This document shows positions 1-64,000 of a DNA stretch of 64,000 nucleotides, one piece after another. The stretch is from Marsupella aquatica. Lineage: Eukaryota; Plantae; Marchantiophyta. The notes beneath the pieces are model-generated. The model saw only the letters and a list, made by a program, of their open reading frames with translations, ran no database searches and was not told where the DNA came from. Within the stretch, counting starts at the first letter, position 1. Every line of letters starts with the position of its first letter. Where the stretch lies: positions 18,838,357 to 18,902,356 of the forward strand of contig OZ316892.1 of NCBI GenBank assembly GCA_973895155.1. The letters are read 5' to 3'. The position numbers and the translations under genes were made by a program.

Positions 1-174
1 TCACGCTTGGACCGAGACGCCGACTTCAGCTCGTTATCAATGACCAAACGGCCTGACCTTCTCACGCTCGGGCTTGTCCGGGCACCCCCATAAGAGAGGA
101 GTCGATGGCACTACGGGCCATTCGCTCACGTTTACCTTTTTGGAATTCACGGACGCTGCCATCCGCTCGCCTTT

Positions 175-2622
175 TTGAATCCAGTCGACCTTTACGAGGA
201 AATTATCGAGGGAGAAGAGCGGAATGTGGTGAGATTTAGTCAGGACGAGCGAGGCCTCCGCGAAAAAGGACTAGCCAGGTGGGAACGTGGACGCAACGAA
301 CCGGACTACGAGGTTAGTATGACCCTCACAGCCTTGGGATTTTGGACCTTGTTTGGCGAGGTAGGTGCTAAGTTCTCCGAGACTTACTGGTACTCTTGCC
401 CCGAGAAAGCCGCTTACGAACGAAGGTACGCGAAGCTGGTAACCAAGGTAGCACTGGTTAATTGCGAAAGGACAGCCATCACCAGGGATTCTAGCTATAA
501 TGAGCTGCGAGACTACATCACCGAACTATATCTCAGCGAGGAAGGGCTTAGATCGGTAGCAGAGGCGATTCTTGAGGTTCCAGCTAAGTTCTTTAAGCTG
601 AAGGGCAACCAGCGGCTTACTCAAGCGGAGTTCAACAAGATTCCAGGGTACCTAGACCAGTAGATCGCAGCCGAAAAGTGCCAAAAAGACATCAGCAGAC
701 AACGGGAAGCGGCGCGTAATCTCACATTCCTCAGGGAAAGCTCCAACGCCTTCAACTGGGATATGGCTACCCCAGCGCCTCAACCGATGACCACCGGAGT
801 ACCGCCAAACCAGTCCCAAGTCCGTCCAGTAATCAACGCGGAGTGTTCTTCGGGTTCCGAGCGAGCTAGTCCGCAACTCGAACAGCGTCCTCGTAAGCGG
901 TCAAGGACTACAACGGTCCCCGAATCAACACGGACCGACGCTGCGCCTGCACCTGCCCCGGCAAACCCCCCTACCAACCAGACCCGACGGCCCCCGGATA
1001 ACCCAAAGTCCAACTTATTATAGGTAATCCGCGTCCCCGAGGTAGTCTGGATCGCGATCAAGAAACTCGAACATGCGGACTATCTCAAGGAGCATCAGTT
1101 GGAGCGGTTCGCCCACTTACTATGGAGGCCGTGCGCCGCCGGGCCGAAGGAGATTTGTGAGTTCATCTCCAATTTCGACACTGATGCGTCGACCACCAAG
1201 GTTTCGGGGCAGACCTTATCACTCACGGAGCATCGGCTAACACAAATTTTCGGCCTACCAACCGGGCCGGTGCCGGTGGAAATCCGAATTCGGGATAAGG
1301 AGTATACGCCGCGGCACTTCAAACCCGAGGGTAAGACGGACAACGGATACAAGCAGGGGGCGTGCACCAACTTAACCTGTATGGAGCGGCTTAACTTCAT
1401 ACGGACTACCCTACACATGATTGAGCCACGATCCGAGATTTCCCTCTGCACGATAGTGCAGGTGGAACAGTACAAACGACAAAACTGGGCCCAATTCTTC
1501 TACCGAAGATTCTTGGGGGAGCTGAAGCGGGCTCAGGGTGGTATGGCTATTGGAGGGAAGACTTACTTGGGAAGTCATATCGCCATTATCCTTGCCTGGT
1601 ACAAGGCACGGCGGGAGGCCAGAGGAAAGAATACGGCCACCTCAGCCCCGGGTAATGTCACCCCCACCCCAGAGGAGGCAACCCCGACTACGCGGACTAA
1701 TGTCCCTCGGACAAACCCCGAGCCGGAAGCCCCGACTAATACTCTGCAACCGCCCCCTGTGGAAATTCCACCGCCTCCTTCCGTTGAGCCTCCGCTACCT
1801 GCAGTACAACCACCCCCAATCCCTCCACCACCTGAAGAAACCTTCCCCTCCCCAGCGCTGACTACGGAGGAGCTCATTGCCCCTGCCGAGGAACCACCGG
1901 TACCCGAGAGGATGGAGGACTACCAAGTAGCCCCGGGGACCATGGCCTACGATCTGGTCCAGAAGTTTAGCCAGACTATGTCTGGGGAGTTGGCGACATA
2001 CATCGGACAACAAGTCTCGGCGTACTTTCAGCCAGCCTTCTTCATGTTAGAGCTCCAACCACGGATCGTCAGCCGCTTGGAAGAAGAACTCATGGCGAAG
2101 GGGAATGAGATCGGGCGTCTCCAGATGCTGGTAGAGCACCTCGAGGAAGAGGCAACGACCCGCCGCGAGGATTTAGTCCGCACTGTCGAACAGAGGGACG
2201 GACTAACCCAGGAGTTAAGCGGAGCGCAGGCCGAACTCAAGAAGCTGGATGACACCGAGCTTCAATTACGCTCAGAATCTTTGGCTCGGGTTACCAGCCT
2301 GACCGACCTCAACAAACAATTCCTGCAGGCAGCACAGCAGGTGGCTAGTCTCTCCGCCGAACGAGATAAATTTCTAGCGCAGGACCAGGTCCATCGCGAC
2401 GCCATCGACCAGCTCAACTTGGAGGTGGCGCGGCTCCAGACTGAAGCCGATGAAGCTGCAAACGAGGCGGAGGAAGCATTACGGGACAACAAGGCTTTGC
2501 AGGACCGCATCACCCTGCTCGTCCTCCAGCGGGGAAAACCTGGGCCCACCTCTGATCAAGGCGGCTCGAGGTCTCACCCCGACAAGGGGACCAGCCCTGG
2601 TCCAACCACTGCACACACGTAA
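175..2622 (+). pseudogene. Retrotransposon accessory ORF (plant-transposon-protein-like domain, Pro-rich linker, long coiled coil), interrupted by in-frame stops
   Basis: ORFs 175-663, 763-1023 and 1099-2622 share one frame separated only by TAG codons (661, 1021); motif EFISNFD..KVSGQTLSLTEHRLTQIFGLP resembles Athila/Tat accessory proteins; heptad-rich C-terminus. Confidence 0.55.
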
Positions 2623-3472
2623 GGGGTAGTTAGCGAAGGGTAGAAGCAGGCGCCGCGCGAGGCGGTTAAGTCAACGGCATCTTTTAGTTAGGCGTAACGA
2701 CAGAATGACTGTCATTAGGCGCCAATTAGCGGCAGTAGGAAGAATTAGGGCCGGTCAGTTAGGATCAGCCAACGTAGGATTGAGTCCATCAACGGACTAG
2801 AGTTTGTCAGTAGGCTTGGCCGCTGCCATTCCGGTTGGCACACTCGTAGTCGACGGTCAACCGGTCAGTGCAGCGCGACCAGTAGTCAGCAGTTAGTTAG
2901 TCAGTAGGTAGTACCCCGGAAGGTAGTATCCTCCGGTTCTCTTCCGCTATGGTAGTATTTAGGCTTCCCCTTCTGCGATGGGAAAGGGGGAGAAGGCTTA
3001 GTTATCTCAGCAGAAGAAAGGCGAGGCACGGGGAGTCCCGGCCTGAGTAGGGTCAGAGCGTACCAAGGAGTGAGAGCCAGAGTCGAGCTTGCTGGGCAAG
3101 TGCGAGGCAGGGCCTCGTAGAGACTGGGCATCGACTGCCGTTGGGCCTGCTGACCCCCTTTGAAGTCGAGTCAACCATGTAAACTGATGCTTCGCTGAGT
3201 AAATGTAGTCTTTTCCCCCTAATGTTTCTGAGAGTAACTGGTGTTGTGTGTATGCTTTGTCCGGGCAAAGGCGCGGACTAATGGTAGGGATTGCCACTCA
3301 TTGCATGTCACAAGTTCCTGTCACGTCGATGGCTTGAAAAGCCCCAAGTTGGGAGTTAGTCCGCGTCACTAACTGAGGGAAAATTCCAGCGGTGGAAAAT
3401 AAATATACCTATGTCAAGTACGAATTATGCGAGTGTTATACCAGTAAGTATAGCGGTTTAGCCCGACTTAGG

Positions 3473-3800
3473 CTCGGGGGGGTCACTTCCACGGAAGTGA
3501 CACATCACGTGCGACGAAGTATAGGCCCATTTAAATGGGTGTGGCGGAAGACTTCCAAAGTTTGGTGGAAGAACACATAGGGCATGTTTTATTGATTGGT
3601 CGACTTTAAAGAACACATAGGCCTATTTAATTGCAAAAAATACTTTCTATAAAGTTTTTAGGGGTTTTTTAATAAAAAATGACAAAATTTTAAGAAAGAA
3701 AGGGCTTTGCAAAAAAATATTTTTCACTTTAAAGTTAGGGGGGTCAAACCCTAAAACGTCGCACGCGATGTATGACCCTCCATATAGTGACCCCCCCGAG
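3473..3800 (+). mobile_element. MITE copy 1 (328 bp), 15-bp TIR CTCGGGGGGGTCACT, 8-bp TSD GACTTAGG
   Basis: TIRs at both ends; GACTTAGG at 3465-3472 and 3801-3808; near-identical to 13354-13681 and 37613-37940. Confidence 0.97.
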
Positions 3801-4310
3801 GACTTAGGGCTAATGAAGGTCACTACACACCTCCTTGCCCGAACCCTCACCCCTACTGGTGGTCGAGGTCGCACCACGACACTAACCCGGATTTAAGGCC
3901 CAGGGTAGGGGTGCGACAAAATGTAATAGGGTAACTAGAATAGGTCACTTGATGCAAAGATCTAATCTCATGATAGAGAAAAATGGATCAAGAATGGGTC
4001 CAAATTATGGGTCTTAGTAAATTCACAAGTGTATAAAATCCCCAAACACTCTAAGTCAAACAACAAAAGTGCTAAGCTTGCATGTACAATGTAAGGAATA
4101 AGAACCACAAAGTTAAGCTCATGTTGGAGGAATAGCAATTGGGATGGGTGACCAATTAATTGAGAAAATTTGAAGAGTTCACATGTCAAGGGAAATGGGC
4201 ACATAGCTCATAGTTCCAAATGAAAATAGAACCCAATTAAAGGATCGGAAGAGATGGGTGACCTGAGCATGTCGCGTCCGCTGAAATGCATATCCCATTT
4301 TGATTGCTTT

Positions 4311-4463
4311 AGACTTTCCCATTCTCCTAGCATCGGACTTTCCCATTCTCTCAGCATCGGACTTTCCCATTCTCCTAGCATCGGACTTTCCCATTCTCTC
4401 TCCATCAGACTTTCCCATTCTCCTAGCATCGGACTTTCCCATTCTCCCACCATCGGACTTTCC
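4311..4463. repeat. Tandem minisatellite, 24-bp unit GGACTTTCCCATTCTCCTAGCATC, ~6 copies
   Basis: Direct reading; produces the repetitive MGKSDARR ORFs in the ORF track. Confidence 0.95.
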
Positions 4464-4718
4464 GATAGAAGTCCGATTGTCGATATCCGATACTATTAAA
4501 ATGGCATGTTGCGATGCTAGTAGTATCGGATGTATGGTTTTTCAAATTTTATTTTACAAAGGCATCCGATGTGGAGAGAATCAGAAAAAGGAGGTAAAAT
4601 GTACTAGTGCTTCAAACCCAACCTGCGAGACAAAGTGCCACAGAACCAAAGAATGTGCCAACAAATGGATACTAAAGCCGTGTCCTTACGGATCTAACAA
4701 CGCTCTCGGCCACCCCAG

Positions 4719-4790
4719 GACTCCTATCATGAATTCATGAAGGGAGTCTCCCTCTCGCACTGACCTTCATGAATTCATGAAGGGAGTCTG
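4719..4790. repeat. Pair of TCATGAATTCATGA palindromes (perfect 20-bp CCTTCATGAATTCATGAAGG at 4764-4783)
   Basis: Direct reading; further copies at 5691-5704 and ~20158-20171. Confidence 0.9.
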
Positions 4791-5341
4791 TTCTCTCTTT
4801 GCATGTACACCTCGGACATTCAGAAGGGTATTGAAAATGGGGTTCGGAGGGAGGGTGATGTGAAGAAATCACCCAGGGTCTAAATAACTACCTAAAATAG
4901 GGTCGAAATGAAGCGCGACCATGACAACTCGCGACACGTCGCCGATGAGTGCTGAAAACGGCACGAAATTGGATAGCGAGATTGTTTTTCACTCTTTTAC
5001 AAAGGAAATCCAAATGACATCGAGTGAAAGTGAATGGGCTGCCCCATGTTACTTGGTTATACATACTAATCATGGATCAGGTGCGACTTAGTAAAATTAA
5101 CACCAAATCATGATAAATCAATGTTTTCGGGCCAATTATTCATGAATATTTTGGGGTAATAACGAGAAAAAGTTTGTAAATTTCATGAATATCTGATATT
5201 TTTGAAGTTAAGAAGTCACAACAACCTGTGAAAAACTATAAATAGGCTTGTTTATTCATGACTCTTGGTCATTATTTTGAGGAGATTTGTTAGATTTTAC
5301 TGATTTTCTGAGTTTCTTGTCAATTTGCACTAGTTTTTCCA

Positions 5342-8194
5342 ATGGCGGCATGTTACGAATCAGATGATTATTCGGATGGAGTTTCTGATGATGTTTCATT
5401 GCCGGATGGGCCCTGCACAGTGGTTGGCCCAGATATCCCTGGAATAACTACTATTTTAGATATGCCACCCCCACCCCTATGAGCAAGTTAAAACGTACTC
5501 CTTTACGACTTGCAATTAGTGGGAAGAAATCATTGGTCGGTGGTAAGGAGAAGTCAGGGAGCTCCTCTGACTCCTTGGAGAGTATCGGTCTCCCTGGACG
5601 TCAAGTTGTGTCTCCTTTGTCACCAACAAAGGACAATTTGGGTAGTAATGTGGAAGGTTCAATGTCTATTGGGATGTCTGGGAAACGGTCTCATGAATTC
5701 ATGAAGACTGGATTTGGGAAGACAAAGAAGGCCCACTAAGTGGGCCAAATGACGGAAATTTTTGCAGTCTCCAAAGTGTTCAGCGGCTGAAGCAAATGCC
5801 AAAAAGTAAAACCTTTGGTAAGCCAACGTCGGAAACATTTCACAAGGGAATGAGGGAAGAAACTAGACGACCAGTGTTATTGAAAAGTATTCCATAAAGG
5901 AATTCTAATGTGCATTCCTCATTTTTACCTGGGAGTCATGGTGTTGGGGCAAGGAGCGGATCAAGTCACGGAAACTCAAATAGGGAAACCAACCTGGTGG
6001 AGAGGGCCCCTAGGAAAATATTGAAAGGGTCCTTACATGGTAATGGAGGGATTTCTGAAATACGCCGAGGTATTCCAAGGCTGCATAGAGTGAAGGAAGA
6101 GCCTCCATCTCCAAAGGCTGCAGGTCTGGAATCTCGGGATGTTCAGAAGAATGTTGGTGACCATTTCATCATTGAATGATAGCGAGTCTTCGGAGAGTGA
6201 GGAGGATGATGATGTTCCAGTGGCATCTAGTCGTTACAAATGTACGAGCAACGCCACTTTGTGTGAAACAAAGTTCAAAGAGGAGGATATCAAGAAAACA
6301 AATAGTAAGTACTGTTGTCAGAGTCATTGTCTCCTAAGTCTATCTCCAAAAGAAATTTGTGAGGCGCGTTCTAAATTTTTGAGGCAGAAATCTCAGGATC
6401 GATCTCTATCTTTGCAGTGGCTTATAAAGCAAGACGGAAATGAAGGAGGGAGGCAGACTATATCTTACACGTTTGGTCAAATTAAAGAGTATTTGTCGGA
6501 AAGCTTTCAAGCTTATATTTTGCGTTGGCAATCAGAGATTAAATAGAATTTTGAAATTAGACAACCAAGACTTAGGATATTCTAAACCAGTTGGACGCCC
6601 TCCATCTGTTAAAAGATTAGTCTTGGTCAGTTGGCTTAGGTCATTTTTTGAGACACGCGTGGAAACATTGCCAAATAAAGAAGTTTCACATTTACCGGAT
6701 AATTATTCAAAGCTGGAGGTATGGAAGATCTACGATTCCAACTATGCCAAGATTGATGAATCATCAAAAATATCCTATCAACAATTCTTGAAAGTTTGGG
6801 TTCAAGAATTTGGTCATGTCACGAAGATTCCTCCAGTCAATCGATTCAGTGCTTGCACGGATTGCGAGGAGTTCATTTGAATCAATTCGGGACAAAGCTG
6901 TCTCGGAGACCGAAAAAAGTAAGTTACTTACAAGTTTGACAAGTTTTTTGTTTCAAGAATATGGCTTAGCACATGATTTCTATTTTTTTGAAGAAACTAA
7001 CAAGTTGTTTTTCCAGGGCGAGGGGAGATTATGTTACAAAAACATAGAGACCAACAATCCAAAGAACGTGAGAAACTCATGAAGCATCGTAAGAAATGTT
7101 TTTCAAATCCTGATAAATATTTGGGAGTTGTCATTGATGGGATGGATCAGAAGAAGACAAGGTTGCCTCATTGGCCGCGTCCCCCAAAATCGGTGGACAA
7201 AACATGTTTGATCCAAATGCACATTGTCGGATGCCTGGTTTTCAATGGTGCACTATTTTGAAGAGTATTTCTTAATTATCCGGTATTGCATAATGATGGA
7301 AACTTGACAGTCACAATCCTACAAAGGGTGTTTCACAAATGGAAAGAAAAGCCTGGTGGCTTGCCGCCTGTTCTCTATCTTCAACTTGATAATACCAGTA
7401 GAGAAAATAAAAATAATTTACTCTTTGCCTATCTTCATATGTTAATTCGAAGAAAGGTTTTTCGGAAAATTAAACTAGGATTCTTGTTGGTTGGACACAC
7501 ACACGACCAAATAGATCAAATGTTCAGTCGATTTTCTAAACGACTAGCAAGGTTTAAGGCATTCACATACGAAAGCCTATGTGATATTATTTGCGAATCA
7601 TATCAACCCCGACCAAATATCACTCTTTTAAAGGAAACATATGATTTCCGTCAATATGCTTTCTCAGATCCACCTTTAGTCATTGAAAGGATTCGAAATG
7701 TTACCTTCCACCACCAGTACAAATTTGCACTTGACAAGTTGGAAGATCAAGTTCCAACCCAATGGGGGAAGAAGTTTTCAACGGACTCAACTTGGAAACC
7801 TGACGGAGGCGTGAAATTTTTGAGGGAAGAGGAGCCAGAAAAGGTGATGGGTTGTGCTCCCGGATTACCCCTTTTCAAAAAGGGGGATAAGAACGTTACA
7901 AGGACTCAACCAAATATGTCTAGTTCTTCAAGAATGACTTTGAAGGAGATGGATGATTCGTTAAATGAGATTCAAAAGGGAATACTTGCAGTTGAAACTT
8001 TATTCTCATAAGAGGAAGTGAACTGGTGGAGAATGTTTTTTGAAGAGCAGCGGGAATTGAATAAATCCTTGCTCCTTGATCAAAGACCATTGATTTTCCC
8101 TTTTCAATGGCCACGTTCCCAAGGGGAGATTGCTGTTGTTGCTGAAGTTCCAAGAGTCCTTGTCAATGAAGAGGAAATTGAAGAGAGAGTATAC
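5342..8194 (+). pseudogene. Sola-like/DUF7869-type DDE transposase, 5' part (frameshifted, split by CACTA insertion)
   Basis: Motifs VIDGMDQKKT, LYLQLDNTSRENKN, FLLVGHTHDQIDQMFS and an upstream CxxC (FSACTDCEEF); GT..AG intron ~6919-7016; several frameshifts/stops. Confidence 0.85.
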
Positions 8195-8773
8195 CACTAG
8201 TAGAAACCGGGGGGTATTTAGACCCCATTAAACGACTATGTAGTACCGTATAGGACTCGGAAACGACTGGGAAGGACTCCAGTCCTTTATAGGACTGTGA
8301 GTCGTATGTTTTGTTACTATAATCAACTGAGTCCTTTATAGAACTGGTTCACGAGTCGTTTAATAGACTGGATTTTCAGTCTATTGTAGTCTTTGTTTGG
8401 GTAGCTTTGGTGAGTCATTTTCAGTCTTTTAAGGGGTGCGATGGTGAGTTGTTGGGAAGGACTAAACAGGTTATGGAGGGTAGTCTTTGAGTTTACTTTG
8501 TGGGTCTATAAAACGACTAAAGGAGATACTTAGTGGGGTATGTATAAGTCTTTCATGTCAACTCGAAATGAGTGATGAAGACCCCACTATACTACTTGGA
8601 ATGTGCACAAATAAGACATTCCATTCATGTTTTTTTGTGTACTGTAAATGAACTCACTCTATAAGGTCACAAAGCATGAAACTACCATACACACTAATAT
8701 TGAAATGATACAAAACAGATTCTAGTATCATCCAATGGTCACCTTACAGCCATAGTTTGACATCAATCACTTG

Positions 8774-10620
8774 TGTAAGTAGTGGGTAATTCCAAAAGCA
8801 TGAAGAAACTGAAAATTTTTAAATTTTTTACGGTGTTTAGACTGCAATTATTGCTAACTGTAACTAAAACAGCATTCAAAGTTACTAAGTTCCTAAGTTA
8901 CGAGTAAACTCAGTTTACGAGTTTACTAGTTCACTGCTTTACGAGTTACACCTTAAGATTTGGCGACTCTGTGATCGTGACATCTTACAACTAGTTCAAC
9001 GGGACTCCACAACGGATGAAGAGCTCACCTTGAAAGGGAAGGAATGCAAGACATAGGCGCTCATTACTGACTTCTCTTCCACCTTACCTCTCAAACTCTG
9101 CCCAGCTTCAACCGGTATTTCAGAGATGTCAAATGGAGACTTCGACCCTTCTATTCCAGGATGATGAGTAGTGATGAGTTCCTGTTTCATTATCCTCAAG
9201 TGTATGCTGCTACCTGCAACAACTATGATGTGATCGGGATGTACAGAGAAGCTCTTCGTATAGATTCATGTTATTTGATGAAGAGAATGCCTTTGATGTA
9301 CCCTAAGAGACAACTGAGGTGCCTACCATACTCCAGAGGATCCCCACGCCAAGCTAAGCTGATAGAGGTTACCCAGAACCGAATTGTTACCCTTGTGGAG
9401 TTACTAGAACCAGAGGACATCCGACAGCAAGCTTGAAGAAGTCTCTAAGTGTTCTTAGTTAGTTTTTAGAGTAGTGCATCTTATCTGATTTTTAGAAATG
9501 TGTTCTAGAGCTTTAGAAGCTGTCATACTTCTTTAGGCTGTAGTCTGTACCTAGGAAACCCTGCTGGAAAAATTTCAGAGTTTTTCGAATCAGGAGTAGA
9601 AAGTTAAAAATAGTTGAATCTACTCAATTTTTAGTATACCGAAATTAAGAGTTTAAGAGTTTAAGTTTTTACGTTTTTAAGAGTTTAAGTTTTTAAGAGT
9701 TTAAGAGTTCATACTTAGCCATTTTTTCCGGCTTTCCACTTATTGAATCGTCGTTTTGACTTTTTGAGGGTTATGAAGAGGCATGTCTCTTCGACCCTGT
9801 GACCTCTTATTCTGTAGTTCATCACTATTTATACCTCTTCCCCTAGTGTAGAGAGATGGTTAAGTTTTGCAGTTTTGCCTCTCCCTTGTGTTAAACTAGT
9901 TGATCATGAATCTATGAGTTCGAGATCAGGTTTAACATTTGGAGAGACTTACCTCCTTCTTGTATTTTGGAACCCAAATACTTGAAGTAAAACCTCAGTT
10001 ATGAATCTCGTGAATTATAATGTCAGATTCCGATTTGGTGACACATTGTAATCTCACAAGTTCTTAGAGTTAACTCATTGAGTTTAAGTTGCATTGGAAA
10101 TGATGTTTTCACCTTCATGTTGCTTAGTACCATCTAAATGCTGAAGTATTTATCCTTTTAGATCTTGACTAAGTATCACTTAGGAAGAAAGGTCAAGACA
10201 TGTTGCCGGCATTTTAAAAGGATACTCTAGTATGTAGTTTAGATCTGAAAAGCCGTGTGGATTTGAATTTCCTTTAAGTCATTCCATTATTACTTATGTC
10301 TAAGGAGTAACCTTGGTCTATTCCAGACTCCCTTAAGCATACTCTGAGAGATTTTTCCTTGTGTTTTGTTAATTGCAATCTTTTGCTTAATTGAAGGTTA
10401 TCTGATGTTGAGTTATCATCAAAAACTACTCACCGCTGTGGAGCGATCTTCAAAGTACCTGATTAAAGTAGTCAAGATTGATTACTATGTGTGACACAAG
10501 AGCTTAAAGCTTTGTTTTTAGTTTATTACATCAAACCAACCCCATCTTGTTCTTAAAGGGAACGAATACCGAGTTTAGAGACTTTAAAATGTGATTTTTG
10601 GTTCTCTATGGCAAACTACA
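8774..10620. mobile_element. Solo LTR (1847 bp), TG...CA, 5-bp TSD ACTTG
   Basis: Begins TGTAAG, ends CTACA; ACTTG at 8769-8773 and 10621-10625; absent from the homologous position (~53640) of sister CACTA element B. Confidence 0.9.
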
Positions 10621-10796
10621 ACTTGTTTCATACATACACACAGAATTCAGAAATATATACATGTCACACATAATGATAACGAATCCGTCATCCTCTTTAC
10701 CAAATGGAAAAATTGGTACAGATATTTTTTGGATCTTTCCAAGGCAATGTCAAAATGTAACACAATTCACATGGTTCTATCTACACTTGCATTCAG

Positions 10797-13700
10797 TCAC
10801 TACAGACTAACACACTCTGATGGCCAGAGCACAAGAGATCCTACTGCATCTACAATTATTTCCTGAGGTGGATCATCATCTCTATTCGGAAATGGCAAAT
10901 TACAATCAGATACAATCACTATAGTCAACAACACTACTACATGGTCATCGGGGACCACTTTGCCATGGAATTTAGCATGATCCGGTCACAAAATGCTTGT
11001 ACCCACACATACTTGTGAGTCATCCTCCCATGATTGAAGATTATGGACTGGCTCTGCTATGGCTATCACCTCCATGGCTATCACATGCTGTTTTTCTTGG
11101 CTTTCCTGGGTGGCTTATACATGACATTATTCATACCTTGGTTGCGAGTCATGACTTTGGCACGAGTGTTTTGTGCTGGTGATCGAGAATTGGCTACACT
11201 CTTCTTCAAAGAATCTGCATCCATATTTGACACTTCCGATTGTGTAGCAGGATTTCCCTGCGACATCATCTCAGTATATGCCAACATTGTACTTGCTTCA
11301 ATTGAAGCATCTACAATCTTACTTGCATCCAATGTTGCTCCCAAATTTCGACGTCACTTCACCCTGCTCCCACTTGGTTGAGAATCTGACAACTCTGCAT
11401 CAACTACAATTCAGTGCCATTGTCCAACATAAGTGAATCACTCATCACATGTGCTACATGTACATGTCACCAACCACAAAGTTGTCACTATCTCCTTACC
11501 ATTATGAACAGCCTTCTTCCCCTTCTTTGCCATTGCCATATCCTCCATGTCTGCTTCTGCTGATCAATAAACACACCACAATATTCAGGTTGAATCTATT
11601 AACCATTGAATTGTCTCTCAACATTCATATAGAGGAATTTAAAGCATCAGCTTACCTGATACCTCCTTGGCTATGGTCACTGAGGCACTGGGCACATCCT
11701 TTTCATTATTGCTCTTTGAGTCACCTGAAGCAAGTTAATCATGATGTCACTTCAGATCCCAGTTGATCCAACCAGTTCTTACAGAAAAGATTACCTCCAA
11801 TCGGCTTAAGCTTCACAAAACTCCATGCACTTTTCAAATGTAATGTACTGGATCATAGCAGGTTACCTGTCTCAGCAACCTTCTTGCCCTTCTGCTTACT
11901 TATTACAGGGCCCTTCGATGCCTCCACTCTTCTTGCATTCAAACCATTCACTCAATTCATGAAAACCCACTTCTAATATTTGAACATAGGACACAATGAA
12001 CAATGGGCCGGTGTCATTTCCATACTTGTGTCAGATTTGCCAATTCCCTTTTTTGTTAACAAGGGCACACTTTGTACAAGGTTGCCCTCATTGTTTGGCT
12101 GAGAACCACCCAATTTCTCAATCACAAGCTTGAAATTAGATTCCACTGATGCAAGTAGGTTTGCTACAGATGCCTCCAAAATATCCAAACGATCACCCAA
12201 TTTACTTTCCACTCGAGGAAGTCCACACTCTAATGACTTCAACCGTTCACACATCTCTGCAAGAGTTGTAACAGTTCCCTGTAATCACACAACTTACATA
12301 TCTCAGATAACTGTCCCCAAGAACTGGTTGCTTACTTTCTACTACATTTCCTTCTGATGCTATCGAACATCACAGAATTACAATATAATCACCTGTTTGG
12401 AAGTCACACTTGTCACCTCACTCCTTTGTTTCATGAACTCCTCTCTCACTTCTTGTGCTGATGGTTCTTCACTTGTCAATTTTTTCTGTATGCCACATCA
12501 ACATACATATGAATTAAAGCAACTGTTGATTGTCAATGAAAATGCAATAATAGTAGCAAGATGATTAGTGATAGGCTACGCTTACTATTAGACATGCCTT
12601 ACCAGTTGTTCTTTCACTGGAGCATAACTTCCTCTCCCAGCCTATGAAAGGTGTTTCACTTTGCCTCGAGCATTTGACATCAGTTCACTCTTGCTCTGCC
12701 CAGCCTCTGACATGAACCCTTTGATTAACCGTGTCCATTGATCCAGTTCCAATGATGGGGGTGCTGGCATTCTCCTGTTAGAACCATTGTCTATCCACAT
12801 CCTTTTCAACCTATGTCTCTTTTGTTTCAAAATCCTCATTGCATAATCTGATATGCAATCTTCAACTGGGCCCTTACCATCATTACCAACATACTCCCAC
12901 CGTTCAAGAATGTCCTTGCAAATAGCAGCCCAATCGGCTTTGTTCTGACTCCTAAACTCTGTAATGCTCAAATCTAACCAGCGCAATACTTCTCCTCTCA
13001 AGTTAGAATGCCAGCGGTTCTTACCATCACATGTGGGAGTTATCCAACCATCGGAATTCACTTCTACTTTACCAAATTTGTTACTGTCTCCTGCCTTGGT
13101 ACTCCCTGAAGCGCTACTAGGTGTCCCTCCACGGCCTGGTGTCCCCCCACGGCTTGGGCCCCCACGGCCTGCACCACGGCCTGGAGCGCATTGTGCAAAC
13201 CTCCCTGGAGTCCCTGCACATTTACGGGAACCATTTTTTAAGTATGAAGCATAAATTTTGCTACCAAATATACACTGAGCTTCAGAGCAATTTTGCAATG
13301 ACCAAGTTACCTCTCCCTGGGCGCATAGATGGTTCTGGACCATCTGTCCAATTCTCGGGGGGGTCACTTCCACGGAAGTGACACATCACGTGCGACGAAG
13401 TATAGGCCCATTTAAATGGGTGTGGCGGAAGACTTCCAAAGTTTGGTGGAAGAACACATAGGGCATGTTTTATTGATTGGTCGACTTTAAAGAACACATA
13501 GGCCTATTTAATTGCAAAAAATACTTTCTATAAAGTTTTTAGGGGTTTTTTAATAAAAAATGACAAAATTTTAAGAAAGAAAGGGCTTTGCAAAAAAATA
13601 TTTTTCACTTTAAAGTTAGGGGGGTCAAACCCTAAAACGTCGCACGCGATGTATGACCCTCCATATAGTGACCCCCCCGAGGTCCAATTGCCTTGTCTTG

Positions 13701-14290
13701 ATGAATTAGGGCCATTTCTCCTGCCTGTGAATGATTGCCTCCTATCTGAACGTGGATGGCCTTTGTTGTTTTCGTGATTGTCCCAATCAGAGTCTGCATT
13801 CACCAACAGGCACATGCCACACTCATGGACCGGTTAGATACACTCTTTGCCCTAGACATCAGATAATTCCATATTGAGCTACAATTTCTACTACCATCAC
13901 AAAATCACTAGCACAAAGCACTTACTTGTCCAATCATCCTCGTGATCTTTCCATTGCCCTCTGTACCCATCTCTACCACGCTCTGGGCATTCATATTCAC
14001 CCCATCCATCTTCTGCTCCATCGTAATCATCATCATAATCATCAGGCGTCCCTTGCCAATAACTCTGGCTCCTTCTAGGGTATGGATTACGTGATTTCTC
14101 TCTGGCTGCCCACCTACCTGGCACTTGATCAGGGCCCTGTGCATCCTGCACAGGTGCATTTTTCTGTGAGCCCCCTGCATCTGGATGTCCATCCATATCC
14201 AATCTTTCCTCTTCACCCCACTCTCCAAGCCCCATGTCTGTCTCCATGTCTTCACCCTCTTCCCCCATAGTTTCTGCATAGCATCCACAA
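10797..14290 (-). pseudogene. CACTA TnpA-like accessory gene (Ptta/En/Spm transposase-family region plus C-terminal Tnp1/DUF8039-like domain), multi-exon, disrupted by MITE
   Basis: WTRLIKGFMSEAGQSKSELMSNARGKVK (12642-13373); C-terminal HAKFHGKVVPDDHVVVLL...GSLVLWP segment shared with 53804-54200; coiled-coil exon 11973-12254; boundaries approximate. Confidence 0.7.
13354..13681 (+). mobile_element. MITE copy 2 (328 bp), 8-bp TSD GTCCAATT
   Basis: Same TIRs; GTCCAATT at 13346-13353 and 13682-13689. Confidence 0.97.
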
Positions 14291-15809
14291 CCAAACCCAG
14301 GCTAAATGAGCACACTAAATTCAAAGTATCAATCAATTTCATGCATATGGACATGACCAAAACATCATTTCGGGAAGCAATTCCCGTTCTGTGACTATGT
14401 GCATGTAGTCATCCTCAACCTCATCAAAGTGAATCTTCAGCCGCTGCCTATTGCACATCATCAACCTCATCATATTGCATCTCCCCAGGTTCATATGTCT
14501 CTCTCAATGTTAAAGGGATGTAGTCAGTCCCTGCCCGAGTAACAACATTGGAATTAAGGGCTCAGAGAATTAAAATTGCATCTTAAAGGTACTAGACAGA
14601 CAGTAACAGTGAGGAAGGAAGCTGAGGTTTCGCAGGCATTCACTATCTATTACATGAAGCGGGCCAAGGACATTGTCTACAGGTTTAGCGCATGCAATAG
14701 GGGTTTTAAGAGCTAAGGAGGCAATGGAGTTCAAGAGCAACATTGTGGGTGCATTGGAGGCCGTGAGGGGAATGAAAGAATGTTGATGAGTTACAAGATC
14801 AATGGAGCTTATAGATAGCTAAATAATCACCACCAGGAGGCCACATAACCTTATAACCACATGCAAGTGACAATATAGCAAGGCAGGGAAGAACAGGCAA
14901 AAACATGACAGAAAAAACAATTCAGCATGCAATTGAAAATGCAAGCACGTAGGACATTCATAAGAGAATTTCAAGTGCAATTCCGGATTGCCGAGCTGCA
15001 AGCTCCAAAATACCTACAAGATTGCAGGCGTCAGGTTTTCCACTCCTGCTCTTCCACGACCAGCTTCCAATTGCTCAAGTGCTGTCCAATCGCAATCTAG
15101 AGGAATACCTTTGGCAGGCCTTTCGAGAGACTTCACACTTCAAGCCTTTCGAGTATTTACAACGCACCATGGCAACCAGATTGACAACACATGAAAAACA
15201 GCCAAGACAAGGAGAGAAGTACTTGCAAGATATCACAACTACCAATAGAGCGTAGTGACAGGCAGACAACAACTTTGAATACTGGCATTTATTTTTAATG
15301 GGACCTGTTGGCAACTCATGTTCATACGATAATTTTGGGACAACTTCACTCGGATCCCTATCGTACTGCATACCTTAGAGGTCTACAACAATCAAAGTTG
15401 TGATCTTTTTTTTAAATTTTTTTTTAAATTTTTATGTTGGGAAGATCATCATGAGTATAAGAATTGAACAGCCATCTTGTCTGTGAGCCCGAAAAACCTC
15501 GGAAAGAACAAGCTCTTACTCCTGGTTGTCAACTTTTCGCAAAAAGACATGAACAGCTTCCAGAATTGGCATCCTAACCCTACAAAACTTGCTGGAAGGG
15601 GGCCTTCCGATAGGTTGTATATTATCCAACAGCCAGAACAACTCAGACACTATCAGGTTCTAGTGATTACTACTGCTCCCACCCCAATAGACATTAGTCC
15701 CTGTGACCGCTATGAGAAATCTCAAGAGGTGGCAGGTGAACCATTGCAAGTGGTGGACTAAGGACAAGGAAACTATTGACAGTAAATATCCTAAGGAAAG
15801 AAACGGTGG

Positions 15810-16050
15810 TCACTTGCCCGTGTTCATCATCAGTGTGATATTATCACCTTTGAGGAGAATTCGACCAAGAGGTTTCTGCGTCTTCTTCTTTAATGAGATT
15901 TCCTCGGCATCCTCGAGGACCAAATTCATGTATTCATCAAAACCGATGATGCCTCCCTCTATTCTGAGGTCCTTCTGCTCGAACAACCAAATCTGAATCC
16001 TTGATTTACTTTGCAGAAACCAAAAAATAATAAACTTTGGTGGTCGCCAT
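15810..16050 (-). pseudogene. SmE: Processed pseudogene of small nuclear ribonucleoprotein E (SmE) inside CACTA element A
   Basis: ATG GCG ACC ACC AAA GTT (MATTKV) at 16050, internal frameshifting deletion, then [43 protein letters not shown]...[18 protein letters not shown] with no introns; A-rich tract on the minus strand at ~15406-15433. Confidence 0.92.
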
Positions 16051-19000
16051 GATTGCCGAGTGAAGTGAGGCCCCTCTTTAACAAATTGCTGTCCGCCCGT
16101 CCGCAAGGCCCTTGTCCGTAGCAAGAAATCGCACGGAACAGGGTGATAACAAAACCGGAGAGGTTCTTAATTATTTTCAGCTGCTTGTTCGACACTAATA
16201 AGCGGGAGTCACGATCGGCACAGACAAGTTCAACTGACCTGTAGAAGCAATCATTTCAGAAATTTCAGTAAGTCAAATTTGAAGATCATTGAATGCTGGA
16301 AAAACCCGTGCACAGACAGAGTGTTTAGAAAGCTAAGATTTCTGTGCTGGGCATTGACAAATGCTTATCCCAACCGTAGTAGCGAACGAAAATGAGACAC
16401 AGTTTTAGTAGACCTAAGAGTTATACGCGGGAGCTTGAAAACATGCTGCGACCTAGTTGCAAACCACCTGAACGAGACAGTGTTAATTAATAAATACAGC
16501 TAAGAAGGTTGCTCTTCGGAGCTGTAACAAAACGCTTCAACCTGCTGTAGTTGCCGAACGAATTGACGACTCAAACGAGCGCTCCCAGACACCGAGTAAG
16601 AGAAGGAAAAGGGCAACAAGAGGCAACCTATCAAAGTTGTGATCTATGTTAGAGAAACTCACCAATGACTTGGATGCGCTGCAACGCCTTTGTAGTCGAT
16701 TGATTGATGTTTGCAACTCCGGCAAAGTCTAGTTTTTTGGAAGAAAAGTAGACGGGCTCAGTTGCAGAGTCCGTCCATCTCTCTGAAGTGACTCCCCCCT
16801 CCTTGGCGCAAGGTCCCCTGTTCAGCCAAAGAGATCCGCTTCAATCAGCAGCTTCACTGTCCGCAGAAAGGGGGCTCAGGTGGCTTGCTTAACTTAAACA
16901 TCCTAAATCACCAGCTTTGGAAAGAATTGGCTTTTGGAATTTGTTATTCCAGCCACTATAGATTACATATACAAATTCGCACTCTAGAATTGAAATGTGT
17001 GGAAGTGTAAGACTCTCACCTTAGAATAGCCTCACACAAAAGTTGTTGAGCATGTTGGGGCTCAAAGATGGAACAATGGCTACCGCCCGTTGACGGTGAA
17101 GGGCATTCTCGGTTTGGACCTCCTCTCTCCAACCCCTTCTAACCCGCACCTCCAAAGTTGATTCGGGAGTTGATTAGCAATAACGTCGCTCCTATGCCAA
17201 AGGCACCAAGAACCAAGCCAAAAGAAAGGGTTTAGCAAAGGGAGAGCGATGTAGTGTGCACTGATCAATGACTCAAAGTTGATGTCGAACCCTCCATTGC
17301 GCTAGCTATTGGCGATTGCCACACAGAGAGCAGCTGTATGTAGCAAACTGTAATGCAGATACTCCCGTCAAAGGTCGATGCGTCACACTCAGCTTTAGAG
17401 GAAGGATAAACAATTGAGCAGCATTGCATTGTGCAAAAACGTTGGAGAAGCACATTGCTTCCAGGCCCGAGCTCACCTCCTTCCCCTTTCACCACTTCGC
17501 AGCTCCTCCAAGAGACATTCACTCAAGGGCACATCACGCAGTTGCTTGCCCTCCTCAGAAGCTCAACACCACAGCCACCAAAGTTGTCAGCTCCCACTGC
17601 AACTGAACAGGTCACTAACAAAAGCCCGCTCCCACCGCAGTTGAACAAGTGAGCGACACAAGAGTGTAGGACCTCTGCCAAGCCCAGGGCAGCAGCTCAA
17701 TGAAACTCAATTTGCAACTCGTCTCACTCTCGCTCTTGCTGCAAAGAAAAAAAAGCGCAGGTCAAACTCCTTTGTGGCCTCAGTCCCCACCGCTTTCCCC
17801 AAGCTATGGACAACTACTAGTAGCTTGCTCTCACAGCATGACATCCAGGTCTTTAGCCAACTGCACACTGGAAACCGAGAGAAGTGAGCGCAGTCGCGCA
17901 AGGCCAAAAAAGACCAAAGTTGAGCCAAAGCAAAACTTTACTAATGTATTTACAGTCAAGCATGAGGGCAATCAGGTAAGCAGAAGACCACGCATTCCCG
18001 CAAAGAGTTGTAGGTTCTCGTCACTTCCTCGCCTCTGTATAGAAGGTTGACCGTTGTATCTCGGGTACCCAATGATAGTGGAGATGAATGCAAATAGGCC
18101 TCACCAATCGCCAGTCATCCGCGATAAACCTCCCGACAACCTTGCTCCTATACACCTTAGCACCCGCGTTGTCACCATAGGAAAGACGAATGTAAGATTT
18201 AGGGCCCACCTAAACCCTATAGTGAGATTGCAGTCGACAATGGGTCATATAGCAAAGGTCGAAGCTCCAAGCCCTACGCAATGACATGAAATCCCACCTC
18301 CAAAAGTGCTAAATGTATTGACTGAGTGCGATCAGGTGCAAGAGTCGAGAGCAACTGAGGAAAAGTGCATTATCGGGCGCAAAGTGTTTGGCCTTGGATT
18401 CCCTTGCAGAAACGTGAAGGAAAACCCTGGTGGTAGCCGTCGACACTTTGTGCAATTTTCCTTTACAAAATCCGTTTACCCTAAACATTGAGTCGACTGG
18501 AAGGACTCGTTCATAGGCATTCTGCAAGCACCTAACACATTTAGACGTAAGTTCACAGTTAGGCCCCGCAGGGACGAAACCCAACGTGAGAGGATGGGGA
18601 TGGAAACCCTGGGGAGGCGGCTTGTAGATTGAAAGGTCTCCGCACGCACTACGTGCCTCTTCCTAAGGTCCTGTCAGATAGTCCCGCCGGGCTCGGATAA
18701 AAACTTTTGACCTCGTTCTCCATCTTCAGTTTCAACGATTATATCCCAGCACATGCTTGCTGGCGCCCCCCCCAGGATTAAACGGTAGCTAAGACCAAGG
18801 GTGCATGCATTTTTTTTGGGGGGGGGCTTTTAGTTGGGTATTTTGGGTATAGTCATTGGGTTAGATAAATATCCTAAGTCACCCAGATGGCAAAAAACAA
18901 CACCTACCCTTAAACTCACCCTCCTCAAGCATAAACCCTCTGAAAACCCATTGGACATTTGGAGTCATTGGCAAAAGAGGGTTAAATGGATGAAGAATGG

Positions 19001-19534
19001 ACCGGGGGGGATGGATGCCGACGATCCAATGGTCCCTAAACCCCCATCCCCTTAACATGCAACCCCCGACCCTTGACATCAAACCGAGTGTTCTTCGGCT
19101 GGACAACCCCCTAACCCTAAATCCACACCCCCTTGAGACCGGTACAAATCTACCTTTGTGCATCTCGGCCTTTTATAGATGGAGTTAGTAATCGATCCCT
19201 CCGTAGTCCACCCTCCATGAACCTCACTCCAAAACCTTTTTGGTCACAAATAAGGCCATTTATTGAGTTATGCCCCTTGCTATCACCCTCTTTATAGAAT
19301 TACCCCTCCTCAACATAAGTGAACATTACCCATGATGTGCTAGACTATTCACCGTTCACAAAGTAGCAAGGTTACTTCTCATAGTCTTTTAGTGAACTAT
19401 AAAACACTAAATAGTCTTTTGTAGTCTTCAACAAAACCGGTGCAATGGGTGCGAGTCGTTTCAAGTATGGAAAAAGGACTTAGTGGGCTTAGTCCTATAA
19501 GGTATGGTCTAAATTGCCCCGGTTTCTACTAGTG

Positions 19535-20092
19535 TACAGACCTACCAGAGATATATACGTGGGTCCTTATCGGAATCAAGGAAAGATAGATGCAGAGAAG
19601 GAGAATATGGAAGGAGACTTTTTGGATCTTGAAGTCAACACTTATATTTCTGTTGCTGGAGAAGAATAGAAAAAATTTTGGGTGGCCAAGGTGGAAAGAA
19701 TTGACCAGCGCGACGAGTTCAACATTCCAAAAATGATTTATGTTTTATGGCATGCTGCAAAAACCGGGTCAGATCCTTGGAAAGCCAAGTACTTACCAGA
19801 AGTCTTAAACTACGAAAAGAAGAAAAGTGGTCGTGGGAAAGGAACTTTGAAACCAATATGGTTTCACCAAGAGCTTGATTTATCTTCAATGACTGTTTTT
19901 GCTTACAACTTCATGTTGACAAAATCTGATACATTGTACAAAAAGACAGTAGATCAAATCAAAATCCGATTGACTGAATTTTTGGCAGAAGAGAAAGAGC
20001 AAGAACAAGAGAATGGATCAGCTAGAACCCCACTAGGAGATAAATCTAGAGATATTTCGTTTCAAGAATTGAGGACTTCTGGATCTGAGTAA
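19535..20092 (+). pseudogene. 3' part of the Sola-like/DUF7869 transposase gene begun at 5342
   Basis: Frame continues across the CACTA TSD; FWVAKVE..VLWH motif parallels FWLVRAL..VQWW in the C-terminus of the 36240-37514 transposase. Confidence 0.8.
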
Positions 20093-20759
20093 TGAAAAGT
20101 AGTTATTGTTTGTGACATTACCATTGAAAAACATGGATAAGTTGCCTTTACCACTTATTCATGAATTCATGGTTAAAGTTTCTTGAGAAATTTTTAGTTT
20201 AATAGTTTCTTAGTGGGTTGTGTTTCAATTCAATTAGATGGTGTCATTTCTATCCTCCTTGTCTTCTTTTCACAATAATGTGTATCAGGCTAAGTTGTAG
20301 TAGTTTATTTTCTGGTTTTTAAATGACAATGGCTTTTGGAGGTGATTTAGTTATCGGTTCAAGAGACAGCTCGTGTAATTGTGAGACCATTGTAGATAAT
20401 AGTGTTGTATTTGAGGTCATTTATTGGTGGAATGTATTTTCAGATGAATTTGGTCATTTTTAGGCTGTCAAAACATAGCTAGTTTATGTCATATTTTGTT
20501 CGCTCCATATTTTTGTTCTAAAATAGGTGCTAATTTTGGCACTTTTCTGACTTTTTCGTTGTTTTTCTGATTTTTTGGCTAGAGTTCCTAAAGTATGGGC
20601 TTGTTACTCATCATTTAAGGCTTCTTGTTCACATTGTGTGTACTCTCTTTAAAAACTAATCTTGACATTTTTTCAGTTTTCTCTAAATATTGTATCTTCA
20701 TATATTGTCATATTGTGTTGGCAACATGTTTACGCAACAACACTGCTATTTACAACACA

Positions 20760-20900
20760 AGGAGGGCCATACATTGTGTGCGACGTTTTACAGTTTGACC
20801 CCCCTTCCACAAAAATTTGGAAATCTTCCACCATACCCATTTAAATGGGCCTATATTTTGTCGCATGTGATGTGTCACTTCCATCGAAGTGACCCCCTCC
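20760..20900 (-). mobile_element. Old, internally deleted relative of the 328-bp MITE family
   Basis: GGAGGGCCATACATTGTGTGCGACGTTTTA... and CCCATTTAAATGGGCCTAT...TGTGTCACTTCCATCGAAGTGACCCCC match both MITE arms with many substitutions; no TSD. Confidence 0.8.
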
Positions 20901-22249
20901 CCCCCAACGTACATTATTTACTTAAAATGACTTCTTTACTTAACCTAACAATGTTTACTAACAACATCTTTTTACTTAGGAACATCTTTCACATAATGAC
21001 ATTTTTGGCCACACTACTTCTTTTTTAGTAATGACATCTTTAATTTGTGCAAGGTCTGGGTATTGAGCTACAGTAGTAATATAGAAAGTAAAGTTATGGG
21101 TATTGAGCTACTAATATACAAAGCAAAGCGTCTACTACCGCCAATTGAGTGTTGCCCTAGATGTTGTTAAAGAGCCAAACCTACAAAGTAATTGGGGGCG
21201 TCTCATACACTAGTAACTTTACTTGTTTACTAAGAACGGACCCTCCGGTTCAAATAGTGGAGGGTGGAGGAGTTCTGCCAAGCTACTATTCGCTTCACAA
21301 CATACTCTCTTATAGCTCAGAATCCGTGCCTAAGTCCGTTACAGCAGGTATGGGTATGACTGTGAAGGAGTTCTAGAAGCTAGGTAACTAATAATAGATG
21401 ATGGTAACTAACAATAGATCGAGCAGTGTCGTTAATTAATTAAGGCTTATCAACCACGCTGTAATTAACTGCTGCCTACCTTGCAGCCAAGGCTCCGCTG
21501 CCAAGTGATCGACTTGGACATGGTGGAAAGATTTGGAGTAGCTGGTCTGTTAATTGGTACAAAGATTTATTCACCATGCACAGGTTGTCTACATGTAAGG
21601 CATAATCTTGAGGTTCATTGTGCTACCAGGCCAAGGTACTTACAAAGACTCCATAGGGCTCCACTGATCAACTAATACTCACCGACGAGAAACTCTAACT
21701 GCGTTCTAGTTCATTTCTAAGAATTATAACAAACTGACCAACGACTCCAAAAGCTATTGAGACTATATTTTAGGTTGGACAAATGCATGCTTGCTCAGGT
21801 TTTTGTGAGGGCAGGAGCTTGCGCCTAACGTAGATTCGAGCCAAGGCCCTCATTTTTGAGCTCTATCTTCAGGTGTTCCCTCTTCTGCCCTTGTTGCATT
21901 CAATATGTAAACTTTCTTATAATCTATTGTGTTTATTAGTTTACTTTCTCAGCTTTTGGAAGTTGGGAGATTTGCTATGATTACAGATGTTGCCCTGCAT
22001 ATAGAACGTGGAGCTACGAAAATGCTTATCCTAAACTATCAAGGGGTATAAATACACGAGAGGTGCTTCCAGCTTAGTTCCAAACATTGAATTGTAATGC
22101 TCTCAGGAAATCTTTCAAGAGCGGGAATTCGTTGGCAGTCCTTCTGAACTAGGTTCAACCAGGGTCTGGCAAATTAAATTTGTAGCTACAAAAACGACAA
22201 TCTGACGTACGTACAGGCAGATACACAGACAACCGCCAGACAAACCAAT

Positions 22250-23010
22250 ATGGCCATGGAGAGAAAGGTGGAGCTTCGGTCATCTGACAACGTTAGCTTT
22301 GAGGTTGACCTGGAGGTGGTGAAAGAATCACAAACGATAATGGACGTAATCGAGGCCACCGGAGATGACACCATTTTCTTGTCATTCGTTCCCAGCAAGA
22401 TCCTAATCAAGGTGATCGAATACTGCAATTACCATACACAATCTAAGCAGAGTACTGATGAGAATCCAGCCCCTACCGAGGAGGAAATCAAGCAGTGGAA
22501 TGCTGATTTCGTCCAGGTTGATCATCCCACCCTTTGGGTCTCATCAATGTAAGTTTCACACTCTGCCGCTAGCTCATTTGCTCACAAATTCAGGCATTCT
22601 CGTCTAATATATTACAAGTAGGTTGGAGTCTCTACATGACTTGATCCCCGGAATTTGCATTTGCATGTATTTGGCTTTGGTTGTGACCTCCACGTCCGTC
22701 CGTCGTGCCTAGCTAGGTTATTTGTAACCTGAAGAGCTCCAGAATTCTCCTATCTGGAAAATTTGTCTATCGTGTCTCTGTGTTAAAGTCGTTGTAAAGA
22801 CATGATTTATTCCGACATTATTAAATTTCTCCTTGCTCCTTGCAGGCAGCAAATTACATGAATATGATGGCTCTGCTTGAATTGATGTGTAAAAGAGTCG
22901 GCGACCTAATCACAGGCAAGCGTGCTGAAGTTATCAAGAAGAATTTTGGAATAGTGAACAACTTCACCCAACCGAGAGAAGGAGGATTCAAATTCAAGCG
23001 GCCTGAGTGA
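22250..23010 (+). pseudogene. SKP1: SKP1/ASK-like gene, probably pseudogene (2 exons)
   Basis: KVELRSSDNVSFEVD..SQTI..SKILIKVIEYCNYH..IKQWNADFV exon 1; intron 22549-22845 (GTAAGT..TGCAG); exon 2 AANYMNMMALLELMCKRVGDLITGK; splice phase is out of frame by 1 nt and the C-terminus is degenerate. Confidence 0.88.
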
Positions 23011-26000
23011 GCTTACAACAAGCTTTGGACTGGAAGGGAGGATTACGATTGGCGCGCTGCAATCTGATTCGCTGGTTGAATTGGAACTTAAATTATCCTT
23101 CCCTAAGGCTAGCTTGTTTCAATGTCTGGGTTGAGGGGAGACAGTTCGTAAACAGACACAAAGAACGTTTCACACATGTATAGGCCAGGGTTGTTCAAGT
23201 GCTTTGTTGGCAGTATTGATGTTAAGTTCATTATAATCGATCAGACACATTCATTAACACATATCTACTAGGAATTGATCTGATTAGAGATGTGTGATCA
23301 ATTAGTATATCTCGGGAAGAGGATTCAATTCTTTTCTGACATGCAGCCTCCTGTATCTTTGGCGGTAGTTATCATGATCTCTTCATAACAATAGAAACAT
23401 TTCGGTTGATCTGGATGTGCATTTAAATTACTGTACCAATTAAATCATCAACACTACCATGGAAGTCACGAAGAAAAGGCTATGTTTTTCACCTCAAAAT
23501 ATGAGTTGCATGCTTGTTGAGACGCTGAAGCCTCCGTGACCTACATATACTGTTCAAAGTAAGAAGTAAACGATGTTGGGGGGTCTGTACTATTATATGT
23601 CGACAAGCATTACCGCATAGCCAAAACTGATATGATGAATAATTAGGATATATAATAAGTTAGATCATTTAGGCGCTATATAAGCTCCGATTCTTTTGAT
23701 ACCGGTTGACCTGATGGCAAGCTAGATCCAGATTGGCAAGGGCCGTCATGTTCCCGTCTCGGTATGCGCTAGAACACGTAGGCATACGCGCATACCAAAG
23801 TTCCAGAGAAGCTGCCATGTCCTTCCACGGTGGAACTTGGTCGGAAGAAAATACACGTAGCACTCATTATAATCTTTGGGGAATCTTGCATCTCTAATAT
23901 AGGAATAGATCATTGTCCGGGCCCTTGTAGCGTTACAGAAAGAAAAACTCCCGATATAACAATCGTTCCTCCAGAGTCTGGACATTTCACAGGAATTGCA
24001 AACTTCCTATCCCGCCACCTATTGTAGCTAGATCTGGAAAAGCGGGGGTCTCTATTCGAGTTGGATAAATAGTAGATCAAGCTTAATTAGAAAGCCGTCA
24101 TAGCTTGCATCACCAGTTGATCGATCTAATCTAGCTCGTCAATTGAAAAATGTAGAAATTGATTAGAGCTGAAGTTTGCAAGTCCGTTACATTTTTAGCA
24201 TACTGACGCGCTTGTAGCCTCCAATCACCTTCTCGATCTATGATCAGTATGTAGATGCTCGATGTTTTGAGGAGATGAAGTTTATAACTCTTGTCGCTCA
24301 AGTCCCAGGGAAGGACCCAGTTATTGGGCTGCCTTTGCAGTAGGGCCGTGTAAGGTTTGAGCAACCCAACTGCAAAGGCAACCCAATAATTGGGTACTGA
24401 TTATTGTCCTAACTTTCTTCAAATTAACAACTACTTAATTCCAATTCCGTGTGAGGTTGATGATGTTAGATTGTGCCCAAGATTGATGTTACAAGATTTT
24501 TCTCTGCATCCCTTGTATGCGTTAATCGCTACTTGCACTCACTAATTGAGCCAGAAAACACCTTACGTCAGTAGATCACTTCAATTCAATGTGTGCATCC
24601 GGCCTCAAGCCGTGGGCGGCCAAAGTATTTTTCTGTCCCGATTCAATTGTCACTTCTCCCGAATTAGCTAGTGCATCCTCAAGGCGTGGGCGGCCAAAGT
24701 CCTTTCTGTTAATTACGATTCAATGAGTGACAATTGTCTTAAAAAACCTTGTCCAGCTAAATGTAATTACGCCCATTAGTTTGAACAACGTTTCAACAAT
24801 ACTTTACCATGTGTTTAGGTACTCTAACATGCACTCTATCTGAAGACGTAAAGGAACTGGAACGTCTTCGCGCGGAGCCACATACTTCGTCATCATGAAC
24901 ATAGAGAGAGATATGCTTAGTGTACTTCGAAACCATGCTTTTTCTCTTGATAGTACCAAACACGAGATATACTTTACATAGTGGCACTTCCAAACCAAAA
25001 CCAGGTTTAGAACAGGCTTTTTTTTTTACTCATCAAACAATATACTTAGTGTACTTCCAAACCAGGTTTTTTCTCTTGATATATTGGCCAATTAAACTAT
25101 AGATAGACTCATTTAGTGGACTTCCAAATCAAGCTTTTTATCTTGGTCGACCAAACAATAGATTTTTGTCTCCCATAGGACGCCCCGTCATTGTACTTTG
25201 TACATCTTGTAGGGTAGCCATCGCAGAAACACAAGCCTCACACAAGCATGAACAGCAGCAAAACAGGCAGCACAAGAAAATGTTGGCAAATTAAATGATC
25301 CAAACTAAATGCAATAAAAACAAAAAAGTTCCCAATAGATTTCATCCTTGGCCCAGGGTACTCACTTCTTTTCTTCTAACATCATCCGACATGAAGAAGT
25401 TTAGGGTATGGAGTGAGGGCCCTGAGATCCCTGGGCCCTAGCTCCAAGTAAACTAAATGAACCCATGGCGATTGGGTATTCCAACAGTAATTAAATTGAG
25501 ACTGAAAATGCTCAAATTACACAGATCCAATATGGAAATTCTGCAAAACTCCTGCACTCATCCAAGCAAAATATGGCTCCTCAAATGACCATCATATGAC
25601 GGCAGTATGGACACTTCGGCGTGCTACTCTCTCGAGCTCAAAACTTGAAATACTCATATATCGAGCTCAAAACTTGAAATACTCATATATCGAGTGATAT
25701 AGCTATATAATTAATTAAGTTGTGCAATCATTACACAATGTTGGAGTCAGGTCGCGGAGTTGTTTCCAATGAACATGCATCTTAAACTCCCATGCATTTT
25801 GAGTTGATTTGGACAAAAACTCCCTCCGTAGGGTTGGATGGATCCTGTTTTGAGAGGCTCTTGGTTCCCGCCATCTCCTGATACTCGGTATATATAGAAC
25901 GACCCTGTAGTTCTCTTCTTGCGGCTTCTCCAGACCTTTTCCGTTCATTAATGTGTTAGATGTTTCCGTTCATTAATATGCAAGATGTCACAAATATCCA

Positions 26001-26090
26001 GGAACTTTACATCCCTGGCGCGCGCGCTTGGAAGCCTTTTTAAAAGTCTAGCTATATCAATCATGCACTAATCAGAAATGTGCTAATCAG

Positions 26091-27398
26091 AAAGAAGTTG
26101 GAATCGGGGTTGGAATGTTTCAGAACGGAGAACAAACGAGAATAGTCAGGTCGCCGAGTCAGGTCGCCGAGTCATACCTAATGCTCAATTTGACTCATCA
26201 ATGGCATAACTACTCCGGTGACGGCGATTTTGATGGCAAGAGATGGTCTTCTGTATTTGTCTCTATGTGCAAAGGAAGTACTGTACGTGCTCAAGCTCAA
26301 ACTGTACTTAGAAAAATTGGGACGGCTGCCAAAACTTCTATGCTCAGGGACGGACTCGACCCATACACGAGATAAGTCACTGCATGCCGGCGCGCCCTGA
26401 CTACGGGTGGACTGGCAAGGAGAAATTAATTAAGTGAGGGAAGAGCGATAGAGGCCAGGCTAGCTAGGTTCTTTATTTCATTCTAAACTCCAGCAAAGCG
26501 ATGAACTTACAGGAAAACTGACAAATGACTGATCGAACAAGCAGTGCACTTTCTATCTGGAGCGAGCTAGTACGTCAATAGGCTGCTGCAACTAATTGAA
26601 ACAAATACTAACCAATGAAGGAAAGTCCACGGTGGCTGCTGAATAAGGTGCTGCAACTAAGTAGTTGAAACAATGACTGACAGATAACAGGAAGCCATAT
26701 TGTGACACGTAGAGCGACATCTTGTGTTTGTTTCATTTTCTGAGTATTCATGGAATGACTGACAGATAACAGGAAGCCATATTGTGACAGTAGAGCAACA
26801 TCTTGTGCTTGTTTCATTTGTTGAGTATTCATGGATGCTTGGAGAGCCTTCAAGCTGGTTCCTTGTGCTCATTAGCAAGCTAGCTGCCTCTATATCAGCT
26901 GTGGAAATTGACTACTCGAGCAAATGCTGCCCTCATGACGGGGGCACCGTACGTTGCTCGTCAATTTCCTTCCTGTCAATGGTTAGTCTTTGCTTTAACT
27001 ACCTGATCTAGGGAATTGAAGGACATATATTAGAACATGCACCTATTCTTTAGGTCATTGATCAGTTCTGATCAGTTCCCCTCTGGATCCGCCCTCAATC
27101 ACATTATAAACAGGGTCTCAGGGCCTTCTTTGTCATTCTCTCTCTCTCCCAATTCTCGATCTCTCTTGGGACTGCCACCCACCCAGTGCACAGGCAAGGT
27201 TAGAGAATAGCGCAGAGTACAGATTTGGAGGACCAGCACCAATTGTTTATGTGCCTCCAAACTCTCGCTCTTCAACTCAGGTGCAGTCTCTAAGTATGTA
27301 TGGTGATGCATATCTGCAAGTCTCGTCCATGACCAGTTGCCAACTATTCTCGTTTGTTCTCCGTTGTGAAACATTCCAACCCCGATTCCAACTTCTTT
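26091..27398. repeat. Inverted duplication of ~56 bp (26091-26146 / 27343-27398) flanking an 82-bp direct duplication (26672-26835)
   Basis: AAAGAAGTTGGAATCGGGGTTGGAATGTTTCA..AACAAACGAGAATAGT and its reverse complement; AATGACTGACAGATAACAGGAAGCCATATTGTGACA... x2. Confidence 0.85.
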
Positions 27399-27699
27399 CA
27401 TTTGTTTATAATTAGGACGCCAGCAACCCCGTTAATTTATTATTCACTGATCTTTCATTCTGGCCAATTGAAGCTAGGACAATTTAGATACCGACGCTCA
27501 GAGTTTTGTTGTTGTTATTGCTGCAGCCTTGCACTTGTTGCTTCCAGTATCTACGTGTATAATTTGTTTACTCTAATTAACAAATTAAGAAGCTCTGTAA
27601 TTCTCCATGTCCTTGTAGTTTGGCATGGCAGCAAAGAGTGCACAGACATCCAAGGACCAGAACGGGAAGGCACGCGTTGCATGATTAATTGTCATTTCC

Positions 27700-28241
27700 G
27701 AGCAGAAGGTAAGCCACATCATGAATTTTTGTGGCAAGGATACGGAGACTGGTGCCCAGATCGCTTCAACTCTTCCTGGAGCGTAGTTGATTCATGGAGA
27801 CTAGAAGAGACTTCGAATTCTGAGAATCTTACCTTGGATGGAGTTCCAGACATGTGCTTCACAGGTGACCCAAGGAGGGTCAACGGTGAGCCTAGAAAGT
27901 ATCTGATGACAAGCCCCACAAGTGGATATCCTAAGATTTATGTCCAGGATATCAATACCAAGTTATGGGCACAGCAACATTCCGTTTCTTGTGATGAAAT
28001 TGCTCGGGAACTTGGAGGGGATCCCCATAGTCACCTCAGACTTGACCCGACTTTTGCAGTCCCTATAAATAACGAGGTTCTCACAATAGCTCGTTGGGCA
28101 AGAGGCGGGCAGTCTGGGTACGAGCTTCTTCAAAGTAGGGGACTTGGAACGCATACCAAAGAAATTGCATGGGAGAGAATCCCACACTCTTCCCCCATTG
28201 AGCCAAGCCTGTTTTTTGGCATATGTCCAATTTTGCTTTGA
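27700..28241 (+). CDS. Possible coding exon of unknown function (beta-rich, possibly F-box-associated/kelch-like)
   Basis: Part of an 888-bp open frame; 3' half has protein-like composition; no diagnostic motif. Confidence 0.3.
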
Positions 28242-29580
28242 GCGATATTTGGCAGCAGGTTCGAAATTTGGCCAAGAGCCAAGTGATGTAACGGAACAAG
28301 ATAGCGCTGCATAGCGAATTTTCCAGTGGCATGGGTGATCAGTAGTGGGCTGTTAGCGTTCAGAGTAGCTCTCCCCATATTGTTGCATTGCTCGGACCCA
28401 GGATCTAAAACTGGGCAAAGAGTTAGCTTGACAATCTGTTGCCGTTAGAGAGTTACATACGCACGAGTACGTAAATATAGATGCTGTCTACCGCCCGTAG
28501 ATGATTGTTCCAGATGTTATATGTCCCTGCCTTGTTCCATGTTATATTGCCCTGCCCTGGCAGTGCTTCATTATGACCAGGCTAACCGGGAGAAGCAGAT
28601 CTGAGCACTTTGTTCATACATTTCAACTTGTATATTCTATCTTGTCCTGTACATACATTTCAACTCTTGTATATTCTGTCTTGTCCTGTACATCTGCGAC
28701 TTGTGTTGTGTTTTTAGATTCACATGTAGGGATGCATATAAGTGTAGCGGGGAATGGTCCATAAAAATGAAATCGTGAATGATGCATGGCACTAGCAAAT
28801 GTATGGAAAGAGGATGATAGCTAGCTAGCATGATATCTATAGAGAGTCTTGCCCACTTCTTGATAGTTTTCATGGTTTATCAAGTAGTATGACATAATTG
28901 GCTTGCTAGGAATGAGAGTGTATTTAACAATGGTAGAAGTAGAAACTCTGATCTGCTAAAGATCTTTCCGGAAATGATTGATCAATTACATGGATTGTGT
29001 GAGGACTCTGGCGCTGCAATCAGCGCGCACACGTCCTCAAGGAGGAAACTGTCAAAGAATGCCTGAAACGGGTTTCACGGGGCGGAGGCACAGTTCACAC
29101 TATCTTTGTCTCTGACTAATGACACTGTTATATGTCTTAGTCCTCTCTTAGATAGGGTTCCACTTTTCCCTGGGTGGGATGCTTGGGGTTGAGCTGCTAC
29201 TTGCGCCCTTATGGTGTTGTTTCTTTGGCTCTTCACTGCCTTTGGGCTTCTGCTAGGACCCCTTAAGAGAGCATGCTAGAAGTATTGGGGATCTTTAGCA
29301 GTTATGTTGTTGTTCTATTGGCTCTGGCTCTGCCTCCAGCCTGCCCTCACTGGGCGTCTTTGTTGCCTTGTTGGCTCCCTTTCCCGTAGGGTTTTGCGGG
29401 ATTTTTTGTTTTATTTTAAATTTAAAAAATGACACCACCAATGAAGTGGGGAATAGGTATATTTCTTGAACCCCATGACCACTTGCAATTCCATCTTGCT
29501 CAGCCATATTTTCATATATATATCTCCAACCTGAGTGGTTGTTACACCATTCTAGGTAGTAGTTGGTATATCGTATTATG

Positions 29581-30870
29581 TTTTTTTTTTTAAATTCATT
29601 TATTCCGCGTGAACCCCATGGATGGGGGAACCAAGCAGGCCCAAAGGCAAAAAAGACCCTAAGAGGGCAAAACAGAAAACATGTGGCGTACAGCCATGCC
29701 AAAAACTTAGTACCTTGGTCAAAAAAACCCCAGTCCCTATCAAGCACCTTCTGGTATCCTAAATCTAACATTGGCACTGTATGATGTAACGGGGAAACAA
29801 AAGGGCCCAGTTTTTCAAGGAGCCAAAAGATGTCCAACACAAAGGGACTCAACCAGTTCCCACTACATCATCAGCAACCGGTTCCTTCTCAGAAAGATAC
29901 TATGCCTCTGATGCCACTTCTCAATATCCTACTTTGTTCTCCTTCCAGCAAGGCAGTTGCACAGACAAGCCGCAAGTGTTTCCTACTGGATTTTGAGACC
30001 GTCGCACCAGCAGCCAGAAAGTCAAGTGCAGCAGAGAAGATCTAAACCTGATCAAAAACTCATTTCTTTGCCAAGTCAAAAGTCTGTCCATTCCTAGCCA
30101 GCCAGATGCTCCATAAAACCTCATAAATCATAACACAACGCAATGTGTTCAGGGGATTTTTCCCATTGCAAGACCGTATTAACTCAAGTAAGCTCAAATC
30201 GGGGCCAATGATCTGCCCATTCATCCATCCCCAAGTAATTCTCCAACAGCAACGTGCAAACCTGCACTGAAAGAAAAGATGAGGGATAGTTTCAACTATT
30301 CCCAAGCAAAGGGTGCAGGACCCATCAGACTTATCAATTTTGAGAGCTCGGGATCCAGAGAAAAGCCCTTGCGCCAAAACTCGCCAAATAAAAGTTTTAG
30401 CCCGAGTGGAAAGATCAGATATCCACAGAACCTGCCAAACCTCATTCCATTCTCTCTCAGAAAGTGTTGCACCCCAAATCCTGTTCAGTCTGAGAGAATC
30501 CGATCCCTTAGTCCGCAGCATCTCATAGACCCGGTGATTGGCAAGCCCAAAAGATTTAATAGGGGTATCAATGTCCAGCCAACGCCACAGCCGTGCTGGT
30601 GCCTCTCGGAGGCTGCAATAGGAGGTAGAGGAGTGAATCGCACAGAAGAAATCCAGGCAAAACGCCCTGACATTTGCCGTTAGTCCACGAATTCGATGCA
30701 TCCTCACCGTCAAGTCCATCCATTCTCCCTCTTCAGTACACCAGAAATCTCCAACCCTGCGAATCCCCAATTTTCCGCACACTTTCACAATCTTCTCTCT
30801 GTCCCCCTCTGGTAGACCATAAAAACCATGTAAGCAGCGTAGCAAATCTTCAATACCCCAATGGCCAGGA
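29581..30870 (-). mobile_element. 5'-truncated L1-clade LINE: ORF2 C-terminal zf-RVT region, 3' UTR and poly(A)
   Basis: WQVLWISDLSTRAKTFIWRVL..CTLCLGIVETIPHLFFQCRFARCCW..LWSIWLARN; AATAAA followed by A11 on the minus strand at 29581-29604. Confidence 0.88.
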
Positions 30871-31089
30871 ATAAAATAGATCCATATGTTTAGTATATAT
30901 GTTATATGAGCCAATAAAGTTCTATTAAGTTTGTGTGGGAGAATAATTCTCTCTTGTGAGTCATTGAAAGGTTATTTTTCAATGTTAAGCCATGGAGATG
31001 GGAGCTTGTGAGGTGACTATGGTGGTTGAGAGCTCTTTCTATGTAGCATGGATTCCATGAGTGCAAGGTGCGTTGGCTTGACATACGTG

Positions 31090-34000
31090 TGTGATCGGAC
31101 CGGACGGGATTGAGTGCATGTTGTCGGCGTCGATTGTTATTTGGATTCTATTGAAGATTACATTGAAAGATCAAATTCAAAATGTGTTGTACGGACTGTG
31201 CGGAAAAAATTAAGTTTGATTGATTGAGTTGTCGACGATTTGTGGTAGCTCGGATTGTGTGTTGACATTATCAAACAGATTGTTAGTATCTCAATTTGTA
31301 GTGGTGTTGAGTTTCTTCCCAATCAATGTATCTAGATCTATGATTGGTGATAGGTTTTGAGTTTGGCCATTAATGTGGGCTGGCTACCAAAAAACATCAG
31401 TTTGGGATGTTGAGGTCATGGTGTTGAATGTTATATAGCTTAGGTCGGTCTGTACTAAAGGTTGGATTGTGATCTATGAAAGGCAGGTTTGCAAAGCTTT
31501 GATTGGCATCTGCTATTTTTATGAAGAGAATTGCTCCTTCCAATTTTGGAAAATGCCAGATTTAAAAGCAGGCTATTGATCTATGAAACCCGATTGGGGA
31601 TGTTTGATTGTGTTGCATCTATCTGTTGTTTTCAGGAAGAAACATTCACAATGTCGTTGGATTTGTAGCGGCACCGACAATGAATGTGCGAAAGTGAGCT
31701 ATCAACAATCATCAATTGTCAACAATCCCAAAGCTGCATTTTCTATGAAAGGATTGAGGTCCGATGTTGCCAAATTTGAAGCCATTGCGCGTGAAGTTGA
31801 AATGTTGTCAAATTGTGTGTGTTGTTGGATGGCACTTTCGTGAAGGAAATTGCCACGTTTGAGTCACAAATGTTGTCATTTATAAGCCCGACAACTTTTG
31901 TTTGTGCACGTGAACACACAATAATTGTGCATGCATAAGGTCAATCACAAGGTCACCCATGGTCAAAAGCAAGCTTGAGGGGTACTAAAAAGTCTCTCAT
32001 TTTCTCCATAAAAAGCATATACTTCTTGTCCTTATTCCAAGAATATTCCATAATGACCAAAATGTGACATGGAATGGTTAGGATTGCTTGGAAAAACTTT
32101 AAAGGCTAGATCTTGCATGCCAAGTGTTTGGAAGTGTGCACAACATTGTTGGAAGTGCCCCCAACCTTGTGGAAGTGTGTCCAACCTTTTGGGGAGGGTA
32201 TTCAACCACATTTTAATGATATTTTAAGTCCTTTCCTGCAGTCCTCCAAAAGTGGTTGTCCTTAGTCTTGATTGCCTCCATTGGTACCCCTCAATCTTGC
32301 TTTCCACCCTATCTCAAGACTATTTTGAGTTACAAACGCAAGGCCGTGCGAGGTCACCCATCTCGAGGCTATTCCCAACCACGGGCGTTTAATTGGCAGG
32401 TTTTTATCACACCTTATGTACACACAAGCTTTCGCAACTTGTTTAGATTGAAGCGTTAGGGGGCTTTATGCACTTCCCAGTTTGTTTAGAGCCCTATTCT
32501 AGGCCAAATCAAAAATTGTCTTAGGGCCTTTGATGTTTTTGAGACCATCTACATGCACAGATTGAATCAGTTTTGCCTAGATTGTCATCTACAACATTGG
32601 AGTGTCATTGTGAAGCTATTATGCCCACTATTATGAAGGCTCTTTGTTGAAACTTATGAACATTATTGTATGGAGTTGCAATTGCTTTGATTATAGAGTT
32701 GTGCTATATCCATTCTTGCTGTCGGATCCTCTCCACAGAAGCTTTGTGCCTATATGCGTCGTGTTAGCTTGATTCTATAGGAATGATTTGGGTTTGCAAC
32801 CGGACACTCTAATTGTGCTTTGCATTTCTCTCATGGTGATGTTGGAGTGATGCCCAGCACACCATGGTGAGTGTTTGCAGTGCTGGCAGAGATAGATTGC
32901 CCCATTAGGATTAGCATATAGATTAGATTTATGGTTACGGTTTGAGTGATTGTCAAAGATTCTTTTGGTGCTACGGAGCTCTCTGATGGATGAGAGACTA
33001 GTTTCACTCGGAGTGGGATGCATTGACCAATGATATTGGTATCAATCAACAGCATAGCTTCAAAGAATGATTTTCACAAGAACTTTGTGATCAGTTCTCC
33101 TTTTCATCGGGCGATTGCACTTTTATTGTGGGATATGAAATACATGTATGGGGTTACCGACAAAAGACCCAAGGAGATACTCTTGTGCAATCGACACGAT
33201 TGATCTGGATAATTTCATCCAAGAGTTTGATACATGGTGCAATTTATGTAGACAAAGCGTAATGCCACGTTGTTCACATCTTTCATGGCATGGAAGAGAT
33301 TATTTTAGCATTTGGAGAGGTCACCCATGGATGATTACCATGAGTTTTGAAAGGCTTGTTTGGTTGAGATTGAGCCATGGAGATAGCATTGGTCGTCTAA
33401 TTATGCATCCATCACATATGGCACTACTGCAGTTGCCCAATCCATTGCCACAACTATTGCTTCTTCTAGCAACACTAGCCAAAGTGGCACACCACCCACT
33501 AGTAGCACTCTAGTAGCATCCACTGCTACTCCACCGATGCAATTGTGGTAGAGCCTAGAGTTGCGCCAACATTTAACCCTATGGTGGAGTTTTTTGAAGT
33601 ATTGAAGCATAACTATGAGGGTGTGAGGACTGATAAGTTGAAGGGTTTCTAAGAGTTTCAACGTAAGACTAAAGAGAGTCTACGTGAGGCATACACCTAT
33701 ATGCAAAGATTGATCACTGTCACCAAGGAAGTGATAGAGGCCCAGGGAGTCTAATTTTGGTATGCACTTCTGGATAGAGAATTGTAATTACGCAAAGTGA
33801 GAGATGTCACTCTACTTAGGGAATGCAAATTCCACATTCGTAGTTGTTTTAACACTTTTGGAGTGCACGCATTAAGCTCAATATGGTGAATTTGAGAAAG
33901 TGGTGATTTTTGGATTTGCCAAGGAAGCACCAAAGGCTGCATCTACACCCACATCATAGCCCACTGCACGTAAGAGCCAGAGGGAGAAGCTTTCTGCACA

Positions 34001-35100
34001 AGAATCTACCAGCCAAAGACTTGTGCCTTCCTATGTTGGACAGCAGTCATGATGTTGGACATGTGAGGATCATGCACAGTGGTATTGCCCTGATCATAGA
34101 GGGTCAAGAGGTGCCTCAACACTTGATCAACAACAATGTGATCAGTGTGAAGCTCCTTGACATACCAAGGATAGGTGTTTCTTACTCCATCCTGAGTTAC
34201 AAAGATAAGAACAATTCGCACATGATCAAGGAAGAGGAGGAAGAGGTGGTGGTCGTGGCTGAGGTTATGCCACATGCAAGGACATGTCAGAGAGGTGATG
34301 CAACTACTCTTATTGTGACCAGAGATCCTAAGGATGCTAAGATTGCACAATTTGGGCAACAACTAGCTGGTATGGCTAGTTCTCAAGTGAGACTTGCTTG
34401 AACTAGTGATGGAGCTTCTACATCTTATAGAGCTTCCACATCTTATGGGGCTGATTGAGACCTTGCTGATTCCACCGTATGAGATTTATGTGTGACACTG
34501 CACACATATTGATGCATCAGCAACTTTGACATGTAAAGCCGTGATAGGTGGTTTGAATTAGTACTTCATCGAATAGCATGTAGCAGGTTTTTATGGATAA
34601 TAAATTGGATTTTCAACACAACTGCAACAAAAGCCCTTGAACCCCAAGGAGCAATAATGGAGCTAGATCCACATAGAGGGGATGCACATGATCGTCAGAC
34701 AAAGCTTCATCAATCTTTTACATTGTTAGAGACAATTTTGACTACTTCTATGAACCCAATTTGTACAAACCCTGGCACTTGTGGGCAAGTAACTGGAAAA
34801 ATCACATGATGTTGTAGCAGGGATGACAGGTACCTTGCTGGGGGCGGCTACCACCATGATACTCTGCACCCCATTATTTTTAGCTTGCAATAGATATGCT
34901 AACATTGAGAGTTTGTCCAATTAATGTGTTCAGATTGGCAACCACAATATATATGTGAGGATACTCCAATTTGGCTTCTCCAACAAAGGCAACATGTTGA
35001 CATTCTAGAGCAGCAAAGTTGACACCACCTATTGCTACTAGTGAGACATGGCATGTAGCAGCGGCAAAGTTGATGGATTTGCCAGCATGCCCTACATTTG
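31090..35100 (+). mobile_element. Heavily decayed Ty3/gypsy LTR retrotransposon (LTR-like region, PBS-like site, gag remnant)
   Basis: TGGTATCA PBS-like site at ~33037; gag-like DLDNFIQEFDTWC (33148-) and EFQRKTKESLREAYTYMQRLI (~33650); degenerate zinc knuckles ~34035-34180; boundaries approximate. Confidence 0.6.
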
Positions 35101-35299
35101 AGAGGAATAGGTTTAAACCTAGCATTGTGTCAATGGATAATCGGAGTGGTATCTTCCAATTAGTTGGGCCAATTGGAGCAGTATTCTAGCCAAAGAGAGT
35201 GTTACCGGATACTTGTGCCCAACCCTTGATGTTGGGTACTTAAGTCTACAGTACAAGGATTGGGATTGAATCCAAAGATCTTGAGGAGTGTTTATCAAC

Positions 35300-35656
35300 A
35301 TGTTGTGAAGGCACTTGACAAGACACTTCACGACATAAGAGAAGACAATAGAAAGTTTGGAGGACTCACTGATGGTTGCATTTGTAGGGGACTTTTGACA
35401 AGTGTTGTTGGTGAAGGCAAGAGGAAGTCGTGCGCAGATTGTGGGAGAATGCTTGAAGAGATCGATCTCACATTTGGCACTCTATGAAAATGTTCAAACT
35501 TGTACGAAGAGTACGCGTGTGCACACCAGTTGGTACATTCACTTCAGTTGAGTTTGGGAACCAAATCGACGGGGAACCAGACTTTCCAATAATGGCTCCT
35601 TCAACTTGGGGATGATAAATTGCCAAAGCAAGGAGCGTCAAATAATATGATTATAT
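35300..35656 (+). pseudogene. Helitron PIF1-like helicase fragment, 5' of insertion
   Basis: ALDKTLHDIREDNRKFGG / AFVGDF*QVLLV.ARGSRAQIV..CLKRS / WLLQLGDDK, characteristic of Helitron RepHel helicase. Confidence 0.85.
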
Positions 35657-36239
35657 CACTATATTCATTAAAACTGAAATTATAAAGGATATAGGGAAAT
35701 TTGGTGATTTAAAAACATAGTTTTAGGCATGAAAATTGTAAATTTGGAAGATGAAAATTCAAGCATCATTAAATGTAAATTTGGGGACAAAAAAATGAAA
35801 TTTTGAGAAAGTAAAATATTAAATTGGATGATATTAAAAAACATTTGGGTGATAAAAGTGTTCATTTGGTTGGAAAATAGATAGAATCTAGTAATAACAT
35901 ATAAGCTTGGATAGCATCTATATTCAAAACATTTAGCTTGAGTAAGATATCTAACTAAGCACCAATACAATGGAATGACTATAGTGTCTAGACAAAGTTA
36001 ACTAGGATGATATCCAACCTACTAGAAGGAATGAAATGGCATCATTTTCTAGAATTAAAATATACTAAGAAAAATAAAATAATAATTATAAGAAAGTCCA
36101 TTCAATAGCTTTGAGAGATCATAGAGTATTAATTTGATTGTCTTGTTCTCTCACTTTAGACCAACGCATGGAAATCAACTCGACCCTCTTAATCACAAGT
36201 CATTTGAGTGGAGACTTGTAACCTACGAGTTCTATCAAT

Positions 36240-39200
36240 CTACTCATCAATTATACCTTCCATGTAAATTTTGAGAGTTTTCAAAACATTCTTAGGAATT
36301 GTCAAACCTCTATCCATAATATTTTGTTCTTTAGCACCTGACTTAAACCCATACATTGCAGAATTTGCAAACTGCCAACTTTGAGTAACATTGTCAAACC
36401 CAGGATCCAGCTCCCAAGTCTTAGTGATTTGAAAGCAACGTTCATATCGAACATCATCCTTTGCATCATGCTTACCATGTTTAGGCCTCCACCATTGTAC
36501 TTGGAACATAGGACCATTCCTAAGAGGAATGCTCTCAACAGATGTTGAAGAAGACCCTTCAATATGTTGCAAATCTGTTGAGGGAACCTCATGGTTTGGA
36601 TCCACACCACCCAAAGCTCGAACCAACCAGAAACGCCCTTTGCCATTTTCCTGTTCCCATTCATCCTCTGGACGTAAAAATACAAAGTGACCTTCTTGAA
36701 TATCTTGTAGAGGAATCCAACGTGCAGGTTCTCGCTCTTGTCGTGCACCAACAAAGGGTGCAGCTTGATCTTCCATCTCTTCCATGTACTCATTTTGAAG
36801 GTCCATCATCTCTGGATTTTGAGAAGGTTCACTTGACGGCTGAGATGTCCCCAAAATCATCTTGTAACCTATGCCATGGTTAGTCTTTGGCCAAAAATCA
36901 GTGGTCAATGGCAAATGTCTTTCCCCCTCCCCTTCTATTGTAAGTTCCTCGGACAGTGCTTGCACAAGATTCTCCCAATATTTGACCAGAGGAAATCTCT
37001 CTTTATATGCTGTAGAGGTCTCATCCTTACAACTTTTCTTCAAGAAATCAATATAGCGATTAAGGAATGGGATGATTTCTCCAGCCTTCTTTGGTACATC
37101 CCCAGATATAGGTTTTGCAAATGGTTGGCCTTCCGATAAAATGAGCGCATTTGTGATGGGATCAGTTCTCCAAATGGACCTCCCCATTGCCGGAAGCCAA
37201 GGTTGCTTGACATGTGCTTTATATTGATACACTGGCACATTATCCCTCATGGAGAAAAGAAATGCCACTGGTTTTGAGTGACCTTCTATCTCTTTCACCT
37301 GGAAAGTTTTCAAATACTCCTTGTAAGATGCAACCTTTTGAATCAATCGTGGTACAGGATGAATGCTTTCACACTCCCAAACCTCAGCCATCAACCCCAA
37401 GAGGGTAGCAACCTCTTTGTATCTGACCTGTTTGGATACTTGAGAAAATAATGCATCCACGTCTTCATGGGTGTGGCCAACCATGAGGAATGACATTTGC
37501 ACAGTTTCAAACACCCCCTGCTAACAAGCTCAGTGCAAAATGCCATCACATATTGATTTTTGTTATCTTTCCCTGAATTGTCCATCTGCAACGTTAGGTG
37601 CCTTGGTACGTACTCGGGGGGGTCACTATATGGAGGGTCATACATCGCGTGCAACGTTTTAGGGTTTGACCCCCCTAACTTTAAAGTGAAAAATATTTTT
37701 TTGCAAAGCCCTTTCTTTCTTAAAATTTTGTCATTTTTTATTAAAAAACCCCTAAAAACTTTATAGAAAGTATTTTTTGCAATTAAATAGGCCTATGTGT
37801 TCTTTAAAGTCGACCAATCAATAAAACATGCCCTATGTGTTCTTCCACCAAACTTTGGAAGTCTTCCGCCACACCCATTTAAATGGGCCTATACTTCGTC
37901 GCACGTGATGTGTCACTTCCGTGGAAGTGACCCCCCCGAGGGTACGTAAGGGGTTGAAAGAGCCCCTAGTAGTCTCAGGATCATCCTTAGAACCAACATC
38001 CACTGTGCTTGACTTTTTAGTCTCCTGACCATCTTCAATGCCTTGAAATCGAACAATTGAAACATTTTTGGGTTCCAAGTAACCGGCCAGAAATGCTTCA
38101 AAGTCTAGAAGGGACTGAAATATTGGCCTAGTTGCATTCCAATTCAATCCCTCAAGAAGGTCTCCAGTTTTGTCTCCTATGTAATCCTCCAAATCTCGGA
38201 GGCATTTGGCCAAAGATGTCACGGTAAAGTCTGCATCTCCAGGCCAAAGTCCAGTCAAACTGAAATGTGCATACACTCCAGGATCTCTTCCATGGGTTAA
38301 CATCCCAGTAAGAGCAATAGGCAAAGGCTGACCACTACCAGAGAGGGATTTTGGAGTGGGGACCAACCTGAGGATCCAAGTCTTGGCTTGATCCATCTTA
38401 TCGTGAATAATGCAAAGATAGTTTTGAGGATCCTTCTTTGCAAGAACCCTATGAGCATAGTAAACATATCTTCTTGACATTTGTTCACGAAGATGTCGCG
38501 CTCTTTTCTCTTCAATCTCTGCACGCTCTTTTTTTCTCTTCTCCCGCATCAATTGATCTTTGAACTCAGTGCAAAATGTGCCCTTGGCAAATGCACTTCC
38601 CTTGTGAAAGTCAAAATTATCAAATGAGTTTTTCCAGATGTTGTACATAGTAACTTCAGTAACCTTAGCAAACCCATCTAATTCCATCTTGGTAAACACC
38701 TCTTGGAAAATCTCCTTCTTAGTAAAACAAGATGGGAGCCGATATTCAATAGTGTCAGTGCCGTTGGACCCACCATAGGGAAGATGTGGCATTGGTTCCC
38801 CATTTTGGATTAAAATGGACTCCAACAAGGCGCGAGCGTGCAAAGTGCTTGATCCTGTCTTCCGTTGTCCCTGATTTCCATGGAAACCAATTGTGCAACC
38901 AGCTTTGTATTGATTTTTGTAGTCATAGTACTTTGTTGTACTGAACCCATGCATTTTAATAAATGCATCTTTACAAACCACACGTCCCTTTAGAACAAAA
39001 AATCCCTTTTTCTCTTGACTTGCTCCTCTCTACACCCAAAGAGACTAAAGATGTGACTTGTTTTGTTGTCACTTGACATTCCATGGTATTCCCTCCTCAT
39101 TGCCTCTAAGTCCTCCCTGGGCATGTTCAAGCAACACTTCAGCTTGCAACAACCTTCTCTTTGGATGGAATCAATGGACTCCTCGTTAATTTTCAAAAGT

Positions 39201-40298
39201 GCCCTCGACTCCAAATGCCTTTTCTTCCTCTTCCTCAAGATCAACTTTTGTCCTCCTAATGAAATTGTATGGTCTTTTTGTAGGTTTACCATCACCATCC
39301 GAATCCGGATCGCCCTTAGTTCGACCCGACTCCATCCACTTCTCTGAAACTTCCTCAAGGATATCCCCAAGAAACCTTTGAGACGAAATCAATAGAAGGG
39401 ATTTGATTTCCCACCTCACCAAGCCAGGGGTACCAACACGGATATTTGGAAATAATCCGGGTTCATTGATATTCACAACAGCAACACCAACATGATCTGC
39501 ACCAAGAAGTTCATCGTCAACGGCACCTATTTCAAATGGGACCGTGATAACACTTGTTGCAACCTTTCGACAATGAGAAGCGTCATACAAATCAACCTCC
39601 TCCGCCATCCAGTTGGAACGTAGTGTAAAATCTTTTAATGGAAGATCATTGAAAATATTTGAACTACCAAACACGCCAAAATCTCGTAGAGTGCCCTTTC
39701 TAGAAACATGCGCAACATCCCAGATAACCCAGGTATGCAAGGCCTCTTCTATTGTATCAGCTCCAGGGTGCGAGTATGACAATTTTTGATTTCCCTTAAC
39801 AATATTAGATATTCTTATACTGATGCGACCAACCCCGAGTGTTTCAGTATGACAAATATCCATCGGATTTGTCTTGAAAACGACTCCATTTGCAACCAAC
39901 TGATCAAAAATGAACATCTGAACTTCATCTCCTTCCTTGAACACGTCCTCTTCAACCCTTGCATCAATTTTGGATTTATCATTTCCAACATCTCTAGCCA
40001 AAGAGAAATCATCGACATTGATTCTTCGGCGCTGAGTTGATGACCTCAAGTATGCCAATGCACAATCCCAAATCACGCAGGAGTCAATTGCCTCAGCCAA
40101 TGTAGAAAATTTGGGCGAAGGAAATGGAAGTTGACGCGATCCATCAAAACACTTTTCGATCAATACCCCAATTCGATTGTCCCCTAGACAAATGTTCTGT
40201 ATAGTATCCTGGGGGTCAACCTTTTGAACTATCCCAATTGCCGTTTCAAATCCATCGATCACCAATGACACTTCATCCCCTCGTGTAAAATTGATCAT
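36240..40298 (-). pseudogene. Sola-like/DUF7869-type DDE transposase with N-terminal repeated Tnp1/DUF8039-like domains (frameshifts, MITE insertion)
   Basis: CIIHDKMDQAKT, LTLQMDNSGKDNKN, FLMVGHTHEDVDALFS; CCKLKC Cys motif; three N-terminal repeats ending VIWD/VIWD/VRWE. Confidence 0.88.
37613..37940 (-). mobile_element. MITE copy 3 (328 bp, inverted), 8-bp TSD GGTACGTA, inserted in the transposase gene
   Basis: GGTACGTA at 37605-37612 and 37941-37948; reverse complement of copies 1 and 2. Confidence 0.97.
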
Positions 40299-40414
40299 GA
40301 TAGCGGACTATCTGTATTCAAATAAAGTTACAAATTGTTAAGTTCCCCATGTTACAATCATGTTTCAAAATCTGGACTCTCCTCCAAAAAATATTGTAAA
40401 ATCACTCAAAACCC

Positions 40415-40826
40415 TAAATACATTCAAGTCGGGTCGGAATTATTTCGACCCTCCTCCAACATTATGTCTTGAAATGATTGAATTGACTAAACATTTACAA
40501 GTCGAGTCGGAATTATTTCAACCCTCCTCCAACAATATGTCTTGAAATGATTGAATTGACTAAACATTTACAAGTTGGGTCAGAATTATTTTGACCCTCC
40601 TCCAACAATATGTCTTAAAATGATTGAATTGACTAAACATTTACAAGTCGGGTCGGAATTATTTCGACCCTCCTCCAACAATATGTCTTAAAATGATTGA
40701 ATTGACTAAACATTTACAAGTTGGGTCGGAATTATTTTGACCCTCCTCCAACAATATGTCTTAAAATGATTTAATTGACTAAACATTGATAAGTTGGGTC
40801 GGAATTATTTCGACCCTACTCCAACT
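40415..40826. repeat. Tandem array, 73-bp unit, each with hairpin GGGTCGGAATTATTTCGACCC (6 hairpins)
   Basis: Hairpin starts at 40431, 40504, 40577, 40650, 40723, 40796; a flipped partial copy at ~40920-40944. Confidence 0.95.
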
Positions 40827-42182
40827 ATTAAGTTGAAATTATGTCAAAACTATTTGTGAAACTATCTTGCTTATGCTTTTATATACCAGTTTAAAATGCT
40901 AGTTAAGATGACATAGTCAGGTCGGCACGAAATAATTCCGACCCACTTCTAGAAACTATGTTAGTAATCACATAAAGGGGTACAGTAAGTTCTACACATG
41001 CTAGACTGTGGATAAAGGTCTAGAATGAGTAAAATATATGATCTAGAACCTAATGTGTAAATCTTAATCTAGGTTTGGCTTAAAGGTATTGAATTAAATG
41101 TAGTTGAGCTAGTACTTCTAAGATAAATAAATAAAATCACTAACCTGCTCCGCAATATATCTTTGTCCACCCTTGTACAAGCTAAATGGGTACCTTGGAT
41201 GCCAGCATTGTAACTCTTAGCACCATAGTGCTCACCAGTGCCCTTACTAAACCTTGCATTCAACCATGCGGACCTAAACAAGGCACTCGGACAGAGGAGA
41301 GTCAGTGATCGTACCAATCACTGTCTAAATGACAATGAACCAAAAAATGGATTCTGGGAGGTCTATACTCAGTTTGAGAGGCAAAAAGCCCACACATTAC
41401 CCAGCACACGAGTGGACACCAACAGATCGGGCACGGGTGGATGAGGCACGCACCCAGCACACAAGTAGACATCGGATAGGGTGTCAGCCAATCACTCACG
41501 AGTGATAGGTGAGTTGCGAGCACACACCGCTGACAGCTCGGAAGTTTAAAATTGGTAGGTGAGTCGCGAGTGGTCGTGAGTGGTCACACCATCGGTGACT
41601 CACGATCACATGCACTGAGGAGGGTCTCCATCATTGGCGCGCATTGATGCCTCCGTACCCTCTCGGATCCTTGCCTCCTCGGACTCCTCGCTCGCAGGGG
41701 GTATAGGAAGGTAGGCCTTGCGCTTGAGGCCTCATTTCCTTGCCTCCCTCTTGCCTCCTCTCTCGTCTCCTCACTCCTTGCCTCCCTCTTGCCTCGCTCT
41801 AGGGCTTTTGTTTTTGCCTCGCTCTTGGGATTTGTTTTCCGCCTCGCTCTAAGGCTTTTATTTCCGCCTTGCTCCCTTCCCTTTTGGGTCGCTCCCTCGA
41901 TCATTGTTTGCCTGTTAGTGCCCTCTTGCAGCCTATGGCATTCTCCATTGCTGCCACGTGTCATCTTAAATCTCACTCGCCCCTTACAATGTCTACTTCC
42001 TCCAGTTCTGAAGCTTCCACCACCTCCGCCAGTTCTCAAGAGTCATTGAACTTCAATTATAACTCTCTGTATGAATATGACCCTGAAGACCCGGATGTCC
42101 AAAATTTGGTTAACAATGCGTTGGAGGCGTCAAAGAAAGCCCAGTTAACTTTTCCACGTAAGGCACCACCTGCTTCAACATC

Positions 42183-42853
42183 TTGCCTCGCCCTAAGGGC
42201 GAGGCAACTTTACTTTAATTTGGATTTCAAACTTCTTATTAGGAAAATTTCTATATTCCTTTGCAGTCGCCTCGCCCCAAGGTCGAGGCGACGTCTACTT
42301 CATTCTAGATTTCTTGTTGCTCCGAAGGCGTATTGGACCTTGTATCTTATATTAATAAAGGATCTTTAGCTATATTCTATTTTTTGCCTCGCTCTTGGGG
42401 CGAGGCGATGTCGTCTGCATTCCTCAAATGTAGTCTGCATTCCCAGAAGTTGCCTCGCCCTTGGGGCGAGGCGATGTTATCTGCATTCCTAAATGTTGTC
42501 TGCATTCCCAGAAGTTGCCTCGCCCCAAGGGCGAGGCGATGTCCTCTACATTCCTAAATGTTGTCTGCTTTCCCAGAAGTTGCCTCGCCCTTGGGGCGAA
42601 GCGATGTCCTCTGCATTCCTAAATGTTGTCTGCTTTCCAGAAGTTGCCTCGCCCTTGGGGCGAGGCGATGTTGTCTGCATTCCTAAATGTTGTTTGCTTT
42701 CCTAGACGTTGCCTCGCCCCAAGGGCGAGGCGATGTCGTCTGCATTCCTAAATAATGTTTGATTGCTTAGATGAGGTGGCAGGGCTAATTGCACTAGGAG
42801 CAAAGAAGATTCTGCAATCTTCTATTTGTCGCCTCGCCCCAAGGGCGAGGCAC
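42183..42853. repeat. Nine GCCTCGCCC-NNN-GGGCGAGGC palindromes in intron 1 (central six at ~65-bp period)
   Basis: Copies at ~42183, 42266, 42384, 42450, 42515, 42580, 42644, 42709, 42829. Confidence 0.95.
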
Positions 42854-44508
42854 CTTGAAAGTTTTCCACATGTCAATGTTAAAAATATGATGCTGACCAT
42901 TTTGTTTTCAATGTTTCTTACCAGGAAAAAATCTTGAGAAGCCGAAGTTAAATATTATGGACGAGGATATCAAGGACTTTGTTTTCCCTGACCAAGATAC
43001 TCCAGGATTTAGATGGGCACTAGAAGTTGGGGTGTCGGCGGAAGGCAGTCTCTTGATTTGTTTCAAGGGCCTCACAAGTCAATTGAATGACCGCAAGACA
43101 ATTGTTACTCTAGGTCCAGTCGTCCTTGTGAACACGGACAACAACCGCAATGCAACGATTATTGTTGAGTCCAATGAGAAATCTCAGTGGATGAGACTTC
43201 TAGTGCCAATAAATCTCTACTCGACTTTACTGAATGTTGAGTGGATGGCTTGATTGGAGATAAGCGTAGCTGATATGGGATTCTTCCCAGATGGAGTAAC
43301 AATTGATCAGATGTTTGAGAAGACGCATTCTCAAATAAGTGGAGTTGACCTAGTGTTTGGATTTCTCTACGTAAAGAAGCACATACATGACAATGCGGAC
43401 AGTGTGGACCCTCCGTCTACTTGGATAGTTCAAAGGATGATTGATAAGGCACATTTTTCATACGAGCAAGCAATCGACAAGAGTTTCATTTTTTGTCCAG
43501 AGTTTCAAGAGGCCGCGTGCCGGACGTGGATTTCAGAGATGAAGAAAAAAGAAGCAAAGCATAAGGCAAAGGAGAGAAAGAAGACAGTGGAAAGAAGTGC
43601 GCAATCAAAGACAGAGAAGAAACGAAAGCTTCAAGAGCCGGTTGTTCAACAAGAGAAACAATCTGGGAGTTCACGCCGTAAGAAGATGGCTAAAAAAAAT
43701 GAAGATGATGAGGGCCCCCAAAAAAAGCAGACAAAGAAGGCAAAGGTTGCGAAATCAAAACCAATGTCAGGGTCGACTTCAAACTTTGTCTTGCATCCAG
43801 AGGATGATATGTGTCCGACAGAAGGACCCAAAGAAGATGATGTGCTCAAAGGCCAAGAGGTTTTGCGTAATATTGAGCAGTATTATCCTTTTGGCATCCG
43901 CGAAGTTTTTGATATTCCTGTAAAAAGTATTAATCCGCCATCGGCCGTTTTTGTATATCGAATGTTCAATCTTTCGCATGCAATGCAGATATCAAAGTCT
44001 ATGATGAAAAACCCTGGACAGGAACCACAAGTTGCTGATTTGATTCCGTATCGCGAGAGCACTAAACAGTTGCTTCATTATGACAACACACCTCAGGATA
44101 GGAAAGAGTTTTTGATTGGTGTGAAGAAGCATGAGATCCAATTCCTTGCCATCAGTGGCCAGCATTCTGCAAGAGCTGCCCAATGGATCCAAGGGTGGGC
44201 CGAGACTGACAGATCTTGCCAACAAACTAAAGTATAGGAAAGCAAGGATCCTATCTGACCTCACTCCGAAGACAATTTTGGTTGAGCATTCAAGTTTATC
44301 GAATGCTGTCAATGATACTATGCAATTTAAGTCTTGTTTTTTAGAGACTATTGTTCATGCACGAAGGCAGTTTGAGGAGTGCGGGAAACCGCCGCGTCCA
44401 GGGATTGGGACCAATCAAAATACAGACAGGAAAAACTATCAGGTACATGTTGGAGCAACGCAAACTATTCTTGATCCGCTTTGTTTAAAGATTGTCAATG
44501 GTAAAGGT

Positions 44509-44693
44509 TTGCCTCGCCCCAAGGGCGAGGCTGCCTTTTCTTGTTTTCCTTGGTTAGAAGATTAAAGCAAATGTTTGCCTCGCCCTCAGGGCAAGGCAAC
44601 CTAGACTAGTCTCTCTAAGAATAATTCCCTAGTTCCATTTCAGTCAATTGCGGTTAGATGTAGAGGTTCACCACGCCCTTGGGGCGAGGCGGC
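44509..44693. repeat. Three more copies of the same palindrome in intron 2
   Basis: TTGCCTCGCCCCAAGGGCGAGGC (~44509), TTGCCTCGCCCTCAGGGCAAGGCAA (~44575), CGCCCTTGGGGCGAGGC (~44674). Confidence 0.9.
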
Positions 44694-47395
44694 TTAGCCT
44701 GTTTCAAACATAGGTATAAATTTTCTAACATACGCATTGTACCCTGAAACTAATATCAAGTCCATTGGATATGCAGGATTGGTTTGCCCTGGCAAAGGTT
44801 ACAATGGGGAAGTCAAGCCTAAAGAGCATTTATTGGTTACTTTTTGCCGAAGATGAGCTCTTTGAATTATGGCGGAACGTGTGTGCAAAATGGTTGAGTG
44901 GGAAGCTCCAAGATGGGGCTGGTGGGTATGGAGGGCCAAGACCCCCAAAATTGATCACTCCCGGTACCTTTCGATGCTTTGAAGGAGAGATTAGTAGCAA
45001 ACAGATAATTGAGATCTTGAAGGACGTTGAAGAGGAGCGTGTCTTGCTGAAGAAGGATATCACCAACAAATCAGAGCTTGTCGCAATGGGAGACTTGGCC
45101 CTTACAATCAAGATAATGTCCAAATTGAGAACAGTCATTATTGGCTATTTCGTGGAAAAGTATCGTGAGAAGTTTCCTGTTGGCACATCTTGGGAGTCTC
45201 TGGTGATATTGTTGCCTTCCTTGAAATCTGAGCTTGAGATGACAAAATTGAGGAGAGCAGCGGGTGAGGTTTACCTCAACAATTCATTGAAGAAGAATGT
45301 GGTCAAGGAGAGTTTCCCACAAAGTCTGATGGTCAGACTAGATGGGTTGTATTGTAAAGAATTTGGTGGGATTGGTCATTCTCGCACGGAGCCTTTCTTG
45401 ACATTTTTTAGTGAGAATTTGATGAAGACGACCGTGCCGGAAATGCTACAAGAGCCTTCGCCTTTGTGTCCTCTTGCCATTGTTGACTTCAGTAGGCTCC
45501 GACAACATGTTTGGACCGATGCTGAAATTATTGCATTACTGCAATACATTGTGGATCTTCCAAGAAATCCAACAATTGTTGTTGTCATGACTGTGCATCC
45601 GGGGCCACTTGCTGCAAACATTTTGAGTGCCCTTAGGAAATTGCAACATGAAAAGGGAATGGACATCCACGTCGACTACGGGAGCTATCGACGGAGTGAT
45701 ACACCAGTTCCAGAGGGCTTACTTTTCAGTTGTGGTATGGAGGAGATAATCTTTGCAGGAATCACCACTAAGGAGAAATTTGATTGGAAGCAAGTGTTCA
45801 GGCCTGGATTTAATTGCCAATTTTCTTACAATTTGGCGATCGACCCTGATTTCCAAGTGGAAGACAAGACGGAGAAGCGAGATAAGAATAAGAGTAAGAC
45901 AAGTAAGGAGACAGAGACTGAGTCAACTTCGGCATTTCACATTGGAGACTTCTTACGAAAGGCTCCCATGTTTGAGATGGTGGGAAGTAGAGGTGGCTTT
46001 GTGAATATTCACGCTAAGCCAAAATGTATGCTGCAGAGTATTATTGAATTTTTTTCGGCTGAAGGGGAGACTATACTTGACTTTTTCTCGGGAGGACAGG
46101 TTATGAAGGTGTCATTGTTGTGTTTCAGAGAATGTTTTGCGTATTCAGACACTGAGGATGAATATGATTTCACTCAGGCATATGGAAGGGTTCTTTGCGA
46201 GAAAGTTCCTTCCATAATGAGTGACCGGATGGGCGGTTCCAAATTTGGTAGGGCCCGCGATGGGGTTTCCGAGCATGTTGGTGCCAAAGAAGGCGTAGAC
46301 CAGGGCGAAGATGATATTGAGGAAGGAGAATTGGGTCACGACACAGACGACATGGTCACCCAAAATTTGGATGAACGTGGAACACAAGTGGTAGGTATTC
46401 CCTACTTTGGTGTGGGGTTGGCTGATGTTGTGGGTTGACCTGAGGGCGACCCACCAAGAAATCCCTTTGCCGATGTAGAGAATTGGATGCACCAATCGGA
46501 CCCAGATCTTACATCGTCCACATCGGACGCACATTGGAAGGCAACCGCAGATGGTCTAGGCAATATTGACGCAGTAGAATTGGGAGAAATGTCAGACATT
46601 GCGCTTGCAAAGGAGGATGATCGTCAAGTACCTGAGACCGCTGCAAATGAAGAAGAGAAGGCAGGTGCTTCAAATCCTCCCCTGTCTCCTCTATATTGCT
46701 CATCAGAGACTAAATTGGTTTTTACAAGTGCTTCTACATGAAGCCCCGTAGTATTATCATTTTCACAAAATTCTGGATCCAAGATCGGCAGGACTGGGTA
46801 TATGAAAACAGTCCGTCCTGCAACTCATTTTATATGGAGAAATGGACCAAAGGTTGGAATGATAGAATCACTAGACGATGCTCCAAAGATAATGGCAAAA
46901 TCAGATTACAAAAAACTGAACTTGAGACTGAGCCCAGTTTTTGCACCCCCATCCTTTGAAGAGCAACTTCCCAGTGGTATCAATTCCGAGATACAGAGTG
47001 TTCTAGGTGATCAAACAATAGATGAATTTGGGCATTTTAGCATTGGAAATTATTAGCCCTTTCTTTGGTTCTTGGTATTTTAATGACAATCTAAGCTTTA
47101 TCTTTGTAATAATATACTTTTTTACAGACCAAAGTTCCGTCGTAGAATCTCCTTCCTCAAAGGATTTTGTCGGCATTCCCTTGGAAAGCGTTGCTGTGGA
47201 GGAAGGGTTTGACCCAGGTATACTTTGGATCTAAAAAATGGAAATTGAATGTAATTAATGTTTTTCTAGGAGGGTCGCCCCAGGGTCGTTCCTCTCTACT
47301 TTCAAATGCTATAACAAATTTTGTTTGATTTCAAATTTTGAGAGTTTTCCTCCGTAGTAATTGTTTAAACTTTGAGTCGCATTGACTAAGGGCTT

Positions 47396-48451
47396 ATGTT
47401 AATGTTTCCAGAATTCACTCCAATACTACACTCTCCGATCCGGCGAAAGCTCTTGGTTCTTGACCTTAACAAGATTTGTTGGGATTGCATTAAGACCAGA
47501 AGCTCAGGACCATGGCGAAATCAGACAAGTTTACGTGGTGTGCACTGGGGGAGACGTGGAGGGTTTAATTTCATGTATGTGGAGCGCCCATACCTCCACA
47601 AATTTCTATATGCAGCTTTCATGGTTTTTGACGTCGCAATTTGGACCTGTGCAAGGAGGCCAAAAACAATGGACTTAATGGAGTTGATTTTCACTGAGGA
47701 GGAGCGACAAAAGTTCAAGTTTGTCTTTACTCAAGAAGATACCTTTGATAGTTGCATCCAAAGGCCAGATATAACAGATGGGAAGGCCAATTTACTTCTG
47801 AAGAATTTGCAAACCATTTGGGACCGTTTTCCAGAAAAATATGATGCTTCTAATACAGTTCTTATTGATGATTCTCCATTGAAGGCATTTTTGAATTATG
47901 ACGTGAATGGATTGTTTCCAAATCCATTTACTCACACAGCTTCAAATGACACTTTTTTGCCCGAGATATTATGGCCGTATCTTTGCAAATTGAGAAAGGC
48001 TTACTGCGTTCAACATTATATCACTGTCAACAATCCAAAGTGGTCTGTTTTCAATTTATTAACAAGCAAGGAGGATCATGCTGCCATCTATGCTCTTTTG
48101 GAACAGAAGTGGGGAGATTGTCGTTGTATCCATAGGGAGTTTGGAACCATCTTGGATGTGACTCCTGAAGAGATTCCTTGGGACGGAAAGAATGAGGTGC
48201 AGCATTACCCACCACTGGAGACGTGGACCACGGATGAGATCAAAGAAACTACAAACGTAATACTTGGAGACAACTATTCTGGTCCTCATACACAAAATAG
48301 AAGGCATTTTATTTGGAAAGTTCTCAGAACTAGGGATCTCACCAATAAGTTTAAGAACCACCATGCGAGAGATACTTGCAACCGTGACATCCCCCATGAT
48401 AAATCAGGAAGCAGACTTTCTTGTTCAAATGAGTTTTGTCTTGATCATTAG
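47396..48451 (+). CDS. FCP1/SCP/NIF-family HAD phosphatase-like ORF (possibly the last exon of the upstream gene)
   Basis: RKLLVLDLNK, ERPYLHKFL..FDVAIWT, KNLQTIW..YDASNTVLIDDSPLK; motif I reads DLN rather than DLD; intact 351-aa frame. Confidence 0.85.
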   Translation: MLMFPEFTPILHSPIRRKLLVLDLNKICWDCIKTRSSGPWRNQTSLRGVHWGRRGGFNFMYVERPYLHKFLYAAFMVFDVAIWTCARRPKTMDLMELIFTEEERQKFKFVFTQEDTFDSCIQRPDITDGKANLLLKNLQTIWDRFPEKYDASNTVLIDDSPLKAFLNYDVNGLFPNPFTHTASNDTFLPEILWPYLCKLRKAYCVQHYITVNNPKWSVFNLLTSKEDHAAIYALLEQKWGDCRCIHREFGTILDVTPEEIPWDGKNEVQHYPPLETWTTDEIKETTNVILGDNYSGPHTQNRRHFIWKVLRTRDLTNKFKNHHARDTCNRDIPHDKSGSRLSCSNEFCLDH

Positions 48452-48920
48452 GAGATAGGGTTGCTCTAGTGCCTACCTTGAATTGTACATTCATATTATG
48501 TCTTGAAAGGATATGTTTTGAACATGTAGGATAAAGTAAATAATTAGGATATATGCTTAGTGTGAGGCTCTCTCACTGGACTGGACAATTTAATAATTAT
48601 ATAGTGGGTCAATCTCATTTTGACCCTTGATTTATGACCATCTATATTTTTTAATTTATAGATGGTCTGAGTGGTATTGGCCTCTGATTTTTGGACTAAA
48701 TTAAATTTACTCTAATTTTTAAATTAATTAGAATATATGATTTAAGTTATTATTAAACATTTGGGTGAAAAAAAACAAAATTTTGGGCGTTCAAAAGTGT
48801 ATATTTGGGCTGAAAAAAATTAGCTTTTGGGAATGCTTTAATAGAAATTTGGCCTTAAAAAAAATAACTTTAGGGTTCATCTTATGGACTTTTAAAAGTA
48901 CAGTTTTAATGAATATAGTG

Positions 48921-49330
48921 AATATGATCCTGCCATCCATGGTGGAGAATATATTGTTGATACCAACTCCTTGATTTGTGAAATTTATCCATCCTTGGAG
49001 AATATGATGACAAGTTCCTAAGCAAGAACAATATTGACGCCAACAAACAAGGAGGCACTAAAAATCAATAGTTCAATATTGGAAGGGCTCGCAAGAGATG
49101 CCCACACCTTCTATAGTATAGATCGGTCGGATCAATTGGAAGGATGTGACTTTTACCCTATTGAGTTCTTGAATACGCTAACACCTAGCAGTTTTCCTCC
49201 GCACAAGCTGGTACTTAAGGTTGGATGCCTTGTTATTTTTCTACGTAATATTGATTTCATTACAGAATTATGTAACGGGACAGAAGTCATAGTACGTACA
49301 ATCAATAGTAGTGTCATAGAGAACAAGAAG
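48921..49330 (+). pseudogene. Helitron PIF1-like helicase fragment, 3' of insertion
   Basis: LICEIYP..ILTPTN..IN..IL..YSID..YPIEFLNTLTPSSFPPHKLVLKVGCLVIFLRNID..LCNGT. Confidence 0.9.
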
Positions 49331-49642
49331 CCTTAAAGGATGGGTCTAAGGCCTTAATTCCTTTTTCCAAAAAATTATGATTTTTAGAAATGTAGTCCTA
49401 AAACAAGCAATAAAATCAGCATATTTGTTTGACATTCACCCTTTGCATTTTAAACTAGACTTTACGTCAATGTTTGAGACAAAACATATTCAAAACTTGA
49501 TTTTCATAGAATTGACCTGTCAAAAACAATCATTTATATCATAGTCTAGGCTCCAAGGCCATTGACATCTCAAAACTTGCAAGTAAAGTCTACTTCTATG
49601 CAACTACAACAACCCTAAAATGTCTTACAGAAATATCCTCAG

Positions 49643-51250
49643 CTAATCATCTCTTGTTTCCTCAACACTTCCAACAACTCCTGAAGAGTCAAGTCCTATG
49701 ATTTCCTCCTCTCCAACTCCTATCTCTGGTATTGGTAGAATGGTCTCTTGAACATCAACATCTAAATCCACCATGCCTTTGCCATCATCTTCCTCAATGT
49801 TGTCCACCAGGTTTAGAATTCTCCCTTTCAAGACACTGCTCTGGCGCTCATCAATTTCTACAGTAACACAATGTCTTCCTTGTGCCAAAGAGGAAGACAA
49901 TCCTGTGCCTGACCCTGAACAAATATCTAGCACCCAGTCTCCAACCTGGCTAAAGTGGGTAACTTCCCAATCCAATAACACTCTTGGCTTTTGGTAAAAG
50001 TTCACCATCTTATTGTCCCCGTTGTGTTTCAACTTATTGGTCATAGCTGGACACACAACCACATTATTTTGAGACTCATTAGTCTCAAAATTGAAATGCT
50101 CCAAAGACCGTTTCCCATCCTGACTATGAAAGCCAATGGTGAAACACTCAAAATTGTTGTTAAGCCTTGCACCTCCTGCATTCTTAACATTGTCTTTCAC
50201 CCTGCAAAAACCAAAACTTGCATTATGGATTTGTTTCAAAATCAAACATCATGAAATCATGAACACCAAAAAAACATATTCACCTGTTGAAATGTTTCTT
50301 ACCAAATACAATTCTGGAAACCACCATTACACTCAGCTTTCAAGACAGTCTTGACAACATCATACTGGTCAATACTATGATGAATGATAATTCGCCAAAG
50401 ATTTGCCTTGGTGACAACCTTGAAGGACTGAACCATCTTGGTCACCTCTTCCACACCCCATCCAACATTGTCTTCGTGAAGACAAGCAGTCATTCCAAAC
50501 CCATAAGGAATATCTGCCAAAGCCAATGTGTAAGCTCGTAATGGGATTACCTCGTGCAACCGCTGAGCATCGTGTGTAAAGATATCATAGTACACATCCC
50601 CAAACTGTGGATGCTCAAAAGCATTAGGATGAAGTTCACTTCCCTGGGTCTCTTGGCAAGATTTCTTCATTGCCAACTAGTTCTGTGCTTGTGCAATATG
50701 TGCATTGAACTTATCTGGGAAGGACTTCAACTCTTTGCTTTCTTCATTCTCTCCCTTCTTTTTCCCGGAGATGCTGTCTTTCTGAGAAAACAAAATTGGG
50801 TACATGAGATTCCTACATACTTAAGAATAAAACTGTAAAACAAATGCTCAGTCAATCTCAAATAAACTTACCCAAGTCTGGAAGACAGGAACAAAATTCT
50901 TCAGCACATTATCAGTGCAGTGTTCTAGGTACTTGGTTTTGCAATTCTTCCAACTCTCTTCGTGAAGACAGGTAAGAAATGCTTTTTGAACTTGCATTTG
51001 GAATTTGTGTCGTTGAAATTCCTGCCCCATCTCTTGAAGAGATAATTCCTTTGCCAAAACCCTTTGTAGCATTGGACAGATCTTGTCCGGATCTTTCAAT
51101 GCTTGCATGTGTCTCCACTCAGTCAACTTCATATCCTCACATAGCATTTTAGCATCTCCAGACTTGGACATCTTTTTCTTGGTCTTATCTCCTTTCTGTC
51201 CTTTTATCTCACAATTCTCCCATCTGTCAAAGATCTGTCGTATGAAAGAC
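49643..51250 (-). pseudogene. Beta-class N4-cytosine/N6-adenine DNA methyltransferase gene (intron-containing, 5' part cut off by CACTA insertion)
   Basis: LALADIPYG (motif IV), CIW|VKDN across in-frame intron 50202-50302, FYQKPRVLL (X), WVLDICSGSGT (I), GRHCVTVEIDERQ (II); another intron ~50782-50871; one stop upstream of the catalytic domain. Confidence 0.88.
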
Positions 51251-53803
51251 CACTAGTAGAAACCGGGGCAATTTAGACCAAACCTTATAGGACTAAGGCC
51301 ACTAAGTCCTTTTTTACAACTTCAAATGACTCGGAACCATTGCACCGGTTCACATGAACACTACAAAAGACTGTGAGTGCTTTTTGGTTTAGGATAAGAC
51401 TATGAAAAGTTTCCACGTACCCTACTTTGTGAAAGGGTGAACACTCTCGCACATGAGTGTTGTAGGGTTTAGTTGTGGGCCTCAATTTGATAATGGGCAT
51501 ATGGGGGGTTTACGTCCGCTATATTGAACACGTACAAACTCACTACATGTCTAAATGCCCTAATGTCTCATATACTCCATAGTGGGTTTAGGGGGGGTTT
51601 ACGTCTCAAGGGTGGGCCGGTTATATGTGAAGGGTGTGGGTGGTCACCACTAAAGGAGGTTTAGTAGGGTTTATATGTCAAGGGTGGGCCGGTTAGGTCT
51701 CAAGGGGGTGGGGGTCACCAACATCCTGTTCTATTCAAGTTTGCCAAGCCAAGAATCGGGTGCACGCATACCCAAGATTTTTGGGCTAGCATGATTTTCA
51801 ATTCACAGTCGGCTCTACTTCACCAACATCCGGCTTTATTGAACTTTTCCAAGCCAAGAAAAATTTGCTGAAATACCCAAGATGGCCATGCAGTAACACT
51901 TCAATGTAGTGGTGTCTCACTTTGGGTGACACTCAACGGCTCACTCAAACGGTAAGGTTGAGTGGCTCCCCTTAATGACTTAAGTCCCCTAATCTAGTAA
52001 AGAGGCACTAAACTGGTCTTTGGGAGTGACTTTGGAGTGTTTGGGCCATCGTCATTGGACGCAAAACGTGAGGGGTCCAAGGTTCGGGGTTTTACGTTGG
52101 ATTTAGGTTTTGGCTGTAGGGCTAAGAAGGTTGTGGCTGCTGCAACCTTCGATCGGAGCTAGTTGTGAGGGCTTCATTCTTCGGGGATTTTTGAGAGAAG
52201 GGCCTCTCATTGTTGCACAATTCTCCTGACCCGCACTGCCGATGTGTTGTGGCTGCACCCAGAGCGACTTGGTGTTGCCATTTGTTTCAAGAAGGTTGTG
52301 CTACCATCGCGAGCTGTTGAGGAGAGGGCCAGTTGCTTGCAAAAGGATTTGTAGATTGTGTCGGAGGTCTAGATTTCTCCATTTCTACCAAGAAATGACG
52401 TGCAACAAGGCAATGTGGAGCGCAACGGCAATGTCCAGGGTAGTCCTGAGTGCTTAGGTCATTCCATTCTAACAGGAGAATGGTCGTGCGGCAGGGCAAT
52501 GTGCAGCGCAACGACAACAATGTCGAGGGCACTCCTTTAGTGCTTAGGTTTTCAGTGAGTTGCAGTTCGGGAGGAGCTATGACCTGGGGACTGAGGTGCT
52601 GAGGGTTTAGCTGAGGGGAGGAGCTGTGATCTGGGAAGGTGTTGCGGTGCCAAGGTCTATTGTAAGGTGAGGTGATTGTTGCGGAAGGTGGACATTGGAG
52701 TTGTGAAGGCGCTGTGGAAGGCGACCACTGCGGAAGGTGGACTACAGTGGGTCCTTAAAGCTTGCGGAGGCATTGAAAGGAGGCTGAGCAAGGAGGCAAT
52801 CGTTGCTGCTGCGGAAGGTGGACATTGGAGTTGTGAAGGAGGTCGTGGAGCTTAAAGAGCAGTTGCAAAATCGGGAGCCGGTTGTTTGTTAGGAGGAAGC
52901 AGTTGACAGTGCTGCCATTGGTTATCAGTGTCATCAGCCAAAGGTTAGTCCCGGCCATGCAGCTGAAAGTGCGCTTCACTAGTAGAAACTGGGGGGTATT
53001 TAGACCCCATTAAACGACTATTCAGTACCGTATAGGACTTGGAAACGACTGGGAAGGACTCCAGTCCTTTATAGGACTGCGAGTCGTATGTTTTGTTACT
53101 ATAATCAACTGAGTCCTTTATAGAACTGGTTTATAAGTCGTTTAATAGACTGGATTTTCAGTCTATTTTAGTCTTTGTGTGGGTAGCTTTGGTGAGTCGT
53201 TTTCAGTCTTTTATGGGCTGAGATGGTGAATCGTTGGGAACGACTAAAAAGGTTATGGAGGGTAGTCTTTAAATATACTTTGTGGGGTATGTATAAGTCT
53301 TTCATGTCAACTGGATATGAGTGATGAAGACCCCACTATACTACTTGGAATGAACCCACTCTTGTGCACAAATAACATATTGCATTCATGTTTTATTGTG
53401 TACTTGAATGAACTCACTCTATAAGTTCACCATTCATCATGTTAACATTAGAATACATAGTTTCAGAAAGCCATCTTCTATACCATGTACACTAATATGA
53501 ATTCACAGATTCAAACTTCATAGACTACAAAGAAGGTCACAAAGTATTCCTCTATACCATACACACTAATACTGAAATGATACAAAACAGATTCAAGTAT
53601 CATAGACAATCACCATAGAGCCATAGTTTGACATCAATCAATTGTTTCATACATACAGAATTCAGAAATATCAATGTCACACACAACGGCTCCTTCATCC
53701 TCTTTACCAAATGGAAAAATTGGTACAGATATTTCTTGGATCTTTCCAAGGCAATGTCAAAATATGACACAATTCACATGATTCTATCTACACTTGCATT
53801 CAG

Positions 53804-54430
53804 TCACTGCAGACTAACACACTCTGATGGCCAGAGCACAAGAGATCCTACTGCATCTGCAATTATTTCCTGAGGTGGATCATCGTCTCTATTCGGAAAT
53901 GGCAAATTACAATCAGATACAATCACTGTAGTCAACAACACTACTACATGGTCATCCGGGACCACTTTGCCATGGAATTTTGCATGATCCGGTCGCAAAA
54001 TGCCTGTACCCACACATACCTGCGAGTCATCCTCCCATGATAGAAGATTATGGACTGGCTCTGCTGTGGCTATCACCTCCACCTTACCCTGGCTGTTTTT
54101 CTTGGCTTTCCTGGGTGGCTTATACATGACATTATTCATACCTTGGTTGCGAGTCATGACTTTGGCACGAGTGTTTTGTGCTGGTGATCGAGAATTGGCT
54201 ACACTCTTCTTCAAAGAATCTGCAAGGTCAGACTCCGGGTTGAGGTGGAAATGCCTCATGCAAGGGCCCTCACATATGGCTAAGCCACCACCATCGTCAC
54301 AAATGGCACAACAATGAGCTGCCTTCTGGAAAATCTGACTTGCGGAGAAGTTACTACCATCTGGCCCAACTACACCTGTGTTGCTCACCTCTGTCCCCCG
54401 CTTCTTGGCTCGGATTTTAGGGCGTGCCAT
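53804..54430 (-). CDS. Chimeric ORF: truncated PHD finger (EDM2/NSD-like) fused in frame to the CACTA Tnp1/DUF8039-like domain
   Basis: CAICDDGGGLAICEGPCMRHFH followed by sequence homologous to element A 10797-11220; junction at ...AAAGAATCTGCA (~54224). Confidence 0.8.
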   Translation of the reverse strand: MARPKIRAKKRGTEVSNTGVVGPDGSNFSASQIFQKAAHCCAICDDGGGLAICEGPCMRHFHLNPESDLADSLKKSVANSRSPAQNTRAKVMTRNQGMNNVMYKPPRKAKKNSQGKVEVIATAEPVHNLLSWEDDSQVCVGTGILRPDHAKFHGKVVPDDHVVVLLTTVIVSDCNLPFPNRDDDPPQEIIADAVGSLVLWPSECVSLQ

Positions 54431-56215
54431 GCCTACGCCTGAGACAGATAGTACAATTTAGTAGAGTGCACAGACAATACAATTTAGTGCAGTGTACAAA
54501 AAGTACAATGTAGCATATAGACTAGAGTGGCAATTGCTACTGCAATGAAATGTTCATACACATGTGCAGAGTAGACATACTTTTTGGTTTATTGAGCCCA
54601 CACTAAAAACTGATCCCCTCGTACAATAGCTCCACCTACACCTCAATTTTGTGGCTATGATTCACCAAAGGAGATCTGCAACAAGATTTAATGCATTTGA
54701 ATCACATATAACAGTCGTGACATGTAAAACATGCATTTTTTGAACAGGATTGGTATCAAGCAGTGTGATCAGGGTTGTAATTTATACATCCTAAATAGGC
54801 TATGATAGTGAATGAGACAAATAAGTTAGGCATAAATCACTTTTTCCAGGTTATCACATGGCCCATTAATTCCAGTCTTTGAAAGGAGACTTTTAAGTGA
54901 GCTTGCTAGCCTCTTAAATTAGGATATTGTACTTAGTGCAGCCATAATAGGATAAGTTATGTACTGTTGACCGTAAACCCTGGACCCAAAATTGGTCATA
55001 ATTCAAAATCTTAAGTAAATATCCTCTCTGTTCAAGTCAAAGTGTTAAGTTATAGGTCAATGGTCTCTGGTCTGTGCATGCGGTGTGACAAGTGGTCTTC
55101 TACAGCGTGTGATCCAAACATGTGTAGACACCAAAGTGACCGGTGGTGGGGTCTGGGAGGGTAGGACAAGTGACATCGCCAGGCACACTACAGGATGGCG
55201 AGTGGTTCCAGATGATACATTGTGCTCTGTGAAAAAACCGACATCCAAGAGAACGGTCATCCAACTCTAGGCCAGAAGCCCTACAGGCAGGACAGTCATA
55301 CTGGCAACTGTGCACACACCCTTGGGCCCTAATTTGTGGCGGGTCATGTACGAGAGACAAAAATACCAAGGATGTTGGGAAGGGTGGAGAAGCAAGTACA
55401 GGGCGGCTGTAGTTATTCCTGGCAACAACTGGGTACTCAAAGTACCATGCAGACTGGGCTGGAAGGATCCCAAGTCTGACATACTCAAGGTGCAACATCT
55501 CTGCCTTGCGTGCAAGCCGCACATGTTCAGCATTGCGGGTCCTCACCATAAGTGTTGCTTTTGTGGAGTGTCGTGTGTTCACGTCCTCTGATAAGCACCT
55601 TCGATCAGCAAGGTGAGCAGGAGCTGTACTTGCCTCACCAACAGCAACCAACCTTAAATTATCAGTTCCCACTCACTGTGTCATTCCATTGGTTCCAGCT
55701 AGGGGTCACAATGTAAACATAGCATGAAACACTCCTAATCAACTTGCTTACAAACTACAATATCCAGAAAGAGTGAAAGTCTCACCCTCTAGTGAGCAGC
55801 AGAGAGGTAGTTCACTGGATGTGTTGATGTGCAGTTAAACCTCCACTATTGCTTACTTCCGGTGTATGCTGCTCAGTCGGAGACATATTAGTAGCAGCAA
55901 ATTGCAAATAATGGCCATAAGCAAACCGTGAGAGTTTGCAGAATGCTACGACAACTATTCATCCATCACAACAGTGCTCCACAGGAATGAAACCAAGCAA
56001 AATTTGGTGACCTCGGCCAATGACAAGGCCAATGTAGTTCACAATCCTTGACCGATCAGGATATGGATTGGAATTACAATTAGTCAGCTCTTCTTCTTCT
56101 TTGGTTTCTAACTCTGGGGCAAATGAGCATGACCAGGGAATTCTCTGAGAAATAGAAGTGCACAGGGAAAATGAAATTGGCTCATTGAGTTGCGCAAGAC
56201 CGCCCATTGCAGCAT
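54333..56215. repeat. Left arm of a >=1.9-kb inverted repeat (partner 62126-64000)
   Basis: Near-identical reverse complements, e.g. ORF pairs 55057-55260/63073-63276 and 55959-56255/62134-62520. Confidence 0.95.
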
Positions 56216-59200
56216 AAACAAACTCATGAAGTGGCAGAAAGGATAGCGTCGCCACAAGCGCAAAATCCCGACAGGTTTAAGCTGCAAAAAACTAACCCAT
56301 CCAAATGTGATTGCAATGGTGTTGAGGTCGTCTATTCACCACCCCACTCCACCGTGGGAGCATTGGGCACAAGGCATGTTCGGATCCAGGGAGGAGAAAA
56401 ATAGTCATGTGAAGCAACAAGTGTGGAGAGACCAATAAGTAAACAAAAATAGGGAAGAACAATGCGGTGATCATGAGCAGCAGGAAACAAGGAAGTTGAT
56501 TTGGGAGGGATTGTAGGGACAGAGCTTTTGGTGGGCTTGGCTGCGCGTTCATATCGGAAGATAGATGCGAGAGAGTGTGAAGAGGGTGGCAACCAACAAA
56601 GGCAGTGGCAAGCAAGCAAGCAATACACGATGATAGCGGCAATCGGCAATGGCGGTGGGAGGCAGCAATAGGCTAAATGACTATTCAGTACCAATCCGCA
56701 GCTCGTCCGATGAGAATGAGTGACATGAGGAAAATGCCAACACACTGACCCACTACCAAGAAGAACGAAAACCAATCTCAACCACCCTCTATCATCAATG
56801 ACAGGACATATATTCAAAAATCCAAGCTGCAATTGACGGAAACAATAACATAAACAGAATTCTGAACATAAACTGCTCATGAAGCTTTCGGGATCATATA
56901 TTCCAAGAGCAAATGTGAACATGCCAATATATGAAAGCTCTGGCATATAGGGCATTGCATTCCATAGAGACGTCTGCACCAAAGAGCTTGGAAGCAATTG
57001 CCTATCTGCTGGAAGCAGGAAACATATATGTAAATCCCAAGCCCATACTACATTGGAGATGATCAGCTCACTCAGACAGACATTGCATTTTGATTAACCA
57101 AATGTAGCAGGCTAACAGAGGGACGAAGGATAGGGCCAACACTAATGCACAATAGTGAACAACTATGATTAACCAAATGTCAGTAGCAGGCCAGCAGAGG
57201 GACGGAGGATAGGGCCAACACTAATGCACAGCTGTGAAAGACTGACAAATAGAAAGCAAACGAGAGCTTCAAATATAGAACATCAAACCTTCAGCAGCGG
57301 TCAATGGGCTTTGATTTACAGGTCGCCTGGCTTGGTCCCTTGTCGCAGCTCGCCCAGCTCCACAACACCGTAGACAAGGAGTTGGCTGGTCCAATTTCCA
57401 CCATGCAGCGTTAGCAAAACTGCAATGCTTGATCTTCGCCCTCCGCCCTTTGCCCGAACCCCAAAATAGACCTCAAAGTAGAAAGCCAGCAAAGGGTTGA
57501 GCAGAAATCCCTAGAAAATCCCGCCTCTAAAGTCCATTGCTCGTGGTTACAAATGATGGCAACGGAACATTCGGGCAACCCAACAGTTGAACTGACCTCA
57601 ATCACACCTGCACCTGGTTGGCAGCTCCGCAGACACTAATTGTAGCTCTAGTTGAAGACATCATTTGAACAGCAAATCAGTCACAGCTCATGAATCCGTT
57701 CAGACTAGCATCATGGGTACTACGTCGGAGCACTGCGCAAGAAGCCAGGAAAAAACTGCAAACATGGGGACCCACAGGCAAGAAATCTGGACCTCCGACA
57801 CAATCTGGAAATCCTTTCGCAAACAACTGGCCCTCTCCTCAACAACTTGCGATGGTAGTAGCTCGCAATGGTAGCAGCTCGCGATAGTAGCTCCCTTCAA
57901 CAAGCTTGGTAGTGCGATAGGAGCAACAACTTACAGAGAAGACAATGACCTCCCCTATGAGACTGATTGAAAGACCTCAATACAATTACTGAAGCAGGGA
58001 TACAGAACGGGGAGAAGCCTTTCGCAGTTTGGGACGGCGAGAAGTGTGAACACTTAGGGCATGGCCCACAGGAAGGTCACTCAGTCCGAATGAGCCACAA
58101 GCTTATCGCCCAAAACCACGCAAACCTGAAGTTGAAATTAGCACTATGAGGTAGCAAGCTACAAAATAGCATTTCCCACATTCTTAATGCATGGCATCGG
58201 AGCTCATTCCGCCTAGAAAACCAAAGCCACTACCAAAACTAACTTGCAAATGGAAGTTTGGACTAACCAGGGTGATTCAGGGCAGTTCAATGTCACTATG
58301 GCAGGTGCATTGCTGCTCGTAGCTGCAATGTACCTTAGCGCTCCCGGTCCCTCCACGACTGCAACTTCCCAAGACCGGTCGGTCCCAGCCAGTCAGTCTT
58401 CTCTGAATCTTGGTGCCACGTTGTCTCAATCCGAAGCTGTCAGCTCTCAGGCAGGAGACAAATCTCCGCTTGCCTTCGCGCCAAAAGCTGTCACTGGCCT
58501 CAAGAGCCTCTAAGGCAATGTCCGCAACGCCTCAATGTCTCCAACACCTCAATGTCCTTACCATCAAGCGCTTCTCAGGGATGCCTCAATGTCCTTACCA
58601 CCTCACGACTGTCAAGGTCCCAAACCAGCGCAAACCACTTGCTGAACTCCTTTGTCCAAACAATTGTAAGGGGCATGCAGGTAGAACTGTCAAAAGCGCT
58701 CGCAGGAGTGGATGGCAACAATTGACTACAATCGCCTCCCAGCTTCCCTCGCAAAATGTTAACCCTAAACCCTACTCGTATGCTCCACTCATAGAAGCAA
58801 AGCACAATGTTCTGTCGCACAATGGGGCCCGAACACAGGGGCGCAAGTACTCGATAGTTCCCTTCACAAAAACCCAATAATCACCTGATGACCAAAGCAC
58901 ACTCACCCTAACCCAATACTTAGTGCAAGCAGTCATGTAAGCTCGTTTCCGTTGAGGTGACCCGTTGAGCATAATAAGTACGTTTGTGCCAGAGTGTTAG
59001 GCAACACACAAAACTAAAGAGGGTTAAGGATAACTTTAAATAAATCCCTTTGGTGACAAAGTCATGGCCACTTAATTAGTTGTGGGCCCCCCTAACCCTC
59101 CCCCCCCCCTTGTGGAATTAATCTTGGATCAAAAGGCACCATCATTTACACTCAAATCAATCAAGTTGTGGACTGTTCATTGTGTCAATTAGTGCCCATG

Positions 59201-62125
59201 ACCCTGTCAAAACAACACTAGTTGGCAATGCGGAATATATCATGGTGTGGGAGTTGTACCTAGCTAGGGTTATAGTGATGCATTAGTTCCGATTCCGGTT
59301 AGAAACCACCCTAAGCCCTCTAGTACAATTGTACCCTAAGTTATGAAAAGTACCCGTTACATGGATATTTACGATGCAATGTTAGTTAAGGTTGGTGATA
59401 TATAGAAGGCATGTCCTTAAGCACTTAGACCCAAAAGTAGCATGTCGCCCGGTCCTTCTTAAGTATACTCTTATCATGAACCCTTGTAAGACTTTGTATT
59501 AAACTAGTCTTTGTGTGGACCTTTAGAGTGATTCCAAGAACAAAACCCATGATGTCCTAGAGTGTTCACCCTTCACAAAGTAGCAAGGTTACTTTTCATA
59601 GTCTTTAACTAAACCGGAAAACACTCAAAGTCTTTTATAGTCTTTAACAAAACCTTGGCAATGGGTGCAAGTCATTTAAAGTATGGAAGAAGGACTTAGT
59701 GGGCTTAGTCCTATAAGGTATGGTCTAAATTACCCCGGTTTCTACTAGTGCTTCTTTCATCCCTTTTCTAGCAACTTTAGTTCCACATTGTTTTGTTGGG
59801 TTGTCTGTTGAATACTTTCATTGCCTCTACAGGCTGAAGGTTACTATAGGCCCTGGCTTGTGCACCCACTCCTTACACTCATGCCCAAAAACCAAACAAC
59901 AAGTAGCAGAGCTCAAGCAGATCCGCTCCGCTCTGTTCTCAGCTGGCTGCGTAGTAGCTACATCTCCTCTGGTCCATCCTATTTTGAGCAATGTCATACC
60001 TCCATAGCATACAGCTTGCCTGATTGAATGGTACATTAGGTTCAGCACATTCTCCCTATGGCTGAAGAGTTATGGAAAACCCCAACACAATGAAATTCGT
60101 TATGATTTGTCTTGGCAGTCGAAGCTGCTGAAATTGCCGATTCTGATTGGATTCAGTAGGAATTCAGAATTTGTTGAGTTTGTTTGTCGCTGGATATGAG
60201 TTATTCAAGACTCCATGATTTGAGAGAAGCCATTTAGCATCCCTTGTAGATCCTGGTACCATCTGACATTGTGAGGGCTCGAAAGCCTCAAGTGACCGGG
60301 CCATCGTTGTATGCAAATTTTTGTTGTTGTATTCATGTATATCCCTGCTTGGATGAGGCGTGGTGTTGCTTGTAATCATGTATTTCTTCACACTAGAAAA
60401 GCAGTCTGTCATATGAGGTTGTCGGGATTGTCTTCCGGTCAGTCATCTTACGTCTTTGTGTTGTTTTGTGTTTCAGTGAAGGGCACTAGCAAGTAGCAAG
60501 AGCAGCGAGCTGGTGATTTGCACCTTAGGCTTGGGCTACGGAGAGAGTTGCTGCAGCACCACGATAGAGAACGAAAGCACGGGTAACATTACCACTATAG
60601 TTGTTGAAGAAAATACCTTTACCTGCTGCCATTTAAGCCGAGTGCACCGCCTTAAGTTTAAAGATCCCGTTGTTGGTAAGACATCATGGCTACATTGCTT
60701 TTCGATGTTGTCCTCTGTCCTTTTGTGGGATTCAGCCTGAGCTAGCTGAATCCAATCCAGGAGTTGTTGCGCTAAGGTGAGACTTTGAGTTTAGGGTTGC
60801 TTCAGTGTCCGAGTAGGTTTTCTCTTTGCGTCGGCAGCTAGAAGGTAAGCTCGGGGGCTTTACAAAGGGTTAGTGTTGTGGACTTTCCCTCCTGGACGTT
60901 GTGTGTCTTCATTTGCAACTTGTTTGTGGACCTGTGATCCTGAGACTGTCAAAATTGTTGTGGCCGCACTAACAACTTGATGACGCGTTTTGTGGATTGC
61001 ACCGTTAGTAATCGCGAGTACAGCTCTCCAACAATTGCACTTACCATTTTTGACCACCTTGCATGATGTCCATCCGTGCGCTGGACCCCAAGAAGTAGAT
61101 TTCGGTAGATTTTGTCTCTGCCCCCGGTCCTCATTTTGTGCAATGTCCGCCTGGCACTTGGTTCTTGATCCCTACATTATCGTCTGCCGCTCGGCTGCTT
61201 GCGGAAGGGATCAAACAGATTGGAGGTGCTTGGTCTTTTCATTTTGAGTGTCAGAGTTTAGGAGGACAGCTTGCACCATCGCCGACAAGAATGACCTGCT
61301 TGCAAAACAAGAGGGACGAGCGTGAGCTGCTTGCAGAATAGGAGATTGACCGTGAGCACGAGCTGCTTGAAAAATAGGAGACTGAGGGCAACCTGCTTCT
61401 TTGTTGCTACTCTGGTTGCGCTGCTACATTGGTTGTTGATCTTCACCCACCCACTTGCCTACTCAATTGACAGAGTACAGCTTTGTCTCTGCGTCTGTTA
61501 CTGCTGTCTTTGTCCCTCCCCTTGAAATTGTGGGCCTTAAAAGGTCAGTAAGTTGGCTTATGTAGTTTTTATGTCCCTCCGCTATGTCAATGCGTGTTTC
61601 ATTGCATCAGGGCATCAGTCGCTGTTTGCCTATAACCGGACTGTTCATTCTCTGTCCACTCATTTGATGTAATTCTTCCCATTGCCGCCCAATGCTATGG
61701 CGCCCATGCTACAATTTGTGGTTTTTGTCTAAGCACAAATCCTCTCTGTGCCTGGTCTCTGTGTCCCGTCATTTGGATTGATTGTGTAGACGTTTCCTCT
61801 TCTCCCAGTCCTTGTCATCCACCAGCCAAAGCACATTGGATTGTTTTCAAAGGAGGGCTGTGTAGTTTGGAGGGTTTGATCTATGCAGCGGATTTGAGCA
61901 GATTGGCGGTTGTTAGTTTCTTCTTGTAAAACCTGTCTGTCTTTTCTGCTTTTGGCCATGCTCCTTCACTTCTTGCTGCAAGCTCAATGTGCTTCAGCTA
62001 TGGCAATATTCACTTACCCTATCCCAACGGCACTGCTGTGAGCTGTAGGACAGCCAACAGAAGCAGATTGTATCGATTGCATGTAAGTTAGGGTATTTTA
62101 TGTATTGCGGAACAACTGTCCAAGT

Positions 62126-64000
62126 ATGCTGCAATGGCCGGTCTTGCGCAGCTGAATGAGCCAATTTCATTTTCCCTGTGCACTTCTATTTCTCAGAGAA
62201 TTCCCTGGTCATGCTCATTTCCCCCAGAGTTAGAAAACAAAGAAGAAGAGCTGACTAATTGTAATTCCAATCCATATCCTGATCGGTCAAGGATTGTTCA
62301 CTACATTGGCCTTGTCATTGGCCGAGGTCACCAAATTTTGCTTGGTTTCATTCCTGTGGAGCACTGCTGTGATGGATTTGTCGTAGCATTCTGCAAACTC
62401 TCACGGTTTGCTTATGGCCATTATTTGCAATTTGCTGCTACTAATATGTCTTCTTCTGAGCAGCATACACCAGAAGTAAGCAATAGTGGAGGTTTAACTG
62501 CACATCAACACATCTATTGAACTACCTCTCTGCTGCTCACTGGAGGGTGAGACTTTCACTCTTTCTGGATATTGTAGTTTGTAAGCAAGTTGATTAGGAG
62601 TGTTTCATGCTATGTTTACACTGTGACCCCTAGCTGGAACCAATGGAATGACACAGTGAGTGGGAACTGATAATTTAAGGTTGGTTGCTGTTGGTGAGGC
62701 AAGTACAGCTCCTGCTCACCTTGCTGATCGAAGGTGCTTATCAGAGGACGTGAACACACGACATCTCCACAAAAGCAACACTTATGGTGAGGACCCGCAA
62801 CGCTGAACATGTGCAGCTTGCACGCAAGGCAGAGATGTTGCGCCTTGAGTATGTCAGACTTGGGATCCTTCCAGCCCAGTCTGCATGGTACTTTGAGTAC
62901 CCAGTTGTTGCCAGGAACAACTACAGCCGGCCTGTACCTGCTTCTCCACCCTTCCCAACATCCTTGGTATTTCTGTCTCTAGTACATGACCCGCCACAAA
63001 TTAGGGCCCAAGGGTGTGTGCACAGTTGCCAATATGACTATCCTGCCTGTAGGGCTTCTGGCCTAGAGTTGGATGACCGTTCTCTTGGATGTCGGTTTTT
63101 TCACAGAGCACAATGTATCATCTGGAACCACTCGCCATCCTGTAGTGTGCCTGGCGATGTCACTTGTCCTGCCCTCCCAGACCCCACCACCGGTCACTTT
63201 GGTGTCTACACATGTTTGGATCACACGCTCTAGAGGACCACTTGTCACACCGCATGCACAAACCAGAGACCATTGACCTATAACTTAACACTTTGACTTG
63301 AACAGAGAGGATATTTACTTAAGATTTTGAATTATGACCAATTTTGGGTCCAGGGTTTAGGGTCAACAGTACATAACTTATCCTATTATGGCTGCACTAA
63401 GTACAATATCCTAATTTAAGAGGCTAGCAAGCTCACTTAAAAGTCTCCTTTCAAAGACTGGAATTAATGGGCCATGTGATAACCTGGAAAAAGTGCTTTC
63501 TGCCTAACTTATTTGTCTCATTCACTATCATAGCCTATTTAGGATGTATAAATTACAACCCTCATCACAGTGCTTGATACCAATCCTGTTCAAAAAATGC
63601 ATGTTTTACATGTCACGACTGTTATATGTGATTCAAATGCATTAAATCTTGTTGCAGATCTCCTTTGGTGAATCATAGCCACAAAATTGAGGTGTAGGTG
63701 GAGCTATTGTACGAGGGGATCAGTTTTTAGTGTGGGCTCAACAAACCAAAAAGTATGTCTACTCTGCACATGTGTGTGAACATTTCATTGCAGTAGCAAT
63801 TGCCACTCTAGTCTATATGCTACATTGTACTTTTTGTACACTGCACTAAATTGTATTGTCTGTGCACTCTGCTAAATTGTACTATCTGTCTCATGCGTAG
63901 GCATGGCACGCCCTAAAATCCGAGCCAAGAAGCGGGGGACAGAGGTGAGCAACACAGGTGTAGTTGGGCCAGATGGTAGTAACTTCTCCGCAAGTCAGAT
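62126..64000. repeat. Right arm of the inverted repeat, in element C; includes ORF MVRTRNAEH (62784-63233) and the start of the PHD chimera (ATG 63903)
   Basis: Reverse complement of 54333-56215. Confidence 0.95.

Follow-up and report, generated by a model that had tools for sequence, protein, structure and literature searches.

Bacterial ParB-parS systems use clustered palindromic sites. The closest transposon counterpart is Plavaka (EnSpm/CACTA) of the red alga Bostrychia moritziana, which in the accessible text of its description carries a PF01555 methylase gene, a ParB-like gene and adjacent tandem inverted repeats (10.1101/2025.02.11.637652). There, PAG3 combines a ParB-like domain with a 2OG oxygenase, PAG2 combines a PF01555 methylase with a SET domain, and binding of the ParB-like protein to the inverted repeats of its own element is put forward as a proposal. 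VANDAL/VANC is an anti-silencing system of Arabidopsis for which the available portions of two reports show binding and demethylation by VANC (PMC5735166, PMC10398659); VANC21 binds a motif multiplied in tandem within introns and other non-coding DNA (PMC5735166). Spm TnpA derives from the tandem HTH domain of a transposase and binds clustered motifs at the termini (accessible part of 10.64898/2026.08.24.746577). Finally, DUF3723 genes are conserved cargo of the giant fungal Starship transposons, tyrosine-recombinase elements for which the accessible text describes no cognate palindromes (10.1101/2021.12.13.472469).

We analysed a 64-kb stretch of the liverwort Marsupella aquatica, called the window throughout, in which a DNA transposon carries palindromes in the predicted introns of an accessory gene. 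It resembles Plavaka in being a large DNA transposon with accessory genes, in having ParB-like and PF01555-type domains, and in the tandem inverted-repeat arrays at the ParB-like gene. In contrast to Plavaka, it has a land-plant host, its ParB-like and methylase-like domains occur in one protein, the methylase motifs are degenerate, and no 2OG or SET domain was detected; its transposase matches DUF7869 in Pfam, a likely further difference; the Plavaka repeats adjoin the ParB-like gene, whereas the liverwort repeats lie inside its predicted introns. As in VANDAL/VANC, a DNA-transposon accessory gene is accompanied by a short motif amplified in intronic tandem repeats. However, the VANC21 motif is the 9-base YAGTATTAY and the liverwort motif is a 21-bp palindrome that is a candidate site only, the Mutator-like VANDAL transposase family differs from DUF7869, and no Pfam match to a Mutator-like transposase or a VANC-type accessory protein was found in the transposon proteins. 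The likeness to Spm consists of CACTA termini, a second gene and clustered motifs (candidate cognate sites in the liverwort transposon), but the liverwort sites lie in the interior, and its second gene is of a ParB-like/methylase-like type. As in ParB-parS, palindromic sites are clustered at a gene with a ParB-like domain. Unlike in bacteria, this is a eukaryotic gene predicted to be spliced, GQHS stands in place of the GxxR box, no ParA ATPase was found among the eight ORF stretches of the transposon (Pfam), and neither family scans nor profile comparison found a helix-turn-helix or other DNA-binding module (the structure models being of low confidence). With the Starship DUF3723 genes it shares the status of transposon accessory gene, and DUF3723 clusters are the nearest language-model neighbours of its ParB-like domain. 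The feature may work like the parS/ParB, PAG3 or VANC systems, which is a candidate likeness and not membership.

New features are that the host is a land plant, that the transposase is of the DUF7869 type, that a disarmed methylase domain forms part of the fusion and that the palindromes are intronic. The accessible texts of PMC4738411, PMC5751038 and 10.1101/2021.02.12.428880 contain no description of this transposon family, and none was found in a wider search of mainly open-access literature. No mention of DUF7869 was found in the literature searched.

The transposon and its accessory gene

The features of the transposon in the window are as follows.

35657..48920, no strand assigned: 13.3-kb multi-copy DNA transposon with CACTA...TAGTG termini, a decayed copy
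36240..40307, minus strand: DUF7869-family transposase-like gene, in pieces (PF25273, E 2.3e-22)
37607-37940: 329-bp MITE interrupting the transposase-like gene
40425..40944, no strand assigned: second, unrelated palindrome family GGGTCR-N9-YGACCC, upstream of the transposase gene
41739..41874, plus strand: partial sites with a 25-bp period in a single orientation, without the right arm, upstream of the accessory gene
41935..42157, plus strand: predicted exon 1 of the accessory gene, with a putative start codon
42158..42924, plus strand: predicted intron 1, GT..AG, phase 1
42185, 42269, 42386, 42452, 42517, 42582, 42646, 42711, 42831: palindromes 1-9, in predicted intron 1
42384-42753, plus strand: 65-bp tandem array of 5.7 copies carrying palindromes 3-8
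42925..44442, plus strand: predicted exon 2, with the N-terminal domain, a lysine-rich linker and the ParB-like domain (SGQHS)
44443..44776, plus strand: predicted intron 2, GT..AG, phase 0
44511, 44577, 44670: palindromes 10-12, in predicted intron 2
44777..47056, plus strand: predicted exon 3, with, in order, a helical region, the methyltransferase-like domain, an acidic linker and a small C-terminal domain
47390..48451, plus strand: NIF/FCP1-like phosphatase cargo ORF
48606..48626, no strand assigned: second palindrome family, a lone exact match within the transposon, some 300 bp from its right end

CACTA/EnSpm transposons typically create a 3-bp target-site duplication. The transposon has a perfect 20-bp terminal inverted repeat, and no clean target-site duplication was seen at its ends (TAT on the left flank, AAT on the right). 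The transposase-like gene is divergently oriented relative to the accessory gene. Among the transposon ORFs, Pfam returned DUF7869 only, with no match to an EnSpm transposase or TnpA family, and no relatives of the transposase were found in viral contigs. Contigs matching the transposon numbered 2,890, 12,093, 384 and 437 in four sequencing runs. Three of these runs cover all 30 bins of the transposon, and in X2 and X3 depth drops in the two flanking bins, run depth over the transposon not being a copy number. In other copies, contigs have their start at 35655 and their end, or a joint, at 48921. The contig counts, coverage and end joints together indicate a multi-copy family in at least three organisms.

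The prediction of both introns of the accessory gene draws on GT..AG ends, on agreement in reading phase and on protein homologues; their phases join three reading frames. For intron 1, the evidence consists of its splice signals, its phase and homology that starts near 42925. For intron 2, the exon-2 relatives P0001 and P0002 stop one residue beyond the position equivalent to the donor, exon-3 relatives start at the position equivalent to the acceptor, and in locus L001 this position is likewise occupied by a GT..AG intron. P0114 and P0118 are continuous proteins across this position, fusing the ParB-like and methyltransferase-like parts; a search aimed at longer homologues with a fused exon 3 returned nothing, which is weak evidence, the fusion being present in these two. 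A different fusion is seen in the Riccia protein P0097, in which a NIF/FCP1-like phosphatase is joined to the methyltransferase-like domain. The accessory gene is broken in the window copy by stops at 43251, 46436 and 46739 and by a frameshift near 44211. Protein relatives with a named source come from Calypogeia fissa and Riccia sorocarpa, both liverworts.

Distribution and variation of the palindromic sites

The initial annotation reported twelve GC-rich palindromes, nine in intron 1, three in intron 2 and none in exons, and our search of the whole window gave the same counts, although not all sites are exact. The motif GCCTCGCCC-N3-GGGCGAGGC gave 12 matches at up to two mismatches (seven exact, four with one mismatch and one with two), against a chance expectation of 0.00 for the 21-mer from 100 dinucleotide shuffles of the window. 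Nine sites fall within 42185-42851 and three within 44511-44690. Even at five mismatches, no 21-mer site was found in the window outside the two predicted introns, and the 51 kb of the window outside the transposon likewise contain no full site. The wider consensus of the sites is a 27-bp palindrome. In the window, the 9-base arm GCCTCGCYC of the 21-mer is found 24 times, 23 times in the accessory-gene introns or just upstream (41791-41849). The spacer is 3 bp long in 12/12 palindromes and its letters vary, and a symmetric double change of both arms was seen at none of the 12 sites. The palindrome set is real and, within the window, specific to the transposon.

Palindromes 3-8 are units of one 65-bp array, so the set amounts to about seven independent sites. 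The centres in this array read TTG, TTG, CAA, TTG, TTG and CAA between flanks in the same orientation, which implies at least one micro-inversion and suggests that the palindrome is able to drive small inversions. Within intron 1, remnant similarity is retained among the flanks of site 2, site 3, the array and site 9 (z about 3-5 for several pairs), whereas no pair of flanks between intron 1 and intron 2 exceeds z 3. Thus, the initial description of sites in tandem context agrees with the 65-bp array, and that of sites with unrelated flanks applies between the introns but not to several pairs within intron 1. The spacings of six independent sites showed no significant helical phasing (p about 0.28). 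A reading as a Helitron end (a hairpin with CTRR after it) was rejected, as the flanks of the sites do not have CTRR in common. One stretch with a motif match was found in viral contigs.

The centre flip feeds an explanation in which the sites are a neutral by-product: a GC-rich hairpin that binds nothing would have been amplified inside introns by slippage as well as tandem duplication and kept symmetric by template-switch repair. Half of the sites (6/12) do lie in one array, intron 1 flanks retain remnant similarity, and a TTG<->CAA exchange within identical flanks is a sign of hairpin-driven inversion. Contig joints also connect one motif site with another (42404-42708, 41737-44583), some copies have lost single sites, and exons would exclude such insertions regardless of function. 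However, the same arm sequence is retained by both introns, which lie 1.7 kb apart and have unrelated flanks around the sites, and it recurs upstream of the gene; template-switch repair should presumably change both arms at times, which no site exhibits; and the CpG-bearing arms are less variable than their surroundings. We consider the neutral origin unlikely.

The variability of the arms was assessed by a base-level comparison of copies in intron 2, with three covering runs and 40 of the 41 variant positions, all within the intron. At six of these, two of them in arms and four elsewhere, the window copy disagrees with each of the three covering runs, and these six were excluded from the first count. 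With these set aside, and among the same 40 of 41 positions, 1/54 arm positions, 1/9 centre positions and 32/271 other positions were variable. The difference between arms and other positions gave p 0.015 by Fisher's test, 0.035 by random placement and 0.09 by circular shift, the last value falling short of significance. When the six were retained, the counts for the 40 of 41 positions were 3/54 in arms vs 36/271 elsewhere; at the two arm positions set aside (44593 and 44670), the other copies are closer to the consensus palindrome. Spacer variation among copies was seen at position 44587, and site 12 retains one mismatch among the variants listed. Conserved stretches of intron 2 also reach past the arms, for instance 44638-44669, which is free of variants among those listed. 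Arm conservation in intron 2 is therefore in the expected direction but modest.

Copies also differ in the number of sites. Loose contig ends in X3 and X5 reveal that a 66-bp unit around site 11 is repeated in other copies, which indicates that intron 2, too, grows by tandem duplication; the spacer of this unit bears no relation to the 65-bp repeat of intron 1. In a minority form present in X3 and X5, 44449-44532 is replaced and site 10 is absent, and in one X5 contig site 11 is missing 11 bases. Single palindromes are dispensable in some copies. In a fourth organism (X7), one contig of depth 3 has a half-site near the end of intron 2, a weak observation. L001, a relative with 31% identity whose contig excludes intron 1, has an intron 2 of 109 nt in which no palindrome occurs.

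Upstream partial sites, the second palindrome family and folding

Half-sites had also been noted upstream of the ATG, and we located TTGCCTC there at 41740, 41751, 41778, 41789 and 41814. The sequence GCCTCGCTC lies at 41791, 41816 and 41841 in the same region, whose partial sites have the left arm of the palindrome. The second palindrome family is repeated in tandem, as six 73-bp units and a further copy in inverted orientation. As the transposon has two motifs and two proteins that may bind DNA, the pairing of motif and protein has to be drawn from proximity, and on this basis we infer that the intronic motif belongs with the accessory gene. The alternative pairing would have the DUF7869 transposase bind the intronic palindromes, for transposition or for a TnpA-type self-activation, and leave the accessory protein to bind the second family or nothing. 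Transposases and Spm TnpA can activate their own copies in a sequence-specific manner, according to the accessible part of 10.64898/2026.08.24.746577, and the transposon indeed has CACTA ends and two palindrome families. TnpA-Spm1, however, binds termini in the same text, whereas the palindromes lie 4.2-6.5 kb from the nearer end; they cluster in and before the accessory gene, while it is the second family that is found beside the transposase gene, with a single copy close to the right end. This alternative appears distinctly unlikely.

The palindromes could instead work at the RNA level, as hairpins of the pre-mRNA that influence splicing or give rise to small RNAs. Every full site would be transcribed if the gene model is right, and intron 1 folds far better than its shuffles (z -16.9), as must be the case for repeated palindromes; the excess is modest for intron 2 (z -3.1). 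The upstream partial-site region, on the other hand, folds no better than shuffles (z +0.89), and Rfam returned miRNA-precursor models alone, far under their gathering scores (best 36.5 vs 88 bits). Moreover, it is the sequence itself that is retained and not pairing alone, with 0 compensatory changes among the 12 sites. We regard an RNA role as very unlikely. Identical arms despite diverged or unrelated flanks, together with the lack of symmetric double changes, favour recognition of the double-stranded sequence by a dimer, and so do the fixed 3-bp spacer with free letters and the upstream left arms that do not fold. The pattern fits better with a dimeric sequence-specific binder than with an RNA hairpin.

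The accessory protein and its candidate role

The ParB-like identity of the middle domain of the accessory protein, as first proposed, agrees with its language-model neighbours and was not confirmed by family, profile or fold tests. The nearest neighbours are DUF3723 clusters (0.97); with DUF3723 left out, they are ParB_N and DUF6551 clusters (0.88-0.90), ParB_N being found on 35% of members. The best Pfam match of this domain is DndB (E 0.052, in 1/6 proteins), no match to DUF3723 was obtained from Pfam, and neither NCBIfam nor PHROGs gave a ParB match. Viral loci were the first source of ParB for profile comparison, and no ParB was found in them. A profile built from 41 ParB-like proteins of bacteria, gathered in the vicinity of parS matches, yielded a probability of 0.11%, below shuffles, and an AUC of 0.72 that was equalled by 8/40 shuffles; it aligned the N-terminal part in the expected register, not significantly. 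Structure models were of low confidence (pLDDT 35.9 and 47.0), Foldseek with these models found nothing at E 0.001, and a wide fold search, mainly of the N-terminal domain, pointed to a PH/PTB-like fold below threshold (Z 6.0), a result compatible with a ParB fold in the middle domain. ParB proteins possess a GxxR nucleotide-binding box. SGQHS occupies this position in the window copy and in 8/8 relatives, with the register set by eye and the equivalence putative. No loci with ParB-like relatives were found in metagenome, viral or genome contigs, and phages gave no match; a tblastn match to a plasmid was rejected because it runs antisense to annotated genes. The label "ParB-like" is a lead only, based on language-model neighbours and a motif register set by eye.

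The methyltransferase-like domain is homologous to beta-class N6/N4 methyltransferases (PF01555 at E 0.0022, below the cut-off of that family, with relatives reaching E 6.3e-5; M.RsrI at E 3.9e-6 over the motif I region). Its catalytic motif IV, DPPY, is present at the presumed position in none of 22 sequences, which instead read DFSR-like (22 of 28 aligned rows, those covering the column), and [DNS]PP[YF] occurs in 0/118 proteins examined. The SAM-binding motif I (FxGxG) reads DFFSGG, one residue shorter than DFFAGSG of M.RsrI. A search for related loci with the methylase-like alignment gave eight, of which L001 alone is a family member; the other seven matched over 46-58 residues at 33%. Judged from these motifs, the methyltransferase domain is probably enzymatically dead. 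The loss is family-wide and not a decay of the window copy, which makes it more likely that the protein binds than that it methylates.

The palindromes had been proposed as binding or methylation sites of the element's own protein. Methylation targets, marked with 4mC or 6mA as a self mark by the domain of the element, could be expected from its homology to beta-class N6/N4 methyltransferases (PF01555, M.RsrI), and liverworts do have active 4mC enzymes (accessible text of 10.1101/2021.02.12.428880). Against this stand the lack of a DPPY-type motif in 22/22 sequences and in 118 proteins and the one-residue shortening of motif I (FFSGG). A 21-bp site is also long for a methyltransferase target. 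Such a mark, or alternatively sites for a host transcription factor, is the least probable explanation among those weighed here. The absence of DPPY in relatives makes binding sites plausible and methylation sites unlikely, and the binding half of the proposal is further in line with sites that are specific in the window, conserved arms, a fixed spacer and partial sites that do not fold.

Our preferred interpretation, which we hold at about even probability, is that the palindromes are double-stranded DNA binding sites for a dimer of the accessory gene's own product, in which a putative ParB fold is joined to a probably inactive methyltransferase domain. Each 9-bp arm would be read by one subunit across the fixed 3-bp spacer, and the sites would have been multiplied by local tandem duplication and retained as their spacers diverged. 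The bound accessory protein may mark copies of its own transposon family, acting by binding and not by methylating the palindromes. Its most likely role would be to regulate its own gene and to keep the CpG-containing sites out of host silencing, in the manner of VANC and TnpA. A fuller version, which is tentative and well short of even probability, is that in liverwort transposons two disarmed bacterial folds, a ParB-type domain lacking its arginine and a methyltransferase lacking its catalytic motif, were combined into a self-recognition and anti-silencing factor that docks on family-specific CpG palindromes multiplied within its own introns and shields its family from 5mC silencing, a VANC-like factor of independent bacterial origin in early land plants.

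Because a defined 21-bp candidate site and a candidate protein are at hand in a lineage with Marchantia genetics and methylomes, this idea is directly testable. Were it true, transposons would have one more, independent way of escaping silencing, and a further sequence-specific DNA binder with a long target would be known.

Palindromes and internal deletion joints of the element

Besides the intronic motif, the 21-bp palindrome with 12 sites in predicted introns 1 and 2 of the accessory gene, the element carries a second palindrome family, GGGTCR-N9-YGACCC:

40425-40944, tandem array with a 73-bp unit, upstream of the transposase gene
48606-48626, single exact copy near the element's right end

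The extended arm begins with GTCG-NN-TCG in both families, a resemblance that may be due to chance. Rare deletion joints detected in sequencing run X3 (41737-44583 and 42404-42708) connect motif-bearing sites, and the intronic motif therefore doubles as a breakpoint of internal deletions.

Other mobile elements and genes in the window

The following further features were identified:

3473-3801, 13354-13682 and 37607-37940, 329-bp MITE bounded by terminal inverted repeats and flanked by 8-bp target duplications
20761-20897, diverged copy of this MITE
4312-4463, 24-bp tandem array with its own palindrome at the array end
5392-8200, further DUF7869 transposase-like gene (E 2.9e-48); this array lies upstream of it
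8195, 19534, 51251, 52977 and 59750, several elements with CACTAGTAGAAA ends that belong to another CACTA family
49646-51252, minus strand, second beta-class methyltransferase-like gene, in pieces (PF01555, E 4.8e-7; CcrM-like, E 1e-7)
54333-56216 and 62125-64000, inverted repeat pair (1.9 kb, 97% identity)

The MITE is hAT-like. Three copies within 35 kb are 99-100% identical, a sign of very recent activity; one of them splits the element's transposase gene. No intronic motif was found near the further DUF7869 gene and its array. The second methyltransferase-like gene, truncated by the end of the CACTAGTAGAAA element at 51251, presents a DIPY motif and a seemingly intact glycine motif and is unrelated to the methyltransferase-like domain of the accessory gene. 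The 1.9-kb inverted repeats probably represent another element, either its two ends or a pair of copies.

Accessory protein and phosphatase cargo

In the model of P0001, an exon-2 relative of the accessory protein, the N-terminal domain (residues 19-168; window 42925-43450) gave a best PH/PTB-like match below the tool's threshold (Z 6.0, rmsd 3.3, 90 residues), and this predicted similarity is a lead only. The element also carries a cargo gene:

47390-48451, NIF/FCP1-like phosphatase

In the Riccia relative P0097, such a phosphatase and the methylase-like domain form one fused protein. A link of this cargo to regulation of the RNA polymerase II CTD is possible.

Follow-up and report, generated by a model that had tools for sequence, protein, structure and literature searches.

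A decayed liverwort gene from a transposon-borne family that joins a predicted ParB-like domain to a beta-class amino-methyltransferase

Introduction

How does a gene for a bacterial-type amino-methyltransferase, interrupted by spliceosomal introns, come to lie among the transposons of a liverwort, and which base, if any, would its product modify? The question is raised by positions 49643–51250 of a 64,000-nucleotide stretch of Marsupella aquatica DNA (GenBank assembly GCA_973895155.1, contig OZ316892.1), referred to here as the window. An initial annotation had read this segment as a gene with a single intron, situated in a transposon, cut by a CACTA element and possibly linked to eukaryotic writers of N4-methylcytosine (4mC). 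Our analysis leads to a different emphasis. The gene is genuine but decayed, and it belongs to a transposon-borne ParB-methylase family. Within the literature searched this family is new for land plants; the kind itself has already been published from brown and red algae. The pseudogene state, the nature of the missing half (a likely ParB-like domain) and the description of such proteins in algae had all gone unnoticed.

Results

A genuine gene with two introns and two lesions

The motifs of a beta-class enzyme follow one another on the minus strand, with DIPY (motif IV) at 50514–50503, YQKP at 49996–49985, LDICSGSGT at 49930–49904 and EID at 49858–49850; the W-V-K motif spans a splice junction, and the terminal stop codon occupies 49645–49643 (Table 1). 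Spliced by coordinates, the gene retains 472 codons, with stops at codons 161 and 472 and with DIPY, WVK, YQKP, LDICSGSGT and EID at codons 216, 286, 355, 377 and 401, respectively. Its last exon scores 30.5 bits against Pfam N6_N4_Mtase (cut-off 26.7), and PF01555 family searches gave 30.5 and 32.7 bits, both above that cut-off. The last and the middle exon are 63% and 61% identical, respectively, to protein P0003 of Calypogeia fissa, whose alignment runs through both exon joints without introns, and both introns occupy identical positions in three metagenome loci (L001, L002 and L003). Based on the motifs, the P0003 alignment and the shared introns, the motifs are real, the introns are two in number and a nonsense codon is present. 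Thus, splicing in frame is upheld, but by two GT–AG introns instead of the one proposed initially, and an in-frame TAG at 50679–50677, which is codon 161 of 472 and lies 55 codons upstream of DIPY, had been overlooked. At this site the contigs of four of five runs (X1–X4) encode Trp at full depth, and X5 has no cover at the base.

Table 1. Features of the window that bear on the methyltransferase gene, its carrier and the sister element
Feature	Position	Strand	Remarks
Related element, transposase side	4727..20630	+	Palindromes, DUF7869 pieces, terminal repeat 20609-20630
Sister element, 13.3 kb	35657..48920	.	30-bp inverted ends; inserted in same Helitron helicase
Sister DUF7869 transposase	36240-39388	-	Part of 35657..48920
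Sister-element palindrome GCCTCGCCC-N3-GGGCGAGGC	42185..44690	.	12 copies, 0 expected by chance
Sister gene, predicted ParB-like + DFSR-type methyltransferase-like	about 42926-46741	+	Divergent from transposase
NIF/FCP1-like phosphatase ORF, sister cargo	47390-48451	+	Uninterrupted; Pfam E 2.8e-16
Helitron Pif1 helicase fragment, insertion target	48921..49320	+	Pfam Pif1_2B_dom E 4.7e-14
Terminal inverted repeat of the gene's element, end downstream of methyltransferase	49321..49342	+	GAACAAGAAGCC-type end
Last exon of window gene	49643..50201	-	Motifs X (YQKP), I (LDICSGSGT) and II (EID), acidic tail, stop
Intron 2 of window gene	50202..50302	-	GT-AG, 101 nt, phase 2, Trp codon split
Palindrome TCATG-N4-CATGA in intron 2	50249..50262	.	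Putative ParB-type site
Middle exon of window gene	50303..50781	-	End of linker and start of methyltransferase domain, motif IV DIPY
Premature stop, private to window copy	50677..50679	-	Trp in P0003, L001-L003 and contigs of runs X1-X4
Intron 1 of window gene	50782..50871	-	GT-AG, 90 nt, phase 0
3' remainder of long exon	50872..51250	-	Helical region after predicted ParB-like domain
CACTA end cutting window gene	51251..51410	+	Preceded by GAC; inverted match to 59591-59750 and 19413-19534

The remainder of the long exon is 62% identical to L001 and matches the family profile with E 4e-52, the stretch itself being part of that alignment. It ends at the border 51250/51251, where the trinucleotide GAC precedes the CACTA end, in agreement with the claim that the gene is cut there. 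In both of two runs, loose contig ends behind 51252 stay in frame, and their residues past this point agree with the orthologues. The remainder of the gene had been expected beyond the far end of the cutting CACTA element; neither that end nor the continuation of the gene lies within the 64-kb window. The window gene is hence a genuine gene but a dead copy, with two lesions, the TAG nonsense codon and the CACTA insertion that took away its 5' half. A comparison of the window copy with two runs, in which 40 of 106 differences were listed and 10 non-coding ones left out, contains 14 coding differences where the window copy departs from both runs, 11 of them non-synonymous and 3 synonymous, a pattern as in neutral decay; the 16 differences found only or mainly in the other organism comprise 6 non-synonymous and 10 synonymous ones. 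Contigs revealed several variant copies of the gene within each run. Contig depth in X1, about 170–230 over the gene versus about 13–22 at single-variant joints, hints at several copies and is not usable as a copy number.

The gene is cargo of a DNA transposon

The terminal repeat 300 bp past the stop of the window gene matches the reverse complement of 20609–20630, the end of an element with a DUF7869 transposase in the same window, in 21 of 22 bases (0.02 expected by chance). On its other side lies a Helitron helicase fragment that continues the fragment at about 35100–35656, and in both of two runs helicase contigs leave the window sequence behind 49321 and continue as helicase. The window gene is transposon cargo inside a DNA transposon of which one end is seen, as the initial annotation had suggested from its surroundings. 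A candidate Helitron 3' hairpin at 49322–49350 was dropped because the terminal repeat match at 49321 was found. Both DUF7869-family insertions went into one and the same decayed Helitron Pif1 helicase gene, at points about 400 bp from each other.

The transposase side is represented in the window by the related element, whose DUF7869 pieces (from 5342, start inferred; 7262–8011; 19535–20092) are split by the CACTA element 8195–19534. In L002 an ORF stands head to head with the methyltransferase gene, and 15 of the 21 residues at its start agree with those at window position 5342. When the window is combined with L002, the L002 link being these 21 residues, the carrier would run from one end through the methyltransferase gene, the palindromes and a divergent DUF7869 transposase to the other end. 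A transposase on the strand opposite to the methylase gene is seen in the sister element; for the window family it is suggested by the same 21-residue match. In none of the sequences were transposase core, methyltransferase and both ends found together. The motif pattern of the transposase presumably recalls Sola- or EnSpm-type transposases, and by Pfam its class is DUF7869 only. A literature search did not find the term DUF7869, and the available text of PMC4455052 was no aid in classing the carrier.

Other insertions crowd the window. A 330-bp MITE is present in three near-identical copies (3473–3806, 13354–13681 and 37613–37940), each with an 8-bp target duplication, and an older relative lies at 20761–20897. 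The CACTA elements 8195–19534 and 52977–59750 have the 3-bp duplications TAC and CTT, respectively. The latter lies inside the CACTA element by which the window gene is cut; it contains a PHD-finger ORF (53804–54457) as well as one of the arms of an inverted duplication of 1.9 kb (54333–56216 and 62125–64000). A Skp1 POZ fragment was found at 22178–22552.

A sister element carries a remote paralogue

The sister element follows the same plan as the element of the window gene, with its own palindrome. It looks complete; its inverted ends begin with CACTA, yet its transposase is of the DUF7869 type. The 8-bp sequence AATATGAT is found at either flank, displaced by 5 bases at the left one, and the duplication is ambiguous. 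Its transposase and methylase-like gene bear frameshifts or stops and a MITE. A 73-bp tandem array lies upstream of the transposase at 40315–40898. The phosphatase ORF among its cargo belongs to the NIF/FCP1-like family, which could act on the tail phosphates of RNA polymerase II.

A helical resemblance between the window gene and the region from 44777 had been remarked upon, together with the suggestion that a paralogue resides on a second element. BLASTP with the helical exon gave no real match to the sister gene (E 0.59), while profile comparison of the window gene with 44777–46438 gave 98.9–99.2% probability, at 15% identity in one search. The resemblance is thus real at the level of profiles and remote in sequence, and the sister gene, over 43254–46741, is best regarded as a true but remote paralogue on a second element, with DFSR instead of DIPY. 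In region 44777–46438 this DFSR stands at motif IV and motif I reads DFFSGG; its clade is conserved in nine homologues, two of them from Calypogeia; motif IV reads DFSR or DFGR in five of the six relatives listed and DLLR in one. Since a DFSR-type motif takes the place of DIPY, the sister protein is likely not a normal methylase, and its clade may possibly be a pseudo-enzyme.

Palindromes as candidate binding sites

Exact matches to TCATG-N4-CATGA number four in the window versus 0.15 expected, one in intron 2 of the gene and three (4727, 4767 and 5691) before or in the related transposase; a copy with one mismatch lies at 20159 in the related element. The palindrome is present in intron 2 of all four copies of the gene (window, L001, L002 and L003), in introns that are otherwise divergent, and it occurs twice upstream of the gene in L001 and in L002. 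Only exact and near-element palindromes were counted because, with one mismatch allowed, the window contains 11 versus 3.7 expected, six of them outside these elements. ParB binds parS, and TCATG-N4-CATGA is a likely candidate for a ParB-type binding site. The palindrome of the sister element, GCCTCGCCC-N3-GGGCGAGGC, is placed in a similar manner, with nine copies upstream of the sister ParB-like gene and three in its intron.

A likely ParB-like domain and a family under selection

Cut off in the window copy, the ParB-like part was read from the N-terminal part of L001. The first 12 Foldseek rows for the model of this part (pLDDT 68.6) are all ParB, Noc or Spo0J; the best E value is a weak 0.01, with no match at E <= 0.001. 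A PDB profile search with the N-terminal part listed no ParB chain, and an Atlas search gave a ParB_N cluster at 0.92, with the family on 35% of its members. From these models and searches the N-terminal domain is likely to be ParB-like. In language-model features, L001:1566–2258 (P0174 residues 20–250) resembles fungal DUF3723 as well as sponge and mollusc clusters at 0.95–0.96, hinting at a wide eukaryotic spread.

At E <= 0.001 a search with the last exon returned 263 clusters (50% identity), and the species-named ones among 30 looked up were from Chara braunii (4), Riccia sorocarpa (3), Ginkgo biloba (1) and Adiantum nelumboides (1), a range that would point to a likely bryophyte-grade host for the window. 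The relatives that show the family come from Calypogeia, Riccia, Chara, Adiantum and Ginkgo and from the three metagenome loci, with many paralogues in Chara and Riccia. A GG(N/G)H motif marks the N-terminal region of the long members, which also have the helical linker and the methyltransferase in common, so that the full protein would consist of a likely ParB-like domain, the linker and a beta-class amino-methyltransferase, in this order. The exons seen in L001 are free of stops and L002 has one stop in the ParB-like part; both sequences end within the last exon, and therefore no wholly intact gene was seen among the copies examined. Over three exons dN/dS is 0.06 in each pairing of L001, L002 and L003, and it is 0.11 between the window copy and L003; two pairs of the set are saturated. 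As estimated from these sequences, values of about 0.06 show that the relatives are under purifying selection.

Searches for a donor gave no clear candidate. Among viral contigs, 20 pattern matches contained no relative, and the 241 records obtained by tblastn with P0014 in search of a phage donor were all weak (<60% identity; best listed E about 1e-5). A tree of the methyltransferase domain, which kept 49 of 160 rows at 70% cover, dropped all nine DFSR rows and was built without DN4MT1 and N4CMT, has weakly supported deep nodes and does not fix origin or donor.

Fold and predicted target base

In Foldseek the predicted structure of P0003 (pLDDT 85.6) has beta-class DNA amino-methyltransferases as its top matches (CcrM, E 6e-14), with N4CMT at rank 10 (E 8e-11), PvuII at 15 and METTL3 first at 40. 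These ranks thus rule out an RNA methyltransferase reading and do not separate N4-cytosine (N4C) from N6-adenine (N6A) enzymes. Against the PDB, the family profile A1 scores 64 bits with CcrM, 62 with M1.HpyAVI, 57 with M.BceJIV, 54 with M.RsrI and 53 with M.MboIIA; N4CMT reaches 30.6, PvuII 20.5 and the best RNA (rRNA) methylase 24 bits. MT-A70 or other RNA methyltransferases did not come out as the closest matches in the Foldseek and PDB profile rankings. When the last exon alone was compared with PDB sequences, the result was chiefly antibody noise. The proposed bacterial-type, beta-class assignment is borne out by motif order, Pfam score and the fold match of the Calypogeia orthologue, and the placement with RNA enzymes that might have overturned it was not observed.

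Motif IV is covered by 42 of the 150 proteins in the alignment. It starts with Asp in 41, the remaining protein having SLNY, and SPPY occurs in none of the 42. Compared with the canonical (D/N/S)PP(Y/F), the window motif DIPY is unusual, and among relatives DPPY is found in 7/42 and D-[ILFVA]-PY in 24/42; drift extends to DLPR (three proteins), DIPH, DIPS and DVNY. The catalytic Tyr was lost repeatedly, in a DLPR subclade and in the Ginkgo protein with DIPH (P0042, P0122, P0124 and P0036). As the second position of motif IV acts via its backbone carbonyl (PMC4738411), Ile for Pro need not kill catalysis. Profile scores and motif IV favour N6-adenine as the predicted target, in keeping with the earlier remark that DIPY is nearer to the N6-adenine type. 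By contrast, the suggested link to the 4mC writers DN4MT1 and N4CMT is not supported by these sequence comparisons, given the missing SPPY and the scores of N4CMT and PvuII versus the 53–64 bits of the N6-adenine enzymes.

Discussion

Fuller relatives of the window gene, with a likely ParB-type domain and a beta-class methyltransferase, probably, if by no means certainly, bind palindromes of their element and put N6-methyladenine on it. The ParB-like part would bind TCATG-N4-CATGA as ParB does parS, and the methyltransferase would then methylate adenines of the element itself at N6, with the CATG half-sites as a possible location. Most likely the protein would thereby shield the element family from host silencing or time its transposase. 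Gene structure, the two lesions, terminal repeat, insertion site, palindromes, purifying selection and the beta-class fold enter this explanation as observations. Held against it are the non-canonical, drifting motif IV, the DFSR of a whole sister clade, the fold of the P0003 model, which does not part N6A from N4C enzymes, the weak ParB match, the shortness of the L002 link and the incomplete state of L001 and L002.

In a reading that we consider unlikely, the methyltransferase domain of this accessory protein is catalytically idle and, as a module for DNA binding or dimerisation, would help the ParB-like domain to coat the element. Most members have another residue in place of Pro2 in motif IV, and some in place of Tyr4; the sister clade, conserved over 10 proteins, keeps DF (five of six listed) but no longer has PY, and its motif I reads FFSGG; and purifying selection does not prove catalysis. 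However, the lineage of the window gene keeps Asp, Pro3, Tyr4, YQKP, D-x-x-x-G-x-G (100 proteins) and the motif II acid. That the family instead writes 4mC, as kin to or source of host enzymes such as Marchantia DN4MT1, appears distinctly improbable. Beta class and fold are in common, the family is present in liverworts, and the N4C type originated several times among N6A enzymes (PMC4738411), but SPPY is absent from all 42 proteins (one SLNY), the scores of N4CMT and PvuII are only about one half or one third as high as those of the N6A enzymes, and DN4MT1, as described in the available text, groups with prokaryotic N4C enzymes, has TSPPY and is without extra domains. Least of all do we expect a host gene, passively captured or merely among transposons, or an RNA methyltransferase. 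Introns, the nest of insertions that makes up the window and one JGI label, RsmD, could be cited in its favour; the terminal repeat beyond the stop, the insertion in a Helitron gene, the variant copies in each run, the many Chara and Riccia paralogues and the low rank of RNA methylases speak against it, and this reading is already largely refuted.

The bind-and-methylate explanation finds its closest parallels in algae. Ectocarpus Sola1-1 encodes a 1104-aa protein with ParB-like and N4C/N6A methylase domains, opposite to the transposase, and similar proteins are cited in green and red algal elements (PMC12477816). Going by the available description of Sola1-1_Ec32, the likeness lies in this domain pair as an accessory gene on a large DNA transposon; the carrier there is a Sola1 element of a brown alga, whereas a streptophyte family with DUF7869, a conserved palindrome and a DFSR sister clade is found here. 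In red algal Plavaka (EnSpm) elements, PAG2 combines a methylase with SET and PAG3 combines ParB with a 2OG oxygenase (bioRxiv 10.1101/2025.02.11.637652). The accessible part of that report likewise describes a PF01555 methylase and a ParB-like domain as cargo, with tandem inverted repeats beside the ParB gene, but on two genes, whereas both domains reside in one protein here. Inverted-repeat sites beside a ParB-like gene are seen in both the window family and the sister element.

More distant systems share single traits. The bacterial beta-class N6-adenine enzymes CcrM, M1.HpyAVI, M.BceJIV, M.RsrI and M.MboIIA agree in fold and motif order; they differ in their 12–22% identity, in having DPPY as opposed to D-[ILFVA]-PY, and in being without ParB-like domain or introns. 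DN4MT1 (TSPPY, no extra domain) and rotifer N4CMT (SPPY and a chromodomain; 10.1101/2021.02.12.428880, PMC8885841) are, according to the available text, likewise beta-class amino-methyltransferases of bacterial origin within a eukaryote, but they are host genes with SPPY and proven 4mC, whereas the window family has Asp, a predicted ParB-like domain and a transposon. DAM of DIRS/LTR retrotransposons is a prokaryote-type adenine methylase on a eukaryotic transposon, of another enzyme group (NPP motif) and on retroelements, with no mention of ParB in the accessible portion of the report (10.64898/2026.05.21.726589). According to the same portion, 6mA was not produced by the DAM enzymes in E. coli, which calls for caution with transposon-borne methylases in general. 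The eukaryotic amino-methylase clades in the available text of PMC4738411 include no permuted ParB fusion of streptophytes. A search of titles and abstract starts found no land-plant report of a ParB-methylase family, and the Ectocarpus and Bostrychia supplements, Iyer 2011 and Repbase may hold plant examples; no paper in the literature searched contained three of the terms DLPY, DIPY, DPPY and methyltransferase.

It is tempting to speculate that land plants and Chara harbor widespread DNA transposons that write 6mA on themselves through a ParB-clamp methylase at TCATG-N4-CATGA, with the DFSR clade as a catalytically rewired partner or mimic, a tentative proposal that we regard as possible though doubtful. 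The algal papers put forward the idea that these proteins bind to and modify the transposon that encodes them, and their available text gives neither site nor activity (PMC12477816; 10.1101/2025.02.11.637652). The present family adds a candidate site conserved inside a diverged intron, evidence of selection and cultivable members (Riccia, Chara, Adiantum and Ginkgo), and with these the bind-and-modify proposal becomes directly testable. If the speculation on self-written 6mA holds, an element-encoded epigenetic mark would exist in lineages whose genomic 6mA is believed to have been lost.
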